From Ignavibacteriales bacterium (GTDB taxonomy: Bacteria > Bacteroidota > Ignavibacteria > Ignavibacteriales > Ignavibacteriaceae): a DNA stretch of 64,000 nt. A program made the translations under genes and the position numbers. Positions 1 to 64,000 of this stretch are shown one piece after another (position 1 is the stretch's first letter; the number at the start of each line of letters is the position of its first letter). The notes below the pieces were generated by a model. The model ran no database searches and was not told the origin of the DNA. It saw only the letters and a list, made by a program, of their open reading frames with translations. The stretch is taken from positions 1,407 to 65,406 of the forward strand of contig JBBQSH010000001.1 of NCBI GenBank assembly GCA_038214015.1, read 5' to 3'.

Positions 1-671
1 TCAGAGGTTGTTCCTGCAGCGGGATCCTTATCATCATTCAGATTTGTATAATTATCCAATCTTTTATGAGAAGTAATATTTTCAATTTTATATTCTTTGC
101 CAGCAATATTCATAAGATGATACTGGATGTTTGCATCTAATTTTATTCCACCTAAACTAAACATTACGCCAACGCCGGCGCCAAGACCAACTCTGGTGGC
201 GCTAGCAATATCATATTTACCACTTGGTACGGCAGATATTCCTTTAAATTCAACATTTCCGGAAAAAGTATTTAATGAAACAAATCCCTGAAAGTAGGGT
301 GTTATTGGAGATAGCGGAATACTCAGTGGAAATTCAGGACCGACTTTCATTGAAAATATTTTGTTAGACAAATCAACACTTCCTTGTCCGGGCGCAGATT
401 CCCCGGAACCACTAAAAGTTGTATATCCAACTTCACCGAATGCGTTGATAAATAAAAGTCCAACTCTTGCTTTGCCATGAAAATTAAAGCCGGATTCCAT
501 CCCGTACTTTGTACCATTATAAAAATCAACAGTTGTTCCACCATAATCTCCAGTTGGAACTGAGTAACCCAATCCAGCGCCAACTTGAAAAGTTACTTGT
601 GCATTTGTCTGATATGCAAAAAGTAAAATAAAAAAAGCGACTGCAAAAAAGGAAATGCTATTTTTTTTCAT
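1..671 (-). CDS. outer-membrane beta-barrel protein, partial (C-terminus runs off the window start)
   Basis: My own minus-strand translation from the ATG at 669-671 gives MKKNSISFFAVAFFILLFAYQTNAQVTFQVGAGLGYSVPTGDYGG... and stays open to position 1. It has a signal peptide followed by a Gly/aromatic-rich alternating beta-strand pattern. It is absent from the ORF track because there is no stop inside the window. Confidence 0.75.
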   Translation of the reverse strand, partial: MKKNSISFFAVAFFILLFAYQTNAQVTFQVGAGLGYSVPTGDYGGTTVDFYNGTKYGMESGFNFHGKARVGLLFINAFGEVGYTTFSGSGESAPGQGSVDLSNKIFSMKVGPEFPLSIPLSPITPYFQGFVSLNTFSGNVEFKGISAVPSGKYDIASATRVGLGAGVGVMFSLGGIKLDANIQYHLMNIAGKEYKIENITSHKRLDNYTNLNDDKDPAAGTTS

Positions 672-733
672 TTGATCCTCTCAATTAAATTTTTACTGCC
701 TAAAATTAGGTAAAATATTTTAGAGTTATTACA

Positions 734-1933
734 ATGTATTTTAAATTGATTGCAAGAGATTCAGTTACTATTTTTAACTATATGGATTCAAAAAAATACA
801 ATAATACTAAGCTTGCAATTGGAATTGTTAAAGCTATTGTAAGTTTTATTTTGCTTTATCTTTTTATTGCTTTGGGATATAGTTTATCATTACAAAAATA
901 CATTCAAACATTAACTGAAAACTCATATTTAGTTTTTATTCTATTTGTTTTTGTGATTGGAATATTTAGTTCAATCTTATTTATGCCAATTAATATTTAC
1001 ACTGGATTTTATTTAGAGCACAAGTATAATTTATCAAATCAAACATTCTTTAAATATTTATTAGAAAATCTTAAATCGATGTTAGTGGGATTAGTAATTG
1101 GAGTACCGATTCTTTTGCTTTTCTTTTTTGTGATAAACCAATTTAGTGATTTATGGTGGCTTGTCTTTGCTTCTGCGATGTTTTTGATTTCGGTTGTACT
1201 TTCTCAGCTATTCCCGATTCTTATTCTTCCAATCTTTTATAAAATTCTTCCTTTAAATGATGAAGAATTAAAATCAAGAATAACCAAACTTGCAAAAGGC
1301 GCAGGTATAACCGTTCAGAATGTTTTTTCTTTTGATATGAGTAAGAATACAAAAAAAGCAAATGCTGCTTTTACTGGATTAGGAAAAACTAAAAGAATCA
1401 TTCTTGGTGATACATTGTTGAATGATTATACCAAAGATGAAATTGAAACTGTAATTGCTCACGAACTTGGGCATTATAAACACAAACACATTATTAAAAA
1501 TTTAATCTTTGGTACAGTCTCAAGTTTTCTAACTTTTTTTATTATATCAATTCTTTATAAAAATTCTTTAAGCTGGTTTGATTTTGAAAGCATCACACAA
1601 ATTGCTGCTTTACCATTATTAAGTTTGTGGGCAATGATCATTGGATTAATTCAATCCCCAATTGGTAATATTCTTTCTCGAAAATATGAGTATGAAGCAG
1701 ACAGATATGCAATTGAATCAACCCGTAAACCTGATAGTTTCATTAAAACACTAAATAAGTTAACAGATCAAAATCTTGGAGATAGAGAACCTCACTCATT
1801 TGTTGAATGGTTTTTTTATTCGCATCCATCAATTAAAAACAGAATTAGTGCGATTAAAGATTTTGTGAGTGAAAAAAATATTGTTGAACAAACTGAGATT
1901 AAAATTATTACACACAGCCCTGAAAGGGCGTAA
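734..1933 (+). CDS. M48 family zinc metallopeptidase (Ste24/HtpX-like), integral membrane
   Basis: HELGH zinc motif (AHELGHYKHKH), several TM helices, and the downstream EYEADRYA segment typical of M48. ATG at 782 (MDSKKYNN) is an alternative start. The last codons (HSPERA) are encoded by a REP-like hairpin. Confidence 0.85.
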   Translation: MYFKLIARDSVTIFNYMDSKKYNNTKLAIGIVKAIVSFILLYLFIALGYSLSLQKYIQTLTENSYLVFILFVFVIGIFSSILFMPINIYTGFYLEHKYNLSNQTFFKYLLENLKSMLVGLVIGVPILLLFFFVINQFSDLWWLVFASAMFLISVVLSQLFPILILPIFYKILPLNDEELKSRITKLAKGAGITVQNVFSFDMSKNTKKANAAFTGLGKTKRIILGDTLLNDYTKDEIETVIAHELGHYKHKHIIKNLIFGTVSSFLTFFIISILYKNSLSWFDFESITQIAALPLLSLWAMIIGLIQSPIGNILSRKYEYEADRYAIESTRKPDSFIKTLNKLTDQNLGDREPHSFVEWFFYSHPSIKNRISAIKDFVSEKNIVEQTEIKIITHSPERA

Positions 1934-2001
1934 ATATATCAACATCGGACGAAGTCCTATGAATTAGAAGTACAAAACATAGAATTAAGTCCTGAAAGGA
2001 C
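1917..2001. repeat. cluster of three REP-like short hairpins upstream of the RAYT gene
   Basis: GCCC-TGAAA-GGGC at 1917-1929, GGAC-GAA-GTCC at 1947-1957 and GTCC-TGAAA-GGAC at 1989-2001. Two of them share the core CTGAAAG. Confidence 0.6.
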
Positions 2002-2011
2002 GGAATAATTT

Positions 2012-2464
2012 ATGGGACAATCTTTAGTAAAAAATTACATCCATATAATATTCAGTACAAAATTTCGAGCACCATTAATTGTAGAATCGATAGAAAATGA
2101 ATTGTATAGCTATATTGGCGGTATCTGTAAACAGTTAGAATGTTATCCAGTAAAAATAGGTGGCTACATAGATCATATCCATATTTTATGTATGCTTTCA
2201 AAAAAAGTACCACTAATAAAATTATTAGAAGAAGTAAAAGCGCATTCATCAAAGTGGATAAAAACTAAAGATGATTCTCTTAAGAAATTTTATTGGCAAA
2301 ATGGTTATGGTGCTTTTTCAGTAAACCCTTATGAAATAGATAAAGTTATTGCATATATAGAGAATCAAAAAGAACATCACAGAAAGAAAACTTTTCAGGA
2401 TGAATACAGAGCCTTTCTTAAAAAGTATACTGTGGATTTTGATGAGAAGTATGTTTGGGATTAA
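2012..2464 (+). CDS. REP-associated tyrosine transposase (RAYT), IS200-like Y1 transposase family
   Basis: 150 aa with an HUH motif (DHIHIL) and a C-terminal catalytic-Tyr context (AYIENQKEHH) typical of the Y1_Tnp family. It is a single gene with no TnpB partner, flanked by short hairpins. Confidence 0.85.
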   Translation: MGQSLVKNYIHIIFSTKFRAPLIVESIENELYSYIGGICKQLECYPVKIGGYIDHIHILCMLSKKVPLIKLLEEVKAHSSKWIKTKDDSLKKFYWQNGYGAFSVNPYEIDKVIAYIENQKEHHRKKTFQDEYRAFLKKYTVDFDEKYVWD

Positions 2465-2474
2465 TTCTTATTTC

Positions 2475-2553
2475 GCACTTTCAGTGCTAATAAGTCTTTT
2501 ACATTATAATCTCAGGACTTTGCCCTGAGTTAATTAAATCGCCCCTTCAGGGC
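2475..2553. repeat. cluster of three REP-like hairpins downstream of the RAYT gene, inverted relative to the upstream set
   Basis: GCACT-TTC-AGTGC at 2475-2487 (contains CTTTCAG, the reverse complement of CTGAAAG). CTCAGG-ACTTTGC-CCTGAG at 2511-2529. GCCC-CTTCA-GGGC at 2541-2553. Confidence 0.6.
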
Positions 2554-2601
2554 TAAAGAATATTTTTTCGAATTTAACTTAGAATTATTAAGTAAAGAAA
2601 A

Positions 2602-3312
2602 TTGATCACTTATTTTAAAATATTTTTAATCGTTATTCATACATTAATTTGTTCATCTATTGGTTTGATAGTAATATTTCTTGATAGAAGTTTTACACTA
2701 TATCATTACCTCGCAAAGATTTTTCCTCTCGGAATATTAATTATTTCTGGTGTTCGGGTTAAGGTAACTGGACTTGAAAACATTGATCGAAAAGCGGTTT
2801 ATGTTTTTGCTTCTAATCATTCAAGTCAGCTTGATATAACGGCATTGCAATGGGGAGTTCCAAATCGGTTAAGTATGATCTTTAAAAAGGAACTTGCAAG
2901 AATTCCATTTTTTGGATGGCAGCTTTATTTGGGTCCTTATGTTGTTATAGATAGGAAAGATCCAAAAGCAGCGATGAATAGTTTGACTGAGGCAAAAAAA
3001 GTTATGGATAAGAAAAAAATATCGGTACTTGTTTTTCCTGAAGGTACAAGAAGTGAAACGGGTGAGGTACAGAGCTTTAAACGCGGTGCTTTTTATCTCG
3101 CTGCTCATAGCGGTTATCCGATAGTCCCAATAACAATAAATGGAACTAAGAAAATTATGCCCAAAGGTACATTCAAACTTAAGAGTGGGACAATCTATCT
3201 TCATTTTGATAAACCAATACCTACTGATAATATTACATCAAAACAAGATGAGCTTGCGTTAATGGAAAAAGTTAGAGAGATTATTATTAGTAATCAGAAA
3301 GAAATTGTGTAA
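2602..3312 (+). CDS. plsC: 1-acyl-sn-glycerol-3-phosphate acyltransferase
   Basis: HX4D acyltransferase motif (NHSSQLD), FPEGTRS motif and an N-terminal TM helix. The start is non-ATG per the ORF track. Confidence 0.85.
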   Translation: MITYFKIFLIVIHTLICSSIGLIVIFLDRSFTLYHYLAKIFPLGILIISGVRVKVTGLENIDRKAVYVFASNHSSQLDITALQWGVPNRLSMIFKKELARIPFFGWQLYLGPYVVIDRKDPKAAMNSLTEAKKVMDKKKISVLVFPEGTRSETGEVQSFKRGAFYLAAHSGYPIVPITINGTKKIMPKGTFKLKSGTIYLHFDKPIPTDNITSKQDELALMEKVREIIISNQKEIV

Positions 3313-3605
3313 TGGCAGTAACCAAAAAAGATGTTGAAAAAATTGCTGAGCTTGCAAGATTAAAATTTTCTGAAGAAGAACTTGAAAACTTCACTCCGCA
3401 GATGAATGAGATATTATCTTATATGGATAAACTTAACGAACTTGATACAGAAAATGTAAAACCACTTTCCCATCCTGTTGAACAAACAAATGTTTTTCGA
3501 GAAGATGAGATGAAAACTTCAATCACTGCAGAAGAAGCCTTAAAAAATGCTCCATCAAAAGACGAGCATCATTTTAAAGTTCCTAAAGTTATTGGTGATA
3601 AATAA
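3312..3605 (+). CDS. gatC: Asp-tRNA(Asn)/Glu-tRNA(Gln) amidotransferase subunit C
   Basis: 97 aa. The N-terminus KKDVEKIAELARLKFSEEELENF...LNELDTENVKPLSHP is the typical GatC pattern. Its start overlaps the plsC stop. Confidence 0.9.
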   Translation: MAVTKKDVEKIAELARLKFSEEELENFTPQMNEILSYMDKLNELDTENVKPLSHPVEQTNVFREDEMKTSITAEEALKNAPSKDEHHFKVPKVIGDK

Positions 3606-4408
3606 TGGCAAAGAAGGTTAAGCCTAAAAAAAATAATCCTTACATACTTGGCGTTATCCCTGCCAGATTTGCATCAACAAGATTATTAGGAAAACCATTA
3701 GCAGACATAGGGGGTAAATTTCTTCTGCAACATACTTTCGAAGGCGCGAGCAAATCCAAGTTGTTAGATAAAATTGTGATTGCTGTAGATGATGATCAGG
3801 TTGCAAAGGCTGCAAAAGGATTTGGAGCTTCTGTAATAATGACCCCAAAAGATTGTCCGACAGGTTCTGATCGAATTGCAATTGTTGCAAAAGAATTTCC
3901 TCGTGCTGATATAATCGTAAACATACAGGGTGATGAACCATTTATTAGCGGAATGATGATTGATCAGGCAATCGAGCCGTTATTATTTGATGATGAAGTT
4001 AATGTTTCAACACTTGCCAAGTTAATTGAGAATGTTGAAGAATTTAATTCACCTTCGGTAGTAAAAGTTGTTTTTGATTATAAAAATTTTGCATTGTACT
4101 TCTCACGTTCTCCAATACCTTTTGTTCGCGATGCAAACAGTGAAATGGAAATGCTTGAGAAAGCAAATGTTTATAAACATGTCGGATTGTATGTTTATCG
4201 TAAAGAATATTTATTGAAGTTTACAAAACTTGAGCCGACTGATTTAGAACAATGGGAAAAACTTGAACAGTTAAGAATGCTTGAAAATGGTTTTAAAGTA
4301 AAAATTGTTGAAACCGATTATGATAGTTTTTCTGTCGATACTCCTGAAGATTTAGAGAAAGCTAGAAAAATTTATTCAAAACTTAAAAAAATTGAGTTAG
4401 CAAGATGA
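3605..4408 (+). CDS. kdsB: 3-deoxy-manno-octulosonate cytidylyltransferase (CMP-KDO synthetase)
   Basis: IPARFASTRLLGKPL and NIQGDEPF motifs, with the expected length of about 250-270 aa. Confidence 0.9.
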   Translation: MAKKVKPKKNNPYILGVIPARFASTRLLGKPLADIGGKFLLQHTFEGASKSKLLDKIVIAVDDDQVAKAAKGFGASVIMTPKDCPTGSDRIAIVAKEFPRADIIVNIQGDEPFISGMMIDQAIEPLLFDDEVNVSTLAKLIENVEEFNSPSVVKVVFDYKNFALYFSRSPIPFVRDANSEMEMLEKANVYKHVGLYVYRKEYLLKFTKLEPTDLEQWEKLEQLRMLENGFKVKIVETDYDSFSVDTPEDLEKARKIYSKLKKIELAR

Positions 4409-5364
4409 TCATCCCCAAAAAGATTTCACTCTCACAAATTCCAACTCCATTAGAAGAAGTAAAGTTTGAAGATAAAAGTTTTTTAATAAAACGTGATGAT
4501 TTAACTGGATGTGAATTATCTGGAAACAAAGTAAGAAAACTTGAATATCTTCTTGCTGATGCAAAACGTAAAGAGGCTGATATAATTTTTACTTCGGGAG
4601 GTGACCAATCAAATCATGCAAGGGCAACTGTTATTGCTGCCAGAAAAATTGGACTCAAAACAAAATTGTTTTTGTGGGGTAAAGAGACTCCAAATCCAAA
4701 TGGTAACCTTTTTCTTGATAAAGTATTCGGAGCAGATATTCAATATTTTACAAAAGCAGAATACGAAAAAGTTAATGATATTATGTTTGAGCAAAGATTA
4801 GCTTTACTTAAAAAGAAAAAGAATGCGTATGTTTTTCCGGCAGGTGGATCAACAACACTTGGAATTTGGGGTTATATAAATTTTATAAATGAACTTAAGA
4901 AACAAATTGACCTGAGTAAAATTGATTCTATTGTTGCAGCTTGTGGCTCAGGCGGCACTGCTGCCGGAATGTTAGTTGGAGCGGCATTAAATAAATTAAA
5001 TGTTAAAATAGTTGCTGTACATGTTTTAATGACCAAAAAAGAGATGGAAAAACATATCCTGCAACTTGCAGAAGGATGTGTGTTAGATTATAAACTGAAT
5101 TGCACAATACATCCTAAGAATTTAATTGTGGTTGATGGATACTCTAAAGAGGGGTACAAAAAAATATCACAGCAAAAAGTAAAATTGATTAAAAAGTTTG
5201 CTCAAGAAACCGGAATCCTTTTCGATCCTGCATATACCGGAAAAGCATTTACAGCATACTATGCAAAATATCTAAAGACAGAAAAAGGGAAGAAAAGTAT
5301 TTTTGTTCACACAGGTGGATTGTTTGGAGTATTTGGAAGAACAAAAGAATATCTCTCAAATTAA
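4405..5364 (+). CDS. PLP-dependent ACC deaminase / D-cysteine desulfhydrase family protein
   Basis: SGNKVRKLEYLL (PLP-lysine context) and GGDQSNHARA, matching the fold-type II PLP enzyme pattern. ATGA overlap with kdsB. Confidence 0.8.
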   Translation: MIIPKKISLSQIPTPLEEVKFEDKSFLIKRDDLTGCELSGNKVRKLEYLLADAKRKEADIIFTSGGDQSNHARATVIAARKIGLKTKLFLWGKETPNPNGNLFLDKVFGADIQYFTKAEYEKVNDIMFEQRLALLKKKKNAYVFPAGGSTTLGIWGYINFINELKKQIDLSKIDSIVAACGSGGTAAGMLVGAALNKLNVKIVAVHVLMTKKEMEKHILQLAEGCVLDYKLNCTIHPKNLIVVDGYSKEGYKKISQQKVKLIKKFAQETGILFDPAYTGKAFTAYYAKYLKTEKGKKSIFVHTGGLFGVFGRTKEYLSN

Positions 5365-5395
5365 ATTTTTATTGGCAGTTAGCTGTAAAATAATT

Positions 5396-5403
5396 TAACT
5401 TTG
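5396..5403 (+). promoter_or_regulatory. candidate Bacteroidota-type -7 promoter element TAnnTTTG
   Basis: TAACTTTG lies 26 nt upstream of the HIT gene ATG, in an intergenic gap. Confidence 0.3.
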
Positions 5404-5429
5404 ATCAACAAATAAAAAGCGAGCATAAA

Positions 5430-5861
5430 ATGGATTGTATATTTTGTGAAATAGCATCAAAATCTTCTGAAGCTGAAATCGTTTTTGAAAATGAAAAGTA
5501 CATAGCCTTTCTTGATATTAACCCAGTTAATTACGGACACACACTTGTAATTCCAAAAGCACATTATGATAATTTTTTAACCATACCTTCTAAAGAACTT
5601 GATGAATTAACAAAGTTAACACAATATCTTTCAGGTGCTATTAAAAGAGCTTTAAAAGCAGATGGGTTTAATGTAATCTCAAACAATGGAACCACGGCAG
5701 GGCAGTCAGTTTTTCATTTTCATTATCACATCATACCAAGATATGAGAATGATTTTCATTTGAGGCTTAGAACTATCGAATATAAAACTTCTGAAATTGA
5801 ATCCTATGCGGAAAAAATCAGAGAATCAGTTTCTAAATATGAGGATATTCTGCATGGATAA
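5430..5861 (+). CDS. HIT family hydrolase
   Basis: Histidine triad HFHYHIIPR, 143 aa. Confidence 0.9.
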
Positions 5862-6261
5862 AAAAATTCGAGTTGTTGTTGCTAAATCCGGATTAGATGG
5901 ACATGACAGAGGCGCAAAAGTCATCGCAGCTGCTTTACGTGATGCCGGTATGGAAGTTATTTACACTGGGCTAAGACAAACTCCAGAAATGATAGTGGAA
6001 GCAGCAATGCAGGAAGATGCTGATGTGATTGGTATTAGCATTTTGTCCGGTGCACATATGACAATTTTTCCTAAGCTTATGACTTTGCTTAAAGCAAAGG
6101 GAATGGATGATGTACTACTTACAGGCGGCGGAATTATTCCTGAAGATGATATTGTAAAGTTAAAGGAAATTGGTGTAGGAGAATTATTTACTCCCGGTGC
6201 AACGACTACTGCTATAGCTGATTATATAAAAGAGTGGTGCAACACTCACCCAAGAAATTGA
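5855..6261 (+). CDS. cobalamin (B12)-binding domain protein, methylmalonyl-CoA mutase C-terminal-domain type
   Basis: [23 protein letters not shown] contains the DxHxxG B12-binding motif, followed by GGGIIP. I chose the ATG at 5855 (7-nt overlap with the HIT gene) instead of the track start at 5797. Confidence 0.85.
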
Positions 6262-6270
6262 ACATGGAGT

Positions 6271-6609
6271 TTAAACAATCTTATCTAAGTAGGGTAAACA
6301 TTTTAAGGGAATAAGAACATCATATAGATAAACTATTTTATCATTCATTTCTGCGCTAAGCCTTTTCTCAACTTTAAATGGAATACATTTCAATTCTAAT
6401 TCTTTAGTTATCGTAAAGATTTTATCCTCTCCATCTAAACATTTGAATAGCACGTATGGAGATTTTTCAATTGAAAGTGAATCAGATATATTCACTCCAC
6501 ATACTGGACACGTCTCAGCATCAAAACCAATAGTTGATTCAAACTCTGCTAAATAATCAGCAAATTCTGAAAGATCATCCTTCTCAGAATTAATTTTGCC
6601 CTCGGTCAT
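6271..6609 (-). CDS. hypothetical protein, co-transcribed downstream of the sensor kinase
   Basis: 112-aa ORF lying 5 nt after the kinase stop. It has an acidic N-terminus and a CPVCG motif, with no family recognised. Confidence 0.5.
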   Translation of the reverse strand: MTEGKINSEKDDLSEFADYLAEFESTIGFDAETCPVCGVNISDSLSIEKSPYVLFKCLDGEDKIFTITKELELKCIPFKVEKRLSAEMNDKIVYLYDVLIPLKCLPYLDKIV

Positions 6610-6614
6610 TAAAC

Positions 6615-8663
6615 TTAACTGTTATTCGGTTTATTTAATGTGAAAATAATTTTAGTTCCTTCACCAATTTTGCTTTGAACTGTAATTTTACCACCGTGAA
6701 TATTTACAATTTCTTTGCAAAGTGCTAAGCCTAAACCAGTACCTTTTTCCTGCTGTGTACCTTTTGTCGAAAAATTTATATCAATTCTAAAAAGTTTTTC
6801 AATGTCTATATCTCTTATACCTACACCATTATCACTTACAATGTATTCAATATATTCTTCATGTTTATTTTCAGATATCTCTATACTACCGTCAGCAGGA
6901 GTAAACTTAATTGCATTTGAAATAAGATTTTGTACAAGTGACTGAAGCATTATATCATCACCATAAACAAAACTTTGATGACTGAGTTTATTTCTTAAGT
7001 TAATATTTTTCATTCGTGCATTCTGACTCAATAAAATTCTTGTATCTTCAACAATCATAAACATATTTTGCAGTGCGGGATTATATTTCATTTTACCCGA
7101 TTCCAATCTTGACCATTCGAGCAGATTTTCAATAAGCTTGTAAGTGCTTTCGGTTGACTCTTTAATAGTTTGTAAATACAATTTAACTTCATTTTCAGTC
7201 ATCGAATCGTATTCTTCAACAATCATGCGAGTTAAACCAAGCAATCCATGAAACGGACTTTTTAGATCGTGAGCAATGATTGAAAAAAACTTATCCTTGG
7301 AAGCATTTAATTCTTTAAGCTCTTCGGAGTATTGAATAATTTTTTCTTCATTATACTTTTTATCTATCGCAAGAGCAATCTGTTCAGAGATGTATGTTAG
7401 AATTTCTTTTTCTTCTTCTCCGTAAGTAAGTGGATCATTATAATCCTGAACAACTATAACTCCAATAGTCTTCCCTTCAACTTTTAAGGGCACGCCAAGC
7501 CAAATTTTTGTTGTCTCGCCAAGTAAAGAAGTTTCACCTGCTTCTCTAAGCTGCATATCTAATTCTTCGGTAATCAATTGAGTGCAGCCAGTTCTTAATA
7601 CATACTCAGTTAATCCTCTTTCGGCTTTTCGTTCCTCTGGCTGAGGGTCAACCTCATCAACCCAGTAAGGGAATGAGACTGTATCAGTGTCTTGATGGTA
7701 CATTGCAATATAAAAATTTTCTGCACGCATCAATTCACTTATAGTTTGGTGTATAAATTCAAAAAACTCAATAATCTTTATATGTGAAGTTACAGCCGAT
7801 GAAATTTTAAATAAAGCCTCCTTAATAATTTCTGCTTTCTTTAGATCAGTAATATCTCTGGTTATTCCAAAAGTACCGTAAATATTATTGTTATCATCAA
7901 TCAGTGGAATTTTTGTTGTGGATGCCCAGGTTATTTTACCATCCTGCCAGATTTCTTTCTCAATCTTGTTAATTATAGACGTTCGGTTATTAATTATCTC
8001 TTCTTCATCTTTTTTAGCAAATTGTGCGTGTTCATCACGAAAAATATCAAAATCAGTTTTACCTATAAGTTCTTCATATGAACTTAAACCCATTTTAATT
8101 AGTGTTGCTTTATTTGCTTTTATAAATCTGCTGTCAAGATCTTTAAAGTAAATTGAGTCTGGAAGATAATCCATAAAATATTGCTGCAGTTGCAGCTCTC
8201 TTGTAAATCTGGATTCTATCTCTATTTTATCAGATAAATCTTTTACGATAACAAATTGAAACTTTTCAGTTCCGGAACCAATAACCCCAACACTTACAGA
8301 AACACGTATAATTTTTGTTTTATTTTTATTTATGAGATCTATTTCATATTGTTTTGGAACTTCTTCACCTCGTAAACGTTTTTTACTCCTCTCTAAAACT
8401 TTATCAATATCGTTTGGCGCAAGTACTTCTTTAAAACCTAATTCGGTTAATTCACCGATTGTATAACCGAGCATATCGGCAAAGTTCTTATTAGTATACT
8501 TTATTTTTTCATCTTTAAGTAAAAGCAATCCATCCGGAATTGTATGCACAAGTTCATCATACTTGTTCTTAAAATCTGATAATGTATTTGTGATTACGAT
8601 ATCGGATGATACGCCTTCTGATTCTAAATTTTGATTTAAGGATTTAGTTGTGGTGTCATTCAT
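6615..8663 (-). CDS. PAS/GAF sensor histidine kinase (canonical catalytic core)
   Basis: H-box FFSIIAHDLKSPF, N-box NLISNAIKFTP, G1 VSDNGVGI and G2 GTGLGLALCKEI. PAS-like and GAF-like regions lie upstream. Confidence 0.9.
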   Translation of the reverse strand: MNDTTTKSLNQNLESEGVSSDIVITNTLSDFKNKYDELVHTIPDGLLLLKDEKIKYTNKNFADMLGYTIGELTELGFKEVLAPNDIDKVLERSKKRLRGEEVPKQYEIDLINKNKTKIIRVSVSVGVIGSGTEKFQFVIVKDLSDKIEIESRFTRELQLQQYFMDYLPDSIYFKDLDSRFIKANKATLIKMGLSSYEELIGKTDFDIFRDEHAQFAKKDEEEIINNRTSIINKIEKEIWQDGKITWASTTKIPLIDDNNNIYGTFGITRDITDLKKAEIIKEALFKISSAVTSHIKIIEFFEFIHQTISELMRAENFYIAMYHQDTDTVSFPYWVDEVDPQPEERKAERGLTEYVLRTGCTQLITEELDMQLREAGETSLLGETTKIWLGVPLKVEGKTIGVIVVQDYNDPLTYGEEEKEILTYISEQIALAIDKKYNEEKIIQYSEELKELNASKDKFFSIIAHDLKSPFHGLLGLTRMIVEEYDSMTENEVKLYLQTIKESTESTYKLIENLLEWSRLESGKMKYNPALQNMFMIVEDTRILLSQNARMKNINLRNKLSHQSFVYGDDIMLQSLVQNLISNAIKFTPADGSIEISENKHEEYIEYIVSDNGVGIRDIDIEKLFRIDINFSTKGTQQEKGTGLGLALCKEIVNIHGGKITVQSKIGEGTKIIFTLNKPNNS

Positions 8664-8846
8664 TTTAATTTTAGCATTATCTTCTATCTATCCGCTTGAT
8701 AGATCAATGAACAAATATCCACAATTGTGCCATCGAATAAATCAGAAATAGTTCTAAAATTTTTATTCTTCTGGCTTTTTAGCATTACCAGTAAAATTAG
8801 TGAAATATTTACCTGCCTATAATTTTCCATTCGAGTCCAATTTATA

Positions 8847-8854
8847 TATATTTG
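8847..8854 (+). promoter_or_regulatory. candidate -7 promoter element TAnnTTTG
   Basis: TATATTTG lies 31 nt upstream of the pcrA ATG. Confidence 0.3.
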
Positions 8855-8885
8855 CACCTGTTTTTGCGAAAAATTAGAAAGAATT

Positions 8886-11066
8886 ATGCACCAATTTAAG
8901 GATTTGAATCCGGCACAGCTTGCAGCAGTTGAGTATCTGGATGGACCTCAAATGATAGTGGCTGGCGCGGGTTCCGGTAAAACTAAAGTTCTCACCTACA
9001 AAATAGCATACTTACTCAAGAAAAATTTTGCTCCTGAATCTATTCTTGCGCTGACTTTTACAAATAAAGCAGCCAATGAAATGAAGGAGAGAGTTAGGGA
9101 ATTGATTGGTAAGAAAGCTGATGATCTCTGGATGGGAACGTTTCATTCTGTTTTTGCCAAGATACTTCGCACTGAAGCAAAACATATTAATTATAAAAGT
9201 AACTTTTCAATATATGATACAATAGACTCAACCTCTCTTGTTTCTAATATTATGACTGACCTGAATATTGACCTGGAAAATCTATCCACAAATTCAGTTA
9301 GACATCGAATCAGTTTTCTTAAAAATCATATGATTACTCCAAAAGTATATAGAAGTAAGCATGTGGGCTCATTTCTTGAAGAAAAGATTGCAGATGTTTA
9401 TGTAGAGTATCAGAAAAGATTGATTGAGTTTAATGCTATGGATTTTGATGATCTGCTGCTTAAACCTATCGAACTTTTTAATGATAAGAAACATATTTTA
9501 ACAAAGTACAAATCTCGATTTGAATTCTTACTTGTTGATGAATTCCAGGATACTAACAAAGCTCAGTATGAGTTATTAAAATTACTAGTATCAAGAAGCG
9601 GATTGATTTCTGTTGTCGGAGATGATGCTCAAAGTATATATAGCTGGCGTGGAGCAAACATCGGCAACATGAGAGATTTTGGAAAAGATTTTCCGAAGTT
9701 CCAGCTTTTCAAGCTTGAACAGAATTACAGATCAACTAAAATGATTCTGAAAGCTGCTGATTCCGTTATTAAGAATAATAAAGATCAGGTTGCAAAAACT
9801 CTTTGGACTGAGAATGAAGAAGGCGAGCCAGTAATGCTGCTTAAGTGTGCTGATGAAAAAGATGAAGCATCACAAATTTCCAAGTATATAAAACACGAGC
9901 TGACTAAAAAGAAATTAGTCTTTAATGATTTTGCGATTTTATATCGAACAAACTCACAATCCCGAGCAATGGAAGATATTTTTCGAAGGGAAAAAATTCC
10001 ATATACAATTATCGGTGGACTTGAGTTTTACAAAAGAAAAGAAGTTAAAGATGTAGTTGCATATCTCCGTGTAATATCTAATCAGAACGATGAAGAAAGT
10101 TTGTTAAGAATAATGAATTTTCCGCAGCGTGGTATTGGCAGTACAACCGTTACACGAATGATTGCATTTGCAAGAAAACATGAGATCACTCTTTTTCAAA
10201 CAATGGGAAGAGTTTTTGAAGTAATAGATATTAAAGAGCGAATCCAAAAAAATGTAAAACAGTTCAAAACTCTGCTTGATAAGTATAGTGGGTTGAAGGA
10301 CAAACTTTCAGTTGGTGAGCTAACCAGGGCAATGGTTGATGACCTTGGATTGATTAGAATGTTTAAAGAAGAAGGTACTCAAGAAGCCTTACAGAGAATG
10401 GAAAACATTAGTCAGTTGTTAGCTTCGTTAAGTGAATTTTCTTCCGAAAATGCAGATGCTAAACTTGAGCAATATCTTGAAGAAGTTTCCTTAATTGCAG
10501 ATATCGATAACTACTCTGAAACAAAAAATTGTGTAACGCTTTTAACCGTCCATGCAAGTAAAGGATTGGAATGGCCAATTGTATTTGTTAGTGGGTGTGA
10601 AGAGGATATTTTTCCCATCGCAAGTAAGTATTTATCTGATGCTTCAGTAGATGAAGAAAGAAGATTATTTTATGTTGCTCTAACCCGTGCAAAGAAAAAA
10701 GCATACGTTACCCATGCGCGTTCAAGATACCGCTTTGGTGAAGTTGCGTATCAAAGCCGATCAAGGTTTATTGATGAACTTGATCCTACGGCTTATAAAG
10801 AAATGAATGGCGGACTTGGACGAAAGGCGAATCGTAAAACCAAAAAAGAAATGTATTATGAATATTTTGAAAAAGTTGAATACGAAAGTTTTGATCAGGA
10901 TGGAGCTGCTTTAAGGATAGGAAGCCGCGTAATGCATGATAAATTTGGTCTAGGAAAAGTTGTAGATGTTGTTGGAAATGGTGACCAGACTAAAGCAACT
11001 GTTCACTTTGAGGGAAATAATGTAAAACAATTAATGCTTAAGTTTGCTAAACTTAAAGTGCTTTAA
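8886..11066 (+). CDS. pcrA: ATP-dependent DNA helicase, UvrD/PcrA/Rep family
   Basis: Walker A AGAGSGKT, LTFTNKAANEM, VDEFQDTN, the VHASKGLEWP / ALTRAK motifs, and a C-terminal Tudor-like tail. Confidence 0.9.
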   Translation: MHQFKDLNPAQLAAVEYLDGPQMIVAGAGSGKTKVLTYKIAYLLKKNFAPESILALTFTNKAANEMKERVRELIGKKADDLWMGTFHSVFAKILRTEAKHINYKSNFSIYDTIDSTSLVSNIMTDLNIDLENLSTNSVRHRISFLKNHMITPKVYRSKHVGSFLEEKIADVYVEYQKRLIEFNAMDFDDLLLKPIELFNDKKHILTKYKSRFEFLLVDEFQDTNKAQYELLKLLVSRSGLISVVGDDAQSIYSWRGANIGNMRDFGKDFPKFQLFKLEQNYRSTKMILKAADSVIKNNKDQVAKTLWTENEEGEPVMLLKCADEKDEASQISKYIKHELTKKKLVFNDFAILYRTNSQSRAMEDIFRREKIPYTIIGGLEFYKRKEVKDVVAYLRVISNQNDEESLLRIMNFPQRGIGSTTVTRMIAFARKHEITLFQTMGRVFEVIDIKERIQKNVKQFKTLLDKYSGLKDKLSVGELTRAMVDDLGLIRMFKEEGTQEALQRMENISQLLASLSEFSSENADAKLEQYLEEVSLIADIDNYSETKNCVTLLTVHASKGLEWPIVFVSGCEEDIFPIASKYLSDASVDEERRLFYVALTRAKKKAYVTHARSRYRFGEVAYQSRSRFIDELDPTAYKEMNGGLGRKANRKTKKEMYYEYFEKVEYESFDQDGAALRIGSRVMHDKFGLGKVVDVVGNGDQTKATVHFEGNNVKQLMLKFAKLKVL

Positions 11067-11117
11067 AATTAATATTTTAATGTAATCGTATATTTTATAT
11101 TTAGGAGTTTTAATCAA

Positions 11118-12479
11118 ATGTCTATTGCACCTAAAAATTTAGCAATTTTAGTTGGCGGAGGACCAGCCCCCGGAATTAATAGCGTTATCGGTGCAGCCAC
11201 AATTCGTGCTGCGGTTGAAGGGGTTGATATAATCGGAATCAGGGATGGTTTTAAGTGGATAATGCAAGGAGATATTACTCATATTAAAGAGTTAAATATT
11301 CAAAATGTAAGTCGTATTCACTTTCGAGGTGGCTCCTATATTGGTATATCAAGAGCAAATCCAACCAAAGACCCTAAGCATTTAGAAAACACAGTTACAT
11401 CTTTACTTAGATTAAATGTTGATAAACTTATTACTATCGGCGGTGACGATACAGCGTTTAGTGCTTTAAAAGTTAATGAGATGGCTGCCGGAAAGATAAA
11501 AGTAGTTCATGTTCCTAAAACAATTGATAACGATCTAGATCTTCCTCATGGTATTCCTACTTTTGGATTTCAAACTGCACGTCACATTGGTGTTGAGGTT
11601 GTAAAAAATCTTATGGTAGATGCGCAAACAACATCTCGCTGGTATTTTGTTATTTCGATGGGTAGAAAAGCAGGACACCTTGCACTTGGAATTGGTAAGG
11701 CTACTGGCGCAACACTTACTCTAATACCAGAAGAGTTTACTAATAAGAAAATTAAGTTTAGTCATATTGTAGATATTCTTGTCGGTGCGATTATTAAAAG
11801 ATTAAGTTACGGCAAGCCTGATGGTGTTGCAATTATTGCTGAAGGCTTGGTTGAGCATTTAGATCCGACTGACCTTGAATCTTTAGTTGAGGTGGAAAGA
11901 GACGCCCACGATAATATTAGAATTGCGGAAATAAATTTTGGTGAAATACTTAAATCCAAAGTACAGGAAAGACTTAAACAGTTTGGATTAAAATCTACGG
12001 TGGTTGCTAAAAACATTGGATATGAATTACGCTGTGCGGATCCGATTCCATTCGATATGGAATACACAAGAGATTTAGGTTTTTCTGCAGCACAATTTAT
12101 TCTTGATGGCGGAAGCGGGGCAATGGTTTCTATTCAAAATGCAAAATTTGTTCCTATGTACTTTAAGGATATTATTGATCCATTAACGCTAAAGACAAGA
12201 GTTAGAATGGTTGATCCTGCATCAGAAAGTTTTTACATTGCAAGAAGATACATGTTGCGATTAAATCAGGCTGATTTTGAGGATCCGCATGAACTTGCAA
12301 AACTTGCCGCTACTGCAGGTATATCAATTGATGAATTCCAAAAACAATTTGGGTATCTGATTGAAAATGATTTGTTGTATCAGTTTATTAGAGATGGAAA
12401 ATTTGCAATAGCATCATCGGAATCTAATCTTGCACATAGAATGCAGGCAGAAAATGGAAAAAATGATGATGATGAATAG
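11118..12479 (+). CDS. 6-phosphofructokinase, long form with a PPi-type signature
   Basis: GGGPAPGIN, IGGDDT (Asp where ATP-dependent enzymes have Gly) and PKTIDNDL (Lys signature). 453 aa. Confidence 0.8.
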   Translation: MSIAPKNLAILVGGGPAPGINSVIGAATIRAAVEGVDIIGIRDGFKWIMQGDITHIKELNIQNVSRIHFRGGSYIGISRANPTKDPKHLENTVTSLLRLNVDKLITIGGDDTAFSALKVNEMAAGKIKVVHVPKTIDNDLDLPHGIPTFGFQTARHIGVEVVKNLMVDAQTTSRWYFVISMGRKAGHLALGIGKATGATLTLIPEEFTNKKIKFSHIVDILVGAIIKRLSYGKPDGVAIIAEGLVEHLDPTDLESLVEVERDAHDNIRIAEINFGEILKSKVQERLKQFGLKSTVVAKNIGYELRCADPIPFDMEYTRDLGFSAAQFILDGGSGAMVSIQNAKFVPMYFKDIIDPLTLKTRVRMVDPASESFYIARRYMLRLNQADFEDPHELAKLAATAGISIDEFQKQFGYLIENDLLYQFIRDGKFAIASSESNLAHRMQAENGKNDDDE

Positions 12480-12509
12480 GATTTAGAACAAAATTTTTAA
12501 TTAGTAAAA

Positions 12510-12535
12510 CCCGAGTTCTCACTCGGGTTTTTTTA
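12510..12535. terminator. bidirectional Rho-independent terminator between convergent genes
   Basis: CCCGAG-TTCTCA-CTCGGG is followed by T8 on the plus strand and preceded by an A-run (a T-run on the minus strand). Confidence 0.8.
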
Positions 12536-12646
12536 TTATTTTTTTTGCTGTGTTTTAAAAACTTTATAGAAAGAAATTACTACTAATGAAATAATAATTG
12601 TCCAAGCAAGTGCTAAAAAAATTATACCGTTTGTTGTAAGTCCCAT
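12536..12646 (-). CDS. 36-aa single-TM protein, probable MetS-like small subunit of the NSS transporter
   Basis: My own translation gives MGLTTNGIIFLALAWTIIISLVVISFYKVFKTQQKK*. The ATG lies 2 nt after the transporter stop and the stop abuts the terminator. It is below the ORF-track size cutoff. Confidence 0.55.
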   Translation of the reverse strand: MGLTTNGIIFLALAWTIIISLVVISFYKVFKTQQKK

Positions 12647-12648
12647 TA

Positions 12649-14208
12649 TTAAACCTCGCTATGATTATTTTCCCAGGCTTTTTTTACCATCAGCATCAAA
12701 ATTACTGCAATGGCAGCCATCAAAATTCTTGCACCCCAAATGTAAGGTACATTTTCCGGAACAGCGTTTTGTAACAGCAGAGTAGGTATTGCGCTTTGTA
12801 TAAACCACCAAATCATTAACACCATCAGAATAACCGGTGTAATATATTTCATAACGTAATAAAAGAACATCGGTATTTGTATATCACCACCCTGATTCAT
12901 TTCTTTCCAGGCTTTATCTGCACCAAAAACCCACATGAATAAAATAGTCTCTATCAAAGCGAATACAACAAGACCAAAAGTACCAGCCCAATAATCCATC
13001 TCATCTAAAAATCCATACTTTAAAAAGAATATTACAAATTGAACTGCGATCAAAACTGCAATTGCTAATGCCGTTACTGCTTTTTTTCTATCCATTCCAA
13101 ATTCATCTTCTAAAAACGCTACAACAGGTTGTCCCATTGCAACCGAAGAAGTTATTCCTGCAAAAAACAGAAGTAAAAACCACATAAACCCAAACACTTC
13201 TCCCATTGGAAAATGAGAACTGCCAAAAATTATTGGCATTGATACGAATCCAAGATTAAAAGCTCCACCTTGTGCAATTTCTTTCGTTGCATCTAATCCA
13301 AAAAAAGCCACTGCAACAGGAATTGCGATTGAGGCACCAAGTACAACTTCTGCAAATTCGTTTGTTGATGCTGTTGCTAATCCTGATAACACAATATCAT
13401 CATTTGGTTTTAGATAACTTGCATATGCGTGTATTGTTCCCATACCAACAGATAGAGTAAAAAATATCTGTCCTGCAGCAGCAAGCCAGATGTTTGGATT
13501 ACCGAGTGCAGAGAAATCAGGATTCCAGATGAAGGCAAATCCATTTGCAACGGAGTTTTCAGGAAAAGCAGGGTCAGGTGTGCCAAGAGTAAAAATTCTT
13601 ATGGCAAGAATAATTGCGAAGATGAATAACAGCGGCATAGCGATCTTTGCAAGTTTTTCTATACCTTTTGAAATCCCTTTATACAGCACTGCAAAATTTA
13701 TTGAAAATGTTAATAGCATTAATAAGTATGCAGGCCAGATAGAGGTGAATGTTTGTGATGTTGTAATTCCTTGATAGCTGGAAAGAAAACCAGTCATTGT
13801 CTCTTTGGTTTCGTTTGAGTACAACCCAAGAATTGAGAAAATACTAAAACCAAGAGTCCAGGATTCTATGTATGTATAGTAAATAAGGATTGTAATAGAG
13901 ATAAATAATCCAAGAGCACCAAAATATTTTGCAAGTTTATTTTTCCAGAGTACATCAAACATTCCTGGCGCGCTGCCGTGTCTAAATTTTCCGCCATGTC
14001 TTCCAATTCCCCATTCAATCCACATGAGTGGAATACCAAGGAGTAAGAAAAAAATGAAATACGGTATCATAAAAGCACCACCGCCATTTTGGGCTGCCTG
14101 AACCGGGAATCTTAGAAAATTTCCCAATCCAACAGCATTACCAGCTACGGCTAAAATCAAACCTATTTTGGTTCCCCACTGCTCACGTTCGCCGTTTAGA
14201 GCCATCAA
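12649..14208 (-). CDS. sodium-dependent transporter, NSS/SNF family
   Basis: GLGNFLRFP signature, about 12 TM segments, 519 aa. Confidence 0.9.
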   Translation of the reverse strand: MMALNGEREQWGTKIGLILAVAGNAVGLGNFLRFPVQAAQNGGGAFMIPYFIFFLLLGIPLMWIEWGIGRHGGKFRHGSAPGMFDVLWKNKLAKYFGALGLFISITILIYYTYIESWTLGFSIFSILGLYSNETKETMTGFLSSYQGITTSQTFTSIWPAYLLMLLTFSINFAVLYKGISKGIEKLAKIAMPLLFIFAIILAIRIFTLGTPDPAFPENSVANGFAFIWNPDFSALGNPNIWLAAAGQIFFTLSVGMGTIHAYASYLKPNDDIVLSGLATASTNEFAEVVLGASIAIPVAVAFFGLDATKEIAQGGAFNLGFVSMPIIFGSSHFPMGEVFGFMWFLLLFFAGITSSVAMGQPVVAFLEDEFGMDRKKAVTALAIAVLIAVQFVIFFLKYGFLDEMDYWAGTFGLVVFALIETILFMWVFGADKAWKEMNQGGDIQIPMFFYYVMKYITPVILMVLMIWWFIQSAIPTLLLQNAVPENVPYIWGARILMAAIAVILMLMVKKAWENNHSEV

Positions 14209-14371
14209 ACCTCCTGGAAATTAAGGAAATTCTAAAAATCAAGTGTGAATATGAAAACTTTGAAGGTTAATATCAAATAAATTTGAAAGGATAAATTGGT
14301 GCTCTAAATCAAACTTCTTAAAACAGTTAAAAAAACATTACAATCATTTTTATTCTTTAGTTAGTAATTAG

Positions 14372-14379
14372 TAAATTTG
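14372..14379 (+). promoter_or_regulatory. candidate -7 promoter element TAnnTTTG
   Basis: TAAATTTG lies 25 nt upstream of the ATG at 14405. Confidence 0.3.
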
Positions 14380-14404
14380 GATGGTTAAATAAATAGGATA
14401 TGCA

Positions 14405-15040
14405 ATGGCAAAAAAGTTCGTTTCCAATAAAGATGAAACTGTAAGAATGTTTAAGAATGATTTTATGGAATCACTATCAAGAGTACATCCTTCAGTTCCA
14501 CTGATAATATTTGTTCCAGTTATAATGTATATGTTATACTTATCAATTTTTGATTTTAAAATTGGTGTTTTTTCCATAATAGGATTGATAGTATTCGGAT
14601 TGTTCATCTGGACAATTACAGAATATTTACTTCACAGATTTATCTTTCACCTTGAGTTAAAAAGTAAAATAGGTGCAAGGATACATTTTATTTTTCACGG
14701 TGTTCATCACGATTATCCAAGTGATTCCAGAAGATTGGTTATGCCTCCGTCTGTAAGTATTCCACTTGCTACATTATTTTATTTCTTATTTAGTTTTTTA
14801 ATTGGTGATGTTTCCGTACTTCCTTTCTTTGCTGGTTTTTTAATTGGATATCTTTTTTATGATATATCACATTATGCTATTCATCATTTTAATATGCACA
14901 GTAAGTTTTGGTTAGCAATTAAGAATCATCATATCAAACATCATTACCAGGATCCTGATAATGGATACGGAGTTAGTTCTCCTATTTGGGATTATGTTTT
15001 TAGAACACATTATCCAATTAAAGAAGAACAAAAAGCTTAA
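14405..15040 (+). CDS. fatty acid hydroxylase / sterol desaturase superfamily membrane protein
   Basis: Histidine boxes HRFIFH, HGVHHDYP, HYAIHH and HHIKHH, with TM helices. Confidence 0.75.
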   Translation: MAKKFVSNKDETVRMFKNDFMESLSRVHPSVPLIIFVPVIMYMLYLSIFDFKIGVFSIIGLIVFGLFIWTITEYLLHRFIFHLELKSKIGARIHFIFHGVHHDYPSDSRRLVMPPSVSIPLATLFYFLFSFLIGDVSVLPFFAGFLIGYLFYDISHYAIHHFNMHSKFWLAIKNHHIKHHYQDPDNGYGVSSPIWDYVFRTHYPIKEEQKA

Positions 15041-15096
15041 AATTATATTTTTAGTTTGGCAATTAGCAGGAGATTACAATTATTAAAAACGGATTT

Positions 15097-16737
15097 GTGA
15101 AGTTTTACTACCTTGTTTTCTTTCTGATTTCACAAATAATGTTTGTTAATTGCCATACTTCTCTCTCCAATGATATTTTTATCCGAACAAATCAAATTGG
15201 TTTCTTTCCCGATGATTTAAAAACTGCTGTAATACTTTCAAAAACCAATTTACAGGGTAAGCCATTTTATATCTTAGAAAACAATTCTAGTGAAATAAAA
15301 TTTGAAGGCAGTGTAGCAGATTCTCCATCAGTTTATGGGAATTTTAATTTTTGTTATGAAATTGATTTTTCAAGTCTAAACACCACAGGCACATACAAAA
15401 TAAAATTGGCGGATACCGAATCTTATCAATTTCAGATTGGTAATTTAATCTTTAATAATGTAAGAGATTCACTCAGCCTTTTTTTTAAAGCACAACGCTG
15501 CGGACCAACAAATCCAATATTGCACCAGCCTTGTCATCTTTCGGACGCCGCCAAAATTATTGGTTATAAAGATTCAACTGCTCGAGATTTAACCGGCGGC
15601 TGGCATGATGCGGGTGATTATGTTAAGTTTTTAAAAACTACTGCTTATACAACATATCTATTATTATTTAGTTATGAATTTGATTCCCAAAAATTTGGAT
15701 ATGATTTAGATAAAAATGATGTTCCCGATATTTTAGAAGAAGCAAAAGTTGGGCTTGATTGGTTATTAAGATGTAATGTGGATGATCATACATTAGTCTC
15801 TCAAGTGCAAAATGAATCCGATCATGACATCGGATGGCGATTACCTGAAAATGATAGTCTGCAATTTGATCGCCCGGCTTTTGTTAGCATAGGAAAAAAT
15901 ACAATTGGTATTTATAGCGCAGCACTTGCCTTGGCATCTAGAATCTGGAAGGAGAAATTTTATGATGAAAATTTTGCAGCCATCTGTCTAAAAACATCTG
16001 AAAGATTTTATTCTCTCAGGAATAATGTACAGAATATTGATACAACATTTTCAAATCATTATCCTGAAAAAGATTTTAATGGAAGATTAGCTCTCGCATC
16101 TGTAGAACTTTATAACAGCACTAATTCTGAAAAATATCTTGAAGAAGCATTTGAATATGGCAATAAAGCCGGATCAGATTTCTGGTGGAGTGTTGGGGAT
16201 ATCAACTCTTTATCTCACTATAAAATTGCACTTCACAATTCTGATTTTACAAAATACATTTATCAAAATCTTAAGCACTCTAAAAAAACAAGTGATATAT
16301 CTTTTCTGCGTGAAGGATTACAGTATTCCTGGGGTACAACAAACTCTTTTCTGGGAGTAAGTTTGCAAACAATTCTTTACAAAAAACTGACTGGTTCCGA
16401 AGAGTTCGATTCATTAAATATTTATCAACGGGATTATGTCTTAGGCAGAAATCCGTGGGGTATAAGTTTTATTTACAATATCGGAACAAAATTTTCTAAA
16501 AACCTACATTCACAAGTAGCATTTTTTAATAGTGGATATTTACCAGGTGCCCTTACTGCAGGACCTGCACCTTCCAATCTTTTGGAAAAATATAAAATAC
16601 AGAGACAGAATACTGACGATGATTTTAATTCTCATTTAATAAAGTATTTTGATGATAGAATGGATTATATCACTAACGAACCAACAATTGTAGGAAACGC
16701 CACCGCGCTTTTTGTTTTCGGAGTATTAAGTAATTAA
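15097..16737 (+). CDS. secreted glycoside hydrolase family 9 endoglucanase with an N-terminal Ig-like domain
   Basis: GGWHDAGDYVKF catalytic signature, C-terminal NEPTIVGNA, an N-terminal signal peptide and a CelD_N-like module. Confidence 0.88.
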   Translation: MKFYYLVFFLISQIMFVNCHTSLSNDIFIRTNQIGFFPDDLKTAVILSKTNLQGKPFYILENNSSEIKFEGSVADSPSVYGNFNFCYEIDFSSLNTTGTYKIKLADTESYQFQIGNLIFNNVRDSLSLFFKAQRCGPTNPILHQPCHLSDAAKIIGYKDSTARDLTGGWHDAGDYVKFLKTTAYTTYLLLFSYEFDSQKFGYDLDKNDVPDILEEAKVGLDWLLRCNVDDHTLVSQVQNESDHDIGWRLPENDSLQFDRPAFVSIGKNTIGIYSAALALASRIWKEKFYDENFAAICLKTSERFYSLRNNVQNIDTTFSNHYPEKDFNGRLALASVELYNSTNSEKYLEEAFEYGNKAGSDFWWSVGDINSLSHYKIALHNSDFTKYIYQNLKHSKKTSDISFLREGLQYSWGTTNSFLGVSLQTILYKKLTGSEEFDSLNIYQRDYVLGRNPWGISFIYNIGTKFSKNLHSQVAFFNSGYLPGALTAGPAPSNLLEKYKIQRQNTDDDFNSHLIKYFDDRMDYITNEPTIVGNATALFVFGVLSN

Positions 16738-16927
16738 TATAACATTCTGGAATTTTTCACGTTGATAACCGTTGAAATTGTCAAAAATTAAGCTTGTTGC
16801 ATAATAATACAACTAAATAATTTTGTCTCTGTTTAGTCCAAAAAAATATCTTTTTTATCCATTTTTTAAGCCTAAACCAACCAAACTAACGGTATAATTA
16901 TTGGTAAAATTGTAAAAAAATTAAACT

Positions 16928-18133
16928 ATGAAAAAAAGCGTTCAATTATTCCGTTCCGGTATTCCAATCGTTGATAACGCTTGGGGAGGATTTTATCACG
17001 GCGGAACATATTTATTAGTTGGTGAAAAAAAATCCGGCAAAACTTTATTAAGTCTTCAATATGCTGTAGAGGCTGCAAAGAATAAACAAGTTTGTCTTTA
17101 CTTCACAAACTCTCGCCCTAAAGATTTGATAATTCACGCAGCATCCATTGATATCGATCTTGAAAATTACATTAATCAAAATACAATTATTGTTGTACGT
17201 GTTGCACGACCAACAGAAACCACTGAATTTAAAAGCAGGGATGAATTTTTAAGTGATTACCTCCATGATATTATATCTGTAATCAATCAGTATAATCCGA
17301 CAAGAATAATATTTGACGAATTGACACCGTATGTGGAGTATGAAAATCTTAATAGTCTTAGAGAATCATACGGTTCGATGATTGAATCAATTGAAGATTT
17401 AGGTATTACAAGTCTATTTATTTTAAGGGAACCTGCGGCTCAATCTTCTAAAATGATTTTTAATGTTTTGAATTCATTTGCAACAGGTATAATTCAGCTT
17501 CATAAAGCCGAAGATAGTGAAGAACAGCAGCCTGGCATAATTGATATCACTCCAAATATCGGGCATACCGAAGGAAAATTTAAAGCAAATTATTTTATAG
17601 AACCTTACAAAGGTATTACCACAGATTTTAAGAGTACCAAACGATCAACCAGAGAAAATATCTTACCGGAAATAACAGAATTGATACCAACCAAGACAGG
17701 CGGTTCAAATTCTCCGGAATATTTAGTCCCAAACATTTATAGCATTAATGATTTTAAACTTATTATCAATAATCAGATCGCATTGTATAAAACTACAGGA
17801 CAAATGTTTACAATTTTGTCACTCAGCCTTAATTTAACGAGTCCATCACTACCACGAATCTCACTTGAACAATTAAGCTATTCTGTAAAATCAGTTGCTC
17901 ATAAGAAAGATAAAATCTGCACAATCGAGGATAAAATTTATATTCTTATAACTAAATCTGATGATAAATTAATTGATGATTTCATTTCAAAAGTTCACCG
18001 AACATTAAGCAGCAACGGATCAACTAATGTATCTTATTTAATGTTAAAAGTAAATGACTCTATGAATAGTGCTGATGATGTCTTCAAAGAATTTGAAAGT
18101 GAAATTGCCAGAATTCAATTAAATCAGAGATAG
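16928..18133 (+). CDS. KaiC/RecA-superfamily ATPase with a C-terminal domain of uncertain type (possibly degenerate GGDEF-like)
   Basis: SGIPIVDNAWGGFYHGGTYLLVGEKKSGKT (Walker A) and RIIFDELT (Walker B). The C-terminal ~135 aa have no canonical motif. Confidence 0.7.
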   Translation: MKKSVQLFRSGIPIVDNAWGGFYHGGTYLLVGEKKSGKTLLSLQYAVEAAKNKQVCLYFTNSRPKDLIIHAASIDIDLENYINQNTIIVVRVARPTETTEFKSRDEFLSDYLHDIISVINQYNPTRIIFDELTPYVEYENLNSLRESYGSMIESIEDLGITSLFILREPAAQSSKMIFNVLNSFATGIIQLHKAEDSEEQQPGIIDITPNIGHTEGKFKANYFIEPYKGITTDFKSTKRSTRENILPEITELIPTKTGGSNSPEYLVPNIYSINDFKLIINNQIALYKTTGQMFTILSLSLNLTSPSLPRISLEQLSYSVKSVAHKKDKICTIEDKIYILITKSDDKLIDDFISKVHRTLSSNGSTNVSYLMLKVNDSMNSADDVFKEFESEIARIQLNQR

Positions 18134-18148
18134 AATTGACTATAGAAG

Positions 18149-20995
18149 ATGAAATTATTTTTCTATCAATTACTTATTCTGAACCTAACTTTATTTAGCA
18201 CTTCTATTTTTTCTCAAAATTACAACTCCTCTAATTATAAAGCAGAAGCTCTTCAACTGATTAGTTCGGGACGGTATGGTGAAGCGATAGACGTATTAAA
18301 TAAATATGTCTCTGCAAATCCAAACTCCGCAGAGGGATTTAATTTGCGTGGTGTGTGTTACGAAAAAAGAGGTAACTATGAATATGCTGTTTACGATTTT
18401 CGAACCGCGAAAAAACTTACACCCAACGATGATGAAATCTCATCAAACCTAAACAGAACAACTTCTGATTGGTACAAAATCCTTTACAATAAAATCGAAG
18501 GACATAAAAGAGAAATTGCTATCAATTCCAACATTGCTAAAAATTATCTTGAGATAGGGAAGTGCTATAAAAATTTAGGCAACTGGAATGAGGCTGAAAT
18601 TTGGTATGATATATATTTAGAAAAAGAAACTGCTTCTTCTGATGAGATAATTCGTTACTCTGAAATATTAGCTAAGAACAACCATATTTCTAAAGGTGAA
18701 CCAATTTTAAGATCTTACACAGAACACTTCTCTGATGATCATAGATTGTGGTCAAGATACGGATACTTTACACTTTGGCTTGGTAAAAATAAAATTGCAA
18801 TCGAAGCATTTACCAAATCCTTAGAGATACGACCATACTTTAAAGAAGCGATGGATGGATTAGATTTAGCCAAAGGTAAGGGATACATTTACTCTATTAA
18901 CGATACCACCTCGCGGTTCAATTATGGAATGCAGCCAACTGCTAAGCAATATGAAATTGATAGATTATATCGTGTTATAAAAAATAATCCTTCCGATAGT
19001 GAGAGTAGATTTAAACTTGTTGATGAATTGATTACTGCAAACCGATTTGAAGAAGCGTATGAACAATTACGAATTTTATCATCGGACTTTGCTGATCTAG
19101 ACAGATTTAAAGACTTATGGTTAAAGGTAACTACGCTAAGAAAATCCTATTACGCGGATCGCATTAGATTTTATGAAGAAAAGTTGAGCAAAGATCCTGC
19201 GAACAAAGAAGCACTTTTAGAATTAGCAAAATTCTATTCTTATAATAATAATTATACGTTGGCTGCGAATCTTTACAAAAGTTATCTGTTAAAATATCCG
19301 AATGATTATGAAGTAAGATATAAATTAGCGCAAATTTTAATGTGGCAAAATAATCTTTGCGAAGCCGCTGCGGAAGCTGAATATCTGCTTAAATCATTGC
19401 CGGATAATAAAAATTATGTGTTATTGGCTGCTCAAATCAATTATTGGTTAGATAAAGATTTAGTTTACACACAATCACTTTTTGAAAAAGTATTGGTATT
19501 GGATTCCCAAAACAGTGAGGCTATGTACGGATTGGCAAATCTTTATGTCCGAAGTAACAAACTTGCTGATGCTGAAAAATTAATTAATAAAATATCTTTG
19601 TATGATAGCTCTACTACAAAATTTGTTTTACTCCAAAAAAGTCTTGAAGTCGCGAAAATTCAAAATGAGTTAGTTGAATCTAATAAGATATTAGAGGAAG
19701 CAAGAATGTATTCTTCAAATAAAGATTATGATTCAGCTATAAAATCTTTTAACGAATATCTCTTAAATGATCCAAATAATAAGTCAGTAAAACTTGAGCT
19801 GGCTAATGTTTACATTGCAAATTTCGAATTGAATAAGTCAATAAAAATTTATGATGAGTTGCTGAAATCAAACAGCGATTATGAAATAGAAAAACAACGT
19901 GCAAAAGTTTATCTATGGAATGGTGATTCGCTTTTAGCACTTAAAGAATTTAGAAAATTGAATCAAAAATATCCTGATGATGTAGAAGCTAAATTACTGC
20001 TTGGTGATGCTTATTTGCAAAATGGGCAAGTGCAAAATGCAAGAATCGTTTATGAAGATCTTCTACTTAAATCTCCGGACTCGCATATAATTAAAACACG
20101 TTTAGGGTGGCTTGGCGGAAGCGATAAGTTTTCATTTGAAAAATTTCCAACATATATACAATTAATTCCCAGAGCATCATACTTTACTGATAATACAGAT
20201 TTTGGTTATTCAAACCTTGGTTTTGGTTTTGATTTAGGTGTAACAAATTTTCTTACTTTTGGGTTATCTGCTGCACGTGGTCAACTATCATCGGCTGAAG
20301 ATGATTTGAGGTTTAATCAGATTAAAGGATCAGCGTACGTAAGATTTAACGAAATATTTTCAGGAGTTGGCAGCTTTGGACAGACATACTTTGTTAATGA
20401 TCTCCAAGAAAATATTATAGAACTGTCTTTAACTGCGCAGAAAAAAAATATTTTTAATGTTACAGCATTCTTAAATTATTCTGATGCAGCGTTTATACTT
20501 TACTCACCATTTTTAGTTAACACCAGATTGAATGCGTATTATTTTGGTCTTAATGGCGAATATAAGTTTAAAAATAATTTAGTTGTATCCGGAAAATATT
20601 CATACATAGATGTCTCAGATGATAACTCAGGAAATCAATTTGTGGCAAGATTAGGAAAAGTTTTTGAATCCGATATAACTGCCGGTTACGAATATTATTT
20701 CTATTCTTTTAAAACAGAAACTCAGCTTTATTGGAGTCCGAAGAATTTTGAATCACATTCTATCTGGGCAGATTGGATCCTTTATAAGGATAACACATTT
20801 GATTTTACTATTGGCGGCAAAATTGGACTAATCCTACAAAATGATTTTATACTCTCCGAATTTTATGCTTCAATTAACTATCAAATTGTAAAAAACCTTC
20901 TTTTTCAAACTAGATTTACCACAGGAAGTTCGTTTAGATCCAATACTGGTTATAGATCAAATTCTATCCAGGCAAGTTTAATCTGGGGATTGTAA
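18149..20995 (+). CDS. outer-membrane exopolysaccharide export protein candidate: signal peptide, long TPR array, C-terminal beta-barrel (PgaA/BcsC/PelB-like architecture)
   Basis: Signal peptide MKLFFYQLLILNLTLFSTSIFSQ, about 650 aa of TPR-like repeats, and a final ~290 aa (from about nt 20130) with an alternating hydrophobic/aromatic beta-strand pattern. Confidence 0.7.
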   Translation: MKLFFYQLLILNLTLFSTSIFSQNYNSSNYKAEALQLISSGRYGEAIDVLNKYVSANPNSAEGFNLRGVCYEKRGNYEYAVYDFRTAKKLTPNDDEISSNLNRTTSDWYKILYNKIEGHKREIAINSNIAKNYLEIGKCYKNLGNWNEAEIWYDIYLEKETASSDEIIRYSEILAKNNHISKGEPILRSYTEHFSDDHRLWSRYGYFTLWLGKNKIAIEAFTKSLEIRPYFKEAMDGLDLAKGKGYIYSINDTTSRFNYGMQPTAKQYEIDRLYRVIKNNPSDSESRFKLVDELITANRFEEAYEQLRILSSDFADLDRFKDLWLKVTTLRKSYYADRIRFYEEKLSKDPANKEALLELAKFYSYNNNYTLAANLYKSYLLKYPNDYEVRYKLAQILMWQNNLCEAAAEAEYLLKSLPDNKNYVLLAAQINYWLDKDLVYTQSLFEKVLVLDSQNSEAMYGLANLYVRSNKLADAEKLINKISLYDSSTTKFVLLQKSLEVAKIQNELVESNKILEEARMYSSNKDYDSAIKSFNEYLLNDPNNKSVKLELANVYIANFELNKSIKIYDELLKSNSDYEIEKQRAKVYLWNGDSLLALKEFRKLNQKYPDDVEAKLLLGDAYLQNGQVQNARIVYEDLLLKSPDSHIIKTRLGWLGGSDKFSFEKFPTYIQLIPRASYFTDNTDFGYSNLGFGFDLGVTNFLTFGLSAARGQLSSAEDDLRFNQIKGSAYVRFNEIFSGVGSFGQTYFVNDLQENIIELSLTAQKKNIFNVTAFLNYSDAAFILYSPFLVNTRLNAYYFGLNGEYKFKNNLVVSGKYSYIDVSDDNSGNQFVARLGKVFESDITAGYEYYFYSFKTETQLYWSPKNFESHSIWADWILYKDNTFDFTIGGKIGLILQNDFILSEFYASINYQIVKNLLFQTRFTTGSSFRSNTGYRSNSIQASLIWGL

Positions 20996-21178
20996 ACTTT
21001 TACTTATACAATTTTTTAGCAAAATCTTAATTTTCGCTCTTGTTTGATAATGATACACAATAAATTTAAATCCAATATTGGTATTATTATTTTGTAAATT
21101 CATTCGAAATAAATGTTAAATAAAATGAAGATAATGGCATTATTATTGAAAAATTTGAACAAATCATCATCCGAATAA

Positions 21179-22603
21179 ATGAAAATAAATCAGCTTGTCG
21201 ATCGTGCTAAAATAACTATTTCGAACAGGGAAGATGAGAAAAAAGGAGAGAATCTCGGGCAAAAATATTTACGAAGAATACTCGTAAGCGGTATTGTTTC
21301 TCTTTTACTGATCTTAGTAATAGTATATACTTTACCTTACACCATTTTATCATTCAGTTCACTATTTGAGTATTCAACAATTATTGCTCTTGTTATTTTT
21401 CTTTTCATCCTTCTTGTAAGATACTTTGCCATATTAATTATGGCATATTTATACCTGAATGAATACACATTTTCTGATACGAATGGTTATGCTCCATTTG
21501 TTTCTATAATAGTTCCCGTTTTTAACGAAGGTAAAATAATTAGAAAATCAATTCTATCTCTGCTTAATCTTGATTATCAGAATTACGAAATAGTTGTTGT
21601 TAATGATGGTTCAACCGATGATACAAAACAAGTTGCTGAATCTATGGTTGGTTTTCAGGATGGTAAGTACGGAAAGATTAAAATTTCATTAATCAATCAG
21701 CCAAATTTGGGAAAAGCACGAGCACTAAATGCCGGCATATATTTTTCAAAAGCTGATTTTCTTCTTTGCATGGATGGAGACTCTCAGCTTGCCCCGGAAT
21801 CTATAAAAGTTGCAGTACGACATTTTATACATCCTAAAATTGGTGCGGTTGCTGGCAATGTAAAAGTTCTTAACAGAAAAAGATTTTTTACAGATCTTCA
21901 GGCATTGGAATATATTGAAGGCTTAAATATGGCTCGCAGTGCACAGAGTTATATTAGACTGGTAAATATTATTCCCGGTCCAATTGGAATCTTTAGAAGA
22001 AAAGCGATAGAACAAGCAGGTTATTATTCAAGTGATACTTATGCTGAAGATGCTGATTTAACATTAAAGATTTTATCAAAAGGCTGGAAGATTTATTACG
22101 AGCCAAAATCTATTTCTTATACTGAAGCTCCTGTAACATTACAGCAGCTTCTAAAGCAAAGATACAGATGGACGAGAGGGATTCTTCAGTCATTACGAAA
22201 ACATAAAAAATTAATGTTTAACCCTACAGTTAATTTAGGGCACACATTTATATTATGGGTAATGTCTTATGAAGCTCTTATTTGGCCGACAATGAATATA
22301 GCAGCAAATGCATTTTTTATTTTTGCAGCATTATTTTTTGGATTTTCACACTTGATCTTTTTCTGGTGGGCAGGATTAGCAATTTTAGATCTTGTTACTG
22401 CGCTTTATTGTGTTGCGGTAGAAAAAGAAGAATTTAGGCTAATCTGGTATGCAATTATTTACAGAATGTTTTTTATTTTAATTATAGATATTTGTAAAAC
22501 CATGTCAACTATCGAGGAATTTCTTGGAATCAGAATGACGTGGGGAAAATTAGAGCGAAGTAGTTCACCTAAATCAGATACAATTGCAGTTAATACTAAT
22601 TAG
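21179..22603 (+). CDS. processive family-2 glycosyltransferase (PgaC/IcaA/NodC-like polysaccharide synthase)
   Basis: N-terminal TM pair, VVNDGSTD, CMDGDS (DXD), AEDADLT, and QRYRW (Q-x-x-R-W, nt 22157-22171). C-terminal TM bundle and no PilZ domain. Confidence 0.85.
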   Translation: MKINQLVDRAKITISNREDEKKGENLGQKYLRRILVSGIVSLLLILVIVYTLPYTILSFSSLFEYSTIIALVIFLFILLVRYFAILIMAYLYLNEYTFSDTNGYAPFVSIIVPVFNEGKIIRKSILSLLNLDYQNYEIVVVNDGSTDDTKQVAESMVGFQDGKYGKIKISLINQPNLGKARALNAGIYFSKADFLLCMDGDSQLAPESIKVAVRHFIHPKIGAVAGNVKVLNRKRFFTDLQALEYIEGLNMARSAQSYIRLVNIIPGPIGIFRRKAIEQAGYYSSDTYAEDADLTLKILSKGWKIYYEPKSISYTEAPVTLQQLLKQRYRWTRGILQSLRKHKKLMFNPTVNLGHTFILWVMSYEALIWPTMNIAANAFFIFAALFFGFSHLIFFWWAGLAILDLVTALYCVAVEKEEFRLIWYAIIYRMFFILIIDICKTMSTIEEFLGIRMTWGKLERSSSPKSDTIAVNTN

Positions 22604-22611
22604 GAAATTAA

Positions 22612-23064
22612 ATGGAACTTATCCCGATACTATCTACTATTATTCTTGTTGCCACAATATGTACCTTCATATTGGCAATCGGGGCATATATTCTTTATAA
22701 AGTTCGAGAGGGAAAACCACAGCATAGTTATCAGACTAAACCCGCAACTGTGCAAGGTGAACTTGTTGTTCCATCAGAAGCAATCTATACTAAGGATTCT
22801 ACTCGAGTTGAACGCACAAATATTAAAAATGTTGAACCTGGAGTTACAAGAGAAGAATACACAAAGCAGCACCAGCCATCACAATCAAAACATACGCCTG
22901 AACCTCGTGGATATAAAATTGAAGAAGAAAAAGTTGAGAAACGAAAAGTTCGGGTTAGACCGCAAGAAAGATTTAGTGATGAAAATAAATTCCTGAAATA
23001 CACTTCTGAAGGTTACATACCTACGCAGGAAGATAGAAATTCAGGGGAAGTGAAGTGGCGGTAA
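22612..23064 (+). CDS. small single-pass membrane protein with a highly charged tail (occupies the PgaD/IcaD position)
   Basis: N-terminal TM helix IPILSTIILVATICTFILAIGAYILY followed by a K/E/R/Q-rich region. It starts 8 nt after the GT2 stop and overlaps the next gene by 10 nt. Confidence 0.5.
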   Translation: MELIPILSTIILVATICTFILAIGAYILYKVREGKPQHSYQTKPATVQGELVVPSEAIYTKDSTRVERTNIKNVEPGVTREEYTKQHQPSQSKHTPEPRGYKIEEEKVEKRKVRVRPQERFSDENKFLKYTSEGYIPTQEDRNSGEVKWR

Positions 23065-24953
23065 ATAATTTTTTTGGTATAAGGATAAATCAATTTTTTA
23101 TCTTTGTTTCGGGTTTCGTTATACTCATTTCAGCGATTCTTGTCTATTATTTTATTCTTCGTGGAATCTACGGTCGATTCGACACTTCAGAAGTTCTTCC
23201 TAACTCAAATATTATAGAAGATTTTTTATTTGGTAAGGAACCGGAAGTTGCAATTCTTTATTCCAAATACACAGAAAATACTTTACCAGTCGGCAGTACA
23301 TGGCTTAATGATAATTTATCTACGTGGAAAATATTTCTTGATAATCTAAATCTTAAATATGAAATAATTTCAGATCAGAAAATAGAAAACGGAGATCATC
23401 AAAAGTATAAACTGATAGTATTACCGGGAACAAAATCTTTAAGTGAAAAAGAAGCCTTGCAGATAAAAAAATATTTAGAAAATGGCGGAAGTGTTTTTGC
23501 TACAGGAGGAATCGGATCATATTCCAACGATGGTAAATGGCGTGGATGGGAATTCCTTAATCAGGTTTTTGGAGTGCAATTTTCTCACGAACTAAAACCA
23601 AATGAGTTTTCTAAAATACATACAGTGTGCGGAAGCCTGCCAATTACTGCAAATATTCCAACCGGATTTCCTCTAAAAGTTGCAACATGGGACAGACCAA
23701 TGGCAGTTGAAGTTTTGGATCCGAGAACCACTCAAGTAAGTTTTTGGTACAACTATAGAATGGATGATGGACTTGTTCGTGAAGAGATTAAAAAATCTGC
23801 AGGCATAGCTTATGGAAATTTTGGCAAAGGAAGATTTATGTGGATGGGATTTGAGTTGAATTCCATAATCGGTGTGCAGGAGGATTACATTTATTTTGAA
23901 AGACTTTTTAATAACTCAATAAAATGGTTAATGTATTTTCCGATTGCGTATGTAAGAGATTGGCCTACGGGATACGAAGCCGCTGCAGTTGTTGCTCCTG
24001 TTCTTACAAACGATGTTGATAACATCAATAATATTTTGCCGATCATAAAAAATGAAGGAATATCTGCCACTTTTTTTGTTGATCCGGCAACAGCGGAAAA
24101 TAACAGAGAACTTGTTAGAAAAATTTCTTCCTATGGAGAGATAGCCGCGTTGGTTGATATTGGTTATTTAGCCTCTGTGAATGATAGGTTCAATAAGCTT
24201 AATTCATATGCAGAACAATCTAAAAAACTAAGTGCAGCAAAAGAAACCTTAGAAAAAATTTCCTCAAGTAGTGTCTCAGGTTTTTTACCATACTACGGTT
24301 TGTTTGATCAGAATACTTTGAATGCAGTAATTAATTCAAACTACAAATATGTTCTTACAGATTCTCTTACTGATCGATCAGTTCCTAAAACAATTATTCG
24401 TGGTGATAAGAGAATTGTTACGATGACAAAAACTGCGCGTGATGATTATGAAATTATAAGAGATTTTGGATTAACTCTTCCGGAATTTCAATTTTATACT
24501 TATCAGGAGGATTTAGATCGGGTTCTTTTTGAAGGTGGTATGTATATCTTAAAACTTCATACAGAATATCAATGCAGAAGTGATTATGCAAGTGTGTTGA
24601 AAGATGTAATCAAAGATCTTAAAAAGAAAAAATTCTGGATTGCAACTGCAAATGAAATTCAAAAGTGGTATGAAAAAAGAGATTATATTGAGATCAAGGC
24701 TGATAGAAGAGGTAAAACTCGTGTAGCATTAAAAGTCTCAAATCCGGGTATTGAGGCTATAAATAATCTGGTTATTGATCTTGATCTAAATGACTTTGCA
24801 CAAAACATTACAATCGGTTCAGAAATTATTGGAACTAAAACTGCAAGCGTAAAACATTCAGCTGGCTCACAAATGGTTTATTTATTTATTGATGATTTAA
24901 AACCAGGCGAATCAAGGCAATATTATATTGATTATGACAAGGTCGCTTTTTAA
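23055..24953 (+). CDS. membrane-anchored protein with a GATase1-like N-domain and a diverged NodB/polysaccharide-deacetylase-like C-domain
   Basis: N-terminal TM helix. KLIVLPGTKSLSEKEALQIKKYLENGGSVFATGG resembles a class-I amidotransferase-like (ThuA/beta-galactosidase trimerisation) fold. The C-domain has LTNDVDN, ATFFVDP and FLPYYG at NodB motif positions but lacks the metal-binding His pair. GTG start. Confidence 0.5.
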   Translation: MAVNNFFGIRINQFFIFVSGFVILISAILVYYFILRGIYGRFDTSEVLPNSNIIEDFLFGKEPEVAILYSKYTENTLPVGSTWLNDNLSTWKIFLDNLNLKYEIISDQKIENGDHQKYKLIVLPGTKSLSEKEALQIKKYLENGGSVFATGGIGSYSNDGKWRGWEFLNQVFGVQFSHELKPNEFSKIHTVCGSLPITANIPTGFPLKVATWDRPMAVEVLDPRTTQVSFWYNYRMDDGLVREEIKKSAGIAYGNFGKGRFMWMGFELNSIIGVQEDYIYFERLFNNSIKWLMYFPIAYVRDWPTGYEAAAVVAPVLTNDVDNINNILPIIKNEGISATFFVDPATAENNRELVRKISSYGEIAALVDIGYLASVNDRFNKLNSYAEQSKKLSAAKETLEKISSSSVSGFLPYYGLFDQNTLNAVINSNYKYVLTDSLTDRSVPKTIIRGDKRIVTMTKTARDDYEIIRDFGLTLPEFQFYTYQEDLDRVLFEGGMYILKLHTEYQCRSDYASVLKDVIKDLKKKKFWIATANEIQKWYEKRDYIEIKADRRGKTRVALKVSNPGIEAINNLVIDLDLNDFAQNITIGSEIIGTKTASVKHSAGSQMVYLFIDDLKPGESRQYYIDYDKVAF

Positions 24954-24974
24954 TCTAAAAAACATCTTAAAAAA

Positions 24975-26597
24975 TTGTTCAAACATTCTAACATATTTTC
25001 ATTTCTAATTATCGTTTGTGGAATTTTAATTTCACATAGTACGATTATAGCTCAACCTAAAATTGCAATTCTATATTCTGAATTGACTGAAAAAATTAAT
25101 AATTCAAATTCTGTTAAAGTTATCGATGCAATCACTGCTTGGGAATTGTTTTTAATGCAGGATAAAATTCCTTACACTGTTATTTATGATGAGGATCTTG
25201 AATCCGGAATAGACGATGAGTTTGATATTCTGATATTACCTTCTGTAAATTTTATTTCAAATGAACAGATGGAAGAATTGCAAAAATTTTTAGCATCCGG
25301 CAAATCAATCATTAGTTCGGGTTCAAAGTTATTATTTCAAGAGAATATTTTGAATGAGTATCAAAATCTTGAAACACTTTTTGGTTTAAGTAATTTAAAA
25401 ACTATGGATTCAGATAATTTAAGTTTCAGCCATTCACTAACACCAAATCATCTAAATCAATTTAGTATGTATGATGATTTGATATTACAAATCACTAATA
25501 AGAATCAAGTTTTATTATGCGAAGAAGTTAATATCAATCAGTCTGCTTGCGGATATATTTTATACGATACTGATTTTAATTCAAGGAAATCATCGATCTT
25601 ATTTGGAACAGTTGGAAGCAGCAGATTTTTATGGACTGGTTTTGATCTGGGTGATGTTATCGGCGGTAATTCAGATTTAAATGCCTTTAAACAGTTAATC
25701 TCAAATGCGATAACATGGATGGATAATCAACCGGATGTTTATATTGCAAATTTTAATGAGAGTCTGTCTTCACCTGTTATCGTTACTCTTCAATACAATA
25801 ACGCTCTGGAATTAGAACTGATTGATGTTTTGCAGAAAAATAATATTAGACCAAATCTAATTATTACACCTGATCAAAAAGTTTCAAAAGAAATGCTGGA
25901 CAAATTTAGCACCGATGAAATAATTCTTGAATTATCGGAAAGTAATTTTCCCAGCAGCTACTCTGCAAATGAGTTAATTGACAACTTCAATCGTGATAAT
26001 GAAATAAGTATATCTTTAATTCTTGTTGAGAAGAAATTTTTAGAAAATGGTGATTTAAGTTTCATTAGCGATGCAGGCATCAATAAAATTCTTTATAAAG
26101 AACAGGCACCTGGTCTTCCTAAAATTTTACATAAGGAGTTGTTGGTAATTCCATACGCAATATCAGAAAATATCCCAAGTTCCAACAATATGGTTAACTT
26201 TTTGAATTATAACCCCAAAATCAATTGTGATATTAATACTGAAGATGAATTACTTGGGAAGATAAATCACATAAAATCGCAACAGTACAATTTCACTACT
26301 CTAAATGAATTAGGTAAATGGTGGAACTTAAGAGAGCGAATTACTTGTGAAATTAAATATCCTTCTGAAAACGAAATTGAGATTTGGTTAACAAATAAAA
26401 ATTCAATTCTTCTTAACGATCTTAATGTTTTTTTTAACTCTGTTAAAAAAATTGATAGAAAATCTTTAACAATCTCTTTGAATAACTCATTGTTAGAATA
26501 CTACTTCGACAATGCTTCTGGTGCAATTGTTATAAAATTAGAAAATATTATTTCTAACTCGTTAAACAAGATCAAAATTAATTTTACTTTGATATAG
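24975..26597 (+). CDS. secreted paralogue of the preceding protein (same N-domain, more degenerate C-domain)
   Basis: Signal peptide. PKIAILYSE...FDILILPSVNFISNEQMEELQKFLASGKSIISSGS...RFLWTGFDLG parallels EVAILYSK...YKLIVLPGTKSLSEKEALQIKKYLENGGSVFATGG...RFMWMGFELN in the upstream gene. Confidence 0.45.
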   Translation: MFKHSNIFSFLIIVCGILISHSTIIAQPKIAILYSELTEKINNSNSVKVIDAITAWELFLMQDKIPYTVIYDEDLESGIDDEFDILILPSVNFISNEQMEELQKFLASGKSIISSGSKLLFQENILNEYQNLETLFGLSNLKTMDSDNLSFSHSLTPNHLNQFSMYDDLILQITNKNQVLLCEEVNINQSACGYILYDTDFNSRKSSILFGTVGSSRFLWTGFDLGDVIGGNSDLNAFKQLISNAITWMDNQPDVYIANFNESLSSPVIVTLQYNNALELELIDVLQKNNIRPNLIITPDQKVSKEMLDKFSTDEIILELSESNFPSSYSANELIDNFNRDNEISISLILVEKKFLENGDLSFISDAGINKILYKEQAPGLPKILHKELLVIPYAISENIPSSNNMVNFLNYNPKINCDINTEDELLGKINHIKSQQYNFTTLNELGKWWNLRERITCEIKYPSENEIEIWLTNKNSILLNDLNVFFNSVKKIDRKSLTISLNNSLLEYYFDNASGAIVIKLENIISNSLNKIKINFTLI

Positions 26598-26629
26598 AAT
26601 GATTATTTGCAATCAGGATCAGATAAAAA

Positions 26630-27898
26630 ATGAATATATGGTTAAATAAAAGAAGAAAAATATTTGTACTTCTAATAACATTGCTTCTTCTCTTTTCACA
26701 ATCTTGCGCCGATCTTTCTTCTGATCCAAATCAAATTACCAATTCATCCAATTCCAAAATTCAAATAACTTCACCATCGAACAACGGAACTTTGATGGAA
26801 GGTTATAATGAAATTATTTATTCTTTAGCACAGCCAAATACCATCAAATTTATTGAGTTATATATCAATGGCACATTTGTTATAAATATTCCTCCAAACA
26901 GTAACGGTACAGCACCATCAATCAGCATCCAACTTGATTCCACTTACATCGGACAAAAATTAAATTTATATTTAATTTATTACGATACAGACGGCACATC
27001 GCAAAAAAGTAATACAGTAACCGAAGTGCTGGTAACAAATGATAACAGAGTTCCATTTAAACCTTATAATTTAGCTTTATTAAAATTCAATGATGGATCG
27101 GTCAATATTAGCTGGAAAGATTCTTCACGATATATTGAAAAGTATGAACTTTGGCGCAAAGTAAATCTTGATGGTGAATATTTATTGCATGAAGAGCTTT
27201 CTGGTAAAGCATATAATACCAATGATGATGTTCTCGATACGAGTAAAATATATTTTTATAAAGTTCGGGGATACAAGAGTTCGGGATTTTCAGATTTTAG
27301 TGATGAAATAAACACAGCCGGAATAATTTCATCAGTAAATCTTTTACCTCCGACGAATCTTTCTGCGAGTGTAAATGGAATATCTAACGTTCGTTTAAAT
27401 TGGATAGACAATAGCGATAATGAAAACTATTTTGCTGTTCAAAGAAGTTCTGCAGGTGGAATCTTTAATCGAATTGCAGCAATTCCAAAAAACTCTGCGA
27501 CCTATCTGGATTCAGGGAATGGAATAGTAGTCGGTTCCACATACCTGTACAGAATAGTTGCATACAGCAATGAGGATTCAGCTATAAGTAATACAATTAG
27601 CATTAAGATTACTTCCGACATTTTATTACCGCCGACAAATCTTACTGCTACATATAATAGTTCAGTTAGAGTTATTCAATTAAATTGGAATAGTTCAGAC
27701 AATAATATTTTGTATTTTGATATCGAAAGAAAAACTGAATTAATCGACTTTACCCTTTTACGCAGAATTGACTCGAATAATAATCTTTATCTGGATTTTA
27801 GTGTTGAAACAAATAAAGTTTACACATACAGAGTAAGAGGATATGATTTGAATCGATTTTCTGAGTACTCAAATGAAGTTACAATCTCTACATTTTAA
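26630..27898 (+). CDS. lipoprotein with three fibronectin type III-like repeats
   Basis: Signal peptide ending LLFSQSC. Three repeats follow the pattern PPTNL(S/T)A...W.D.S.NE.YF..(Q/E)R...Y.YR(V/I).(A/G)Y. Confidence 0.65.
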   Translation: MNIWLNKRRKIFVLLITLLLLFSQSCADLSSDPNQITNSSNSKIQITSPSNNGTLMEGYNEIIYSLAQPNTIKFIELYINGTFVINIPPNSNGTAPSISIQLDSTYIGQKLNLYLIYYDTDGTSQKSNTVTEVLVTNDNRVPFKPYNLALLKFNDGSVNISWKDSSRYIEKYELWRKVNLDGEYLLHEELSGKAYNTNDDVLDTSKIYFYKVRGYKSSGFSDFSDEINTAGIISSVNLLPPTNLSASVNGISNVRLNWIDNSDNENYFAVQRSSAGGIFNRIAAIPKNSATYLDSGNGIVVGSTYLYRIVAYSNEDSAISNTISIKITSDILLPPTNLTATYNSSVRVIQLNWNSSDNNILYFDIERKTELIDFTLLRRIDSNNNLYLDFSVETNKVYTYRVRGYDLNRFSEYSNEVTISTF

Positions 27899-27916
27899 TT
27901 AAGTGGTTTTAATAAA

Positions 27917-30900
27917 TTGGAAATAAAAAATAAAGAGTGGCTGTATATACTTGGCAGAAATTCCGATTACCATGGTGACCCGCTCATTATTTTAGATGAA
28001 TCATTTGAAATAGTATTTACTAATCAAAAAGCCGCCTCTCTTTTTCTTATTGATGACCATCATATTACCTTAGAACAGGTTTTTGAAAAAGAAACGGTTA
28101 ATGAACTAACAGATTTTATCGGACCAGTAATTAATACCTTCCAAAAAAATATTTTTAAAAATATTTCAGTCAATTTAAAGTCAGGAAACAGTTCCGCATT
28201 TGATTTATCCATCGAACCAATTCAAACTGAAGAAACGTTAAATGTTATAATAGTTTTTAGAAGTATTGAAAATATTAATGCATATGATCTTTTGAGTAAG
28301 ATTAAAATTACTTCTTTCAAAAATATTTTATCTGATAAAAATAATCCTGCGAAAACAATAATATCGGAATTACAAAGCCTGGCTCCATTTACAATAATTT
28401 CTTTAAAGAAAGTTCAACATATAATTGATCAATATGATTACCCGATTTGGATTAAGGATGTTGAAAGCAAACTGTTTGCCATCAATAATACTTACGCTAG
28501 TATTTTAGGGATTGAAAATTCTTTTGCATCGGGTAAAAAACATGAGACATTTTTACCGCCTCATCAGAAAACAATTTATAAAATGATGGACCAATATGTT
28601 ATTCTTAATTCGCAGCAAATAATTTTAGAAGGATTTAGTAAAAAAGTTAAAAATTTTGAAGTTATTCAGAATATTATTCAAGTTCCTTTAGTAGATAATT
28701 TTAATAAAATACTTGCGATAGTTGGTCTAATTGTTGATAATCAGTATGATTATTATAACTTTTGGGGAGAAAAAGAATTCTTTAGTGCTTTAGTTAGTAG
28801 TTTCCCAAAACCTTCGGCATACATAAATTCTGATGGGGTGATCAAAGGATTTAATGAAAAATTCAAAGAATTCTTTGAGTTAGAAAATGGACAAATATCT
28901 GATAAAAGAATTGATGAAATATTTCCACCTAATGTTGTTAGTAAAATCAATTCATTTATTCAAAATGATTTAATAGAAGAATCTTTTCAATTATTTGAGG
29001 TGATGACTCCTGCTGATTCTTCACAATCTAATGTTCAACTGTTTTTATTAAAAATATCAAATTCAGAAAAACATAAGTCAAATATTTTTGTTACGATTGA
29101 AACGCTTGCTGACACAATAAATTCTGAAGACGAACTCCAAAACATTTTAATGCATAGAGGAAAGATGTTCGAAATTTTAATACAAAAAAATCCTGAACCA
29201 ATTTTTGTTTACGATAAAGAAAATCTAAAATTTCTTGAGGTAAACGATGCTGCAATAAAATTGTACGGATACAGCCGTGATGAATTTCTTCAAATGGATC
29301 TTACTGATCTTTATGCACCGGAAGATATTCAGACCTTATTAGATTCTTTTGGTAATGAATCATCGGAAGCTAGATTCAGTAAACCCTTTAGACACAGAAA
29401 AAAAAATGGTTCAATTGTTCTTGTAGAGATAAGTAATACTTCATTCAAGTTTAATGATAGAGAAGCTCACTTTAATATTGTTAAGGATATTACTGATAGT
29501 ATAGCAAAAGACAAACAATTTCAAATGCTCAGGATTATTTTTAATGAGTCCGATTTAATGATTTTCAGCACCGATTCTTCCGGCTTTGTAACATTCATAA
29601 ATAAAAACGTAACAAAAACCCTCGGTTACACTAATGAAGAAATTCTTCAATTATCCTTTGCAAGTCTTGTTGCTGATGATGACCGTGGAATTGTAAACAC
29701 TTCAATATTTCAATCTCAAGTAAAAGATTCTGTGGTCCTGAAATCAAAATTTAAGGATGCACATGGAAATAATATTGAAGCTGAAATTTATGCATCTACG
29801 ATTCTTGATTTTGATGGTGGTATTGATTCATTTACAATTATAGTAAAACCAGTTTCAGAAAAATCAAGTACAACCGAACCAAAAGAAATCGTTAAAGAAG
29901 TAATTAAAGAGGTTGTAAAAGAAGTTGTTGTTGAAAAACCAGGCAGCAGCAGCCAGAAAAAAACTCTTATTCCCGATTCAAATTTTCTTTCCGGAATGTT
30001 TCATGAAATTTTAACTCCAATTAATGTAATAATTGGATTTTCTCAGGAATTAATAAGCAGTACAGAAAATCCTACTGAAGAACAATTAGAGGCAGCCGAA
30101 ATAATTAATCAAAACCGCATTAAAATGATGGATACGATGAATGCCGTTGTTGAGTATTCAGATATAATGCAAAATAAATCCCCACTAAAAATTGAATATG
30201 TAACGATAACAGATCTTATCGAAAAATTAGATAACAACATAAAAGACATAACAGGAATAAATGATATTCAGTTTGCATATGGCAAAATATCTTCATCCTT
30301 AAAATTTAAATCAGATACGCAAAAATTTGAAAACTTTATTCTTTCATTAATTAAAGTTGTATCAAGATTAAGCAAAGACAAAAAAGTTTACTTCTCAGCT
30401 TTTACAGTTGATACAGAATCATTTATTATCGGCATTAGTGATCAGTACGGCAATCCTTCTGAATACGTTGCCAATGTTCTTGAACAGGTTTTTGGTAATG
30501 ATAAAGATCCTAAAGATTTTGGCTTGCCTAAATTAACTACCTATTTTGGGAGAATACTTCTAAAATATTTAGGTGGAAAATTTTATAAATCGTCCTCAGA
30601 TACCTATCGAAACGAAACTGGATTTATTTTTCCGATCGTATTTTCGGATATTTCAAAAAATAATATATATGATTCGGTTAATGAAGTTATCTCTTCAGTG
30701 ACTTCACAAGAAAATTTTAATGAGTATGATATTAATGCTTCAGTTAAGGTTGATGTAGAGCAAGAAGATTATTCTCAAGAGACTTTAGAAGTAAATGATA
30801 AAGACTTAGATGAAGGTTACACTAAAGATGATACAGAAGAATTAGCTTCTGACTCTTCGGATGATATCTTCAAACCTGTCCAGCCAATTTCACAGGAACT

Positions 30901-31501
30901 ACCTTCAAAAATAGTTGAAGAAAAACCAGTTGAAGATGAATCAATCCAACAGGAAATACACACATTTGAAAAGTTGAATCAGAGTGCACCTGAGGAGTTA
31001 AGTGATAGTGAATACAGCCAGCAAGAATCCGATGTTGAAGAAGATGTTTCTGAAACAATTAAAGATGAATTAAGTTCTGATGCTGATAACTTACTGGGAG
31101 TTAAACCACCACAATCATTAGATCTAACAAAATTAAACTGTCTTTATATAGAAGATCAGGTTGATTCTCAGATTCTATTTAAAGTGCAAATGAAAGAATT
31201 ACATGATGTTAAGTTTGCTGTAAGTTTTGAAGAAGCACAACAGGTAATGCTTAATTATCAATTTGATTTTATTGTGATGGACATAAATTTACAAGGTGAG
31301 TATAACGGACTTGATGCGTTGAAAATTATAAAAACCATGCCCGCATTTAGTTCAATTCCAATTATTGCCGTTACTGCTTATGTTCTTCCTGGTGATAAAG
31401 AAAAGTTTATTGTTGCCGGATTTGATGATTTTATATCTAAACCAATTTTCAAAGAAAAGATGATAGAATCTTTGGAAAAGATATTTCTCTCAAAGTACTA
31501 G
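27917..31501 (+). CDS. multi-PAS hybrid sensor kinase-like protein with a degenerate ATPase domain, acidic linker and C-terminal receiver domain
   Basis: The H-box FHEILTPINVIIGFSQEL is present. N-box Asn and the G1/G2 glycines are not recognisable (SLIKVVSRL, ISDQYGN, DFGLPKL). A D/E/S-rich linker of ~140 aa follows. The receiver has VMDINL (Asp) and ISKP (Lys). TTG start per the track. Confidence 0.7.
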   Translation: MEIKNKEWLYILGRNSDYHGDPLIILDESFEIVFTNQKAASLFLIDDHHITLEQVFEKETVNELTDFIGPVINTFQKNIFKNISVNLKSGNSSAFDLSIEPIQTEETLNVIIVFRSIENINAYDLLSKIKITSFKNILSDKNNPAKTIISELQSLAPFTIISLKKVQHIIDQYDYPIWIKDVESKLFAINNTYASILGIENSFASGKKHETFLPPHQKTIYKMMDQYVILNSQQIILEGFSKKVKNFEVIQNIIQVPLVDNFNKILAIVGLIVDNQYDYYNFWGEKEFFSALVSSFPKPSAYINSDGVIKGFNEKFKEFFELENGQISDKRIDEIFPPNVVSKINSFIQNDLIEESFQLFEVMTPADSSQSNVQLFLLKISNSEKHKSNIFVTIETLADTINSEDELQNILMHRGKMFEILIQKNPEPIFVYDKENLKFLEVNDAAIKLYGYSRDEFLQMDLTDLYAPEDIQTLLDSFGNESSEARFSKPFRHRKKNGSIVLVEISNTSFKFNDREAHFNIVKDITDSIAKDKQFQMLRIIFNESDLMIFSTDSSGFVTFINKNVTKTLGYTNEEILQLSFASLVADDDRGIVNTSIFQSQVKDSVVLKSKFKDAHGNNIEAEIYASTILDFDGGIDSFTIIVKPVSEKSSTTEPKEIVKEVIKEVVKEVVVEKPGSSSQKKTLIPDSNFLSGMFHEILTPINVIIGFSQELISSTENPTEEQLEAAEIINQNRIKMMDTMNAVVEYSDIMQNKSPLKIEYVTITDLIEKLDNNIKDITGINDIQFAYGKISSSLKFKSDTQKFENFILSLIKVVSRLSKDKKVYFSAFTVDTESFIIGISDQYGNPSEYVANVLEQVFGNDKDPKDFGLPKLTTYFGRILLKYLGGKFYKSSSDTYRNETGFIFPIVFSDISKNNIYDSVNEVISSVTSQENFNEYDINASVKVDVEQEDYSQETLEVNDKDLDEGYTKDDTEELASDSSDDIFKPVQPISQELPSKIVEEKPVEDESIQQEIHTFEKLNQSAPEELSDSEYSQQESDVEEDVSETIKDELSSDADNLLGVKPPQSLDLTKLNCLYIEDQVDSQILFKVQMKELHDVKFAVSFEEAQQVMLNYQFDFIVMDINLQGEYNGLDALKIIKTMPAFSSIPIIAVTAYVLPGDKEKFIVAGFDDFISKPIFKEKMIESLEKIFLSKY

Positions 31502-31525
31502 ATCAGTTTTACTTTTATGTTTAAT

Positions 31526-31557
31526 CCTCTTAATTCTAATAATTAAGGAGATTTTTT
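31526..31557 (+). terminator. Rho-independent terminator closing the 16928-31501 cluster
   Basis: CCTCTTAATT-CTAAT-AATTAAGGAG (8 bp plus one G-U and one mismatch) followed by T6. Confidence 0.6.
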
Positions 31558-31566
31558 ATTCCTCCC

Positions 31567-31611
31567 TTGACATTCTCCCGTTCCCGAATTAAGTTAGCAT
31601 ACAAATGTATG
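31567..31611 (+). promoter_or_regulatory. lexA promoter (TTGACA-17-TAAGTT) with an overlapping palindromic candidate LexA operator
   Basis: TTGACA at 31567-31572, a 17-nt spacer, TAAGTT at 31590-31595. The perfect inverted repeat CATACA-AA-TGTATG at 31598-31611 sits 19 nt before the lexA start. Confidence 0.45.
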
Positions 31612-31630
31612 GCAATTATTTTATAAAGGT

Positions 31631-32260
31631 ATGATTATGCAAAAAGAGCTAACTACAATTCAAAAGAGCATTCTGGATTTTCTGATTGACCAAATAAAAG
31701 GAAAGGGAATTCCACCAACGCTTGCTGACGTAGCAAAACATTTTGGATATAAAAATCGTGCAACCGTGCAGCAGCATTTTCAAGCAATAGAAAAGAAAGG
31801 ATATATCAGAAAAAGTCCAAAACTTTCTCGCGGTATAGAACTTACTCTTGAAGATAAATTTTTTGTGCCACGACCAATACTTGGTGAGGTTGCTGCAGGA
31901 AATCCATTAACTATTTATCCTGATGCAATTGATACAGTAAAACTTCCAACAATAGCCAGAATGCCGCAAGATTCTTTTCTGCTTCGTGTAAAAGGTGATA
32001 GTTTAAAAGATGCATATATTTTTAGCGGCGATATTGTAATCGTAAACCCAAATCTTGAACCGAAGAATGGACAAATTGTTGTTGCAATTCTTGATGACGC
32101 TGCAGTTGTTAAAAGATATTATAAAAAGCGAAGTGAGATTGAACTCGTTTCTGAAAATGCTGAGTACAAACCAATAGTTATAGATAAGAAATATGCTTCC
32201 TTTAAAATCGTTGGAATTGTGGTAGGTATTTATCGAAGTATGGAAAAAAAAGCAGGATGA
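31631..32260 (+). CDS. lexA: LexA repressor (S24 peptidase)
   Basis: wHTH N-domain (TLADVAKHFGYKNRATVQQHFQAIEKKGYI), VAAGNP cleavage region, Ser in GDSL and Lys in VVKRY. Confidence 0.9.
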   Translation: MIMQKELTTIQKSILDFLIDQIKGKGIPPTLADVAKHFGYKNRATVQQHFQAIEKKGYIRKSPKLSRGIELTLEDKFFVPRPILGEVAAGNPLTIYPDAIDTVKLPTIARMPQDSFLLRVKGDSLKDAYIFSGDIVIVNPNLEPKNGQIVVAILDDAAVVKRYYKKRSEIELVSENAEYKPIVIDKKYASFKIVGIVVGIYRSMEKKAG

Positions 32261-32334
32261 ATTTTTATAATTGATTATAATATCAAAGAAAATTATTCTG
32301 GTTCGAAATATTAAATCACAATCGAAGGTTATAA

Positions 32335-33201
32335 ATGAAAAACACAATTCTTGTCTTATTGTTATTAGTAATTGTTTCTGGATATTCATTTCAAATAATT
32401 GCACAATGTTCAGATGCAGGCGTTTGTTCAGTGGGACATACAATGGGGGATGACAATGATAATATTCTTGGTGTAAATGTGGGATATAAGTTTGGTTTAA
32501 GCGGTAAGGAAGATGATGTGAAATATCATTCATTTCAGCTTGGCGCGATTTATAATGTTTTTGAAAAAACATCACTTCAAATGTCTATACCATATAATAT
32601 TCAGTCTGGTCCATTAGGTGATGTAAATGGAATTGGTGATTTATTAGTCAGCATTACACAAAATGTTATATCGGATAATAATTCATCTCTTGATGCATCA
32701 ATTGGAGCAAAATTTGCTACTGGTGAAGATAACGCAGATAACTTACCGATGGCATATCAATCAGGTTTGGGATCAAACGATATTTTATTTGCATTAAATT
32801 ATTCTTACCATAATATAGGGTTTGGAGTTGGTTATCAACTAGCTGGCGGAAGAAATAATAACGTTATAAAATTAGAACGTGGCGATGATTTATTAGTAAG
32901 AGCTTCATATAATCTTATACTGGATAAGATCAGGATCACACCTCAACTTTTATTAATTAAGAGATTAGCTAAATCAAGTATTCTTGATACTGCATCAACA
33001 TCATCTACAGAAATTTTTGTTGAAGTAGATAACAGCGATCAAGCTCAACTTAATTTTCTTACATCTTTTCAATACGAAATAAATAAAAGTTATTCATTGT
33101 TTGCTGATTTTGCTATCCCATTTATTAAACGAGAAGTAAATGTGGATGGATTAACAAGATCATTTAGTGCTTCTATTGGTGTTCAATTAAATTTTAATTA
33201 A
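32335..33201 (+). CDS. putative outer-membrane beta-barrel protein
   Basis: Signal peptide MKNTILVLLLLVIVSGYSFQIIAQ, an alternating beta-strand pattern, and a C-terminal ...GVQLNFN. Confidence 0.55.
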   Translation: MKNTILVLLLLVIVSGYSFQIIAQCSDAGVCSVGHTMGDDNDNILGVNVGYKFGLSGKEDDVKYHSFQLGAIYNVFEKTSLQMSIPYNIQSGPLGDVNGIGDLLVSITQNVISDNNSSLDASIGAKFATGEDNADNLPMAYQSGLGSNDILFALNYSYHNIGFGVGYQLAGGRNNNVIKLERGDDLLVRASYNLILDKIRITPQLLLIKRLAKSSILDTASTSSTEIFVEVDNSDQAQLNFLTSFQYEINKSYSLFADFAIPFIKREVNVDGLTRSFSASIGVQLNFN

Positions 33202-33211
33202 TAATAATTCA

Positions 33212-34102
33212 ATGGTATCGATAAAATTTAACATAGGTACCGCAGGCTGGTCTTATAAAGATTGGGTGCCGAATTTCTATCCTAAAAACCAAGCCGGTGG
33301 ATTTGATTGGCTTCAGTTTTATTCGCATTACTTTAACTGTGTTGAAGTAAACTCAACATACTACACTTATATAAGTCCCAAAGTCATTGATGGCTGGATT
33401 AAAAAAGTTGAAGACTCAACTGATTTTATTTTTCACATAAAACTACATCAGGATTTTACACATAAAAGAAAGTTTGATCAACAAAACATAAAAGCTGTTC
33501 ATTATAATCTTGAACAATTAAGAAAATCAGAAAGACTTGGTGGATTGTTAATCCAATTTCCTTACTCTTATTCGTTTGATGGAAATTCTGTTCAGCATAT
33601 TCAAAAATTAAGAGATATTTTTTCTGATATAGATTGCTTTGTGGAAGTCCGTCATTCAAGCTGGAATAATAATCGTGCTTTAGAATTCTTTAAAGAAAAT
33701 GATTTAACATTTTGTACAATAGATCAACCACAAATAGGGCAGGCGATTGAGTTTGATCCAATAATAACAAATGATAAAGCTTACATTAGATTCCATGGAA
33801 GAAATATTGAAGCGTGGAAAAAATCTTTATCTAACTTTGGAAAACCCCAGACTTATGAAGAACAAAGTTCACGTTATAGTTATCTTTATTCGCCAGGCGA
33901 GTTGGTTGAGATTGAGCAGAAGATTAAATCAATACAGCAAAAAGTTAAAGAAGTTAATGTGATAATGAATAATCATCCACAAGGGGATGCAGTTGCAAAT
34001 GCATTTGAGTTAATTCATTTACTTGAAGAGAAAACCAAAGTTGAAATGCCAATAACAATCTTAAAAGCTTATCCAAGATTGGAAGAGATGCTATTAAATT
34101 GA
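33212..34102 (+). CDS. DUF72 (YecE/UPF0759) family protein
   Basis: The N-terminal IGTAGWSYKDW motif and overall length are typical of DUF72. Confidence 0.8.
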   Translation: MVSIKFNIGTAGWSYKDWVPNFYPKNQAGGFDWLQFYSHYFNCVEVNSTYYTYISPKVIDGWIKKVEDSTDFIFHIKLHQDFTHKRKFDQQNIKAVHYNLEQLRKSERLGGLLIQFPYSYSFDGNSVQHIQKLRDIFSDIDCFVEVRHSSWNNNRALEFFKENDLTFCTIDQPQIGQAIEFDPIITNDKAYIRFHGRNIEAWKKSLSNFGKPQTYEEQSSRYSYLYSPGELVEIEQKIKSIQQKVKEVNVIMNNHPQGDAVANAFELIHLLEEKTKVEMPITILKAYPRLEEMLLN

Positions 34103-34157
34103 AAGTTACTTTATTGTTTGATTTTTAATGATTATTTTTATTTCAAAATAAAGAAAG

Positions 34158-34391
34158 ATGATTATGGGTGATTACAAAGATATTATTACAGTTGAACCTG
34201 GTAAAAGAGGTGGCAAACCTTGTATCAGAGGATTGCGCATTACAGTTTATGATGTATTGAGTTATCTTGCATCAGGAATGACAATGGAGCAGATCCTTGC
34301 CGATTTTCCGTATCTTACGAAAGAAGATATTTATGCTTGTCTTAGTTATGCGGCAGATCGTGAAAGTAGAATTACTTCAGCTTTTTTATGA
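34158..34391 (+). CDS. DUF433 family protein (putative antitoxin)
   Basis: GKRGGKPCIRGLRITVYDVLSYLASGMTMEQILADFPYLTKEDI matches the DUF433 pattern. It overlaps the next gene by 4 nt (ATGA). Confidence 0.75.
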   Translation: MIMGDYKDIITVEPGKRGGKPCIRGLRITVYDVLSYLASGMTMEQILADFPYLTKEDIYACLSYAADRESRITSAFL

Positions 34392-34720
34392 AATTACTTT
34401 TAGATCAAAACCTTTCGCCAAAATTGGTTGAAAGTCTTAATAAAATATATCCAGGTTCTGTTCATGTTAAGGAAATAGGTTTAGATAGAGCTTTAGATGA
34501 AGATATTTGGATTTATTCTAAAGTAAATAATTTCATCATTATTTCTAAAGATGCAGATTTTGCAGAGCGTAGTTTGCTTTTGGGATTTCCTCCGCTTGTT
34601 GTTTGGATAAGAAAAGGAAACTGTACAACATTAGAAATAAAGAATACTTTAATCGAAAATTTAAAATTAATTACAAATTTTGTTTCTGCTTCTCAAACTG
34701 GTCTTTTAAATCTTTATTAG
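34388..34720 (+). CDS. DUF5615 family PIN-like protein (putative toxin)
   Basis: MKLLLDQNLSPKLVESL...IIISKDADF is the pattern of the PIN-like partner of DUF433. Confidence 0.7.
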   Translation: MKLLLDQNLSPKLVESLNKIYPGSVHVKEIGLDRALDEDIWIYSKVNNFIIISKDADFAERSLLLGFPPLVVWIRKGNCTTLEIKNTLIENLKLITNFVSASQTGLLNLY

Positions 34721-34770
34721 CTCTATAATAACTTCCACAAATTTTTGATTTATCACTTTCGAATTAAATT

Positions 34771-35961
34771 ATGCGTATAATATTCCATCTCGATCTTGAT
34801 GCATTCTTTGTTTCGGTAGAGAGAATACTCGATCCCAAACTTAATGGTAAACCTGTAATTGTTGGCGGTGATCCAAAGTATGGAAGAGGAGTTGTTGCTG
34901 CTTGCTCTTACGAAGCACGTGCTTTTGGATTACACTCAGCGATGCCTATTAGAAATGCTTACAAACTTTGTCCAAACGGAATTTATTTACATGGACATGG
35001 CGATGAATACACAAGATTTTCTAAAACTGTAAAAAATGTTTTAGAACTATATGCACCTTTAATTGAACAAACTTCTATTGATGAATTTTATCTTGATATG
35101 ACAGGCACACAAAAAATGTACGGCTCGATGTTTGGATTTGCTACAAGACTGCAAAAAGAAATTTGGGATAAAATTGGATTGCCAATTTCTATTGGAATCG
35201 GAAGCAATAAAACTATCGCAAAAATTGGTTCTGATTGTATGAAACCAAAGGGAATTACCTACATTATCCCGGGAATGGAAAAAGAATTTCTTGCACCAAT
35301 GCCTGTTGAAACAATTCCAGGTGTTGGTAAAGTTACAAAGCAAAGTTTAAACTCACGTGGAATTTATACAATTGGCGATATCACAAAACTTTCATCAGAT
35401 TATTTTGGGACAGCATTTGATAAATATGGAGTTGATCTCTGGCGAAAAGCTCACGGTGAAGGAACAGAATATTTAACTATCCAGAGAACCAGAAAAAGCA
35501 TATCACGAGAAACAACCTTTGGCAATGATATTACAAGTGAAGATGAAATTAAAAACACTTTGTTTTATCTAACTGGAAAGGTTGCACAATCACTACGAAA
35601 AAAAGGTTGGGAAGCATCTACAATAGACATAAAACTTCGTTATACAGATTTTCAAACATTAACTCGCGCAAAAACAATTAAACCATCTGATGATGATAAA
35701 GTTATTTTTGAAACTGCCTGGGATTTAATGAAGAATGCAAGAACACGAAGAGTAGGTGTAAGATTGATAGGAGTTGGTATTACAAATTTTTCTCCGTTAA
35801 ATGAACAAGAATTTCTATTTGAAGATTATGAAGTTAAAAGAAAAAAAATGCTTAGAGCTGTAACAAGAATTCGTGATAAGTTTGGATATGAATCTTTAAT
35901 GTTCGGTAGAACTGAAGAAGATAAAAAACTAAAAGTAATGGAAAATTATTTTCAAGTATAA
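34771..35961 (+). CDS. dinB: DNA polymerase IV (Y-family)
   Basis: HLDLDAFFVSVE, SIDEFYLDMTG, and the IGSNKTIAKIGSD / GVGKVT motifs. Confidence 0.9.
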   Translation: MRIIFHLDLDAFFVSVERILDPKLNGKPVIVGGDPKYGRGVVAACSYEARAFGLHSAMPIRNAYKLCPNGIYLHGHGDEYTRFSKTVKNVLELYAPLIEQTSIDEFYLDMTGTQKMYGSMFGFATRLQKEIWDKIGLPISIGIGSNKTIAKIGSDCMKPKGITYIIPGMEKEFLAPMPVETIPGVGKVTKQSLNSRGIYTIGDITKLSSDYFGTAFDKYGVDLWRKAHGEGTEYLTIQRTRKSISRETTFGNDITSEDEIKNTLFYLTGKVAQSLRKKGWEASTIDIKLRYTDFQTLTRAKTIKPSDDDKVIFETAWDLMKNARTRRVGVRLIGVGITNFSPLNEQEFLFEDYEVKRKKMLRAVTRIRDKFGYESLMFGRTEEDKKLKVMENYFQV

Positions 35962-35970
35962 ATCACTTTT

Positions 35971-36315
35971 TCATCCCGGAGGCCAGTTCATTTTTCTACC
36001 GCCAAGTAAGTGCAGATGTAAATGATAAACTTCCTGTCCACCATTTTCTCCACAATTAAAAACTAACCTAAAACCATCTTCAGCTATGCCCAAATCTTTA
36101 GCAATTTTATTTGCAGCATCAATCATGTCTCCAAGCAATACGGCGTGTTCGCTACCTTTTATATCAGTTACTTTTGGTATCTCTATTTTAGGAATAATTA
36201 AAATGTGAACAGGTGCTTGTGGATTGATATCTTTAAATGCTAACACATTTTCTGTTTCATAAATAATATTAGCAGGAATTTCCTTGTTAATAATTTTAGA
36301 GAAGATAGTTGACAT
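35971..36315 (-). CDS. histidine triad nucleotide-binding protein (HinT-like)
   Basis: HLHLHLLGG triad, 114 aa. The 1-nt overlap with the upstream regulator gene indicates co-transcription. Confidence 0.88.
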   Translation of the reverse strand: MSTIFSKIINKEIPANIIYETENVLAFKDINPQAPVHILIIPKIEIPKVTDIKGSEHAVLLGDMIDAANKIAKDLGIAEDGFRLVFNCGENGGQEVYHLHLHLLGGRKMNWPPG

Positions 36316-37670
36316 TATTCATCCTTTTCAATTCCATATTTTTTCATTTTATTATAAAGATGGCTTCGCTGAATTTCGAGTATTTCTGAAGTCTTACTAA
36401 TATTCCAGTCATTAGCTCTAAGCTGTTTAAGAATAAAAACACGTTCTGCTTTTTCTTTAAATTCCTGAAATGAATTACTAGTATCAACAAGTTCATCAAC
36501 AGATTGTTGATTCCCTGCAAACATTATTTCTATATCCTTGCCAGAAATTTCTTTTTTGTCGATAATTATAATTATCCGCTCAACAATGTTTCTTAACTCA
36601 CGCACATTTCCAGTCCACGATTGATTCTGTAAAATTCTAATTGCATCATCAGAAAACTTTGTAACGGGTTTTTTATGTTTTAATGAAATATCATTCGTAA
36701 ATCGTTCAACAAGAATTGGTATATCTTCGGATCTCTCACGAAGAGGGGGGACAACAATTGGAATTACATTCAATCTATGAAACAGATCTTCTCTAAAATT
36801 CCCTTTTTCAATTTCTTCTTTAAGATTTTTATTTGTTGCCGCAATTAAGCGTACATCAACATCTATCTTCTTTCCTCCGCCAACACGCTCTATTCTTCCG
36901 TCTTCAATTGCTCTTAAAACTTTTGCCTGTGCCTGATGAGACATATCGCCGACTTCGTCTAAAAATATTGTTCCTTTGTGGGCAAGTTCAAATCTTCCAA
37001 TCCGCTGCTGAACGGCACCTGTGAAAGAACCTTTTTCATGACCGAATAATTCTGATTCAATAAGTTCATTTGGTATAGCTGCACAATTTACTTCAACAAA
37101 TGGTTTATCTTTACGTTCGCTTTTTTTGTGGATAGCTCGTGCTACTAATTCTTTCCCTGTTCCATTTTCTCCTGTAATTAAAACTCTAGTGTCAAGTGGT
37201 GCAACTTTATCAATCATTTGCAAAATATTTTGGATAGCTTTACTCTTTCCAAGAATTTCACCATCACCTATCCAAACTTTTTTAATTACTTCGTTTTCTT
37301 CTTTTAACGATGCGCTCTCAGTTGCATTACGTACGCTTATTAAAAGTTTATCGCGATCAATTGGTTTTTCAAGGAAATCGAATGCGCCCAGTCGTGTTGC
37401 CTTAATAGCATTTTCAACGCTGCCGTGTGCAGAAATAATAATAACCGATACCGCGGGTTTTTGGTCTTTTAATTTTTTTAGAACTTCAAATCCGTTCATC
37501 TCAGGCATTTGAATATCCAAAAGAACAGCAGAAAAATCCTTAGCAGAAAATTTATCTAACCCTTCATTTGCACTTATTGTAAAATCAACAGCATAACCCT
37601 CATATTCGAGGATCATGTTTATGCTTTCGCAGATTTGAAGTTCATCATCAATAACTAAAACTGATTTCAT
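36315..37670 (-). CDS. sigma-54-dependent response regulator (NtrC family)
   Basis: Receiver domain (LLDIQMPEMNG), AAA+ domain (GENGTGKE, ESELFGHEKGSFTGA) and a C-terminal HTH. Confidence 0.9.
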   Translation of the reverse strand: MKSVLVIDDELQICESINMILEYEGYAVDFTISANEGLDKFSAKDFSAVLLDIQMPEMNGFEVLKKLKDQKPAVSVIIISAHGSVENAIKATRLGAFDFLEKPIDRDKLLISVRNATESASLKEENEVIKKVWIGDGEILGKSKAIQNILQMIDKVAPLDTRVLITGENGTGKELVARAIHKKSERKDKPFVEVNCAAIPNELIESELFGHEKGSFTGAVQQRIGRFELAHKGTIFLDEVGDMSHQAQAKVLRAIEDGRIERVGGGKKIDVDVRLIAATNKNLKEEIEKGNFREDLFHRLNVIPIVVPPLRERSEDIPILVERFTNDISLKHKKPVTKFSDDAIRILQNQSWTGNVRELRNIVERIIIIIDKKEISGKDIEIMFAGNQQSVDELVDTSNSFQEFKEKAERVFILKQLRANDWNISKTSEILEIQRSHLYNKMKKYGIEKDE

Positions 37671-38305
37671 ATTGTAACTCTTAAAAATCTAATTGAACGT
37701 AATAAAAATATTTGTGATGGCAATAACTCTTTATTCTCTTTAAGTAAGGTTCCGAATAATCTGCCGTAATCATTTACATCAAGATCCCGTATATCAACAC
37801 TCGATTGAACTTTAAAATTTTCTTCAAATGCTTCTACAAAATAACCAATTAGCTTTCCTATGTCAAAGATGTTTGATTCGTACGATAGAAAAGCACTACC
37901 GAAAAAATGAGCAAGTTTATCTTTATCGCCATAATCATTTTGTGGAGTATCAAAAAACAGATAGCTAGGAAGATTTTTATTCTTTTCTAAAAAGGTATTT
38001 TCATCCGCAGATGTTAATGGAAAGTTAACGCTTGCACCAATTAATGGAATCTGAATGGGAACTTCACGATACGGAACCGTTGCAAACATTAAAGCAAGTA
38101 AGGCATCAGAAATATTTCCGTTAGTATAGTTTACAGCTTTTGCAAAAATTGAATCAGCGGCTAAGACATCTCCAATTTCATCTCTAAGATTGGTAAAATG
38201 TTCGGAAGCTATATAACTGGAAATATAATTTACTGTTTTGGATAGATTACTTTGCTGGGGAAATGAATTGAGAGAAAAAAAAATAAGTAAAAGGAGAATG
38301 CGCAA
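37667..38305 (-). CDS. hypothetical secreted protein
   Basis: Signal peptide MRILLLLIFFSLNSFPQQ and a 4-nt overlap with the regulator start. No family recognised. Confidence 0.5.
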   Translation of the reverse strand: MRILLLLIFFSLNSFPQQSNLSKTVNYISSYIASEHFTNLRDEIGDVLAADSIFAKAVNYTNGNISDALLALMFATVPYREVPIQIPLIGASVNFPLTSADENTFLEKNKNLPSYLFFDTPQNDYGDKDKLAHFFGSAFLSYESNIFDIGKLIGYFVEAFEENFKVQSSVDIRDLDVNDYGRLFGTLLKENKELLPSQIFLLRSIRFLRVTI

Positions 38306-38308
38306 TTA

Positions 38309-38701
38309 TTATTCCTCAGAGGCTTTGCGAATTTCTTTCGAGAGTTCGGTTAATTTTGATAGGTAGGACTTTTTAATTCTACGAACGATTTCTCTCGTAA
38401 TTTCTTCACTATATATATGCGAAGTTTGATTTCTATCCTCAAGCATATCTAGGAAAACCTCTTCATCTTTAATCAATCCAAAACGAAACGATTCTTTTAA
38501 GGCCTCTTTTGGTGATTTAGTTGTTATGCCTTCAGCAAGGAGGAAAAGTCTAAGTGTTTTCCACAAAAGTACGAAAGTAAATTCAAATCTTTGAATGACC
38601 CCATCATTATCTAATTGATCTTTAGCTTTCTTGATCCCAGTATTTAACTTTGACAAAGCTTTGTTAAATTTTTCTATAGAATAGTTCAGTTCATCTTTCA
38701 T
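38309..38701 (-). CDS. HEPN domain protein, HI0074-type nucleotidyltransferase substrate-binding family (toxin candidate)
   Basis: GVIQRFEFTFVLLWKTLR and RNQTSH (the Rx4-6H HEPN motif). I chose the ATG at 38701 (MKDELNYSI), an 11-nt overlap with the MNT gene, rather than the track start at 38755. Confidence 0.8.
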   Translation of the reverse strand: MKDELNYSIEKFNKALSKLNTGIKKAKDQLDNDGVIQRFEFTFVLLWKTLRLFLLAEGITTKSPKEALKESFRFGLIKDEEVFLDMLEDRNQTSHIYSEEITREIVRRIKKSYLSKLTELSKEIRKASEE

Positions 38702-38978
38702 AAATAATTTTCCCTGTGTTAAGAATAATACTTTTGAAAGATTTCTCAACACCATTTAGATACACTAAATCAATTTTATGCAGTCCAATAATTTTATCAA
38801 TTTTCTCTAAGAATTTTCGTTTTGTACGAAAGTCAACTCTATTTGAATCGATTGCAATGTCGTAGTCAGAATTAGAGGAACTTATACCCTTACCACGTGA
38901 GCCAAATAGAATAACTTTCTTAGGATCAAATTCTTTAATGATGATCTCAAGTATCTTATTTATTTTATTTTCTTTCAT
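38691..38978 (-). CDS. minimal nucleotidyltransferase (MNT) domain protein (antitoxin candidate)
   Basis: LFGSRGKGISSSNSDYDIAI (GSx10-ish DxD NTase motif), 95 aa. Confidence 0.8.
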   Translation of the reverse strand: MKENKINKILEIIIKEFDPKKVILFGSRGKGISSSNSDYDIAIDSNRVDFRTKRKFLEKIDKIIGLHKIDLVYLNGVEKSFKSIILNTGKIIYER

Positions 38979-39004
38979 TTTATAATAATTTTTTTTTACT
39001 CATA

Positions 39005-39012
39005 CAAAATTA
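39005..39012 (-). promoter_or_regulatory. candidate -7 promoter element TAnnTTTG (minus strand)
   Basis: Plus-strand CAAAATTA equals TAATTTTG on the minus strand, 26 nt upstream of the MNT ATG. Confidence 0.3.
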
Positions 39013-39036
39013 AAGAAAGATAGATCAAAAATCTTG

Positions 39037-40692
39037 TTATGTCTGTATCACACCCGGATTAAACTTAGATATTTCTGGATTGTTATTAGCAACTTCCAAA
39101 CACATTGAAATCAATTCGCGAGTTTGTGAGGGATTTATAATCTCATCAATCCATAATCTTGCGGCAGCGTAAAGTGGTATACTTTTTTCATCATAAGATT
39201 TTTGAATATCATGCAGAAGTTTCTTTTTATCCTCATCGCTGAATTTATGTCCGCTCTTTTCTTCCTGCTTTAATTTAATATCCATTAAAACACTGCTTGC
39301 CTGATTACCACCCATAACAGAAATTTTTGCGTTTGGATAAGCAAAGATAAAACGTGGATCATAAGCTTTACCGCACATTGCATAATTACCTGCACCAAAA
39401 CTATTTCCTGTTATTATAGTTATTTTTGGTACAACAGAATTTGCCACAGCATTTACCATCTTTGCACCGTCTTTAATTATACCACCATGTTCAGCTTTAC
39501 TGCCAACCATAAAACCAGTTACATCTTGCAAAAATAAAAGTGGAATTTTTTTCTGGTTACAATTCATAATAAATCTTGTTGCTTTATCCGCGGAGTCAGA
39601 ATAGATAACCCCGCCAACTTGCATTTCGCCAAGCTCAGTTTTTACAACGCTTCTCTGATTAGCCACGATACCAACAGCCCAGCCATCAATTCTTGCGTAA
39701 GCAGTGATTATAGTTTTACCATAGCCAGCCTTGTACTCATCGATCTCAGAATTATCAACAATGCGAGAAATCAATTCATAAGTATCATAAGGTTTTAAAG
39801 TATCTTCAGGTAAGATTCCAAGAATCTCTTTTGTTGGATATTTAGGTAATTTACTTTCTGATCTATCAAATCCTGCGTTTTGTTTCTTTCCAAACTTCTC
39901 AACCAAACTTCTTATTTGTGCAATACACTCTTCATCATTTTTCATTATATAATCTGTAACGCCGGAAATATTTGATTGCACTTTTGCACCGCCAAGTTTT
40001 TCATTATCAATCACTTCACCAATTGCAGCGCGAACAAGATGAGAGCCGGCAAGAAAAACTGAGCCTTCACCTTCAACAATTAATGCTTCATCACTCATAA
40101 TTGGAAGATAGGCTCCACCAGCAACGCAGGGTCCCATAATTGCAGCTATTTGAGGAATACCCATAGAAGACATTTTAGCATTGTTGCGAAAGATTCTTCC
40201 AAAATGTTCTTTATCAGGAAAAATATCTTCCTGAAGAGGAAGGAAAACTCCAGCACTATCAACCAAATAAATTATTGGGATGTGATTTTCCATTGCAATT
40301 TCCTGTGCGCGCAAATTCTTTTTTGCAGTGATAGGAAACCATGCGCCAGCTTTTACAGTTGCATCATTTGCAACGATGACGCAATCACGGTTGTGTATTT
40401 TCCCAATTCCATAAAGGGTGCCCGATGAAGGAGCGCCGCCATATTCTTCATACATTCCGTAAGCGGCAAAAGTACTTAATTCATAAAACTTTTTGGAATC
40501 ATCAACAAGTAAATTAATTCTTTCACGTGCGGTTAATTTACCTTTAGCTTTATGTTTTTCAATTGCTTTCTTTCCGCCGCCCTCCTTTACTTTTTCTTTT
40601 ATTGCTTCAAGCTTACGAAGTAACTCTTTTTGATAATCCTCTCGTTTTAAAAAGGTTTCATTCTCTTGTTTAGGTGATCCAATTGATTTCAT
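39037..40692 (-). CDS. acyl-CoA carboxylase carboxyltransferase (beta) subunit, methylcrotonyl-CoA carboxylase-like
   Basis: KLTARERINLL, DATVKAGAWFP, FPDKEHFGRIFRNNAKMSSMGIPQIAAIMGPCVAGGAYLP. I chose the ATG at 40692 (MKSIGSPK); the track extends to the GTG at 40731. Confidence 0.85.
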   Translation of the reverse strand: MKSIGSPKQENETFLKREDYQKELLRKLEAIKEKVKEGGGKKAIEKHKAKGKLTARERINLLVDDSKKFYELSTFAAYGMYEEYGGAPSSGTLYGIGKIHNRDCVIVANDATVKAGAWFPITAKKNLRAQEIAMENHIPIIYLVDSAGVFLPLQEDIFPDKEHFGRIFRNNAKMSSMGIPQIAAIMGPCVAGGAYLPIMSDEALIVEGEGSVFLAGSHLVRAAIGEVIDNEKLGGAKVQSNISGVTDYIMKNDEECIAQIRSLVEKFGKKQNAGFDRSESKLPKYPTKEILGILPEDTLKPYDTYELISRIVDNSEIDEYKAGYGKTIITAYARIDGWAVGIVANQRSVVKTELGEMQVGGVIYSDSADKATRFIMNCNQKKIPLLFLQDVTGFMVGSKAEHGGIIKDGAKMVNAVANSVVPKITIITGNSFGAGNYAMCGKAYDPRFIFAYPNAKISVMGGNQASSVLMDIKLKQEEKSGHKFSDEDKKKLLHDIQKSYDEKSIPLYAAARLWIDEIINPSQTRELISMCLEVANNNPEISKFNPGVIQT

Positions 40693-40730
40693 AGTATTGC
40701 CTTTATTTAGAGAATTGATATTATTGCCCA

Positions 40731-40742
40731 CAAATATATTTG
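40731..40742. promoter_or_regulatory. 12-bp perfect palindrome CAAATATATTTG carrying TAnnTTTG on both strands in a divergent intergenic region
   Basis: TATATTTG reads on the plus strand at 40735-40742 and on the minus strand at 40738-40731. It lies 38 nt upstream of the carboxyltransferase ATG at 40692. Confidence 0.3.
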
Positions 40743-40912
40743 TTTACAATTATAAAAAGTAATTATTTACCATTTTCTTTCTTAGATAATATGTTTTTTA
40801 GAATGGTATAATTTTAATCATTTTTTTGTTCTTACAATTTATACTATCTTAAAATAGCAAAACATTTTAATTGAATTTATCAATAGTAAACTAAAAGAAC
40901 GTTTTAGGTTAT

Positions 40913-40993
40913 ATGATGTTATTCCAAAAAATATATATTTCCACAGATTTTTCATTTACACTACATTGTTGTTGCCCGCATTGTTGCTGTTAG
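40913..40993 (+). CDS. 26-codon Cys-rich upstream ORF, candidate cysteine-responsive leader peptide of cysE-cysK
   Basis: My own translation gives MMLFQKIYISTDFSFTLHCCCPHCCC*. AGGT lies 3-6 nt upstream of the tandem ATGs, and the stop is 82 nt before the cysE ATG. Confidence 0.5.
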   Translation: MMLFQKIYISTDFSFTLHCCCPHCCC

Positions 40994-41075
40994 AACTTTA
41001 TTAGAGTCTAACCATTTTCAATTTATTTCATTAGTCCAATAAATAATACATTAAAGAAATTATAAAAAGTATATT

Positions 41076-41933
41076 ATGATTTATTCAAAAGAAAAAAGTT
41101 ATTTAGATTTTGCAGAAAAACTATTGAGCAAAAGAGAAACTCATTTATGCAGTTCTTCATTAAAAAAAAATTCAATCGATTTTTTAAATGAATTAATAGA
41201 TTTTCTGTTTCCACACTTTTCAAGTCGCGATTATATTTCGAAAGAAGATGTTATTGCAAAATTACAACTGCTTGAAAGAAATCTTACTTCGCTCTTGAAA
41301 AACGTTGTTGAACTGCAAGATGCTGAACTTAAAAATATCACTGAGAAGTTTTTATCAATGCTTCCTGTAATCCATGATAGATTGTGGCAAGATGCTGAAG
41401 AAATTCACAATGGAGATCCAGCAGCAGAAAGCATAGATGAAGTTATTCTTGCTTATCCCGGATTTATAGCAATCACAATCTATCGAATAGCTCACGAGCT
41501 TTACAGTCTTAAAGTACCAATTATACCACGAATATTTACAGAACGTGCTCACGAGAAAACAGGAATAGATATTCATCCGGGAGCTCAGATCGATACTCCA
41601 TTCTTTATCGATCATGGAACTGGAATTGTAATTGGTGAAACAACAAAAATCGGCAAGCATGTAAAAATATATCAAGGTGTTACACTAGGGGCTTTAAGTG
41701 TAGATAAAACATTAGCTGATACAAAAAGACATCCAACCATTGAAGATGAAGTTATATTATATTCTCAGGCAGTAATACTTGGGGGAAAAACAACAATTGG
41801 GAAAAATAGTGTAATAGGAGGTAATGCCTGGATAACACAAAGCATTCCTCCCAATTCAATTGTTACCAGTACAATGGAAGTAAAAGTACGCTCATCAAAT
41901 GATAGATTAGACATAATTGACTTTTCAATATAA
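41076..41933 (+). CDS. cysE: serine O-acetyltransferase (long form)
   Basis: GDPAAESIDEVILAYPGF, GIDIHPGAQIDTPFFIDHGTGIVIGETT, and a hexapeptide-repeat C-terminus. Confidence 0.88.
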   Translation: MIYSKEKSYLDFAEKLLSKRETHLCSSSLKKNSIDFLNELIDFLFPHFSSRDYISKEDVIAKLQLLERNLTSLLKNVVELQDAELKNITEKFLSMLPVIHDRLWQDAEEIHNGDPAAESIDEVILAYPGFIAITIYRIAHELYSLKVPIIPRIFTERAHEKTGIDIHPGAQIDTPFFIDHGTGIVIGETTKIGKHVKIYQGVTLGALSVDKTLADTKRHPTIEDEVILYSQAVILGGKTTIGKNSVIGGNAWITQSIPPNSIVTSTMEVKVRSSNDRLDIIDFSI

Positions 41934-41948
41934 ATAATAGGAGCTAGT

Positions 41949-42860
41949 ATGAAATACAACAACATTCTTGAAACAATAGGGAAAACACCTCACTTAAAAA
42001 TAAATCGACTTTTTGGGAGTGATTATGAAGTGTGGGTAAAATTAGAACGAGCAAATCCTGGCGGAAGTATTAAAGATAGAATTGCACTTTCAATGATTGA
42101 AGATGCAGAGAATAAAGGAATTCTAAAAAAAGATACACTAATAGTTGAACCAACTTCCGGTAACACAGGAATTGGGTTAGCTATTGTTGCAGCAGTAAAA
42201 GGTTATAGGCTTATTCTTGTAATGCCGGAATCTATGTCTGTAGAGAGAAGAAAACTTATGTCTGCTTATGGTGCTGAGTTTGAATTGACTCCACGTGAAT
42301 TAGGAATGAAAGGTGCAATTGAGAAAGCAACAGAAATCGTTTCAAAAAACTCTAATGCCTGGATGCCGCAGCAGTTTGATAATCCCTCAAATGTTGATGC
42401 ACATATTAACACGACTGCACAAGAAATTTTATCAGATTTTCCTGAAGGAGTAGATTATTTAATTACCGGAGTGGGAACAGGTGGACATATGACTGGTGTT
42501 GCAAAAGTTCTTAAACAAAAGTTTAGCGATATAAAAGTATTTGCGGTTGAACCTGAATTATCTCCGGTTATTTCAGGTGGAAAACCAGGTCCACATCCAA
42601 TACAAGGAATCGGTGCAGGTTTTATTCCAAAAAATCTTGATGTAGATATATTGGATGGCGTGATCCAGGTTAGCAAAGAAGCAGCATTTGAATTTGCACA
42701 AAGAGCGGCTAAGGAAGAAGGATTATTTGTTGGAGTTTCTTCAGGTGCGTCATTTGCCGCAGTTGCAAAAAAATTAAAAGACATACCCAAAGGAAAAAAA
42801 ATTCTTACATTTAATTATGATACTGGTGAAAGATATCTTTCTATTGAAGGATTGTTTTAA
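41949..42860 (+). CDS. cysK: cysteine synthase A (O-acetylserine sulfhydrylase)
   Basis: NPGGSIKDR (PLP Lys), [20 protein letters not shown]. Confidence 0.92.
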
Positions 42861-42871
42861 TCATTTAAAAA

Positions 42872-42892
42872 CCCCTTCCTTTTGGGAAGGGG
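42872..42892. terminator. bidirectional Rho-independent terminator (cysK / acyl-CoA dehydrogenase convergent pair)
   Basis: CCCCTTCC-TTTTG-GGAAGGGG is flanked by A5 upstream (a T-run for the minus-strand gene) and TT-rich sequence downstream. Confidence 0.8.
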
Positions 42893-42898
42893 TTGGGG

Positions 42899-44059
42899 TT
42901 AGGTTTCCTTTAACAAATCTCTTGCGATAACAATTCTTTGAATTTCTGATGTGCCTTCTCCAATTGTAAGAAGTTTTACATCACGATAAAATTTTTCAAC
43001 AGGATATTCTTTTATAAAACCATATCCGCCAAAAATTTGTACAGCTTCACTTGCTGCTTTTTCCGCAATTTCACTAGCAAAAAGTTTTGCTTCTGCAGCT
43101 TCTTTTGTGTTTGGAATCCCAGCATCCTTCATAGCCGCAGCACGATATGTTAACAATCTTGCAGCTTCAATATTTGTTGCCATCTCAGCAAATTTAAACT
43201 GTATTGCCTGAAAATTAAAAAGTTGTGTGTTAAACTGTTTACGTTCTTGAGAATATTTTAATGCAGCATCAAGTGCGCCTTGAGCTAATCCAACACTATT
43301 TGCAGCAATTGAAATTCTTCCGCCTTCCAAAACTTTCATAGAATTAATAAATCCCATTCCTTCTTCACCTAAAAGATTTTCTGCTGGAACTTTGCAATTT
43401 TCAAAAGCTAGTTGCGTTGTATCGCTGGCTCGCATTCCAAGTTTATTTTCTTTCTTACCAATTATCAAACCTTCCATTCCTTTTTCTAGAATGAATGCTG
43501 ATATTCCTTTTTTGCCAGCTTCTTTATTTGTTATAGCCATAACAACATAAGTTTCACCAACAGTACCGTGAGTTGTAAACTGCTTACTTCCATTTAAAAT
43601 ATAATGATTACCGTTTTTTACAGCGGTACTTAATAATCCGGCAGCATCACTTCCTGAAGAAGATTCTGTTAAACCCCATGCGCCAATTTTCTTTCCGCTT
43701 GCAAGATCAGGTAAATATTTTTTCTTCTGTGAATCATTACCAAAAAGATTTATATGATTCGTGCAAAGTCCATTATGCGCAGCAACAGAAAGCCCAACAG
43801 AAGGATCGATTTTTGAAAGTTCTTCTATGATCAACGCATATTCTACGTATCCTAAACCTGCACCACCGAATTCTTCAGGAACAAGAATACCAAGGAATCC
43901 AAGTTCGCCAAGCTGCTTCATTATTTCCATTGGAAATTTTTGTGCTTCATCATATTCCATAATAAAGGGACGAATACTTTTTTCTGCAAATTCTTTTATT
44001 GTGTTGCGAATGATGATTTGGTTTTCTGTTAGTTCAGTTAAAAATGGTGCTTGTTCCAT
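42899..44059 (-). CDS. acyl-CoA dehydrogenase (short/branched-chain type)
   Basis: GAWGLTESSSGSDA and QIFGGYGFIKEYPVEKFYRDVKLLTIGEGTSEIQR (catalytic Glu context). 386 aa. Confidence 0.88.
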   Translation of the reverse strand: MEQAPFLTELTENQIIIRNTIKEFAEKSIRPFIMEYDEAQKFPMEIMKQLGELGFLGILVPEEFGGAGLGYVEYALIIEELSKIDPSVGLSVAAHNGLCTNHINLFGNDSQKKKYLPDLASGKKIGAWGLTESSSGSDAAGLLSTAVKNGNHYILNGSKQFTTHGTVGETYVVMAITNKEAGKKGISAFILEKGMEGLIIGKKENKLGMRASDTTQLAFENCKVPAENLLGEEGMGFINSMKVLEGGRISIAANSVGLAQGALDAALKYSQERKQFNTQLFNFQAIQFKFAEMATNIEAARLLTYRAAAMKDAGIPNTKEAAEAKLFASEIAEKAASEAVQIFGGYGFIKEYPVEKFYRDVKLLTIGEGTSEIQRIVIARDLLKET

Positions 44060-44082
44060 TAAAGTTCCTTTAAATTCTGTTT

Positions 44083-45036
44083 TTAAATTCTGTTTTTAAA
44101 TTCTTCAATTATTTCTTCAGCAATCTGGTAAGGTGAAAGATTGCCTAAGATTACTTTTTGTAAAGATAAATTTAGGGAATTTTCACCAGTCTCACTCCAC
44201 AGTTCATCTTTTAATTTATGCTCAACAATTTCTTTAATTCTAACTTTTGCTTGTGTCTCTCTTTTTTGAACAAAAAGATTTTTTTCTCTCATAAAAAATT
44301 TGTGTCGATCAATTTCAGTTGCAATATCATCAACACCCTTATTTTCTGAAGCAACTGCTTTAATGATATTTGGTAACCATGAATTTGCATCGTGATCTTT
44401 TATCATAAGTATAGTTTGAAGTGCGGTGTAAGCTTGCTGCGAACCAGGACGGTCGCTTTTATTCAGCACAAAGAAATCTGCAATCTCCATCAAACCGGCT
44501 TTCATTGCCTGAACTGAATCACCACTTTCCGGAACAAGTACCACGATTGTTGTATCAGCAGCTTGAGCAATATCAAGCTCAGACTGTCCGACTCCAACTG
44601 TTTCGAGCAATATTAAATCAAATCCTGCCGCATCCAAAACGTCAGCCGCATCAATTGCTTTTTTTGATAAACCCCCAAGGCTGCCACGAGTAGCCATACT
44701 GCGAATAAAAACTCCATCGTCCATTCCGATGTCTGTCATTCTAACTCTATCGCCAAGCAGTGCGCCGCCGGTAAATGGAGAAGTTGGGTCAACTGCGATT
44801 ATTCCAACTTTTTTATTTTGCTTTCTAAAATGTTTTGTAAGTTGATTTGTAATGGTGCTTTTGCCCGCTCCCGGAGGTCCGGTAATTCCAATACGATATG
44901 CATTGCCAACTTGTTTGTGAATTTCTTTTAAATACTCCGATGCTGAAAAATTATCTGATTCGATGATAGAAATAGCTCGTGCGATTGATCTTCTATCTTC
45001 TTTATAAATTTTTTCAATCAGAATATTATCAATCAT
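44083..45036 (-). CDS. meaB: methylmalonyl-CoA mutase-associated GTPase
   Basis: GPPGAGKST P-loop, ETVGVGQSE, NKSD. ArgK/MeaB family length. Confidence 0.88.
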   Translation of the reverse strand: MIDNILIEKIYKEDRRSIARAISIIESDNFSASEYLKEIHKQVGNAYRIGITGPPGAGKSTITNQLTKHFRKQNKKVGIIAVDPTSPFTGGALLGDRVRMTDIGMDDGVFIRSMATRGSLGGLSKKAIDAADVLDAAGFDLILLETVGVGQSELDIAQAADTTIVVLVPESGDSVQAMKAGLMEIADFFVLNKSDRPGSQQAYTALQTILMIKDHDANSWLPNIIKAVASENKGVDDIATEIDRHKFFMREKNLFVQKRETQAKVRIKEIVEHKLKDELWSETGENSLNLSLQKVILGNLSPYQIAEEIIEEFKNRI

Positions 45037-45037
45037 A

Positions 45038-45961
45038 TTAAACTAAATTATTTTTAAAAAATTCTACAGTAGCTTTTAATCCATCTTCTAAATTTGTTGA
45101 TGGTCGCCATCCAAACTTATTAAACAATTTATCCGAGGTTATAACACTTCGTAACTGTTCACCTGCCGCCGTTGGTCCATGCTTCTCTTCTTTGTTAGCC
45201 TGAGTAATATTATTAATGAAATGAAATAATTGATTAACATCAGTTTCAATACCTGTCCCAATATTGTATACATCTGATGCTTCATCTTTTAATCCAAGTA
45301 AATTGGCTTTTACTACATCGCCAACAAAAACATAATCTCGAGTTTGTTTGCCGTGACCGTTAATGATTGGCTGCTCATCTTTAAGAAGTTTTGTTGAAAA
45401 GATTGCAACTACTCCTGCTTCACCAAATGGATTTTGTCTTGGTCCATAAATATTTGCATAACGTAAAATTGTATAATTCAGTTTGTGCTCTGAATTGTAA
45501 AAGTATAAATATTTTTCAACTGCAAGTTTGGAAATTCCGTAAGGTGATTTAGGCTGTTGATTATGTTTTTCATCGGCAGGGAAGTAGTCCTGCTCTCCAT
45601 AAACGGCCCCGCCCGTGGAAGCGAACATAAATTTTTTAACACCGAACTTAACACAGTTCTGAAGTAGGTTAATCGTACCAAGAATATTTGTTGTAGCATC
45701 AAACTCTGGGTCTTTTACTGATCTTCGTACATCCATTTGTGCAGCATGATGATTAACTACATCAAACTTTTCTGTTTCAAAAAGTTTTTCTAAACTTTTA
45801 TCACAAATATTTGCATTAACAAACTTTGCTTTTGGGTTTATATTTTTTTCATATCCAGTTGAAAGATCATCCAGTATTACAACATCATGTTCTTCTTCAA
45901 TAAATGCATCAGCAATTTGGGAGGCAATAAAACCGGCACCGCCGGTAACTAGTATTTTCAA
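45038..45961 (-). CDS. NAD-dependent epimerase/dehydratase (GalE-like SDR)
   Basis: GGAGFIAS Rossmann motif, YGISK (YxxxK), 307 aa. Confidence 0.85.
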   Translation of the reverse strand: MKILVTGGAGFIASQIADAFIEEEHDVVILDDLSTGYEKNINPKAKFVNANICDKSLEKLFETEKFDVVNHHAAQMDVRRSVKDPEFDATTNILGTINLLQNCVKFGVKKFMFASTGGAVYGEQDYFPADEKHNQQPKSPYGISKLAVEKYLYFYNSEHKLNYTILRYANIYGPRQNPFGEAGVVAIFSTKLLKDEQPIINGHGKQTRDYVFVGDVVKANLLGLKDEASDVYNIGTGIETDVNQLFHFINNITQANKEEKHGPTAAGEQLRSVITSDKLFNKFGWRPSTNLEDGLKATVEFFKNNLV

Positions 45962-46543
45962 TTATCTATCCTTATATAATTTGTTTTCGTTAATATATTC
46001 TAAAACTTTTTCTGGTACGAGGTAATAAATTGGTAAATCTGCATGAACACGATTACGAATATCAGTTGCACTTATCTCAATACCGCGTGTTTCTACAAAG
46101 TGTGCCAATTCAACATATTTATCTACATAATCAATTGGATGAGATGACTTTCTTTTTAGTACAACCACATTTGCTAACTTAAAGATTTCATCAGGATCTT
46201 TCCATGTGTGGAATTGAAAAATATTATCATAACCAATTATCAGATCAATTTCATCATAATATTTCTTAAATTCTCTAAGGGTATCGATTGTATAGGATAT
46301 CGTATGCTGCTTTATTTCAAAATCGGAGCATTCAAAAAAAGGTATTTCATCCAACGCTAATTTGAGCATATTTAATCTGTGTTGTGCAGTGGAAGCTTTT
46401 GCATGCTGCTTGTGCGGAGAAATGTAAGCAGGAATAAAAATAATCTTTTCAAGATCTCTTATTTCTTTTACAGACTGTGCAGTAATTAAATGTCCATTGT
46501 GTATTGGATCAAATGTACCGCCAAAAATTCCAACTTTACTCAT
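45962..46543 (-). CDS. nadD: nicotinate-nucleotide adenylyltransferase
   Basis: GGTFDPIHNGH motif and ISATDIR near the C-terminus. Confidence 0.9.
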   Translation of the reverse strand: MSKVGIFGGTFDPIHNGHLITAQSVKEIRDLEKIIFIPAYISPHKQHAKASTAQHRLNMLKLALDEIPFFECSDFEIKQHTISYTIDTLREFKKYYDEIDLIIGYDNIFQFHTWKDPDEIFKLANVVVLKRKSSHPIDYVDKYVELAHFVETRGIEISATDIRNRVHADLPIYYLVPEKVLEYINENKLYKDR

Positions 46544-47235
46544 TTAAGCAAGTCCTTATATTCTACAAAAAGATGTGTAAATCGTTCGTGCATTTGCTGA
46601 GAGCAATATTCTATGCTTTTCTTTTGGGATAACTCCAGATAAAGTTGTTTGAAGTTATTGATGCTTCTTACAAGCAACACATCATTTACAATGTGCATAA
46701 AATGTTCGCAGGATTTAATCCGGCTTAAAAAATTATTGTAATCAAAATCACTTAAAACCAAACTGCCGATAACTTCTTCTGAGTAATTATTAAATCCTAA
46801 TACGGCAATATTATTTTCTTTATCCTTTGCAATAACAAGCGATTCTTTTTCAATGTTAAGCAGATTGAAATATTGTTCATAGTCAGAAGGTCTGATATCA
46901 ATTACATCAGAAAAAACAATGAGATTATTTTTATACAGCGAAAATTCTTTAGAGGAAAATTTCTCAAAAATTATTTTCTTATTTGATAGATCCTTAAAAA
47001 TTATTTTACAATTATTATTTTTTAATTCATCCGGAAGTTTATCTTTTTCACCTTCATCCCAAATGCAATAAATATCTATTTTATCTGCTTTTCCATTAAG
47101 ATTTTCCAGAATATTTAAATATAGAGTGGAAGTAAGAAATAGAACATCCTCTTTTTTAAAATTATTTAAATTTTTATGCAATTCTTCAGCGTTAAACGCA
47201 TAGAATGGAATAATGTAAATTGCTTTAGAATTCAT
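46540..47235 (-). CDS. hypothetical protein
   Basis: 231-aa ORF with a 4-nt overlap with nadD. No family recognised by eye. Confidence 0.5.
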   Translation of the reverse strand: MNSKAIYIIPFYAFNAEELHKNLNNFKKEDVLFLTSTLYLNILENLNGKADKIDIYCIWDEGEKDKLPDELKNNNCKIIFKDLSNKKIIFEKFSSKEFSLYKNNLIVFSDVIDIRPSDYEQYFNLLNIEKESLVIAKDKENNIAVLGFNNYSEEVIGSLVLSDFDYNNFLSRIKSCEHFMHIVNDVLLVRSINNFKQLYLELSQKKSIEYCSQQMHERFTHLFVEYKDLLK

Positions 47236-47237
47236 TG

Positions 47238-48182
47238 TCAGGTTGTTTGCAATAATTTTTTTATAAAATCTCTATAGTTTTCTACATCCATTTCATAATA
47301 GGTTTTGCTGGCACCGTTAGAATTTCTTAATTGAACTTTTCTGAAAGCAAGTGTTGTAGCCGCTTTAATATATGTTTTTCTTGTACGCTCATCAAACCAG
47401 CCTTTTCTTTCTCGCTGTGGAGAACTTAAAATAACTAAATGTGATTCAGGAATAACCCCGATTTCAGATTCTTCCTTGAGTTCATTAAAAATGGTTCTTC
47501 TTTCACCGCGCAAGGAAATTGAAAAAGTAGAAAGAAAAATTATTATCGAAACAAACATAAACAGATAACCCATTGGAGCAATATTTTCATAACTAAGACT
47601 GAAGTTCCAGAATGAGTGGATCATCAATGCCATCAATAATCCAACGAATGCATAGAAGACCTTTTTAGATACCGGTTTAAATTTTGCTAATCCAAGAAAC
47701 GCGCCAAGAGTTGCTGTTGAAACGCAATGCATAACTGCAGAGAAAAGACTTCTGACGATTACTAACATGATCCAATTTGCGATTGATTCTCCATAAGTTA
47801 CGAAGTATAAAAAATTTTCAGTCATACCAAATCCCAGACCAATTGCACCACCGTAAACTATACCGTCCGTTATATTATCAAATTTTTTATTGGCGATTGT
47901 TATCAGTAAAAAAAGACCTTTAGTGATCTCCTCAACAATTGGAGCAACAACAACTGCACCAAACCTGCTTAATTGAATGCTGTCTCTGATAAAGAGTGAA
48001 GCGATCATAGTAAAAAATATACTGCCTATTAACGCAAGAACTATGGCGCCAAGTGCACCCCAAAGATAATTTGTAAAAACAAGTTTAAATGGTTCTCTAT
48101 CGTATCGATCAAATTTCCATATCAATACTACGTAGATTGACATTGGAATGATTGCAGCTAATACAGAAAAAATTATTAACAT
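47238..48182 (-). CDS. PrsW family intramembrane metalloprotease
   Basis: Multi-TM protein with VEEITKG (EExxK) and HSFWN (HxxxN) motifs. Confidence 0.75.
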   Translation of the reverse strand: MLIIFSVLAAIIPMSIYVVLIWKFDRYDREPFKLVFTNYLWGALGAIVLALIGSIFFTMIASLFIRDSIQLSRFGAVVVAPIVEEITKGLFLLITIANKKFDNITDGIVYGGAIGLGFGMTENFLYFVTYGESIANWIMLVIVRSLFSAVMHCVSTATLGAFLGLAKFKPVSKKVFYAFVGLLMALMIHSFWNFSLSYENIAPMGYLFMFVSIIIFLSTFSISLRGERRTIFNELKEESEIGVIPESHLVILSSPQRERKGWFDERTRKTYIKAATTLAFRKVQLRNSNGASKTYYEMDVENYRDFIKKLLQTT

Positions 48183-48499
48183 TTAATTTTTGGCAATGAT
48201 AACTATTATTAAATATCTGCTTCAAATTATTGATTTAGATGTGAAAAAACCAAAATTATTTTAGGTCGAAGATTAGAATTTATTTAATAATTTAATTTTA
48301 TGATGTCATAAATAAGTTGTTTTCTCCTCCTAAAACAGAGCAACCATTAAATTGTGTAATATTTAACTTTTAAAAAATTGAATAATTTCTAAAAATGGCT
48401 TAATTGTTTCCAAAAGATAAATATTTGGGGTTAATCATCGTTTGATTATATAGTGGTTCAGTTATATATTAAGCCTCGTTTTTTGCGTGATTTTGCAAG

Positions 48500-49006
48500 A
48501 TGATAATTAAAATAACAAATTTAAGCCAGGGGGAACACAATTTTGTTTTTGAAGACAAAGTTGATTTTTTGGATTTAGATAAACCATTTTATGGAAAGTA
48601 TAAATCTTTTGTAATTCTTAATAAACTGCATGATCAGTTAATACTTTCGGTAACATCGGATTTTAAAGTAAAGTATGAGTGTGACCGATGTGGAACTGAT
48701 TTCAAAACAAGTTTAAAGAGTGATTATAAAATGATTTATCTCATGAATGAAGAACCTGAAGAAACTGACTCTATTAATGTTAGTTATCTAAGCAGGGATG
48801 CCGATAAGATTGACATTAAATCAGATGTTCGTGAATTTGCTTTACTCTCAATTCCAATGAAAAAACTTTGTAAAAAAGATTGTAAGGGTTTGTGTTATAA
48901 ATGCGGTAAAGATTTTAACAAAGAACAATGTAGTTGCAGCACGGAAGAAATTGATCCGAGGTGGAAGCCTCTTATGAACTTGAAAGATAAATTAAATCTC
49001 AATTAA
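48500..49006 (+). CDS. yceD: YceD/DUF177 family protein
   Basis: Conserved position directly upstream of rpmF-plsX. C-terminal Cys cluster CKKDCKGLCYKCGKDFN...CSC. Confidence 0.8.
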   Translation: MIIKITNLSQGEHNFVFEDKVDFLDLDKPFYGKYKSFVILNKLHDQLILSVTSDFKVKYECDRCGTDFKTSLKSDYKMIYLMNEEPEETDSINVSYLSRDADKIDIKSDVREFALLSIPMKKLCKKDCKGLCYKCGKDFNKEQCSCSTEEIDPRWKPLMNLKDKLNLN

Positions 49007-49024
49007 ATATAACGGAATGATATC

Positions 49025-49204
49025 ATGCCAAATCCAAAACGTAAGCTCTCAAAGAGCCGAAGAGATAAACGTAGAACACACTATAAAGCAGTAGCTCCTT
49101 CGTTAAGCACCTGCGGAAATTGCGGTGAAATGAAACTTGCTCATCGTGCTTGCCCTTCTTGCGGTTATTACAACGAACGCTCAGTGTTTATTCCTAAAAG
49201 CTAA
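49025..49204 (+). CDS. rpmF: 50S ribosomal protein L32
   Basis: My own translation gives [59 protein letters not shown] (59 aa, below the ORF-track cutoff), with the CxxC...CxxC zinc ribbon. Confidence 0.92.
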
Positions 49205-49225
49205 GTTTTATAACTTGCTTATCCA

Positions 49226-50257
49226 ATGGATGAATCAGAAGCTAAAAATTCTAAATGCAAAATTATTGTGGATGCAATGGGGGGCGACTACGCCCCTCAA
49301 AATACTGTTGTTGGAGCCATTGATGCATATAATGAAAAGAAGGACTTTGAACTTTTTATTATAGGTAAAAAAGATGAGATACTATCTGTAATTAAATCCA
49401 ATCAACTTTCATTTGATGAAAAATATATTATCCATACTGATGAAGTTATTGAAATGGGTGATTCAGCCACAGCTGCACTAAAATCCAAACCAAATTCTTC
49501 AATCGTAAAAGGTGCCCAGTTAGTTAAAGAAGGTAAAGCGGCTGCTTTTGTTAGTGCCGGTAATACTGGCGCAATGATGAGTGCATCAACATTAATTATG
49601 GGAAGAATTCCTGGTGTTGGTCGGCCAACAATCGGCGCAGAGATGCCAAACGTTAATGGTATTTGTTATCTTTATGATGTTGGTGCAGGTAAGGATGCAA
49701 GGCCTTCACACCTTTTTGAGTATGCGGTTATGGGTACAATATATGCAAAAGAAATGGGTGGAATTAAAAATCCTTCTGTAGGTTTACTCAGCATGGGTGA
49801 AGAAGAAGGCAAAGGAAATGAAGTTGCTAATGAAGCATTTAATTTGCTTAAAGACTCAAAACTTAATTTTATTGGAAATGTTGAAGGCAGAGATATAATG
49901 ACAAAACAAGTTGATGTTATTGTCTGCGATGGTTTTGTTGGCAACATTATATTAAAATTTGGTGAATCTGTTCCAAAGCTTCTTAAACATCTATTAACTA
50001 AAACGGCTGAAGCTAGTTTTTTTGATAAATTAAAAGTTGGCATTTCAAAAGGTACTTTAAAAAAATCCTTAAAATCATTGGATTATCAAGAACACGGCGG
50101 AGTGCCATTGTTAGGTGTTAACGGAATTAGTATTATTGGGCACGGTTCAAGTTCCCCAAAAGCAATTAAGAATATGGTTTTAAAAGCGCGTGAGATGTAT
50201 AATAAAAATTTAATTAAAAAGATAGAAAATTCTATCAAACATTATTCACAAAAATAA
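49226..50257 (+). CDS. plsX: phosphate acyltransferase
   Basis: IIVDAMGGDYAP, VSAGNTGA and CDGFVGN motifs. Confidence 0.92.
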   Translation: MDESEAKNSKCKIIVDAMGGDYAPQNTVVGAIDAYNEKKDFELFIIGKKDEILSVIKSNQLSFDEKYIIHTDEVIEMGDSATAALKSKPNSSIVKGAQLVKEGKAAAFVSAGNTGAMMSASTLIMGRIPGVGRPTIGAEMPNVNGICYLYDVGAGKDARPSHLFEYAVMGTIYAKEMGGIKNPSVGLLSMGEEEGKGNEVANEAFNLLKDSKLNFIGNVEGRDIMTKQVDVIVCDGFVGNIILKFGESVPKLLKHLLTKTAEASFFDKLKVGISKGTLKKSLKSLDYQEHGGVPLLGVNGISIIGHGSSSPKAIKNMVLKAREMYNKNLIKKIENSIKHYSQK

Positions 50258-50268
50258 ATATTGAGAAG

Positions 50269-51270
50269 TTGATGTCAGAAAAAAGATATAATGCTATGAT
50301 AACAGGAGTTGGAATGTACGCTCCTGATAAAGTTTTAGATAACAAATATTTTGAATCTATTGTAGAAACTAATGATGAATGGATTAGAACCAGAACCGGA
50401 ATTAGTGAAAGAAGAATTTTGGAAGATGGTGCAACAAGTGATTTAGCAGCTCGTGCAGCGTTAGATTTATTTGAAAAACATAATGTAAATCCGGAAGATA
50501 TTGATGCAATTATAGTTGCAACAGTTACACCTGATATGTTTTTCCCAGCCACTGCTTGTTTAGTGCAGACTAAAATCGGTGCTAAAAATGCATGGGGATA
50601 TGATGTATCTGCGGCTTGTTCAGGATTTCTGTTTGCATTACAAAATGGTGCTACACTTATTGAATCCGGTAGATATAAAAAAGTATTGGTAATCGGTGCT
50701 GATAAAATGAGTTCTATTGTAGATTATACAGATAGAAATATTTGTATCCTTTTTGGTGATGCCGGATCTGCAGTATTGTTGGAACCTACAGAGGATAAAT
50801 CTTTGGGAGTACAAGACTCTATTTTACGAGTTGATGGAACAGGTAAAGATGCTCTGTATATGCTTGGAGGTGGTAGCTTAAATCCAGCTTCACACGAAAC
50901 TATTGATAAAAAATGGCACTACATTTATCAGGATGGTAAAGCAGTATTTAAAGTAGCAGTTAAAGGTATGGCAGATGTTTCCGCAGAATTAATGGAGAAG
51001 AGTAATCTTAAATCAGAAGATATTGCATACCTTGTTCCACATCAGGCAAATTTGAGAATTATCGATGCAACTGCTCAGAGAATGGGAATCAGCAAAGATA
51101 AAGTTATGATTAACATCGATAAATATGGTAACACAACAGCAGCAACAATTCCATTATGCCTAACCGAGTACTATCGTGATGCAAAAGTAAAAAAAGGTGA
51201 TAACTTAATATTATCAGCTTTTGGTGCTGGATATACCTGGGGTGCTATTCACGTTGTGTGGGCAATTTAA
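50269..51270 (+). CDS. fabH: 3-oxoacyl-ACP synthase III
   Basis: AACSGF (active-site Cys), HQAN, GNTTAA. Confidence 0.92.
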   Translation: MMSEKRYNAMITGVGMYAPDKVLDNKYFESIVETNDEWIRTRTGISERRILEDGATSDLAARAALDLFEKHNVNPEDIDAIIVATVTPDMFFPATACLVQTKIGAKNAWGYDVSAACSGFLFALQNGATLIESGRYKKVLVIGADKMSSIVDYTDRNICILFGDAGSAVLLEPTEDKSLGVQDSILRVDGTGKDALYMLGGGSLNPASHETIDKKWHYIYQDGKAVFKVAVKGMADVSAELMEKSNLKSEDIAYLVPHQANLRIIDATAQRMGISKDKVMINIDKYGNTTAATIPLCLTEYYRDAKVKKGDNLILSAFGAGYTWGAIHVVWAI

Positions 51271-51294
51271 TTTTTAATTAAAAAAACTATTTCA

Positions 51295-52209
51295 ATGTCT
51301 AAAAAAGCTTTTTTATTTCCTGGTCAAGGATCGCAATACATTGGTATGGCTAAAGATTTATTTGATAAATCTGTTGAAGCCAAAGAGATGATTAAAACTG
51401 CAGATGATGCACTTGGTGTAAATCTTTCATTTATTATGTTTAACGGACCTGAAGAGCAATTAAAACAAACCGAGTTTACTCAACCAGCAATATTTTTGCA
51501 TAGCGTTATTCTTGCAAGTTTAATTAGAACACTTCATCCAGAAGCCGCAGCAGGGCACTCACTTGGTGAATACTCTGCATTGGTCTCTGCAAATGCTATC
51601 CAATTTTTTGATGCGATAAAATTAGTTAGAACAAGAGGCAAAGCAATGCAGCAAGCCGGACTTGATAATCCCGGAACACTTGCAGCTATTGTTGGACTAG
51701 ATTCCCTCATAGTTGAAGAACTTTGTGAAGAAGCCTCAACTGTTGGAATCGTGCAGTGCGCAAACTTCAATTCACCGGGTCAGATTGTAATTTCAGGCTC
51801 GATTGATGGGGTTAGAAAAGCCATGGAATTGTGTAAGGCTAGTGGTGCAAAATTAACAAAGGAACTTGTTGTAAGTGGAGCATTTCACTCTCCATTAATG
51901 CAATCTGCTAAAGACACATTGCTTGATGCTTTAGTTTTTACTTCGGTATATGATGCAAGATTTCCAGTTTATGCAAACGTAACAGCAAAGCCAGTTATTA
52001 AAAAAGATGAAATAAAAAATCTGTTACACCAGCAAGTTACTTCTCCTGTTAGATGGGAAGAAACAATTAAAAATATGATAGCTGATGGATTTGATGAATT
52101 TTATGAAATTGGTCCCGGAAAAGTTTTACAGGGATTGGTTAAAAGAATAAATCCTGATGTTAAATTATTTGGGATAGATAAATATGAAGATTTGGAGCAG
52201 TACTTATAA
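51295..52209 (+). CDS. fabD: malonyl CoA-ACP transacylase
   Basis: FPGQGSQ, GHSLGEYSAL, GAFHSPLM. Confidence 0.92.
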   Translation: MSKKAFLFPGQGSQYIGMAKDLFDKSVEAKEMIKTADDALGVNLSFIMFNGPEEQLKQTEFTQPAIFLHSVILASLIRTLHPEAAAGHSLGEYSALVSANAIQFFDAIKLVRTRGKAMQQAGLDNPGTLAAIVGLDSLIVEELCEEASTVGIVQCANFNSPGQIVISGSIDGVRKAMELCKASGAKLTKELVVSGAFHSPLMQSAKDTLLDALVFTSVYDARFPVYANVTAKPVIKKDEIKNLLHQQVTSPVRWEETIKNMIADGFDEFYEIGPGKVLQGLVKRINPDVKLFGIDKYEDLEQYL

Positions 52210-52817
52210 TGGAAACTAGCACTCAGTCAAAATTTACAAAAGAGATTAATGGTGTTTATATTGATCCACAAATATTTACCTTTAAGTTTTCTTGCAACTG
52301 TGGCGGCGAATGCTGTAATTATGGCGTTTACACTGATCTTAAAGAACACGAGTATATTTTAAGCATAAAAGATATAATCATACCACTGTTGGATGAAACG
52401 CAATCGAAAAATATTTATGAATGGTTTGAGGAGCCTGAAGAAGATGAGGATTTTGAGTCTGGTGTAGCTGTTGGCACTGAAATAATAAATGGTAAATGTA
52501 CTTTCTTGGATAAGAATGGTTTATGCACACTTCAGAAGCTTGCTATGAACGAAGGTGAACATAAGTGGAAATATAAACCGATTTATTGCGTCCTCTTTCC
52601 GTTAACAATTTTTGAAGGAGCTCTCACAATCGATGATGAACATATTGACAGACTGAAAACTTGCAGTAAAACTTCGGTAAAAGAAACTACTATCTATGAT
52701 GCCTGTAAAGAAGAATTAATTCATTTCTTTGGACTTGATAAGTTCAATGAACTTGAAAATTATAAAAATGAATATTTATCCGAATATTATTCCGGAGTTG
52801 AAAAAAATGACAAGTAA
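52209..52817 (+). CDS. Cys-rich protein (YkgJ CxxCxxCC-like / DUF3109-like) embedded in the fab operon
   Basis: SCNCGGECCNYG, GKCTFLDKNGLCTLQ and KPIYCVLFP. Its start overlaps the fabD stop by 1 nt and its end overlaps the fabG start by 11 nt. Confidence 0.6.
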   Translation: METSTQSKFTKEINGVYIDPQIFTFKFSCNCGGECCNYGVYTDLKEHEYILSIKDIIIPLLDETQSKNIYEWFEEPEEDEDFESGVAVGTEIINGKCTFLDKNGLCTLQKLAMNEGEHKWKYKPIYCVLFPLTIFEGALTIDDEHIDRLKTCSKTSVKETTIYDACKEELIHFFGLDKFNELENYKNEYLSEYYSGVEKNDK

Positions 52818-53583
52818 AGTAGTAGAATCACACAATAAACGAGCTATCGTTACCGGTGGGACAAGAGGTATCGGCAGAGCAATAGTTAAAGAATTAGCTT
52901 CAAGAAGCTGCTGCGGAGTATTATTTTCAGATGTTGCTTTTGTCTATAATAGCTGCGACGAATGTGCTGAAGAATTATTGGCTGAGATTGATTATCCTGG
53001 CATAAAAATTCATGGTTTTAAAGCTGATGCATCATCTATGGAACAAGCACAAGCAACAGTTGATGCAGCAATTGAAAAACTTGGCGGTGTTGATATCCTG
53101 ATAAACAATGCCGGAATTACAAGAGATAATTTATTATTAAGGATGACAGAAAAAGATTTTGATGATGTTATAAGTGCGAATCTAAAAAGTGTATTTAATT
53201 ACACAAAAGCAGTTATAAAACCAATGATAGCGCAGCGATACGGAAGAATTGTAAACATCGCTTCAATTGTTGGCTTAATTGGAAATGCCGGACAATCTAA
53301 TTACTCTGCTTCTAAAGCAGGCGTTATAGGATTTACTAAATCTATGGCTCGCGAGTTAGCCTCACGAAATATTACAGTTAATGCCATAGCTCCGGGTTTT
53401 ATTCAAACAGATATGACAAGTAAGTTGACTGAAGAACAGATTAAAAAATTAGTGCAGAATGTTCCCATGTCCAGATTAGGGAGACCAGAAGATATTGCTA
53501 AAGTTGTTGCATTTTTATGTAGTAATGATGCTGATTATATTACTGGTCAGGTTATTGCCGTTGATGGCGGAATGACAATGTAA
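52807..53583 (+). CDS. fabG: 3-oxoacyl-ACP reductase
   Basis: TGGTRGIGRAI, NNAG, YSASKAG (YxxxK). I chose the ATG at 52807 (MTSKVV) rather than the track start at 52729. Confidence 0.9.
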   Translation: MTSKVVESHNKRAIVTGGTRGIGRAIVKELASRSCCGVLFSDVAFVYNSCDECAEELLAEIDYPGIKIHGFKADASSMEQAQATVDAAIEKLGGVDILINNAGITRDNLLLRMTEKDFDDVISANLKSVFNYTKAVIKPMIAQRYGRIVNIASIVGLIGNAGQSNYSASKAGVIGFTKSMARELASRNITVNAIAPGFIQTDMTSKLTEEQIKKLVQNVPMSRLGRPEDIAKVVAFLCSNDADYITGQVIAVDGGMTM

Positions 53584-53680
53584 TTGATAAATCTATTTGT
53601 TTCTTAGATTTTAATTTTGTTAAATTTAAACCAATAAATAATAACTCAAATAAATACAAAACTAATAATAGGAGAATACC

Positions 53681-53914
53681 ATGGATGTTGAAGCTAAAGT
53701 GAGAGAGATCATTATTGATAAATTAGGTGTTGAAGAATCTCAAATCACTCCTGAAGCATCATTTACAAATGATCTTGGCGCTGATTCGCTTGATATTGTA
53801 GAATTAGTTATGGGATTTGAAAGTGCTTTTCAGATTTCAATTCCTGATGAAGATGCTGAAAAAATCGGAACAGTTGGAGATGCTGTTAGGTATCTTTCAG
53901 AAAAATTAGCTTAA
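53681..53914 (+). CDS. acpP: acyl carrier protein
   Basis: [14 protein letters not shown] (phosphopantetheine Ser), 77 aa. Confidence 0.95.
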
Positions 53915-53922
53915 ATGAAATC

Positions 53923-53943
53923 GTCGGGATTTATAATCCCGAC
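53923..53943 (+). terminator. hairpin between acpP and fabF (partial terminator/attenuator)
   Basis: GTCGGGAT-TTATA-ATCCCGAC followed by TTTCTT. Confidence 0.6.
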
Positions 53944-53999
53944 TTTCTTACCTTTATATGCAATTCTATATCAAAAACGGTTTATGCCAATGAGATGTT

Positions 54000-55247
54000 A
54001 TGACTAAGAGAAGAGTTGTGGTAACAGGAATTGGTGCCGTTACGCCTATCGGATTGAATATTCCTGAGTTCTGGAACGCTCTAATTTCAGGGGGAAATGG
54101 TGTTGCACCAATAACATATTTTGATGCCTCTAAATTTGACACTCAGTTTGCAGCAGAAATTAAAAAATTTAATCCCGATAATTACTTCGATAAAAAGTCT
54201 GTAAAAAGATTAGATAGATTCACACAATTTGCTCTGGCAGCTTCAGTAGAGGCGATTAAAGATTCTGATATTAATTTAGATAAAATTAATAAGGATAGGG
54301 CTGGAGTAATTTATGGAAGTGGTATTGGCGGATTGGAAACTATGCAAAATGAGCATTGGAAATATTTTCAGGATAAAAATCCGGGAATGATAAGTCCGTT
54401 TTTCGTTCCGATGATGATCTCAGATTTGGCTGCAGGTCAAATCTCTATTCGCTTCGGATTAAAAGGTCCTAATTATGCAACCACTTCTGCCTGTTCAACA
54501 GCCTCTCATGCAATCTCAGATGCTTTTATGATTATAGAGAGAGGTTCTGCTGATATTATGGTTTGCGGAGGCAGTGAAGCATCAATAACAGAAATTGGGA
54601 TTGGCGGATTCAATGCGATGAGAGCCTTATCCACCTGGAACGATAGATATGCAGAAGCATCCAGACCTTTTGATAAAGACCGCAATGGGTTTGTAATGGG
54701 TGAGGGTGGTGGAACATTGATAATTGAAGAATTGAATCACGCACTTAGTAGAGGTGCAAAAATTTATTCAGAAATAGCTGGTATCGGGTTAACTGCAGAT
54801 GCACATCATATAACTGCTCCAGCTCCCGGTGGTGAAGGTGCGGTAAGATCTATGAAGATTGCGGTGGAGGATGCTGGATTATTATTAACCGATATTGACT
54901 ATATAAATGCACATGGAACATCAACGCCTCACAATGACGTAAATGAAACGAGAGCAATAAAAACTTTATTTGGCGAACACGCATATAAATTAGTAGTTAC
55001 TTCCACTAAATCTATGACAGGACATTTACTAGGTGCTGCGGGTGCCATTGAAGCTATTGCCACTCTTTTATCAATGAAGCATAGTCTAATTCCCCCTACA
55101 ATAAACCTTGATAATCCTGATCCCGAATGTGATTTGGATTATAGCGCTAAAAAAGTTACTGAAAAAGAAGTTAATGCCGCAATTAGTAATACCTTTGGAT
55201 TTGGCGGACACAATGCATCAATTTTATTTAAGAAGTTTGAGGAATAG
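54000..55247 (+). CDS. fabF: 3-oxoacyl-ACP synthase II
   Basis: ATTSACSTASHAI (active Cys), NAHGTSTP and GHLLGAAG motifs. Confidence 0.93.
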   Translation: MTKRRVVVTGIGAVTPIGLNIPEFWNALISGGNGVAPITYFDASKFDTQFAAEIKKFNPDNYFDKKSVKRLDRFTQFALAASVEAIKDSDINLDKINKDRAGVIYGSGIGGLETMQNEHWKYFQDKNPGMISPFFVPMMISDLAAGQISIRFGLKGPNYATTSACSTASHAISDAFMIIERGSADIMVCGGSEASITEIGIGGFNAMRALSTWNDRYAEASRPFDKDRNGFVMGEGGGTLIIEELNHALSRGAKIYSEIAGIGLTADAHHITAPAPGGEGAVRSMKIAVEDAGLLLTDIDYINAHGTSTPHNDVNETRAIKTLFGEHAYKLVVTSTKSMTGHLLGAAGAIEAIATLLSMKHSLIPPTINLDNPDPECDLDYSAKKVTEKEVNAAISNTFGFGGHNASILFKKFEE

Positions 55248-55249
55248 TT

Positions 55250-56023
55250 TTGAGTTCGTTTTTTTCTCGTTTGCTTAAATATTTTGGCGTTCGGGAAGAA
55301 AGTAATAATTCCCACCAGGTTAAAAGAATACTTACGCCACAGAAGTTTGCCGAATTAGAAAAAATAATCGGTTTTCCAATCAAACATAAATCCCACTACA
55401 TCCAGGCATTAATGCACAGATCTTTTCTCGAAGAACTTGAAGATGATGATACTTCGAATGAGAGATTAGAATTTTTAGGAGATTCTGTACTAAGCGTTGT
55501 TGTAGCTGAATATCTTTTTGAAAATTTTCCAAAAGAGAATGAAGGTTTCCTAACAAAGGTAAGGTCTAAACTTGTAAATAGATTTGCCCTATCAGATGCG
55601 GCTGAGGATATAGGATTAGCAAATTTTATATTGATAAATCACAACTTAAGTAACACTTTTGCCCGTGCTTCTAAAACCGTTCTATCTGATGCTTTTGAAG
55701 CCATTGTTGGGGCAATCTATTTGGATCATGGACTGGAAATTTCTAAGAAATTTATCCACAGAGTTTTGATCGAACCATTGACAAAAGATGGTGATTATTT
55801 GATCGATGAGAATTATAAGAGTCAGCTTTTAGAATATGCCCAGGCAAATAAAATAGATGTGCCGAATTATATAGTTTTAAAAGAAGATGGGCCCCAACAC
55901 GATAGAGTCTTTACAATAAAAGTAAATATTGGAGAGGAATATGTTGGAATAGGAAAAGGAAAGAACAAGAAAACTGCCGAACAAAATGCCGCAAAAGCTG
56001 CGCTCGAAAAAATTCCACACTAA
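55250..56023 (+). CDS. rnc: ribonuclease III
   Basis: ERLEFLGDSVL signature and a C-terminal dsRBD (GKGKNKKTAEQNAAKAAL). Non-ATG start per the track. Confidence 0.9.
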   Translation: MSSFFSRLLKYFGVREESNNSHQVKRILTPQKFAELEKIIGFPIKHKSHYIQALMHRSFLEELEDDDTSNERLEFLGDSVLSVVVAEYLFENFPKENEGFLTKVRSKLVNRFALSDAAEDIGLANFILINHNLSNTFARASKTVLSDAFEAIVGAIYLDHGLEISKKFIHRVLIEPLTKDGDYLIDENYKSQLLEYAQANKIDVPNYIVLKEDGPQHDRVFTIKVNIGEEYVGIGKGKNKKTAEQNAAKAALEKIPH

Positions 56024-56101
56024 GAATCCTGTAAACTTAAAACGATAAAAAATTGCACTAAAATATCCAGTTTACCCAATCAGAATTACATAGATTTTCC
56101 T

Positions 56102-56109
56102 TAATTTTG
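56102..56109 (+). promoter_or_regulatory. candidate -7 promoter element TAnnTTTG
   Basis: TAATTTTG lies 53 nt upstream of the gcvP ATG. Confidence 0.25.
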
Positions 56110-56162
56110 CGTAACAAAATTAACGTCGTTTTTAATACTGAAAAATAAATAAGAGAATTATA

Positions 56163-59060
56163 ATGCAATCCTTTCAACATCCTGATGTATTTGAATCACG
56201 CCACATAGGACCAAGTACTGATGAAATTAATGAGATGACTAAGTTATGTGGGGTCAATTCAGTTGATGAATTAATTGATCAAACCGTACCTGCAAATATC
56301 CGCCTTAAGAATAAATTACAATTAGATGAGCCTTTAAGTGAATTTGAATTTGTTAAGCACTTAAAAAGTATTGCAGAAAAAATCAAAGTATTTAAAAGTT
56401 ATATCGGAATGGGATATTATCCTTCTATCCTTCCTTCAGTAATACAAAGAAACATTTTAGAAAATCCGGGCTGGTACACTCAGTACACACCATATCAAGC
56501 TGAAATAGCTCAAGGCAGATTAGAAGCATTACTTAATTTTCAAACTGTAGTTACAGATCTTACAGCACTGCCCATAGCAAACGCTTCTCTACTTGATGAA
56601 GCAACCTCTGCTGCTGAAGCTATGGTTATGTTTTTCAATAACACAAAAAAAAATAAAGCTAACTCGAATAAATTTTTTGTTTCTAATGAGGTTTTTCCAC
56701 AAACAATTGATGTTTTGAAAACACGATCTATACCTTTGGGAATTGAATTAGTTATTGCTGATCATAAAACAGTAGAACTCACTAATGAATATTTTGGATT
56801 GTTAGTTCAATATCCAGCACTTAACGGTGAGATCTATGATTACACAGAATTGTTTTCTAAGGCTACTGTTTTTGGAATATTAAAAGTTGTTGCCGCTGAT
56901 ATTTTAAGCCTTACTCTTCTTACTCCTCCTGGAGAATTTGGTGCTGATTGTGCTGTGGGTAGCACTCAACGTCTTGGAATTCCTATGGGATTTGGCGGAC
57001 CACACGCGGCTTATTTCGCTACCAAAGAAGATTTTAAAAGAGTTATTCCCGGAAGAATTATTGGTGTTTCTGTAGATTCACAAGGAAACAGAGCACTTAG
57101 AATGGCGTTACAAACTCGTGAACAGCATATCAAACGTGAAAGAGCCACGAGCAATATTTGTACTGCACAGGTTTTACTTGCCGTTTTGGCTGGAATGTAT
57201 GTTGTTTATCATGGTCCAAAAAATCTTAAGTCAATTGCTGAGAGAATAAATAACCTTACTAAAGTTTTAAGCAATGGTATAACTGAATTAGGTTTAATAC
57301 AGGTTAACAAAAATTATTTTGATACCATAACTTTAAAGGTTGATAAAAACCTTCTTGAAAAAGTTAAGAGTGAAGCAATAAAGAAGGAGATAAATTTAAA
57401 TTACTTTATTGATGGTCATATATGTATTTCATTAAACGAAGTTACTTCGTTTGAGGATGTAAAAGAATTGTTACAAGTTTTTGCTAAGGCTTTTGGAAAA
57501 CAGATTGTTAATAAAACTGAAAAAGATTTTCAAAATAATTTAACATCATCTATTGATGAAAAATTTGTCAGGGTAACTAAATATTTAGAACATCCGGTTT
57601 TTAATTCTTATAAATCTGAAACGGATATTTTAAGATATATGAAATATCTTGAAAATAAAGATTTATCTCTTGTTCATTCTATGATTGCACTTGGCTCCTG
57701 TACAATGAAATTAAATGCAACAACTGAAATGCTTGGTGTTACTTATCCGGAGTTTGGTAACATTCATCCATTTGCACCCAAGGATCAAGTATTAGGTTAT
57801 CTGGAATTAATTAGTTCCTTGGAAAAAGATCTTGCCGAAATAACAGGATTTTCAGGGGTATCACTTCAGCCAAATTCCGGTGCACAAGGTGAGTATTCGG
57901 GCTTATCAGTCATCAAAGCATATTTAGATGATAAAGGTGAAGAACACAGAAATATTACACTAATTCCATCATCAGCACATGGAACAAATCCTGCAAGTGC
58001 TGTAATGGCAGGTATGAAAGTAGTTGTGGTTAACTGTGATGATAAAGGAAATATTGATGTAACTGATCTCCGTGCAAAGGCTGAACTGCATAAAAATAAT
58101 CTTGCAGCATTGATGGTAACTTATCCATCAACTCATGGTGTGTTTGAAGAATCGATTAATGAGATTTGCGAAATTATTCATCAGAATGGCGGGCAAGTTT
58201 ATATGGATGGTGCAAACATGAATGCACAGGTTGGATTAACAAGTCCTGCCGCAATTGGTGCAGATGTTTGTCATTTAAATTTGCATAAAACATTTTGCAT
58301 TCCTCACGGCGGCGGCGGACCTGGAGTTGGACCTATTGCTGTTGCAAAACATTTGGTCCCTTTTTTACCCGGACATTCTGTTGTTGATATTTCAAAAGCT
58401 AAATCAATCCATGCAGTTGCAGCGGCACCGTTCGGTAGTTCAAATGTTATTATAATTTCATATGCTTATATAAAAATGATGGGTGAAACTGGATTAACTA
58501 ATGCTACAAAAGCTGCTATCCTGAATGCTAATTACATAAAGGCAAAGTTAGAACCATACTTCAAAGTATTGTATTCAGGCTCTAATGGAAGAGTTGCGCA
58601 CGAATTAATTTTTGATATGCGAGAGTTTAAACATTCAGCTCACATAGAAGTTGAAGATATTGCCAAAAGATTAATGGATTATGGTTACCATGCTCCAACT
58701 GTTTCATTTCCTGTTGCAGGTACTTTAATGATTGAGCCAACAGAAAGTGAACCAAAAGCTGAGATGGATAAATTCTGTGATGCTCTAATTAACATTCTGG
58801 CAGAAATAAGAGAAATTGAAAATGGTAAAGCAGACCAGAAAAATAATGTGCTGAAAAATGCACCGCATACTGCACAAATGGTTATTGCTGATAATTGGGC
58901 TTATCCCTACGGTAGGGAAAAAGCTGCATACCCTGTTCATTGGACACGATTTAACAAATTCTGGCCAAGTGTTAGCAGAGTTGATAATGCTTATGGTGAT
59001 AGAAATCTTGTTTGCAGTTGTTTACCTGTTTCTGAATACGCTGAAGAAACAGTTAATTAA
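56163..59060 (+). CDS. gcvP: glycine dehydrogenase (decarboxylating), single-chain P protein
   Basis: 965 aa with [21 protein letters not shown] and [16 protein letters not shown] (PLP Lys). Confidence 0.93.
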
Positions 59061-59131
59061 ATTATCTGAACTATTTTATTTTGTAAGATTTTATAAAATC
59101 AAATAATTGAATTAGAAAACAATAACGCTTA

Positions 59132-60478
59132 GTGTTTAAAAATAAAACAAAATTATTTATAGTATTTGCGCAAATCGTTATTGTTTTCTCTTCGCCAAAC
59201 TATTCTCAAAGTACCGATTCACTTTTCAATTCTGAATTATATCCATTTATAGTTGATTCAATTGCAATAACTGGAAATGAAAAGACAGAGGAGTTTATAA
59301 TTTTAAGAGAGTTAAACTTTTTTGTTGGCGATACTTTATCAAAAGTTCAATCATTTTATAATCGGGAAAGAGTTTACAGCTTAGGAATATTTAACCATGT
59401 TTACTTCATTCCAACTATTATAGAATCAAAAAGAATTTTAACAATTGAAGTTGAGGAAAGCTGGTACATCTATCCAATTCCTTTTTTAGATGCTAGAGAT
59501 GGTGATCTAAAAAAACTAACGTATGGAATTTTTTTGCGGATGATGAATTTTAGGGGAAGGAACGAAGACCTTACTGCAAGTATTAGGATTGGTTATGATC
59601 CTTTATTTTCTTTGGGATATTATAATCCTAATACAATTGGAAATGAAAATATTTTTGTTGGAGCTCGTGTTGGTTATGCTGATATTTCAAACAGAAGTGT
59701 TACAGCAGAGAAACTTTATGGAAAACCTTTTTCACAAAAATCTATTAGCGCAAATTTAACTGTGGGAAAAAGATTTGGATTGTTCAATCGTTTTTATATA
59801 AATACAGGTTACAACTATATTGAAACGCCATTCTATATTTCAGGTATTAACGCATCAGATGATAGGATCGATAATCTTGTTGAGTTAGGATTTGGATTTG
59901 AACACGATACACGTGACCTGATACAATTTCCCACAGATGGAATATTTTCCAGCCTTACCTATGTGCAAAGAGGTTTAGGCTTAGATAATATAAACTATGG
60001 TATTACAAGAATTGATTTTAGAGAATACAGAGAAGTATTTGAGAAACTGATTAGTAAGTGGAGATTTACATCTCGCTTTACTATCGGAAGCGGTGTTCCA
60101 TATTATGATTACTCCAGACTTGATGGCGGAGAAAAAATAAGGGGACATTATAACGAAAAGTATGAAGGAAACGATTATTATTTTGGATCATTGGAATTTT
60201 ATTATCCAATTATAAAAGAGTTAAATGTTGATTTAACCTTTATTCCTATCATTCCGGATGCACTTTTATCTTACAGAGTTGGCTTTTATACACAAATATT
60301 TGCTGAAACAGGATTAGCAAAATTAAGACATGAGTCTTTTGCAATAAACAAATTTAATTCAGGTTACGGATTTGGAATTACATTACTAATTTTACCTTAC
60401 CAAGTTTTAAGAGTTGAAGCAGCATTTAATGAACAATTAAAATCACAATTTATTTTTGATCTTGGAGTATCTTTCTAA
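59132..60478 (+). CDS. Omp85/BamA-like outer-membrane protein (one POTRA domain plus a surface-antigen beta-barrel)
   Basis: Signal peptide, a POTRA-like segment (VDSIAITGNEKTEEFIILRELNFFVGDTL), a beta-barrel pattern, and a terminal ...FDLGVSF. Confidence 0.75.
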   Translation: MFKNKTKLFIVFAQIVIVFSSPNYSQSTDSLFNSELYPFIVDSIAITGNEKTEEFIILRELNFFVGDTLSKVQSFYNRERVYSLGIFNHVYFIPTIIESKRILTIEVEESWYIYPIPFLDARDGDLKKLTYGIFLRMMNFRGRNEDLTASIRIGYDPLFSLGYYNPNTIGNENIFVGARVGYADISNRSVTAEKLYGKPFSQKSISANLTVGKRFGLFNRFYINTGYNYIETPFYISGINASDDRIDNLVELGFGFEHDTRDLIQFPTDGIFSSLTYVQRGLGLDNINYGITRIDFREYREVFEKLISKWRFTSRFTIGSGVPYYDYSRLDGGEKIRGHYNEKYEGNDYYFGSLEFYYPIIKELNVDLTFIPIIPDALLSYRVGFYTQIFAETGLAKLRHESFAINKFNSGYGFGITLLILPYQVLRVEAAFNEQLKSQFIFDLGVSF

Positions 60479-61157
60479 CATAGAACTATATTATTGTTCT
60501 TCTGTATCAAAGGATGAAAAAACATTTCAACTTGTTGATGAAGAATATCATCACGCAACAAAGGTAATGCGAAAGCAAATAGGAGATTCCTTATTTGTAA
60601 CAAATGGTAAAGGTCAAATTATTGAAGGCCTAATCAATTCTCTCGATAAGAAAAGCATTTATGCTAAGGTTGTAAAATCTTATAGTTACAAAGACGGATT
60701 AAGCAATTTTATATTTTGCATTCCCAATCTTCGAAATCCGGACAGATTTAAATTTGCCCTAGAAAAGTGCGTTGAGTTGGGAATAACAAATTTTGTTCTA
60801 TTTAATTCTGAGCGAAGTGTAAGTAAGAGTTTTAATATTGATAGAATAAATAAAATATTATTAGCCGCAATGAAGCAATCACTGCAATCATATTTACCAA
60901 AAGTTGAAATCTATGATTCGGTATTAAAGTTTGGGGAATTAAAAGCTGTAAAAGTTTTATTCGAACAGAACTCTGAGAATAAATTAGTTAATCAGATATT
61001 TGATGAAACAAAGAATTATTATCTGATATTTGGTCCCGAAGGCGGCTTTTCGGAAAAAGAAATGTTGGATATACAACCCACTGTAACTTTAAATCTTGCA
61101 GAAAATAGATTAAGATCTGAAACTGCAATTATAAAAGCTGCATCTTTTATATCTTAA
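60456..61157 (+). CDS. rsmE: 16S rRNA (uracil1498-N3)-methyltransferase
   Basis: EEYHHATKVMRKQIGDSL (PUA-like N-domain) and IFGPEGGFSEKE...LRSETA (SPOUT knot). TTG start overlapping the upstream gene. Confidence 0.85.
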   Translation: MILEYLSNIELYYCSSVSKDEKTFQLVDEEYHHATKVMRKQIGDSLFVTNGKGQIIEGLINSLDKKSIYAKVVKSYSYKDGLSNFIFCIPNLRNPDRFKFALEKCVELGITNFVLFNSERSVSKSFNIDRINKILLAAMKQSLQSYLPKVEIYDSVLKFGELKAVKVLFEQNSENKLVNQIFDETKNYYLIFGPEGGFSEKEMLDIQPTVTLNLAENRLRSETAIIKAASFIS

Positions 61158-61166
61158 TTTTTTTGA

Positions 61167-61604
61167 ATGAAAAAATCATCAAAATATTATCTGTTTTTAA
61201 TTTTATTGTTTGGACTTTTTTATGGCTGCAGTTCAGCTACAAGGTATTCAAGAACAAATGATAATTCGGAGAATGAATCCAGGGGTAGTGATTTGGCTGC
61301 GTTAGAGATTGAAACCGGAACTGCATCTTTTTATGCCGATGAATTCGATGGGAAAAGGACAGCGAATGGTGAAGTTTATGATATGAATGATTTAACAGCA
61401 GCACATCCTTCATATGCATTTAATACTATCGTTAAAGTAACTAATCTTTCAAACGGTAAAAGTGTTGAAGTACGAATCAATGATCGTATGCCGAAATTTA
61501 AAGGAAGAATTATAGATTTATCTATTGCAGCAGCTAAGAAAATAGAAATGGTTAGTGCTGGAATTCAGGAAGTAAAATTAGAAGTAATTAATTGGGGCAA
61601 ATAA
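61167..61604 (+). CDS. rlpA: RlpA-like lipoprotein (DPBB domain)
   Basis: Lipobox LFYGCS, and GTASFYADEFDGKRTANGEVYDMNDLTAAHPSYAFNTIVKVTNLSNGKSVEVRINDR. Confidence 0.85.
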   Translation: MKKSSKYYLFLILLFGLFYGCSSATRYSRTNDNSENESRGSDLAALEIETGTASFYADEFDGKRTANGEVYDMNDLTAAHPSYAFNTIVKVTNLSNGKSVEVRINDRMPKFKGRIIDLSIAAAKKIEMVSAGIQEVKLEVINWGK

Positions 61605-61617
61605 AATTATAATAAAA

Positions 61618-61639
61618 AACCCGGCTGATATACCGGGTT
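61618..61639. terminator. hairpin terminator between convergent genes (T-run only on the minus strand)
   Basis: AACCCGG-CTGATATA-CCGGGTT preceded by A6 on the plus strand. Confidence 0.65.
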
Positions 61640-61658
61640 AAATTGTTTAAGTTTATAA

Positions 61659-61988
61659 CTATATTTTTTTCCAAAGGCCAGTTTTGATAATGTCATATTT
61701 CATTTTTTGTTTACTATCCAGTAAACTCTCAACCTTAGTTTGAGCTGATTTAACATACTCGGATTTATTTTCTGGTTTAGATGAAGTATTTTTTTGTAAC
61801 TCGGTCATTATAGAAAGTACCTTTGTTTCCTGATCATTACTTAACAAAACTTTTTGTTTTAATATTGAAGTAAATTCCTTTATTGTTTTATCATCTTGAA
61901 TGACAGTTTTTGATAGGAGATTATTAACTCCGAAAATCAATATCAATGATATTATCAACAAAAATTTATTTAATCTTAAAGTGTTCAT
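61659..61988 (-). CDS. hypothetical secreted protein
   Basis: Signal peptide followed by a Lys/Glu/Ser-rich helical region. No family recognised. Confidence 0.5.
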   Translation of the reverse strand: MNTLRLNKFLLIISLILIFGVNNLLSKTVIQDDKTIKEFTSILKQKVLLSNDQETKVLSIMTELQKNTSSKPENKSEYVKSAQTKVESLLDSKQKMKYDIIKTGLWKKI

Positions 61989-62066
61989 TATTTTCTCCTT
62001 TTAAATCATGTTACTATGAAAACTAATTTTATTGCTAATTAAATACAACTTAAATCAACTTCTTTT

Positions 62067-62987
62067 ATGCAAGATCCATTCCAACTCAAAGCATTAAAAC
62101 AAATTGAGTTTTTAACTCAAAAATTGATAAAAACTGGATTTTCTGTTTCCAAGCCGGATAAAAAATTGTACAACTATGAAATAATAGTGAACAGCAATAA
62201 AGAGCAGGCAAAATTGTTAGTTTATTTTGGCAAGAAGGGTATAAAAAATGTTATTCAAGCAAAACCTGAATCAAAACTATCCAAAGAATTAAATACGATT
62301 GTATTTGGTGAAACTTTTTTTGAATCTGAGCAAAAGAATGAAATTAAGTTCGTTGAATACATCGGTACAGATGAATCCGGTAAAGGTGATTATTTTGGAC
62401 CATTGGTTGTTGCTGCCGTTTATGTTGATGAGAAAACAACAATGGAGTTGGAAGAAGCTGGAGTTAAAGACAGTAAATTAATTACCGATTACAATATTAA
62501 AATTATCGAATCAAAGATTAAAAAAATTATTGGTGATAAATTTGAAATAGTTCAAATTAATCCTGAAAAGTATAACAAACTTTATGAGTCTTTTAATAAT
62601 TTAAATAAAATTATGGGTTGGGCTCATTCTAAAACGATTGAAAATCTGATAGAGAAAATAAATTGTCCAAATGTAATTAGTGATAAGTTTGGTAATGAAA
62701 AACTTATTAAAGATGAATTAAGGAAAAAAAATATCAATTTAAATCTTTATCAAACTCCAAAAGCAGAAAGATATACGGCAGTTGCGGCTGCATCGATATT
62801 AGCCAGAGCAAAAGTTGTTGATTGGTTTAATATTAAAAGCAGGGAAGTGGGATTTCAAATTCCTAAAGGTGGTGGCTCTTCAGTTAATATTTCCGCAAAG
62901 CGTGTTTTGAATCAATTTGATGATAATTATTTAATGAAAATGATTAAATTTCATTTTAAAAATTCACAAAGTATTTTTAAGAAATAA
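62067..62987 (+). CDS. rnhC: ribonuclease HIII
   Basis: GTDESGKGDYFGPLVVAAV catalytic motif, an N-terminal ~90-aa extension typical of HIII, and AASILAR. Confidence 0.85.
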   Translation: MQDPFQLKALKQIEFLTQKLIKTGFSVSKPDKKLYNYEIIVNSNKEQAKLLVYFGKKGIKNVIQAKPESKLSKELNTIVFGETFFESEQKNEIKFVEYIGTDESGKGDYFGPLVVAAVYVDEKTTMELEEAGVKDSKLITDYNIKIIESKIKKIIGDKFEIVQINPEKYNKLYESFNNLNKIMGWAHSKTIENLIEKINCPNVISDKFGNEKLIKDELRKKNINLNLYQTPKAERYTAVAAASILARAKVVDWFNIKSREVGFQIPKGGGSSVNISAKRVLNQFDDNYLMKMIKFHFKNSQSIFKK

Positions 62988-63006
62988 AAGGATTATAAAA
63001 GTAAAA

Positions 63007-64000
63007 ATGGCAAAGAAGAACAGTATAAGAAGAATTGGAATTTTGACGGGTGGAGGTGACTGCCCCGGATTAAATGCAGTAATTAGAGGTGTAACTAAAC
63101 CAGCGGAAGATTATGGAATGTCGGTTTATGGAATCATAGACGGCTTCGAAGGATTAGTTGAAGGAAAAGCCAAAGAATTGAGCAATGCAGATGTTTCCGG
63201 AATTCTTTCAAGAGGTGGTACAATTTTAGGGTCCTCAAATAAAGGCGATCCATTTCATTGGCCTGTAGAAGTGAATGGTAAAATCGAAATTCAAAATAAA
63301 TCAGAGGCTGCTTTAAAAAATTATAAATCTTGGGGACTTGATGCACTCATAGCAATCGGCGGCGACGGTACGATGCATATTTGTAACAAACTATCCAAGA
63401 TGGGGATGAACATTGTTGGGGTACCTAAAACAATTGATAATGATCTTGAAGCAACGGACCAAACATTCGGACATGATTCTGCAGTTTACGTAGTCTCTAT
63501 GGCATTAGATAGACTTCACACGACTGCTTCCTCGCATCACAGAGTTATAGTTGTAGAAGTTATGGGAAGATATGCAGGCTGGATTGCTTTGAATGGTGGT
63601 CTTAGTGGTGGTGCCGATATTATTCTAATTCCGGAAATTCCATTTTCATGGGATAAAGTAGCTGAAAAAATTCACGAGCGTGAATTGATGGGAAAAAGAT
63701 TTTCTTTGGTTTGTGTGGCTGAAGGTGCAAAACCCCTGGGCGGTGAAATAGTCACCAGAGGCAGTGATATTAAAAGAACAGATCCTGTTCAACTTGGCGG
63801 CATTGGAAAAGTTGTAGCAGATAAAATTGAAGAAATGACAGGAAAAGAAACACGGGTAACGATTCTTGGACATCTTCAAAGAGGTGGAAGTCCCACTCCG
63901 TATGACAGAATATTAGCCACGAAATTTGGAGCATTCGCGATAGATTTAGTTGCCAATCGTAAGTTTGGAAGAATGGTTTCACTGAGAGGAAATGAAATAA
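63007..64000 (+). CDS. pfkA: 6-phosphofructokinase, short form, partial (runs off the window end)
   Basis: My own translation from the ATG at 63007 gives MAKKNSIRRIGILTGGGDCPGLNAVIRG...IGGDGTMH...VPKTIDNDL...MGRYAGWIAL...GHLQRGG, open to position 64000. Confidence 0.88.
   Translation, partial: MAKKNSIRRIGILTGGGDCPGLNAVIRGVTKPAEDYGMSVYGIIDGFEGLVEGKAKELSNADVSGILSRGGTILGSSNKGDPFHWPVEVNGKIEIQNKSEAALKNYKSWGLDALIAIGGDGTMHICNKLSKMGMNIVGVPKTIDNDLEATDQTFGHDSAVYVVSMALDRLHTTASSHHRVIVVEVMGRYAGWIALNGGLSGGADIILIPEIPFSWDKVAEKIHERELMGKRFSLVCVAEGAKPLGGEIVTRGSDIKRTDPVQLGGIGKVVADKIEEMTGKETRVTILGHLQRGGSPTPYDRILATKFGAFAIDLVANRKFGRMVSLRGNEI

Follow-up and report, generated by a model that had tools for sequence, protein, structure and literature searches.

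Introduction

The gene cluster at positions 16928-31501 of a 64,000-nt stretch of DNA from an Ignavibacteriales bacterium (hereafter the window) raises the question of whether it encodes a machine for exopolysaccharide production and, if so, how this machine relates to the described ones. To our knowledge, synthase-dependent production of exopolysaccharides is understood for few systems (alginate, cellulose, PNAG, Pel and few others), almost all of them from Proteobacteria or Firmicutes. Matrix polymers shape aggregation in activated sludge, anammox granules, sediments and hot-spring mats, all of them habitats rich in Ignavibacteria.

An earlier note on this DNA had read the cluster as a synthase-dependent exopolysaccharide system made of an unusual set of parts, and this reading survived three tests set beforehand: modelling of a porin-type barrel, grouping of the glycosyltransferase with processive synthases, and co-conservation of the gene set. 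Most likely, the cluster builds and exports a biofilm-type sugar polymer. We further consider it probable that the exopolysaccharide machine encoded here is trans-envelope and synthase-dependent, with a core that is a relative and not an ortholog of the Pga (PNAG) system.

Gene layout and limits of the cluster

ORF calling returned eight genes on the given (+) strand, at 16928-18133, 18149-20995, 21179-22603, 22612-23064, 23055-24953, 24975-26597, 26630-27898 and 27917-31501, which we call genes 1 to 8. Nine had been claimed, in a parts list that itself amounted to eight proteins. The close spacing described earlier is borne out, with successive gaps of 15, 183, 8, -10 (an overlap), 21, 32 and 18 nt. 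A ninth same-strand gene, encoding a putative GH9 lipoprotein (15097-16737) and absent from the earlier gene list, precedes gene 1 by 190 nt.

A conserved sigma-54 promoter in the 183-nt gap between genes 2 and 3 makes it unlikely that the cluster is transcribed as a single unit. At its downstream end, where a terminator had been proposed at 31526-31557, sequence and folding reveal a weak candidate intrinsic terminator (31523-31559, + strand), made of an AT-rich hairpin followed by a U run. The hairpin folds at -6.2 kcal/mol (z = -0.6 against shuffles) and is absent from the calls of a terminator scan; as a terminator it is plausible but weak.

A six-gene core conserved in and beyond Ignavibacteria

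About 100 Ignavibacteria loci keep the order of the cluster core. When counting is restricted to loci with enough flanking sequence (63 genome and 35 metagenome loci), the order gene 1, TPR, GT2, small gene, gene 5 is kept in 59 of the 63 genome loci and in all 35 metagenome loci. The core of six genes, encoding an ATPase, a TPR-porin, a GT2, a small membrane protein and two CE4-like paralogs, is thus real and conserved in Ignavibacteria. It recurs in three distant loci (L080, L081 and L083), where gene 1 identity is 22-24% and flanks are unrelated; GC content is 50.5% in L080 and 61% in L081, the unrelated contigs ranging from 50 to 61%. Two further loci, L167 and L169, carry the core amid other flanks. 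The co-conservation expected from the initial reading therefore holds in genome and metagenome loci alike, including GC-rich contigs with different surroundings.

We may ask whether these genes are neighbors by genome synteny only, with a cell-bound glycoconjugate or oligosaccharide as the GT2 product and unrelated functions for the TPR-barrel, ATPase and kinase genes. The flanking housekeeping genes (SNF transporter, fatty-acid hydroxylase, LexA) are likewise syntenic across Ignavibacteriaceae, the TPR gene is missing from four loci, and gene 1 homologs exist without a GT2: three (L082, L084, L168) are accompanied only by a kinase-like gene and one (L085) only by a TPR-barrel gene. These last cases suggest that the role of gene 1 may be broader than synthase control. 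Chance neighborhood, however, is hard to reconcile with the recurrence of all six genes in 50-61% GC contigs with entirely different flanks, or in L167 and L169, and the genes overlap or lie 8-32 nt apart. As described below, the barrel specifically resembles polysaccharide export porins, and conservation of the GT2 extends to the membrane helix of gene 4. We regard mere synteny as very improbable.

A predicted export porin of the PgaA type

Gene 2 (18149-20995, + strand) encodes a secreted protein in which, as had been proposed, a TPR array (residues ~30-655, Pfam TPR matches) is fused to a C-terminal beta-barrel, here modelled with 16 strands (residues ~670-948, nt 20156-20992). In the AF2 model of its last 300 residues (pLDDT 86.6, pTM 0.80), 16 strands form a porin-type barrel of ~280 residues. 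A Foldseek search of this barrel against the PDB gives PgaA as best match (4y25, TM 0.74/0.76, E 2e-9), followed by BcsC (9b8a, 0.69) and PelB (9h80, 0.66), with generic porins at 0.53 or below. The model thus reproduces the PgaA arrangement of TPR repeats and a C-terminal 16-strand porin. At the sequence level the PgaA signal is weak (TIGR03939 55 bits versus a cut-off of 367; hhalign E 0.002).

Based on its modelled fold, gene 2 is a predicted export porin of the PgaA/BcsC/PelB type. Like BcsC and PelB, it would combine a periplasmic TPR superhelix with a C-terminal 16-strand barrel, but it scores far below the cut-offs of their sequence models (NF008520 49 bits versus 858). Furthermore, Pel has a PelC-like lipoprotein ring, while this cluster lacks one, and the partner synthases differ: BcsA carries a PilZ domain and PelF is a GT4, whereas the synthase here is a PilZ-less GT2.

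A PgaC-like synthase and the small membrane protein next to it

That synthase is encoded by gene 3 (21179-22603, + strand). Pfam GT2 families and TM prediction agree with the earlier description of a membrane-embedded, processive-type GT2 without PilZ: the protein has two N-terminal and about three C-terminal helices, and contains the D, DxD, ED and QxxRW motifs, the last three as DGD (199-201), ED (290-291) and QRYRW (327-331). It groups with membrane-embedded processive synthases, its PDB matches including hyaluronan and cellulose synthases. The best NCBIfam match is TIGR03937 (PgaC_IcaA; 196 bits, E 8.8e-58), followed by NodC and CelA; the score lies well under the PgaC/IcaA equivalog threshold of 422 bits. 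E. coli PgaC aligns with it over 346 aa at 29% identity (E 3e-47). By sequence, gene 3 therefore qualifies as a PgaC homolog and not as an equivalog.

Gene 4 (22612-23064, + strand) encodes a 150-aa bitopic protein. Its alignment shows a near-invariant TM helix at the N-terminus, then a charged linker of variable sequence and, at the C-terminus, the conserved motif KF.KYTSEGY...G..KWR. The helix is about 90% conserved in the alignment, including in the GC-rich loci with 22-24% identity in gene 1. A small membrane protein had been placed in the PgaD/IcaD slot. The position directly after the synthase stands; the likeness to PgaD does not. PgaD has two TM helices and gene 4 a single predicted one, no Pfam family matches, and a single BLASTP comparison with PgaD gave a non-significant E of 0.003 over 47 aa.

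Two periplasmic CE4-like paralogs, and the PNAG alternative

Genes 5 and 6 had been described as paralogs combining a GATase1-like with a degenerate NodB-like domain, and Pfam and profile searches confirm that they share both domains and lack the His-His metal motif. Gene 5 (23055-24953, + strand) encodes a periplasmic protein anchored by its N-terminus. A GATase1/GIFT-like domain is joined in it by a degenerate CE4 (NodB-like) domain and a C-terminal beta-rich domain. The protein matches Polysacc_deac_1 (9.6e-8), as well as ABC_transp_aux and GH42M, in Pfam, and its family profile retrieves the CE4 structure 2j13 (1.7e-8) and a GH42 trimerisation domain (5.8e-5). Gene 6 (24975-26597, + strand) is a secreted, more diverged paralog (BLASTP 2e-21, 21% over 340 aa) whose presence and similarity vary among Ignavibacteriaceae; a second gene-5-type paralog is also present in L080 and L081.

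In gene 5, ALVDIGY stands where CE4 enzymes have the H-x3-H metal motif, and the Arg of RxPY is lost. The Asp-His-His metal site of active PgaB/IcaB deacetylases is absent from both proteins. This loss of metal-binding residues suggests that, in this lineage, binding or guiding of the polymer is a likelier role for genes 5 and 6 than its deacetylation.

These proteins bear on the possibility of an orthologous, pgaABCD-type PNAG system, making partially deacetylated beta-1,6-GlcNAc with lineage-specific decorations. PgaA is the best barrel match, PgaC_IcaA the best GT2 family, and the resemblance to E. coli PgaABCD extends to a membrane GT2 of ~450 aa with 2+3 TM helices, a small membrane protein right after the synthase, and a CE4-type domain on a periplasmic protein. 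The gene 5 homolog of L081 even retains the CE4 motifs His-x3-His (HADVH) and RPP (RPPE). Against orthology, the GT2 remains at less than half of the equivalog score, and the single-helix gene 4 is not PgaD-like. PgaB consists of a CE4 deacetylase and a GH153 domain; here the CE4 domain occurs in two copies, without its metal ligands and with a GIFT/GATase1-like domain fused to it, and neither similarity to PgaB nor a GH153-type domain was detected in gene 5. Nothing in the Pga system corresponds to gene 1 or to the GIFT domains. The gene order is different, control appears to involve sigma-54, and the cluster adds to the Pga set a cytoplasmic KaiC protein with a degenerate GGDEF domain, a GH9, an FN3 lipoprotein and a kinase-like protein. 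An orthologous PNAG system is thus an unlikely reading.

We favor a related but distinct machine. Apart from the hallmarks it recognized, the earlier note had found no described operon that the remaining parts would match. We found no description of the six-gene core in the literature reachable by text search, nor of the combination of a PgaA-like pore, a PgaC-like synthase, an ATPase with degenerate GGDEF and a sigma-54 switch. Four of the six core parts map onto pgaABCD roles, which makes the list less alien than first stated.

A linked GH9 hydrolase and the last two genes

The gene upstream of gene 1 (15097-16737, + strand) encodes a GH9 glycoside hydrolase (Pfam Glyco_hydro_9, 253 bits) with an N-terminal CelD_N Ig-like domain. 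Its closest solved structures are beta-1,4-endoglucanases, 3x17 and CelD 1clc. Of 60 genome and 31 metagenome loci, 48 and 25, respectively, have it directly before gene 1. It is found next to three different upstream flanks overall, L167 and L169 included; it is missing from the other 12 genome loci and from L080, L081 and L083. We propose it as a candidate polymer-trimming enzyme in a BcsZ-type slot. Its role may be analogous to that of BcsZ, which is a periplasmic GH8 endoglucanase and hence of another family. GH9 is a beta-1,4-specific enzyme family, a mild argument against beta-1,6-GlcNAc as the product.

Two further genes close the cluster. Gene 7 (26630-27898, + strand) encodes a lipoprotein with FN3-type repeats (Pfam fn3, 2.8e-10) and a visible signal sequence with its Cys, in agreement with the earlier assignment. 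It is lacking in many loci, also in L080 and L081, and is a lineage-specific accessory part. Gene 8 (27917-31501, + strand) encodes a cytoplasmic protein of PAS(xN)-HisKA-(degenerate CA)-acidic linker-REC architecture (Pfam PAS, HisKA and Response_reg). It retains both the H-box (FHEILTP) and, within IVMDINL, the receiver Asp. Consistent with the degenerate ATPase domain noted before, no recognizable HATPase_c was found in gene 8 or in any of its homologs examined. Gene 8 homologs pair with gene 1 homologs even where synthase genes are absent (L082, L084, L168).

A KaiC-fold protein with a degenerate GGDEF, and the cellulose alternative

Gene 1 (16928-18133, + strand) encodes a cytoplasmic protein in which Pfam and profiles identify a single KaiC/RecA-like P-loop domain (residues ~9-225) and a degenerate GGDEF domain (~265-401). 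The first confirms the ATPase type assigned earlier (PF06745, 1.3e-30). Neither the Walker A motif (GEKKSGKT, residues 32-39) nor the Walker B motif (IIFDE, 127-131) varies. In KaiC clock proteins the RecA-like domain is present twice in tandem, strand 2 is followed by a catalytic Glu pair, and there are sites of Ser/Thr autophosphorylation. We rejected gene 1 as such a clock protein: it has a single domain, and scores 65 and 33 bits on NCBIfam KaiC models with cut-offs of 408 and 546. The position of the catalytic EE reads T-N/S in the aligned family, and the missing Glu pair makes ATP hydrolysis uncertain.

The GGDEF fold call rests on relatives that match Pfam GGDEF (4 of 15 family members, best 8.6e-8) and on secondary structure in the AF2 model (mean pLDDT 70.9). 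The C-terminal profile aligns with the diguanylate cyclase 4urg (E 0.022), so that IEDKI falls on the GG[DE]EF active-site motif. At the I-site, RxxD is not conserved and reads HKKD, which leaves c-di-GMP binding unproven; no diguanylate cyclase was seen in the sequence searched.

The degenerate GGDEF and the absent Glu pair give gene 1 an architecture that resembles the cellulose regulator BcsE, a c-di-GMP-sensing protein composed of a RecA/KaiC-fold domain and a degenerate GGDEF domain (Zouhir et al. 2020, PMC7439463). The claim that a KaiC-like part is foreign to bcs must accordingly be dropped. As with BcsE, gene 1 is cytoplasmic, is encoded with a synthase-dependent system and joins an N-terminal RecA/KaiC fold to a catalytically degenerate GGDEF; the single-pass BcsE partner BcsF has a topology comparable to that of gene 4. 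Unlike BcsE, gene 1 has no REC* domain, its Walker A and B are intact where those of BcsE are degenerate, its lineage does not conserve the RxxD that binds c-di-GMP in BcsE, and the cluster contains none of the BcsQ/BcsR partners. An hhalign comparison detected no sequence homology between the two (probability 0.15%).

Is this, then, a divergent cellulose system? In such a reading, genes 2 and 4 would be BcsC and BcsF, while GH9 would replace BcsZ, gene 1 BcsE, and genes 5 and 6 BcsB. The linked endoglucanase-type gene, the BcsE-like architecture, the resemblance of the barrel to BcsC and the single-pass gene 4 all fit, and catalytically degenerate CE4 domains would suit a polymer requiring no deacetylation step. 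The synthase fits poorly, being closer to PgaC than to BcsA (21% identity, E 3e-14). BcsA has a C-terminal PilZ domain and eight TM helices; gene 3 has no PilZ and about five helices, and CelA models score far below cut-off, as does every NCBIfam Bcs model in the cluster. No BcsB-like sequence was found (hhalign of the gene 5 family against BcsB, probability 0.3%), and neither BcsE nor BcsF has detectable homology to genes 1 and 4, respectively. A divergent Bcs system would be a rather improbable explanation, and a Pga-related machine of its own kind remains our preferred one.

A conserved sigma-54-type promoter element before the synthase gene

Sigma-54 promoters present a -24 GG and a -12 GC at fixed spacing (TGGCAC-N5-TTGC) and an upstream activator site. 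By motif match, a -24/-12 element of this type, TGGCATTATTATTGA (21135-21149, + strand), begins 44 nt before the GT2 start codon, reading TGGCAT-N5-TTGA ahead of the ATG. It is the only strict sigma-54 match in the window. Of 70 Ignavibacteriaceae loci, 52 carry TGG[CT]A[CT]-N5-TTG at -35 to -52 of the GT2 start, the background rate being 0.0034 per 250 nt, and in all four TPR-less loci the motif sits before gene 1 instead. Further upstream, the dyad TGTTTGATAATGATACA (TGT-N11-ACA; 21041-21057, + strand) is a candidate upstream activator site for a sigma-54 enhancer-binding protein. In about 47 of the 70 loci such a dyad precedes the GT2 start by 115-147 nt, mostly at -135 to -139, and it lies ~94 nt upstream of the -24 element in most dyad-bearing loci.

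A gene 36315-37670 on the opposite (-) strand encodes an NtrC-type response regulator, with Pfam matches to Sigma54_activat (1.8e-73), Response_reg (8.9e-29) and HTH_8. From its proximity, we infer that it is a candidate activator of the 21135 promoter. In four other loci (L037, L045, L046, L068) a sigma-54-activator gene closely follows the kinase-like gene; in L045, a HIT-bEBP block begins within a few nt of the kinase gene end. We did not see rpoN in the window.

In its spacing, distance to the start codon and upstream dyad, the element has the sequence features expected of a sigma-54 promoter. Control by sigma-54 and enhancer-binding proteins has been tied to cell-exterior functions (Francke et al. 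2011, PMC3162934), and the present locus shares with known sigma-54 systems the TGGCA/TTG at canonical spacing, a dyad of the TGT-N10/11-ACA kind and a nearby NtrC-type regulator (PMC3162934). It departs from the canonical promoter in its -12 element, TTGA instead of TTGC; this last position is A here and C in several relatives.

A model for the machine and its significance

We may hypothesize that the inner-membrane GT2 polymerises a UDP-sugar and translocates the chain, probably joined by the single TM helices of genes 4 and 5 for a total of ~seven helices, as in PgaCD. In the periplasm, the GIFT and CE4-like proteins of genes 5 and 6 would bind or guide the chain rather than deacetylate it, before the TPR array of gene 2 takes it over and the PgaA-like 16-strand barrel exports it. 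Trimming or release of the polymer is probably the task of the upstream GH9 lipoprotein, which would favor a beta-1,4 linkage. The GT2 and downstream genes would be transcribed from the sigma-54 promoter with its upstream dyad. Such a start calls for an enhancer-binding protein. The REC-AAA+-HTH regulator at 36315-37670 may be this protein, with the PAS-HisKA-REC protein of gene 8 as its input. With its KaiC/RecA-fold nucleotide-binding domain and degenerate GGDEF, gene 1 may act post-translationally at the cytoplasmic face, in a BcsE-like role.

A bolder proposal, which we put forward tentatively and think somewhat doubtful, is that of an undescribed class of synthase-dependent secretion systems, found throughout Ignavibacteriota and in two or more unrelated GC-rich lineages. 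The product would be a beta-1,4 polymer that is neither canonical cellulose nor PNAG, and the synthase would be gated by a KaiC-fold/degenerate-GGDEF nucleotide sensor pairing with an ATPase-less PAS-HisKA-REC protein. If true, matrix production would be tied to sigma-54, to a phosphorelay and to a switch of the KaiC type.

The presence of a RecA/KaiC-fold and dead GGDEF protein beside the synthase points to a design principle reaching beyond enterobacterial cellulose, and the P-loop that is still intact in gene 1 could help show the past function of the enigmatic BcsE N-terminal domain. The degenerate CE4 pair and the highly conserved TM helix of gene 4 offer handles on the translocation channels of short GT2 synthases. 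For the Ignavibacteria phylum, the cluster represents a defined candidate machine for a matrix polymer.

Cluster layout and flanking genes

Eight same-strand ORFs occupy positions 16928-31501 of the window (GC content about 32%), one fewer than the nine genes claimed in the earlier note. The spacers between them (15, 183, 8, -10, 21, 32 and 18 nt) are as described there, but the bounds of that description leave out an adjoining gene: the same strand encodes, at 15097-16737 and 190 nt upstream of gene 1, a glycoside hydrolase of family GH9 that carries a CelD_N domain. The nearest relatives of the window are Ignavibacteriaceae metagenome-assembled genomes, with identities of up to 97% in the GT2 glycosyltransferase.

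Downstream of the cluster lies lexA (31631-32260), with a DUF5615/PIN-like gene (34388-34720) and then a DinB-type (IMS) polymerase gene (34771-35961) within 3 kb of it. In most Ignavibacteriota loci lexA adjoins the kinase-like gene, as it does in L082 and L084, where the synthase genes are absent. At 31526-31557, the site of a proposed terminator, we do find an AT-rich hairpin and a U run; however, the hairpin reaches -6.2 kcal/mol with a z-score of -0.6, and the terminator scan made no call. The search for riboswitches or other known RNAs in the 183-nt gap and the rest of 14000-32500 returned no Rfam match at E <= 1.

Export porin, synthase and accessory proteins

Gene 2 (18149-20995, 948 aa) encodes a signal peptide and a long TPR array. 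Since a sequence profile of its barrel region had no match in the PDB, we modelled the fold, using an alignment built from database matches. AF2 placed 16 antiparallel strands in the last 300 residues (pLDDT 86.6, pTM 0.80), and Foldseek ranked PgaA (4y25) first, with TM-scores of 0.74/0.76 and an rmsd of 4.0 Å. The only other high-TM matches were BcsC (0.69) and PelB (0.66), as against 0.36-0.53 for OmpG, OprD and FadL-type porins. The suggestion of a TPR array fused to a C-terminal beta-barrel is thus borne out, and the modelled barrel is, by structural comparison, of the PgaA kind.

The product of gene 3 (21179-22603, 474 aa) carries the GT2 motifs VNDGSTD, DGD, AEDAD and QRYRW together with two N-terminal and about three C-terminal transmembrane helices, and has no PilZ domain. 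Among the NCBIfam models PgaC_IcaA scores highest by a wide margin (196 bits against a cut-off of 422). Its identity is 29% with E. coli PgaC (E 3e-47) and 21% with BcsA. These features agree with the processive, PgaC/IcaA-like membrane synthase proposed from inspection of the sequence. Gene 4 (22612-23064, 150 aa) follows directly, encoding one transmembrane helix, nearly invariant in all lineages examined, a variable linker and a conserved C-terminal motif, KF.KYTSEGY...G..KWR. A small membrane protein therefore does occupy the PgaD/IcaD position, but its helix is single and it fails the PgaD test.

Weakly similar GT2 matches in Bacillales (L071 and L073-L077) were rejected as relatives of the system: L074, the sole locus scanned, is a different operon, and the others lack the remaining cluster genes. 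The L074 operon (7292-18294) encodes an Hpt-GGDEF-REC protein, a HEAT-repeat protein, a GT2, a 1099-aa protein without Pfam match and a GAF-PAS hybrid kinase.

Genes 5 (23055-24953) and 6 (24975-26597) are paralogs (2e-21), each combining a GATase1/GIFT-like domain with a CE4 domain. Ignavibacteriaceae have lost the His-x3-His metal motif of CE4 and the RxPY Arg, both of which the homolog from L081, a GC-rich contig, retains. Gene 7 (26630-27898), recognized by Pfam, encodes an FN3 lipoprotein. Gene 8 (27917-31501) encodes a cytoplasmic PAS-HisKA-REC protein in which the H-box and the receiver Asp are intact; no recognizable ATP-binding domain is found in it or in any homolog examined. The earlier note had read these genes as two GATase1-like proteins with degenerate NodB-like domains, an FN3 lipoprotein and a PAS hybrid kinase with a degenerate ATPase domain, and our results agree on all of them. 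Genes 7 and 8 are additions that were found only in low- to mid-GC Ignavibacteria-type loci.

A KaiC-fold protein with a putative GGDEF domain

Gene 1 (16928-18133, 401 aa) contains a single KaiC/RecA-like domain (Pfam 1.3e-30), as the first reading had it. Neither Walker A (GEKKSGKT) nor Walker B (IIFDE) varies within the family, and Thr-Asn/Ser occupies the position of KaiC's Glu pair, which is catalytic in hydrolysis. This replacement and the NCBIfam KaiC scores rule out a clock KaiC.

The C-terminal 140 residues, searched alone, have no Pfam match. Foldseek with the full model returned only KaiC/RecA-type proteins among the 50 matches listed and is silent on this domain, which we therefore assigned through relatives and profiles. 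Close-query searches with genes 1 and 5 were filled with near-identical proteins; an exhaustive profile search yielded remote full-length relatives of gene 1, among them P0316, which matches Pfam GGDEF. GGDEF matches were obtained for 4 of 15 diverse C-terminal domains of the family (best 8.6e-8), together with one weak match to PelD_GGDEF. Compared with the PDB, the family's C-terminal profile matches the diguanylate cyclase 4urg (E 0.022), with 'IEDKI' falling on the GGDEF motif. In the AF2 model, of moderate confidence (pLDDT 70.9), the C-terminal elements run alpha-beta-alpha-beta-beta-alpha-beta-alpha, an order consistent with the GGDEF fold. Taken together, the relatives' matches, the PDB profile and the modelled order argue that gene 1 encodes a KaiC-fold domain followed by a degenerate GGDEF domain. 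In P0316 the I-site RxxD reads RDSD; in gene 1 it reads HKKD. No canonical GGDEF cyclase is found in the window or in the Ignavibacteria loci (about 21 kb per genome covered).

A similar architecture is known from BcsE, in which an N-terminal domain of RecA/KaiC fold, for which KaiC was the modelling template and in which Walker A is degenerate, is joined to a REC* domain and a degenerate, c-di-GMP-binding GGDEF domain (PMC7439463). Gene 1 differs in its intact P-loop, where the Walker A of BcsE is degenerate, and in an I-site that is not conserved.

Conservation of the gene set

Genes 1, 2 and 4 are kept around the GT2 in 59 of 63 Ignavibacteria-type loci (one genome per species) and in 35/35 metagenome contigs, counting loci with enough flank. 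Because housekeeping flanks are also syntenic in Ignavibacteria-type loci, distant relatives of gene 1 make stronger evidence. Three such loci, L080 (50.5% GC), L083 and L081 (60.6% GC), have unrelated flanks and the same order as the window: gene 1, TPR-barrel, GT2, gene 4, gene 5 and, where readable, the second paralog. Their identities to the window are 22-24% for gene 1, 51-57% for the GT2, 31-34% for gene 4 and 26-33% for gene 5. Flanks differ again in L167 (42% GC) and L169 (38% GC), where a GH9 gene stands immediately 5' of gene 1; GH9 is directly upstream in 48/60 genome loci and 25/31 metagenome loci. Co-conservation in related genomes, named in the earlier note as a check, thus holds in these loci and extends to GC-rich contigs with unrelated flanks. 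When metagenomes were scanned with the gene 4 helix as seed, 327 relatives came up, of which the 80 listed are all low-GC and Ignavibacteria-like with the same gene order; the scan deepened the sampling without broadening the lineages.

Several loci depart from this arrangement. The TPR-porin gene is absent from four Ignavibacterium-type loci (L051, L061, L064 and L075), in which the GT2 lies directly 3' of gene 1. In some other relatives the TPR-porin gene and the GT2 are further apart, with additional sequence at the site of the window's 183-nt promoter spacer: 1.3-1.5 kb in L044 and L048, and a 399-aa gene without Pfam match in L169 (14458-15657). In L080 (20622-21239) and L083 (11264-11568), both of about 50% GC, a PIG-L/LmbE-family gene (GlcNAc-deacetylase type) is convergent to the module end, and GH9 is absent.

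Homologs of gene 1 also occur with the kinase-like gene only (L082, L084 and L168) or with the TPR-barrel gene only (L085). In L168 (10001-21230), the gene-1 homolog and a PAS-HisKA-REC gene stand directly 5' of a Wzx/Wzy-type cluster (epimerase, SLBB, Wzz, flippase, Wzy_C), with no synthase module, which hints that the pair may be a general polysaccharide regulator. The L085 pair (4784-10062, 62% GC) stands isolated beside dnaA/dnaN, and its vicinity contains no GT2. It encodes a KaiC-like protein of 606 aa and a TPR protein of 1150 aa, whose C-terminus can be aligned with the gene 2 barrel family.

A putative sigma-54 promoter within the cluster

Alignment of the spacer between genes 2 and 3 reveals two conserved blocks amid freely drifting AT-rich DNA. 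One is a sigma-54-type -24/-12 element, TGGCATTATTATTGA (21135-21149), which begins 44 nt 5' of the GT2 start and has the spacing of sigma-54 elements. In 52/70 loci, TGG[CT]A[CT]-N5-TTG is found between -35 and -52 relative to the GT2 start, against a background of 0.0034 per 250 nt. The second block, upstream of it, is a dyad, TGTTTGATAATGATACA (21041-21057); TGT-N11-ACA dyads are found 115-147 nt 5' of the GT2 start in about 47 of the 70 loci, mostly some 94 nt upstream of the -24 element. In all four loci lacking the TPR-porin gene, the sigma-54 motif lies instead 42-44 nt 5' of gene 1. Elsewhere in the window, a loose sigma-54-like match occurs only at 2198-2212 (-), where the sequence is TGGTACTTTTTTTGA.

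An NtrC-type regulator with REC, sigma-54 AAA+ and HTH_8 domains (Pfam) is encoded at 36315-37670 (-), and a sigma-54-activator gene lies close 3' of the kinase-like gene in L037, L045, L046 and L068. The conserved element, the dyad and the nearby regulator suggest that the GT2 and downstream genes probably form a sigma-54-dependent unit apart from genes 1 and 2. The window's regulator belongs to a conserved block (36315-38305 and 35971-36315, minus strand) of carboxyltransferase, 212-aa protein without Pfam match, NtrC-type regulator and HIT protein. A scan of the flanking ORFs of L045 revealed the same HIT-regulator block, directly abutting the cluster.

Proposed mechanism and comparison with known systems

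The following model builds on the domains identified, the fold of the export porin, the signature of the synthase, the conserved gene set and the promoter motif; its remaining steps are drawn from PgaCD, BcsA and BcsE. The GT2 would polymerise and translocate a polysaccharide, probably assisted by the transmembrane helices of genes 4 and 5, for a total of about seven; PgaC and PgaD together also have about seven. The pseudo-deacetylase paralogs would bind the chain in the periplasm and pass it to the TPR-barrel protein, and the GH9 lipoprotein would trim the polymer, a role that would point to a beta-1,4 linkage. Gene 1 would act at the cytoplasmic face in the manner of BcsE; since its P-loop is intact and its I-site is not conserved, its ligand may be ATP, instead of or besides c-di-GMP. 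As gene 8 has no ATP-binding domain, it is more likely a phosphatase, relay partner or heterodimer partner than an autokinase. We may conjecture a link between gene 8 and the sigma-54 activator.

Four of the six core roles of the cluster map onto pgaABCD. The GT2 scores under the PgaC equivalog cut-off, genes 5 and 6 do not qualify as PgaB, and gene 4 does not qualify as PgaD. With respect to Bcs, membership fails for BcsA, BcsB and BcsZ, and at the sequence level for BcsE and BcsF; direct comparison of genes 1, 4 and 5 with BcsE, BcsF, BcsB, PgaD and PgaB gave no significant homology. A systematic survey of synthase-dependent operons mentions neither Ignavibacteria, Bacteroidetes or Chlorobi nor KaiC (PMC7112194), and full-text searching of the literature found no description of this gene combination. 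As predicted from its genes, the polymer-making machine is of a familiar type; its regulator, the GIFT-pseudo-CE4 pair, the linkage to GH9 and the predicted sigma-54 control are unfamiliar.

Follow-up and report, generated by a model that had tools for sequence, protein, structure and literature searches.

Degenerate GGDEF domains are a classic means of coupling c-di-GMP to exopolysaccharide (EPS) synthases, with PelD, BcsE and PssE as examples. PelD has a TM-GAF-GGDEF architecture in which the GGDEF domain is degenerate and the RxxD motif is intact. To our knowledge, the RxxD arginine is essential in all characterised I-site receptors, a group that also includes PopA. Among proteins with a KaiC-like domain, FlaH binds ATP, does not have the catalytic glutamate and acts on a secretion-type ATPase as a nucleotide-dependent adaptor. 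Both folds occur together in BcsE of E. coli, which consists of a degenerate RecA/KaiC-like N-terminal domain, a degenerate REC domain and a degenerate GGDEF domain that is a c-di-GMP receptor with R415 as I-site arginine, and which regulates a synthase-dependent EPS system (PMC7439463).

Here, we analysed a protein, KaiC-X, that is encoded in a window of 64,000 nucleotides (the whole stretch of DNA analysed) of an Ignavibacteriales bacterium. The gene (16928..18133, + strand, as are all features described below) is a complete ORF that starts with ATG and encodes 401 amino acids plus stop, and the ORF list contains no competing ORF of at least 60 amino acids on the opposite strand. An N-terminal KaiC/RecA-like domain is followed by a disordered linker of about 30 amino acids and a C-terminal domain of about 135 amino acids. 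The initial annotation had suggested that a P-loop domain is fused to a degenerate GGDEF-like domain, and this make-up was borne out by Pfam (PF06745) for the first and by AF2 and Foldseek for the second domain. The 401-residue architecture is kept across 1104 database homologs, and we counted the motif composition in 91 family sequences. In the family alignment, mean identity is highest in the N domain (63%), lower in the C domain (44%) and lowest in the linker (22%), which also differs in length among members. The linker (17627..17728, about residues 234–267) is predicted to be disordered (AF2 pLDDT <50 for residues 238–267), and the full-length AF2 model (pTM 0.58) leaves the mutual orientation of the two domains unpredicted. 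The KaiC-X family constitutes a hitherto undescribed group of Ignavibacteriota proteins.

Conserved synteny confirms that the gene is tightly linked to an EPS cluster. It had been assumed to be the first gene of this cluster, which is not strictly so, since a co-oriented gene for a GH9 glycoside hydrolase with a signal peptide (15097..16737) precedes it in the conserved gene order. A protein with TPRs and a C-terminal outer-membrane beta-barrel, which resembles the exporters PgaA and BcsC in Pfam and NCBIfam searches (18149..20995), begins 15 nt past the KaiC-X stop. It is followed by a membrane GT2 synthase (21179..22603) that is PgaC/IcaA- and NodC-like, although below the equivalog cut-offs, and whose gene is the best conserved one in the cluster; Pfam detected no PilZ domain in it. 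Next are a conserved small partner, a protein of 150 amino acids that has a single TM helix and a charged tail (22612..23064), and a protein of 632 amino acids with a polysaccharide deacetylase-like domain (23055..24953). The cluster ends on its 3′ side with a gene for a PAS-HisKA-REC hybrid sensor (27917..31501) with H-box and REC domain, in which HATPase_c was not detectable even at E<=10. We found no gene with a GGDEF, EAL or PilZ domain in either the window or the cluster. A scan for sigma-70 promoters and terminators yielded counts that match those of shuffled sequences. A link to defence systems was rejected, as PADLOC reported only a weak P-loop match (E=0.002).

Relatives of KaiC-X occur in at least 243 species genomes and are found phylum-wide in Ignavibacteriota; the ortholog in the cultivable Ignavibacterium album is about 55% identical. 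The usual gene order is GH9, KaiC-X, TPR/porin, GT2, small TM protein and deacetylase-like protein. To compare loci, we sampled 79 main-family loci and scored the order wherever the flanking sequence reaches these genes. In each of the 79 loci, the TPR/porin gene is located directly 3′ of KaiC-X; the genes for GT2, the small protein and the deacetylase-like protein come next, and the GH9 gene lies on the 5′ side. The hybrid sensor ends the cluster in the window as well as in every locus whose flank is long enough. A profile search with the C domain among 1.84 billion representative proteins retrieved only 50 representative clusters. Of the full-length members that were tested (10 by Pfam, plus the alignable family members), all but two (P0161 and P0148) also contain the KaiC domain, and none provides a link to canonical GGDEF proteins. 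The fusion of the KaiC and GGDEF-fold domains and the gene order are thus conserved across the phylum.

The N-terminal domain (16952..17626, about residues 9–233) is a KaiC/RecA-like P-loop domain. Pfam PF06745 (ATPase/KaiC) matches residues 9–199 with E=1.3e-30 (107 bits, cut-off 26.6), KaiC chains from the PDB match with E-values down to 1e-19, and Foldseek with the full model retrieved KaiC, PH0186 and FlaH at E of about 1e-15; the pLDDT in this domain is mostly above 85. Walker A (GEKKSGKT, 17021..17044, residues 32–39) and Walker B (RIIFDELT, 17303..17326, residues 126–133) are both present in a KaiC-type context, as the initial annotation had described, and they agree with the patterns GxxxxGK[ST] and hhhhD of the KaiC/RecA-like superfamily. 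Across the family, the Walker A lysine position is occupied by K in 45 and by R in 46 of the 91 sequences, the homolog P0128 with a GPRKSGRT-type motif being an example of the latter; in Walker B, all 91 sequences have D130 and 89 have E131.

Other residues of the KaiC active site appear to be missing. In the HMMER alignment, the catalytic Glu-Glu pair of KaiC corresponds to N61/S62 within the segment FTNSRPKD (17102..17125, residues 59–66), and the family is non-acidic at this position with one exception. The family-specific motif PNIGHTEG (17552..17575, residues 209–216) would stand where KaiC has the arginine-finger segment K-x-R-G-(S/T)-x-H. Within this motif, N210, H213 and E215 are nearly invariant, and positions 210/211 are never basic in the family. 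The arginine in Walker A of half of the family, together with the missing glutamate pair and arginine finger, points to a switch and not to a motor. Judged by these motifs, the N domain is most likely an ATP-binding switch that hydrolyses ATP slowly or not at all and that possibly autophosphorylates, and a role as motor is unlikely. Real ATPase activity is still conceivable, since the nearly invariant E131 directly after the Walker B aspartate may act as catalytic base. With its single KaiC-like domain of about 230 amino acids, KaiC-X resembles ArlH/FlaH and PH0186 (Foldseek TM about 0.8, normalised to these targets, 4yds and 2zts), and the NCBIfam models of ArlH/FlaH match it weakly. The latter proteins differ in that they are archaeal, belong to the motor of the archaellum and are not extended by a GGDEF-like domain at the C-terminus, whereas PNIGHxEG belongs to KaiC-X.

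Databases label the protein as 'circadian clock protein KaiC', and its best matches in Pfam, NCBIfam and PDB are indeed KaiC. Furthermore, genes for LexA and a DinB-like polymerase are located 13–17 kb downstream. It is nevertheless highly improbable that KaiC-X is a true KaiC of a circadian clock or an ATPase of the RadA/RecA type that functions in DNA repair. The protein has a single domain and not CI plus CII, it has neither the catalytic glutamate pair nor the arginine finger, and it is syntenic with EPS genes across the phylum. The NCBIfam models of circadian KaiC (NF006799 / TIGR02655) have cut-offs of 408 and 546 bits, of which the protein reached 65 and 33 bits, respectively. We found no KaiA or KaiB domain in the neighbouring genes (14.4–36 kb), and a zinc finger, Lon or DNA-binding domain was not found either. 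As the defining features fail, both identities are effectively refuted.

The GGDEF assignment of the C-terminal domain (17729..18130, residues 268–401) came from structure comparison alone. Template-free AF2 on residues 264–401 yielded a confident model (pLDDT 88.1, pTM 0.83) with the topology b0-a0-b1-loop-a2-b2-b3-a3-b4-a4, which the full-length run reproduced. When this model was compared to the PDB with Foldseek, the best 50 matches were all GGDEF domains (E 1.8e-6 to 1.4e-3, TM 0.62–0.73, TMq 0.50–0.73), 44 of them at E<=1e-3. The GGDEF-like rhythm of secondary structure that had been read from the sequence is thus real and far beyond chance, and structure prediction pointed to no unrelated fold. 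Sequence methods were silent: the C domain had no match at E<=1 in Pfam and NCBIfam, no match in PDB sequences by phmmer or with the family profile, and an hhalign E-value of 0.49 for the family against a small GGDEF profile (PleD plus 6d9m). The profile-profile comparison by hhalign did not recognise the domain, but it supplied the register of HKKD and EDKIY against PleD. Compared to the canonical diguanylate cyclases (PleD, WspR and the GGDEF domain of T. maritima TM1788), the C domain shares the fold and the spacing between the I-site loop and the b2-b3 hairpin, whereas identity is only 6–14% and the Pfam GGDEF model (PF00990) does not match.

The conserved features of the C domain are helix alpha0, a lysine-rich loop and K355. 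The most conserved block, N269...F294 (17732..17809), runs from strand b0 through helix a0 into the beginning of b1 and follows the pattern N-x-Y-x3-DF-x-LI-x-NNQIAL-x-K-x-TGQ-x-F. The second most conserved element is the loop at the I-site position, HKKDK (17900..17914, residues 325–329), which has the family consensus (D/E)-K-K-D-K: K326 is present in 71/91 sequences (R in 12 more), K327 in 81/91, D328 in 80/91 and K329 in 89/91. Where the b2-b3 hairpin would carry GG(D/E)EF, the window protein has EDKIY (17927..17941, residues 334–338), of which the first two residues vary in the family while K336 is found in 68/91 and I or V at position 337 in 86/91. K355 (17990..17992) on helix a3 is equivalent to R390 of PleD by the hhalign register, and this position is basic in 82/91 sequences. 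That HKKD, five residues and EDKIY correspond to RxxD, five residues and GG(D/E)EF had been read correctly, as shown by hhalign and the b2-turn-b3 hairpin of the model. The motif of PleD that had been quoted for comparison, RESD-LLGRY-GGEEF, is wrong, as PleD in the PDB reads RAID-LPCRY-GGEEF; the argument from spacing stands.

The residues that define the active site and the I-site are lost. The position of the RxxD arginine is acidic in 71/91 members and is never R or K (D56, E15, H9, N7, S3, F1). The equivalent of the Mg-binding aspartate is R or K in 76/91 members and S in the window protein. According to the AF2 model and the conservation, the GTP-binding helix alpha1 is gone and replaced by a variable loop of 11 residues. 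Of the features of canonical diguanylate cyclases, namely GG(D/E)EF, the Mg-binding aspartate, the guanine-binding Asn/Asp of alpha1 and RxxD, KaiC-X has none, and across the 91 members its C domain is far more degenerate than that of PelD or BcsE. Having lost the GTP/Mg site, helix alpha1 and GG(D/E)EF, the C domain is therefore unable to make c-di-GMP. A canonical inhibitory or receptor site for c-di-GMP is, by these alignments, absent as well, and canonical sensing of c-di-GMP by KaiC-X appears unlikely. The proposal that HKKD is a PelD-like I-site is thus unsupported.

A receptor of a less canonical kind might still bind c-di-GMP or another cyclic or linear nucleotide messenger, and binding together with the state of the ATPase could license polymerisation by the GT2 synthase. 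We consider this doubtful. The GGDEF fold found by Foldseek, the exact structural register of the pseudo-I-site in the model and in hhalign, the conservation of its loop (K326–K329) and the basic residue at the position of PleD R390 would all be consistent with a receptor. Moreover, the absence of a PilZ domain from the synthase leaves room for a separate receptor, and an EPS cluster is the context where such receptors occur (PMC7439463). However, the arginine of RxxD is missing from every family member and mostly replaced by an acidic residue, lysine is a poor stand-in for the recognition of the Hoogsteen edge of guanine, and the search of the window and the cluster revealed no GGDEF, EAL or PilZ gene. 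A search with the GGDEF HMM in 1.43 Mb of DNA had no match and is uninformative, since the sample consists of redundant copies of one region. In the literature, we found nothing relevant on the use of c-di-GMP in Ignavibacteriota.

When comparing KaiC-X to BcsE, the GIL-domain regulator of cellulose secretion in E. coli and Salmonella, we find a similar architecture: BcsE is a cytoplasmic EPS accessory protein, as KaiC-X is proposed to be, and both have a RecA/KaiC-fold N-terminus and a catalytically dead GGDEF C-terminus and are encoded in an EPS cluster (PMC7439463). To regard the coupling of a RecA-fold ATPase to a GGDEF-like module as a novel type of EPS checkpoint was thus overstated, as BcsE already combines both (PMC7439463). 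We detected no sequence homology between KaiC-X and E. coli BcsE (PF10995; hhalign E 0.5–0.7, probability <1%), so the resemblance may be convergent. The two proteins also differ in several aspects. Walker A is destroyed in BcsE, whereas the P-loop of KaiC-X is intact (K or R). BcsE has a degenerate REC domain between the two domains, where KaiC-X has only the disordered linker of 30 amino acids and no REC-like domain. BcsE keeps a functional RxxD I-site, whereas KaiC-X never has the arginine. BcsE works with BcsQ (a SIMIBI ATPase) and BcsR, and the proteins of the KaiC-X cluster show no such domains. Lastly, the host phylum is different and the polymer probably differs too. PelD of the Pseudomonas Pel system and PssE of Listeria are similar to KaiC-X in that an EPS synthase system uses a degenerate GGDEF fold as its regulatory module. 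Unlike PelD, KaiC-X has no TM region, no GAF domain, no RxxD arginine and no helix alpha1, and has a P-loop ATPase domain instead.

The hybrid sensor suggests a different partnership. KaiC family proteins autophosphorylate and control histidine kinases in the cyanobacterial Kai system. By analogy to KaiC acting on SasA and CikA, KaiC-X might gate the sensor, and its primary role could then be that of a partner of the PAS-HisKA-REC protein, by nucleotide binding, phosphoryl chemistry or gating of a phosphorelay, with EPS as one output. Such a role would fit a sensor that has an H-box and REC and no HATPase_c and that closes the cluster wherever the flank is long enough. It would also fit two divergent loci without EPS genes, L005 and L007, in which PAS/HisKA/REC genes directly follow KaiC-X. 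In L005, an apparently intact homolog adjoins the sensor with no EPS genes nearby, so that the primary partner could be the sensor and not the secretion machinery. In L007, however, the loss of the EPS genes coincides with decayed KaiC-X motifs and a fragmented sensor gene. The argument is purely one of gene neighbourhood, and the genes that directly adjoin KaiC-X in the main family are secretion genes throughout and never the sensor. Furthermore, the catalytic glutamates and the phospho-acceptor context of KaiC are not conserved in KaiC-X, and we know of no precedent for a RecA-fold protein that phosphorylates a HisKA histidine. We thus regard a primary role as sensor partner as unlikely.

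We propose with moderate confidence that KaiC-X is a cytoplasmic subunit of a synthase-dependent EPS system in Ignavibacteriota that binds nucleotide and has a putative role in regulation or as a scaffold, with an architecture analogous to that of BcsE. The system that it serves would consist of GH9, the TPR/porin, the GT2 synthase, the small TM protein and the deacetylase-like protein. The ATP-bound state of the N domain may control self-association or the binding of a partner, as in ArlH/FlaH, and the dead GGDEF domain may be the output or interaction module. Its binding surface would be formed by the conserved face of helix alpha0 and the lysine-rich patch at the old I-site, (D/E)KKDK plus K355, and the ligand of this patch could be a partner protein or an anionic small molecule. 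Candidate partners are the cytoplasmic face of GT2, the charged tail of the small TM protein and the REC domain of the hybrid sensor. As a result, the signal of the sensor and the nucleotide state of the cell would be coupled to the synthesis or export of the polymer. A more specific version, which we judge improbable, is a new type of nucleotide-gated EPS checkpoint. Here, KaiC-X would be an ATP-loaded, non-hydrolysing switch whose dead GGDEF domain has a lysine-based pocket without arginine, (D/E)KKDK plus K355, that senses a nucleotide messenger or another anionic ligand, and it would complement the function of the sensor without recognisable HATPase_c. If true, this would be a KaiC-driven or KaiC-gated phosphorelay over polysaccharide secretion in Ignavibacteriota.

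With KaiC-X, an EPS cluster of a deep-branching and poorly studied phylum has recruited a GGDEF fold, where its partner is a predicted nucleotide-binding P-loop domain and RxxD is lost. The C domain defines a family that is unrecognised by the Pfam and NCBIfam profile libraries, and the analysis corrects the misleading database label. For the origin of RecA-GGDEF regulators of the BcsE type, KaiC-X offers a comparison, namely between convergence and very old ancestry with opposite decay. The family also provides testable residues for a GGDEF fold that has neither active site nor I-site: K38/R38, D130/E131, H213/E215, K326–K329 and K355. Biofilms of anammox and wastewater systems are rich in Ignavibacteriota, and regulators of the matrix in this phylum may thus have practical relevance.

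KaiC-X, the 401-aa product of an ORF at 16928–18133 (+), combines a KaiC-like ATPase with a degenerate GGDEF domain; the ORF begins with ATG and faces no rival of at least 60 aa on the opposite strand. In gene order, a fatty-acid hydroxylase (14405–15040) and a GH9 hydrolase with a signal peptide (15097–16737) lie upstream of KaiC-X. A PgaA/BcsC-like TPR and outer-membrane barrel protein (18149–20995) starts 15 nt past its stop and is followed by a PgaC/NodC-like GT2 membrane synthase (21179–22603), a 150-aa protein (22612–23064, +), a 632-aa deacetylase-like protein (23055–24953), a 540-aa protein without assigned function (24975–26597), an fn3 protein (26630–27898) and a 1194-aa PAS-HisKA-REC hybrid sensor (27917–31501, +). 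We compared the cluster proteins by tblastn with 79 loci and four others, and found the same order wherever the flank was long enough, save in two very divergent loci, L005 and L007. In the main family loci, the TPR/porin gene always directly follows KaiC-X, and the GT2 synthase is the most conserved cluster gene (60–97% identity). The initial annotation was thus right to place KaiC-X in an exopolysaccharide (EPS) cluster, though strictly it is not the first gene, as GH9 precedes it in the conserved synteny.

By its sequences, we identify the cluster as a synthase-dependent EPS system, in which KaiC-X and the sensor are the only predicted soluble cytoplasmic components. The GT2 protein scores best with the PgaC/IcaA and NodC/chitin-synthase models, below the equivalog cut-offs. 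Together with GH9 and the deacetylase-like protein, these scores suggest that the polymer is either based on GlcNAc and partly de-N-acetylated or a glucan resembling cellulose. Within the GT2 gene, a perfect sigma-70 consensus (TTGACA-16-TATAAT, 12/12) occurs at 22508–22481 (−); since promoter-like sites are as frequent as expected from shuffling, it is likely due to chance. The 150-aa protein has a single TM helix at its N-terminus and a long tail of charged residues (rich in K, E and R), and matches nothing in the Pfam or PADLOC libraries. Its gene always follows GT2 across the family and shares 10 nt with the next gene; the protein may be a small synthase subunit like PgaD or BcsF.

The N-terminal domain was described as a KaiC-like P-loop domain with Walker A (GEKKSGKT, nt 17021–17044) and Walker B (RIIFDELT, residues 126–133) motifs, and database searches agree. 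Residues 9–199 match Pfam KaiC (PF06745) with E=1.3e-30 and 107 bits (threshold 26.6), and KaiC chains in the PDB match with E down to 1e-19. An AlphaFold2 model of the full-length protein (41-sequence alignment, mean pLDDT 81.5) is confident at residues 4–237, and its Foldseek neighbours are KaiC, the single-domain KaiC-like PH0186 (2zts) and FlaH (4yds), with a TM of about 0.8 when normalised to these single-domain targets. In NCBIfam, KaiC, the archaeal KaiC-like families and ArlH/FlaH all score far below threshold. Database labels of homologs include 'ATPase domain-containing protein', 'KaiC/GvpD/RAD55 family RecA-like ATPase' and 'circadian clock protein KaiC'. That KaiC-X is a clock KaiC or a DNA-repair protein is highly improbable, as the defining features of these proteins failed. 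Past the cluster lie genes for LexA (31631–32260, +), after which further genes follow, and, just downstream, a DinB/Pol IV-type polymerase (34771–35961, +); both are probably unrelated to the EPS genes, and their proximity could mislead a RecA-based annotation.

Judged from alignments, the catalytic apparatus of KaiC-X is incomplete. In HMMER alignments, the catalytic Glu-Glu that follows strand 2 in KaiC aligns with N61/S62, and the arginine-finger segment K-x-R-G-(S/T)-x-H aligns with a family-specific PNIGHTEG. We counted motif states over 91 distinct family members. Position 61 is N or S and position 62 is M, S or T; N210, H213 and E215 are almost invariant, and none of the 91 has a basic residue at positions 210/211. 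At the Walker A lysine position, K (45) and R (46) are equally at home, the commonest P-loop being GPRKSGRT. In RecA-type proteins, the corresponding K-to-R exchange (RecA K72R) still permits ATP binding and almost abolishes hydrolysis. The free exchange of K and R therefore argues that the N-terminal domain is selected for nucleotide binding rather than turnover. It would then resemble ArlH/FlaH, a nucleotide-dependent adaptor that binds ATP but has no catalytic glutamate. In Walker B, D130 is present in 91/91 and E131 in 89/91, and with E131 so nearly invariant, some residual hydrolysis is conceivable.

For the C-terminal domain, profile libraries give no answer: there is no Pfam or NCBIfam match at E<=1, no PDB sequence is found by single-sequence or family-profile search, and hhalign against a PleD/Geobacter GGDEF profile is not significant (E=0.49). 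The structural model is decisive for a GGDEF-like fold, as the initial annotation had proposed from pattern reading. A template-free AlphaFold2 model of residues 264–401 (36-sequence alignment; pLDDT 88.1, pTM 0.83) has the topology b0-a0-b1-loop-a2-b2-b3-a3-b4-a4, in agreement with the full-length run. All 50 top Foldseek matches in the PDB are GGDEF domains, including T. maritima TM1788, Marinobacter 3ign, DosC, PleD, WspR, SiaD and DgcB (best E=1.8e-6, E<=1e-3 in 44, TMq 0.50–0.73, identity 6–14%). The proposed register, in which HKKD (325–328), a five-residue spacer (KICTI) and EDKIY (nt 17927–17941) correspond to RxxD, five residues and GG(D/E)EF, also proved correct. In the model, b2 (KICTI, 329–333), the turn E334-D335 and b3 (KIYILIT, 336–342) occupy the place of ..CRY-GG-EEFVVIM.. 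in PleD. The residue equivalences (H325=R359, D328=D362, E334-D335=G368-G369, K336-I337-Y338=E370-E371-F372, K355=R390) agree with this hairpin and rest on secondary-structure register and the non-significant hhalign alignment, the sole local one reported. The motif 'RESD-LLGRY-GGEEF' had been wrongly credited to PleD, which reads RAID-LPCRY-GGEEF in the PDB; the spacing argument still stands.

By sequence and model, degeneration has gone much further in this domain than in PelD or BcsE. Where true GGDEF domains have helix alpha1 (FFKKINDTFGH in PleD, with the guanine-binding Asn), this family has a variable loop of 11 residues, and the equivalent of the Mg-binding Asp is R/K in 76/91 members and S in the window protein. 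At signature positions 334–335 the residue varies (D, G, N, S, E, among others); of the signature, only K336 (68/91) and I/V337 (86/91) persist. With such residues the domain cannot be a cyclase. HKKD does occupy the position of the inhibitory site (I-site), but at its arginine position the family has D (56), E (15), H (9, including the window protein), N (7), S (3) or F (1); no member has R/K there. To our knowledge, this arginine is essential in all characterised receptors, and a canonical I-site is therefore absent. What is conserved instead is a block spanning b0, helix a0 and the a0-b1 turn (N269-x-Y271-x3-D275-F276-x-L278-I-x-N281-N282-Q283-I-A-L-x-K288-x-T290-G291-Q292-x-F294) and the loop K326-K327-D328-K329-I-C331. 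Together with a basic position 355 (K 65, R 17 of 91), this loop forms a lysine-rich patch at the place of the lost I-site, which is compatible with binding of an anionic ligand or of a partner with an acidic surface, and not with textbook c-di-GMP recognition. The second-messenger receptor envisaged in the initial annotation would have a conserved patch at the right place and is, with the RxxD arginine missing, unlikely.

The two domains are joined by a linker (about residues 234–267, pLDDT <50 at 238–267) that ranges from about 10 to >80 residues across the family. Mean identity is 22% in the linker, 63% in the N-terminal and 44% in the C-terminal domain, and the full-length model (pTM 0.58) leaves the relative placement of the domains unpredicted. 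By word-indexed search we obtained 1104 homologs; the best 120 all share one architecture of about 400 aa and are Ignavibacteriota where named. Relatives occur in 243 genomes of a GTDB scan with one genome per species, and the 79 retrieved loci are Ignavibacteriota-type MAGs. An exhaustive profile search with the C-terminal domain over 1.84 billion representatives (50% identity clustering) yielded just 50 clusters, with no link to canonical GGDEF proteins among them. The full-length members tested carry a KaiC domain in front, save two: P0148, with an unrelated N-terminus, and P0161, a long, low-complexity protein of 1389 aa with the GGDEF-like domain at 917–993 and no detected Pfam domain. 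The helix a0 copy of P0161, EDFKLILNNQIALYKSTGQ, almost matches the Ignavibacteriota consensus, so P0161 may have captured the domain recently, or may be a chimera created in assembly or gene calling.

The two divergent loci bear on the partners of KaiC-X. In L007, every EPS gene is absent from an otherwise syntenic region that retains the SNF transporter, the FA hydroxylase and LexA. Its KaiC-X homolog (P0156, L007:10001–11221; 27–28% identical) has lost the conserved motifs (PNIGHTEG to IPGTANFR, KKDK to PEIK), and the sensor downstream is broken into several PAS, HisKA and REC ORFs (11909–15317). This looks like joint decay of KaiC-X and the sensor after loss of the cluster, which supports a functional tie of KaiC-X to the EPS genes. 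In L005, a very divergent, apparently intact KaiC-X (P0167) is followed by a PAS protein, a PAS-HisKA-REC protein and LexA, with no EPS genes nearby. LexA is thus a conserved downstream neighbour in both loci. The sensor still adjoins KaiC-X where the EPS genes are missing, and the gene order in L005 points to it as a persistent partner. The sensor of the window has PAS domains, HisKA with the H-box FHEILTP and a C-terminal REC. A search with the isolated post-HisKA region up to E<=10 still recognised no HATPase_c, and inspection by eye showed neither an N-box nor G1/G2 boxes; HATPase_c is likewise unrecognisable in the divergent homolog in L005 (9477–11468). Both this feature and the gene neighbourhood would fit KaiC-X acting as a signalling partner of the sensor, a reading that we nevertheless regard as rather improbable.

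The reading with the best support, to which we give an even chance, is that KaiC-X is a cytoplasmic regulator or scaffold like BcsE, which offers an explicit precedent. The N-terminal domain of BcsE is RecA/KaiC-like with a ruined Walker A and mediates oligomerisation; a degenerate REC and a degenerate GGDEF follow, the latter binding c-di-GMP through its RxxD and docking BcsRQ (PMC7439463). Both proteins thus combine a RecA/KaiC-like domain with a degenerate GGDEF, but their decay is opposite: KaiC-X has kept the P-loop and lost the I-site, whereas BcsE has lost the P-loop and kept the I-site. No sequence similarity between them is detectable, so that descent from one ancestor is unproven and convergence plausible. 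In such a regulator, the ATP-binding switch domain would control self-association or partner engagement, and the dead GGDEF domain would serve as an interaction or ligand module, using the a0 face and the lysine-rich patch at the former I-site. Jointly, they would let the input of the hybrid sensor and the nucleotide status of the cell act on the GT2 synthase and the export apparatus.

To see in KaiC-X a new kind of EPS checkpoint, as initially proposed, overstates the case, since synthase-dependent EPS systems are already known to have degenerate GGDEF regulators, among them BcsE with its RecA-like domain (PMC7439463). It is an unannotated, phylum-wide variant of these regulators. It combines an intact P-loop, a truncated GGDEF core missed by profile libraries and a co-conserved sensor without a recognisable kinase domain, and it lacks both a degenerate REC and an RxxD. 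The most novel possibility is a ligand pocket built on lysines, a KaiC-gated phosphorelay that involves the HATPase-less sensor, or both; this seems quite improbable and, if true, would be of high interest. We conclude that KaiC-X is no categorical surprise; its annotation is usefully corrected, and it offers the c-di-GMP/EPS field a solid, testable lead.

Follow-up and report, generated by a model that had tools for sequence, protein, structure and literature searches.

In the cysE–cysS operon of Bacillus, expression of cysE is tied to the charging of tRNA-Cys by a T-box in the 5′ leader RNA. A T-box binds the tRNA itself and works without translation. Leader ORFs can also control Rho-dependent termination, as do those of tnaC in Escherichia coli and mgtL/mgtA in Salmonella. 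To our knowledge, tests of cysteine-specific leader peptides have so far been limited to mycobacteria, and little is known to us about the regulation of cysteine synthesis in Bacteroidota and Ignavibacteria. The polycysteine leader ORFs of Mycobacterium smegmatis, which were found by experiment to be cysteine-responsive, are leaderless short-ORF attenuators at Ms5788A and five other loci (Canestrari et al., 2020, bioRxiv 10.1101/834739). Terminator-less Cys leaders whose run lies close to the stop codon have been predicted before cys/cbs operons of Mycobacterium, Propionibacterium acnes and Bifidobacterium longum, and Rho-dependent termination was proposed for these actinobacterial leaders by analogy with tna (Seliverstov et al., 2005, PMC1262725). 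Leaders for his and ilv have been noted in Flavobacterium psychrophilum (PMC9723704). A full-text literature search returned no paper that describes Cys leader ORFs from Bacteroidota or Ignavibacteria; an earlier prediction is possible, most likely in Lopatovskaya et al. (2010, Mol Biol 44: 128).

We analysed a 64,000-nt stretch of DNA from an Ignavibacteriales bacterium (referred to as the window), in which a 26-codon ORF ending in a run of Cys codons lies upstream of cysE and cysK. From its sequence and that of its relatives, this ORF is probably a cis-acting, cysteine-sensing leader of cysE–cysK, which would be translated, co-transcribed with cysE and responsive to cysteine. As in M. smegmatis, a short upstream ORF with a Cys run at its 3′ end precedes genes of cysteine metabolism; neither system has an intrinsic terminator, and ribosomes that stall at low levels of charged tRNA-Cys are the proposed sensor in both. 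The M. smegmatis ORFs are leaderless, whereas the window has a weakly predicted 5′ leader of about 90 nt. Further, the Shine-Dalgarno region of the gene that follows pairs with the Cys tract in M. smegmatis, while the pairing test in the window was negative and no conserved Shine-Dalgarno site is present. The origin of the system described here, which belongs to a different phylum, is clearly independent of the mycobacterial one.

The cases of Seliverstov et al. (2005) come from Actinobacteria and have G+C-rich leaders, whereas our locus lies in an FCB-group genome of 33% G+C and the operon is cysE–cysK. With the classical attenuators of Proteobacteria (trp, his, leu, thr, ilv) it shares the enrichment of end-product codons in a leader ORF directly upstream of a biosynthetic operon, but it lacks both an intrinsic terminator and an antiterminator alternative. 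As the regulatory codons abut the stop codon, the position of the ribosome cannot choose between two RNA folds. The likeness that we propose to tnaC and mgtL is that a ribosome held near the end of the ORF would decide on Rho loading on adjacent unstructured, G-poor RNA; as in tnaC, the presumed stall site adjoins the stop codon. Unlike in these systems, the spacer is A+U-rich, with a C content of only 14% pooled over 13 loci (11% in the window, 9 of 82 nt), and the signal would be amino acid starvation rather than, as for tnaC, an inducer bound in the exit tunnel. The T-box of Bacillus is a functional analogue, but neither a T-box nor any other Rfam match was found at the leader of the window.

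The leader ORF in the window

The features of the locus are presented in Table 1. Position, strand and translation of the leader ORF are exactly as given in the preliminary description, and so are the six Cys codons among its last eight and the distance of 82 nt between its stop codon (40991–40993) and the ATG of the acetyltransferase gene. Two candidate start codons are present, at 40913 and 40916. Cysteine is indeed rare in the window (0.70% of the residues in long ORFs, at a G+C content of 32.7%). Six Cys in eight residues is the highest value when all six frames of the window are scanned, and the remaining stretches with at least four Cys in eight all lie within long ORFs in an alternative frame. 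Among the 202 intergenic short ORFs of at least 6 amino acids, the maximal number of Cys per eight residues is 0 in 146 cases, 1 in 46, 2 in eight, 3 in one and 6 in one. The last is the leader ORF, the sole Cys-rich short ORF in the intergenic DNA of the window, and the earlier judgement that chance is an unlikely origin stands.

The AGGT reported upstream of the two ATGs is present. It is not a conserved Shine-Dalgarno site because AGCT is found in the 93%-identity relatives L161 and L162 (related loci are designated by L numbers). A Shine-Dalgarno-like 4-mer occurs in only 13 of the 46 genes of the window. The first gene downstream was confirmed as serine O-acetyltransferase of the EpsC/CysE type (NF041874, 164.8 bits, cut-off 150) and the next as cysK (TIGR01139, 412 bits, cut-off 351). 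This pairing of cysE and cysK is maintained in relatives.

Table 1. Features of the leader and of the cysE–cysK operon, in coordinates of the window.
Feature	Position	Strand	Basis or remark
Candidate sigma-70-like promoter: TAGATA, 18-nt spacer, TATAAT, extended-10 TG	40783–40812	+	Consensus scan, 10/12 matches
AGGT patch, 5′ of both ATGs	40906–40909	+	Read from window sequence
Leader ORF, 26 codons, MMLFQKIYISTDFSFTLHCCCPHCCC followed by stop	40913–40993	+	Read and translated from window sequence
Cys-codon tract TGT TGT TGC CCG CAT TGT TGC TGT (CCCPHCCC)	40967–40990	+	Presumed sensing element
Hairpin GUUAGA-A-CUUU/AGAG-UCUAAC; 5′ arm holds last Cys codon and UAG stop	40989–41012	+	Folding
A+U-rich, G-poor spacer, 82 nt, leader stop to acetyltransferase ATG	40994–41075	+	C 9, G 5
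U-rich stretch UUUUCAAUUUAUUUCAU, begins 2 nt 3′ of hairpin	41015–41031	+	Read from sequence
Weak all-A/U hairpin AAAUUAUAA/UUAUGAUUU, contains acetyltransferase start codon	41057–41082	+	MFE and centroid structures
Serine O-acetyltransferase gene (cysE/EpsC type), 285 aa	41076–41933	+	First presumed regulated gene
Cysteine synthase A gene cysK, 303 aa	41949–42860	+	Starts 15 nt after cysE
GC-rich hairpin CCCCUUCC/GGAAGGGG, between convergent cysK and acyl-CoA dehydrogenase genes	42870–42894		Marks operon end

Cys-run ORFs in related loci

The preliminary description had suggested asking whether a Cys-rich short ORF, rather than the nucleotide sequence, is conserved upstream of cysE. We examined 157 related loci; the part from the genome collection consists mostly of distant Bacteroidota (among the matches listed), and close relatives were obtained by a metagenome scan and by exact-protein look-ups. 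A leader was defined as a short ORF with at least four Cys in six residues, located on the same strand and at most 350 nt upstream of the acetyltransferase gene. Among the matches listed, 22 of the 157 loci carry such an ORF, in 55 kb of upstream sequence. The opposite strand, used as a control, contains none in these 157 loci, and none was found in other intergenic sequence of these loci, with a strand-length of 104 kb (both among the matches listed). What is conserved upstream of cysE is the Cys-rich short ORF and not the nucleotide sequence.

In relatives with a 65–93% identical acetyltransferase, the upstream ORFs have about 24–36 codons (one start is uncertain). Their N-termini are unrelated, and a run of CCC to CCCCCC ends 0–3 codons before the stop codon. 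The leader peptide is MLLQKIYIFKDLSFTQRCCCPHCCC in L161 and MLKKESNTKTDLLRNLFCKMPLCCCCC in L170. Directly before the stop codon, L163 has ...MPLCCCCC, L175 has ...NIPACCCL, both L085 and L176 have ...NCCCCCC, and L089 to L095 end in CCCC to CCCCC. There are between 3 and 6 Cys residues per leader, and the number differs even from one sample to another: L172 ends in ...HCEMCICCC and L173 in CICCCC, due to an in-frame TGT indel.

The reading frame itself is preserved. In L161 and L162 it stays open despite an indel at the ORF start, which is 3 nt long and in frame. Upstream of the tract, the median open length is 29 codons in the Cys frame and 9 in the other two frames (19 loci, P = 2e-5), and an in-frame ATG is present in 17 of 19 Cys frames versus 6 of 38 other frames. 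Comparison of the window with the 93% relatives gave 100% identity for the 27-nt tract with stop codon, 81% for the ORF body and 78% for the spacer. For three close pairs, the tract is 100% identical, the ORF body 74–81% and the cysE 5′ coding region 86–93%. Judged from these alignments, the constraint is on the Cys tract and the open frame, not on the peptide or the duplicated DNA unit. Equally close relatives without the ORF also exist (L081, L082, L084, L086-088, L166 and L174), and in L168 and L169 it is disrupted by a 1-nt deletion. Being absent or broken in several close relatives, the leader ORF is dispensable and often lost.

Two leader architectures

The loci show two forms. In the Bacteroidota form, the ORF runs on past the Cys run, mostly for 12–15 codons, and a strong terminator follows, which was found in eight Bacteroidota loci (among the matches listed). 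When the Cys run was masked in the folds, an upstream segment paired with 8–13 nt of the terminator 5′ arm in all six Bacteroidota loci tested. Masking up to the stop codon removed most of this antiterminator pairing in five of the six, L070 being the exception. With terminator and antiterminator, L006, L024, L025, L036, L044 and L070 fully fit a classical attenuator. Classical Cys attenuators occur across Bacteroidales, Flavobacteriales, Chitinophagales and Saprospiraceae (among the matches listed). Since these Cys-run ORFs are located in canonical attenuators before the orthologous gene, they show to what use a Cys run before cysE is put in the group. Together with the recurrence of the ORF in relatives, this supports the earlier reading of the ORF in the window as a leader peptide.

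In the Ignavibacteria form, to which the window belongs, the Cys run lies 0–3 codons from the stop codon in 13 of 13 loci (about nine independent lineages). A hairpin-plus-U search detected no terminator in the 12 loci screened.

RNA structure and composition of the leader

A weak hairpin downstream of the ORF had been described near 41002–41030. The hairpin exists, but at 40989–41012, so that it includes the stop codon. Its stem of 10 bp contains one bulge and three G–C pairs, and an energy of −6.2 kcal/mol in a 42-nt folding window places it in the 1.5th percentile among local intergenic windows of that size. Five U are found among the 8 nt that begin 2 nt past the stem, and hairpin and U-rich stretch together are at best a weak terminator-like site. 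L161 retains the hairpin by C-to-U and G-to-A changes which preserve pairing. A different hairpin (GUUAAC/GUUAAC) is found in L163 and L170 at their own, non-homologous stop codons (3.8th and 10th percentile, respectively). A stop-overlapping hairpin as a general feature of the Ignavibacteria type was not supported (mean shuffle z −0.65; median percentile 0.61 against the intergenic null, Fisher P = 0.24). The stop-codon hairpin is clade-specific, without support beyond the window's own clade.

The consensus scan called no intrinsic terminator on the plus strand of the window leader, the weak hairpin included. Folding revealed no mutually exclusive antiterminator in this leader, which as a whole is less structured than its shuffles (z +1.37) and in which the Cys run abuts the stop codon. 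Consensus scan, hairpin-plus-U search and folding thus agree with the initial impression that the window has no convincing terminator/antiterminator pair. The A/U hairpin around the acetyltransferase start codon found no support in the comparison of loci. A search with Rfam 15 gave no match at gathering score in the whole window, nothing meaningful in 40700–41150 at E-values up to 10 and no match on the leaders of 12 related loci, the T-box being among the families without a match.

Pooled over the 13 Ignavibacteria-type loci, the spacers contain 14.2% C and 6.5% G, with C exceeding G in 13 of 13. The equivalent regions of relatives without the ORF contain 10.2% C and 10.3% G (Fisher P = 0.001 for the contrast); the composition of the ORF body is 23.5% C and 11.0% G. 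The C-minus-G excess of the window itself, +5 over 169 nt, ranks at the 35th percentile among the windows of the sequence. The C-over-G ‘bubble’ is consistent in direction at 13 of 13 loci, but it is not extreme when compared with all windows of each locus. The G-poor spacer weakly hints at Rho.

Proposed mechanism and alternatives

In the mechanism that we propose, the leader would be transcribed together with cysE–cysK, and ribosomes would translate the 26-codon ORF. With plentiful charged tRNA-Cys they would pass all six Cys codons and depart after termination at UAG. The RNA at and just 3′ of the stop codon would then be free, and expression of cysE–cysK would be kept low. When cysteine is scarce, the lead ribosome would stall on the terminal Cys codons, other ribosomes may queue behind it over the ORF, and the lasting occupancy of the ORF 3′ end would lift the block. 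With the Cys run directly before the stop codon, starved and fed ribosomes would be found at almost the same site, so that the read-out would be the time of occupancy and not the stop position.

As the negative element, we rank Rho entry on the G-poor leader and spacer above the stop hairpin with its U-rich tract, and this above pairing between the Cys tract and the start region. Rho entry is a tentative first choice which may well be wrong, and what probability these three leave falls to other elements, such as mRNA stability. We regard it as a guarded possibility that the Ignavibacteria-type leaders represent a distinct class of terminator-less attenuators in which the regulatory codons come last and the occupancy time of a ribosome or queue would be read via Rho loading or another mechanism not based on a hairpin switch. 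If so, and taken together with the classical Cys attenuators of Bacteroidota, sensing of tRNA-Cys by the ribosome would be a main, previously unrecognised control of cysteine synthesis in the Bacteroidota/Ignavibacteria lineage.

If the stop-codon hairpin and the U-rich tract formed a weak terminator or processing site, they would stop or destabilise the transcript unless a ribosome held at the last three Cys codons covered the 5′ arm. The local rank of the hairpin, the pair-preserving changes in L161 and the U residues soon after the stem are consistent with such a role, and the separate hairpins at the stop codons of L163 and L170 suggest independent selection. However, a stem of this energy with three G–C pairs is negative in the consensus terminator scan and far weaker than the terminator after cysK, and nothing comparable is found in eight other loci of the Ignavibacteria type (Fisher P = 0.24). 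The timing is awkward, too: a stall at the first CCC (40967–40975) leaves the arm free, while a ribosome terminating at the stop codon masks this same arm. We consider the hairpin an unlikely switch.

Translational attenuation of the mycobacterial type, in which the UGY-repeat Cys tract hides the cysE initiation region and a stalled ribosome opens the duplex, is the sole polycysteine-leader mechanism dissected experimentally (bioRxiv 10.1101/834739). The corresponding duplex is strong in L085 and L176 (−13.7 kcal/mol, z −2.6), where tract and spacer are 97–100% conserved, and AACAAU-like motifs, complementary to UUGUU, are located 20–30 nt before the ATG in L163, L175, L089, L090 and L091. We compared duplex energies with those of 300 dinucleotide shuffles and of 46 other gene starts. 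The best duplex of the window tract with 40994–41095 has −4.6 kcal/mol, weaker than the shuffles (−6.8 ± 1.8, z +1.2) and weaker than the duplexes with all 46 other gene starts of the window. Moreover, the z-scores of 10 loci scatter around zero, the MFE and centroid structures of the full leader contain no pairing between tract and start region, and the AACAAU motif also occurs in L084, which is without a leader ORF. Such pairing is improbable as the basis of control.

Apart from the negative element, the nature of the ORF itself may be read in other ways, two of which had been raised in the preliminary description and were not borne out. The duplicated CATTGTTG(T/C)TG unit might be a direct-repeat DNA site for a transcription factor, the ORF being incidental. 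The 11-nt unit does occur twice in the window, 15 nt apart, and is identical in the 93% relatives, but relatives at 65–75% identity have a single uninterrupted Cys tract without a second unit, and the CCCPHCCC of the window looks like an in-frame 21-nt difference from the CCCCC-stop-HIVNCPHYF of L163. The T/C variation at third codon positions and the open upstream frame also count against a DNA site, which would require neither, and we give this explanation hardly any credence. Instead, the product might act as a Cys-rich micropeptide in its own right and, for example, be metal- or redox-binding. In principle its C-terminal CCCPHCCC could bind metals, and trans functions are described for some leader peptides such as peTrpL. 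Against this, neither sequence nor charge nor exact length is conserved outside the Cys run, the number of Cys residues is not constant, and the peptide body, less conserved than the start of cysE, changes at the same rate as the non-coding DNA beside it. The Bacteroidota run is moreover embedded in the RNA logic of an attenuator. A micropeptide is very unlikely. A chance ORF or a functionless (TGT)n simple-sequence repeat would agree with the slippage-prone nature of (TGY)n, with the TGT difference between L172 and L173 and with the lack of the element in several close relatives. It is at odds with the number of matches found 5′ of the acetyltransferase gene as compared with none in the control sequences, and also with the open frame and its ATG, which belong to the Cys frame and not to the Val or Leu frames of a repeat. 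We therefore see next to no probability for a chance origin.

With cysteine-sensing leader ORFs as the favoured reading, the locus and its relatives would represent a mycobacterial-like solution of independent origin in the FCB group, realised in two architectures. The Bacteroidota form is a textbook attenuator, ready for annotation and modelling. The Ignavibacteria form, which does without the classical RNA components, may provide a compact natural case of stalled-ribosome regulation minus the terminator switch, and as a small construct (about 300 nt) the leader could serve to distinguish Rho-based from structure-based models. The Cys-run ORF may also be a marker of cysteine-controlled genes in uncultured genomes, and for genetic tools in Bacteroidota it is a candidate part that responds to cysteine.

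Promoter and operon end

A candidate promoter precedes the leader ORF (Table 1). Its element TGGTATAAT is retained in L162, and L161 has TACAAT. Promoter-like sites are no more frequent in the region than in shuffled sequences, and the sigma-70 consensus may not be that of the host. If the candidate is used, the transcript would start near 40820, about 90 nt upstream of the leader ORF. Instead, a promoter may be located within the spacer between the leader ORF and cysE.

After cysK, the preliminary description had placed a strong terminator. The GC-rich hairpin is indeed present. With a U-tract that is better on the minus strand, it looks like a terminator common to the two convergent genes. 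Since it shows that strong GC hairpins are used at gene ends in this genome, the lack of one in the leader carries weight.

A cysteine-rich short ORF upstream of cysE-cysK

The short ORF in front of the serine O-acetyltransferase gene (cysE) is a genuine feature and not a product of chance, and quite probably it is a leader ORF which senses cysteine and controls cysE-cysK. Cys is indeed rare in its context, with 0.70% of the residues in the long ORFs of the window (G+C content 32.7%), and six Cys in eight residues are the top density across all six frames. Wherever else the window has four or more Cys in eight residues, the stretch belongs to a long ORF read out of frame or from the wrong strand. 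The intergenic DNA of the window (about 7 kb) holds 202 short ORFs with six codons or more; in these, the maximum number of Cys per eight residues was zero (146 ORFs), one (46), two (eight), three (one) or six (the leader ORF only).

The coordinates of all features are collected in the following table.

Features of the cysE-cysK region and of related loci (L numbers denote loci encoding relatives of the window acetyltransferase)
Feature	Position	Strand	Remark
Carboxyltransferase gene	39037-40731	-	
Palindrome	40730-40743		ACAAATATATTTGT, perfect, 14 bp
AGGT patch	40906-40909		
Leader ORF	40913-40993	+	MMLFQKIYISTDFSFTLHCCCPHCCC*
Cys tract	40967-40990	+	CCCPHCCC
Stop-codon hairpin	40989-41012		spans last Cys codon and stop
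Serine O-acetyltransferase gene, EpsC/CysE type	41076-41933	+	NF041874, 164.8 bits (cut-off 150)
cysK	41949-42860	+	TIGR01139, 412 bits
GC-rich hairpin	42870-42894		
Acyl-CoA dehydrogenase gene	42899-44059	-	
MeaB GTPase gene	44083-45036	-	
L089, cspA thermoregulator match	1756-2163		Rfam, 78.7 bits (gathering score 78)
L085, spacer	868-927		
L176, spacer	~1441-1500		
L172, Cys codons	~921-941		CICCC*
L173, Cys codons	~724-744		CICCCC*

The 82-nt gap between the leader stop codon and the acetyltransferase ATG, with the cysteine synthase gene next, agrees with the preliminary description. The closest homologues of the acetyltransferase come from Ignavibacteriales and Ignavibacteriaceae metagenome-assembled genomes. 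The AGGT patch before the ATGs is present, but reads AGCT in the nearest relatives and is thus not conserved there. Of the strong terminator claimed after cysK, the hairpin exists at the operon end, but its U-run is on the minus strand (the plus strand reads AAAA). The convergent acyl-CoA dehydrogenase gene is probably its main beneficiary, and it probably acts in both directions.

The cysE-cysK genes are inserted within a propionyl/methylmalonyl-CoA type cluster (carboxyltransferase, acyl-CoA dehydrogenase, MeaB GTPase). This gene order is retained in L163, and in the DNA fetched for L164, L168 and L175 both the carboxyltransferase and the dehydrogenase are still neighbours; around cysE-cysK it is not retained in L172, L174 and L176. 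The palindrome lies between the divergent carboxyltransferase gene and the leader. Its core, ACAAATATATTT, is invariant in an alignment of the window with L161, L162 (both with 93% identical acetyltransferases) and L163, and is visible also in L164, L168, L170 and L175. It is possibly an operator or promoter element of one divergent transcription unit.

Cys-run ORFs upstream of related acetyltransferase genes

Loci were taken from a genome collection (L001-L080, among the matches listed; mostly Bacteroidota, about 50% identity), a metagenome collection (L081-L160) and exact-protein look-ups (L161-L179). The screen accepted short ORFs on the strand of the gene which lay no further than 350 nt upstream, had four or more Cys among six residues, and comprised a start codon and five or more codons. 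Among the matches listed, such an ORF was found in 22 of 157 usable loci, while there was none on the opposite strand of the same upstream regions (157 loci) and none in about 104 kb strand-length of other intergenic DNA from the same loci. A looser cut-off of at least three Cys in six, applied to 151 loci, gave 24 versus 3. The Cys run is the sole common feature of the upstream peptides across relatives.

Upstream peptides of loci related to the window (asterisk, stop codon)
Locus	Acetyltransferase identity to window	Peptide	Remark
L161	93%	MLLQKIYIFKDLSFTQRCCCPHCCC*	one ATG fewer than window, in-frame indel
L163 / L164	75%	...CRMPLCCCCC*	
L170	75%	MLKKESNTKTDLLRNLFCKMPLCCCCC*	
L172 / L173	74%	...HCEMCICCC* / ...CICCCC*	
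L175	72%	MFPKNLNIISALIRNVFCNIPACCCL*	
L085 / L176	69-70%	...NCCCCCC*	
L089-L095	66-70%	...CCCC* to ...CCCCCIPA*	

The frame in which the TGY repeat encodes Cys stays open upstream for a median of 29 codons, compared with 9 in the remaining two (Mann-Whitney p 2e-5). An in-frame ATG occurs at 17 of 19 loci in the Cys frame and in 6 of 38 other frames, a contrast which is partly selection because the ORFs had been screened for a start codon and a minimal length; the length contrast is unaffected. Three close pairs agree fully in the Cys tract (100% identity). The remainder of the ORF (ORF body) is 74–81% identical, no better than flanking non-coding DNA and below the cysE coding sequence.

The comparative genomics proposed in the preliminary description thus went in favour of the ORF and its Cys run: the duplicated unit, considered there as a direct-repeat binding site, is not conserved as a DNA repeat among relatives. 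Judged from the aligned frames of the window (CCCPHCCC) and L163 (CCCCC*HIVNCPHYF), an in-frame 21-nt indel appears to have been followed by the gain of new Cys codons, which would account for the duplicated unit. A functional micropeptide is disfavoured, as the ORF body diverges like flanking non-coding DNA and the peptides share the Cys run only.

Two leader architectures

In the Ignavibacteria type (the window, L162 and the loci of the peptide table), the stop codon follows 0–3 codons past the Cys run, and the gap from stop to ATG is 46–94 nt. No convincing terminator had been seen in the window leader, and the terminator search was negative at every Ignavibacteria-type locus screened. The window leader would represent a terminator-less form of polycysteine leader control.

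The Bacteroidota type comprises L006 (Lewinellaceae), L024 (Saprospiraceae), L025 and L036 (Bacteroidales), L044 (Tenuifilaceae), L070 (Flavobacterium) and L042, and with less clear assignment L008 and L078. Here, 12–15 codons separate the Cys run from the ORF end in most loci (3 in L042, 0 in L008), and a strong G+C-rich hairpin with a U-run lies between ORF and gene (-11 to -28 kcal/mol; weaker in L008, -8.8). Six of these leaders were folded with the ribosome footprint masked. With the ribosome on the Cys run and the terminator 3' arm unmade, 8–13 of the 10–14 nt of the 5' arm pair upstream (-13 to -32 kcal/mol). With the ribosome at the stop codon, the upstream segment is covered and most of this pairing is gone in five of six leaders, the exception being L070, where 9 of 14 nt remain paired. 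This modelled switch follows trp-type logic and argues that the Cys run ahead of cysE in Bacteroidota is used as a cysteine sensor.

Complete Cys-run attenuators with strong terminators occur in several Bacteroidota orders (L006, L024, L025, L036, L042, L044, L070 and L078), 60–190 nt upstream of the acetyltransferase gene. L036 and L044 have a common peptide, CC(P/T)CCCQ..WPQ, and its codons make up the strand of the antiterminator.

Experimental tests exist for the leaderless polycysteine short ORFs of mycobacteria, and in Mycobacterium smegmatis the Cys tract pairs with the start region of the downstream gene (10.1101/834739). For predicted terminator-less Cys leaders of Actinobacteria, Rho has already been proposed (PMC1262725). 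The window shares anatomy and presumed sensor with both, but not the one mechanistic hallmark of the mycobacterial family, pairing of the tract with the ribosome-binding site. The terminator and antiterminator of classical attenuators are both absent in the window, whereas the Bacteroidota relatives have both. Leader-peptide attenuation has been noted in Flavobacterium for his and ilv, not for cysteine (PMC9723704). A full-text literature search, with one candidate prior source outside its scope, did not turn up any earlier description of Cys leaders in Bacteroidota or Ignavibacteria, and no Rfam family covers the leaders of the window or related loci or the Bacteroidota attenuators. The cspA thermoregulator match in L089, about 140 nt upstream of its Cys leader ORF, probably belongs to a neighbouring cold-shock gene. 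The window leader would be a case of polycysteine leader control that arose independently in the FCB group. Its principle is a familiar one; what merits experiments is the occurrence across the phylum, the presence of two architectures upstream of one gene, and the still unexplained read-out of the Ignavibacteria form.

Possible action of the window leader

Starved and fed ribosomes would be positioned within a few nucleotides of each other, so that the regulatory variable would likely be the duration of occupancy at the 3' end of the ORF. A ribosome stalled on the Cys tract would presumably mask an element which lowers expression.

Our first, tentative choice for this element is a Rho-loading site gated by occupancy. 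Ignavibacteria-type spacers are G-poor (C 14.2%, G 6.5%), with C exceeding G in 13 of 13 loci from only about nine lineages, compared with C 10.2% and G 10.3% in the equivalent region of ORF-less relatives (Fisher p 0.001); ORF bodies have C 23.5% and G 11.0%. However, the C excess of the window itself is small (35th percentile). A rather unlikely candidate is a hairpin that spans the stop codon, with U-rich RNA downstream. The weak hairpin of the preliminary description is present, but at a different position. Among local intergenic windows of 42 nt it ranks at the 1.5th percentile, L161 maintains it by pair-preserving changes, and a hairpin of another sequence is found at the respective stop codons of L163 and L170. 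Yet the window hairpin is weak (-6.2 kcal/mol), a terminating ribosome would cover the same arm, and no counterpart is seen at eight other loci (Fisher p 0.24).

Base-pairing between the Cys tract and the start region of cysE is the least probable, and improbable in itself. In L085 and L176 the predicted duplex is strong (-13.7 kcal/mol, z -2.6) and such pairing may operate there, but for the window it is not supported by the models: dinucleotide shuffles (-6.8 +/- 1.8) and every one of the 46 other gene starts give stronger duplexes than the best one here (-4.6 kcal/mol). Folding of the leader RNA, as suggested in the preliminary description, gave no tract-to-start pairing and less structure than shuffles (z +1.37). 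The coupling may differ between lineages, and in L085 and L176 the predicted pairing suggests that it may be translational, unlike in the window. The spacers of these two loci are 97% identical, the ORF bodies 74%; the spacer contains GUUACACC, able to pair with the Shine-Dalgarno-like GGUGAUAAC directly before the ATG.

Loss and variation of the leader

The leader ORF is not universal, being missing from L081, L082, L084, L086-088, L166 and L174. In L168 and L169, two independent samples, a 1-nt deletion about 160–170 nt before the gene start (position 1501) makes the ORF start ATG TTT TAA, and the Cys tract ACCCL* persists with no in-frame start. The ORF is intact in L175 of the same lineage (ATG TTT CCA AAA...), and by this comparison the leader of L168 and L169 is apparently decaying. 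The sister-sample contigs L172 and L173 are otherwise identical and differ by one TGT in the Cys codons; populations may adjust their count of sensing codons through slippage of the TGY repeat.
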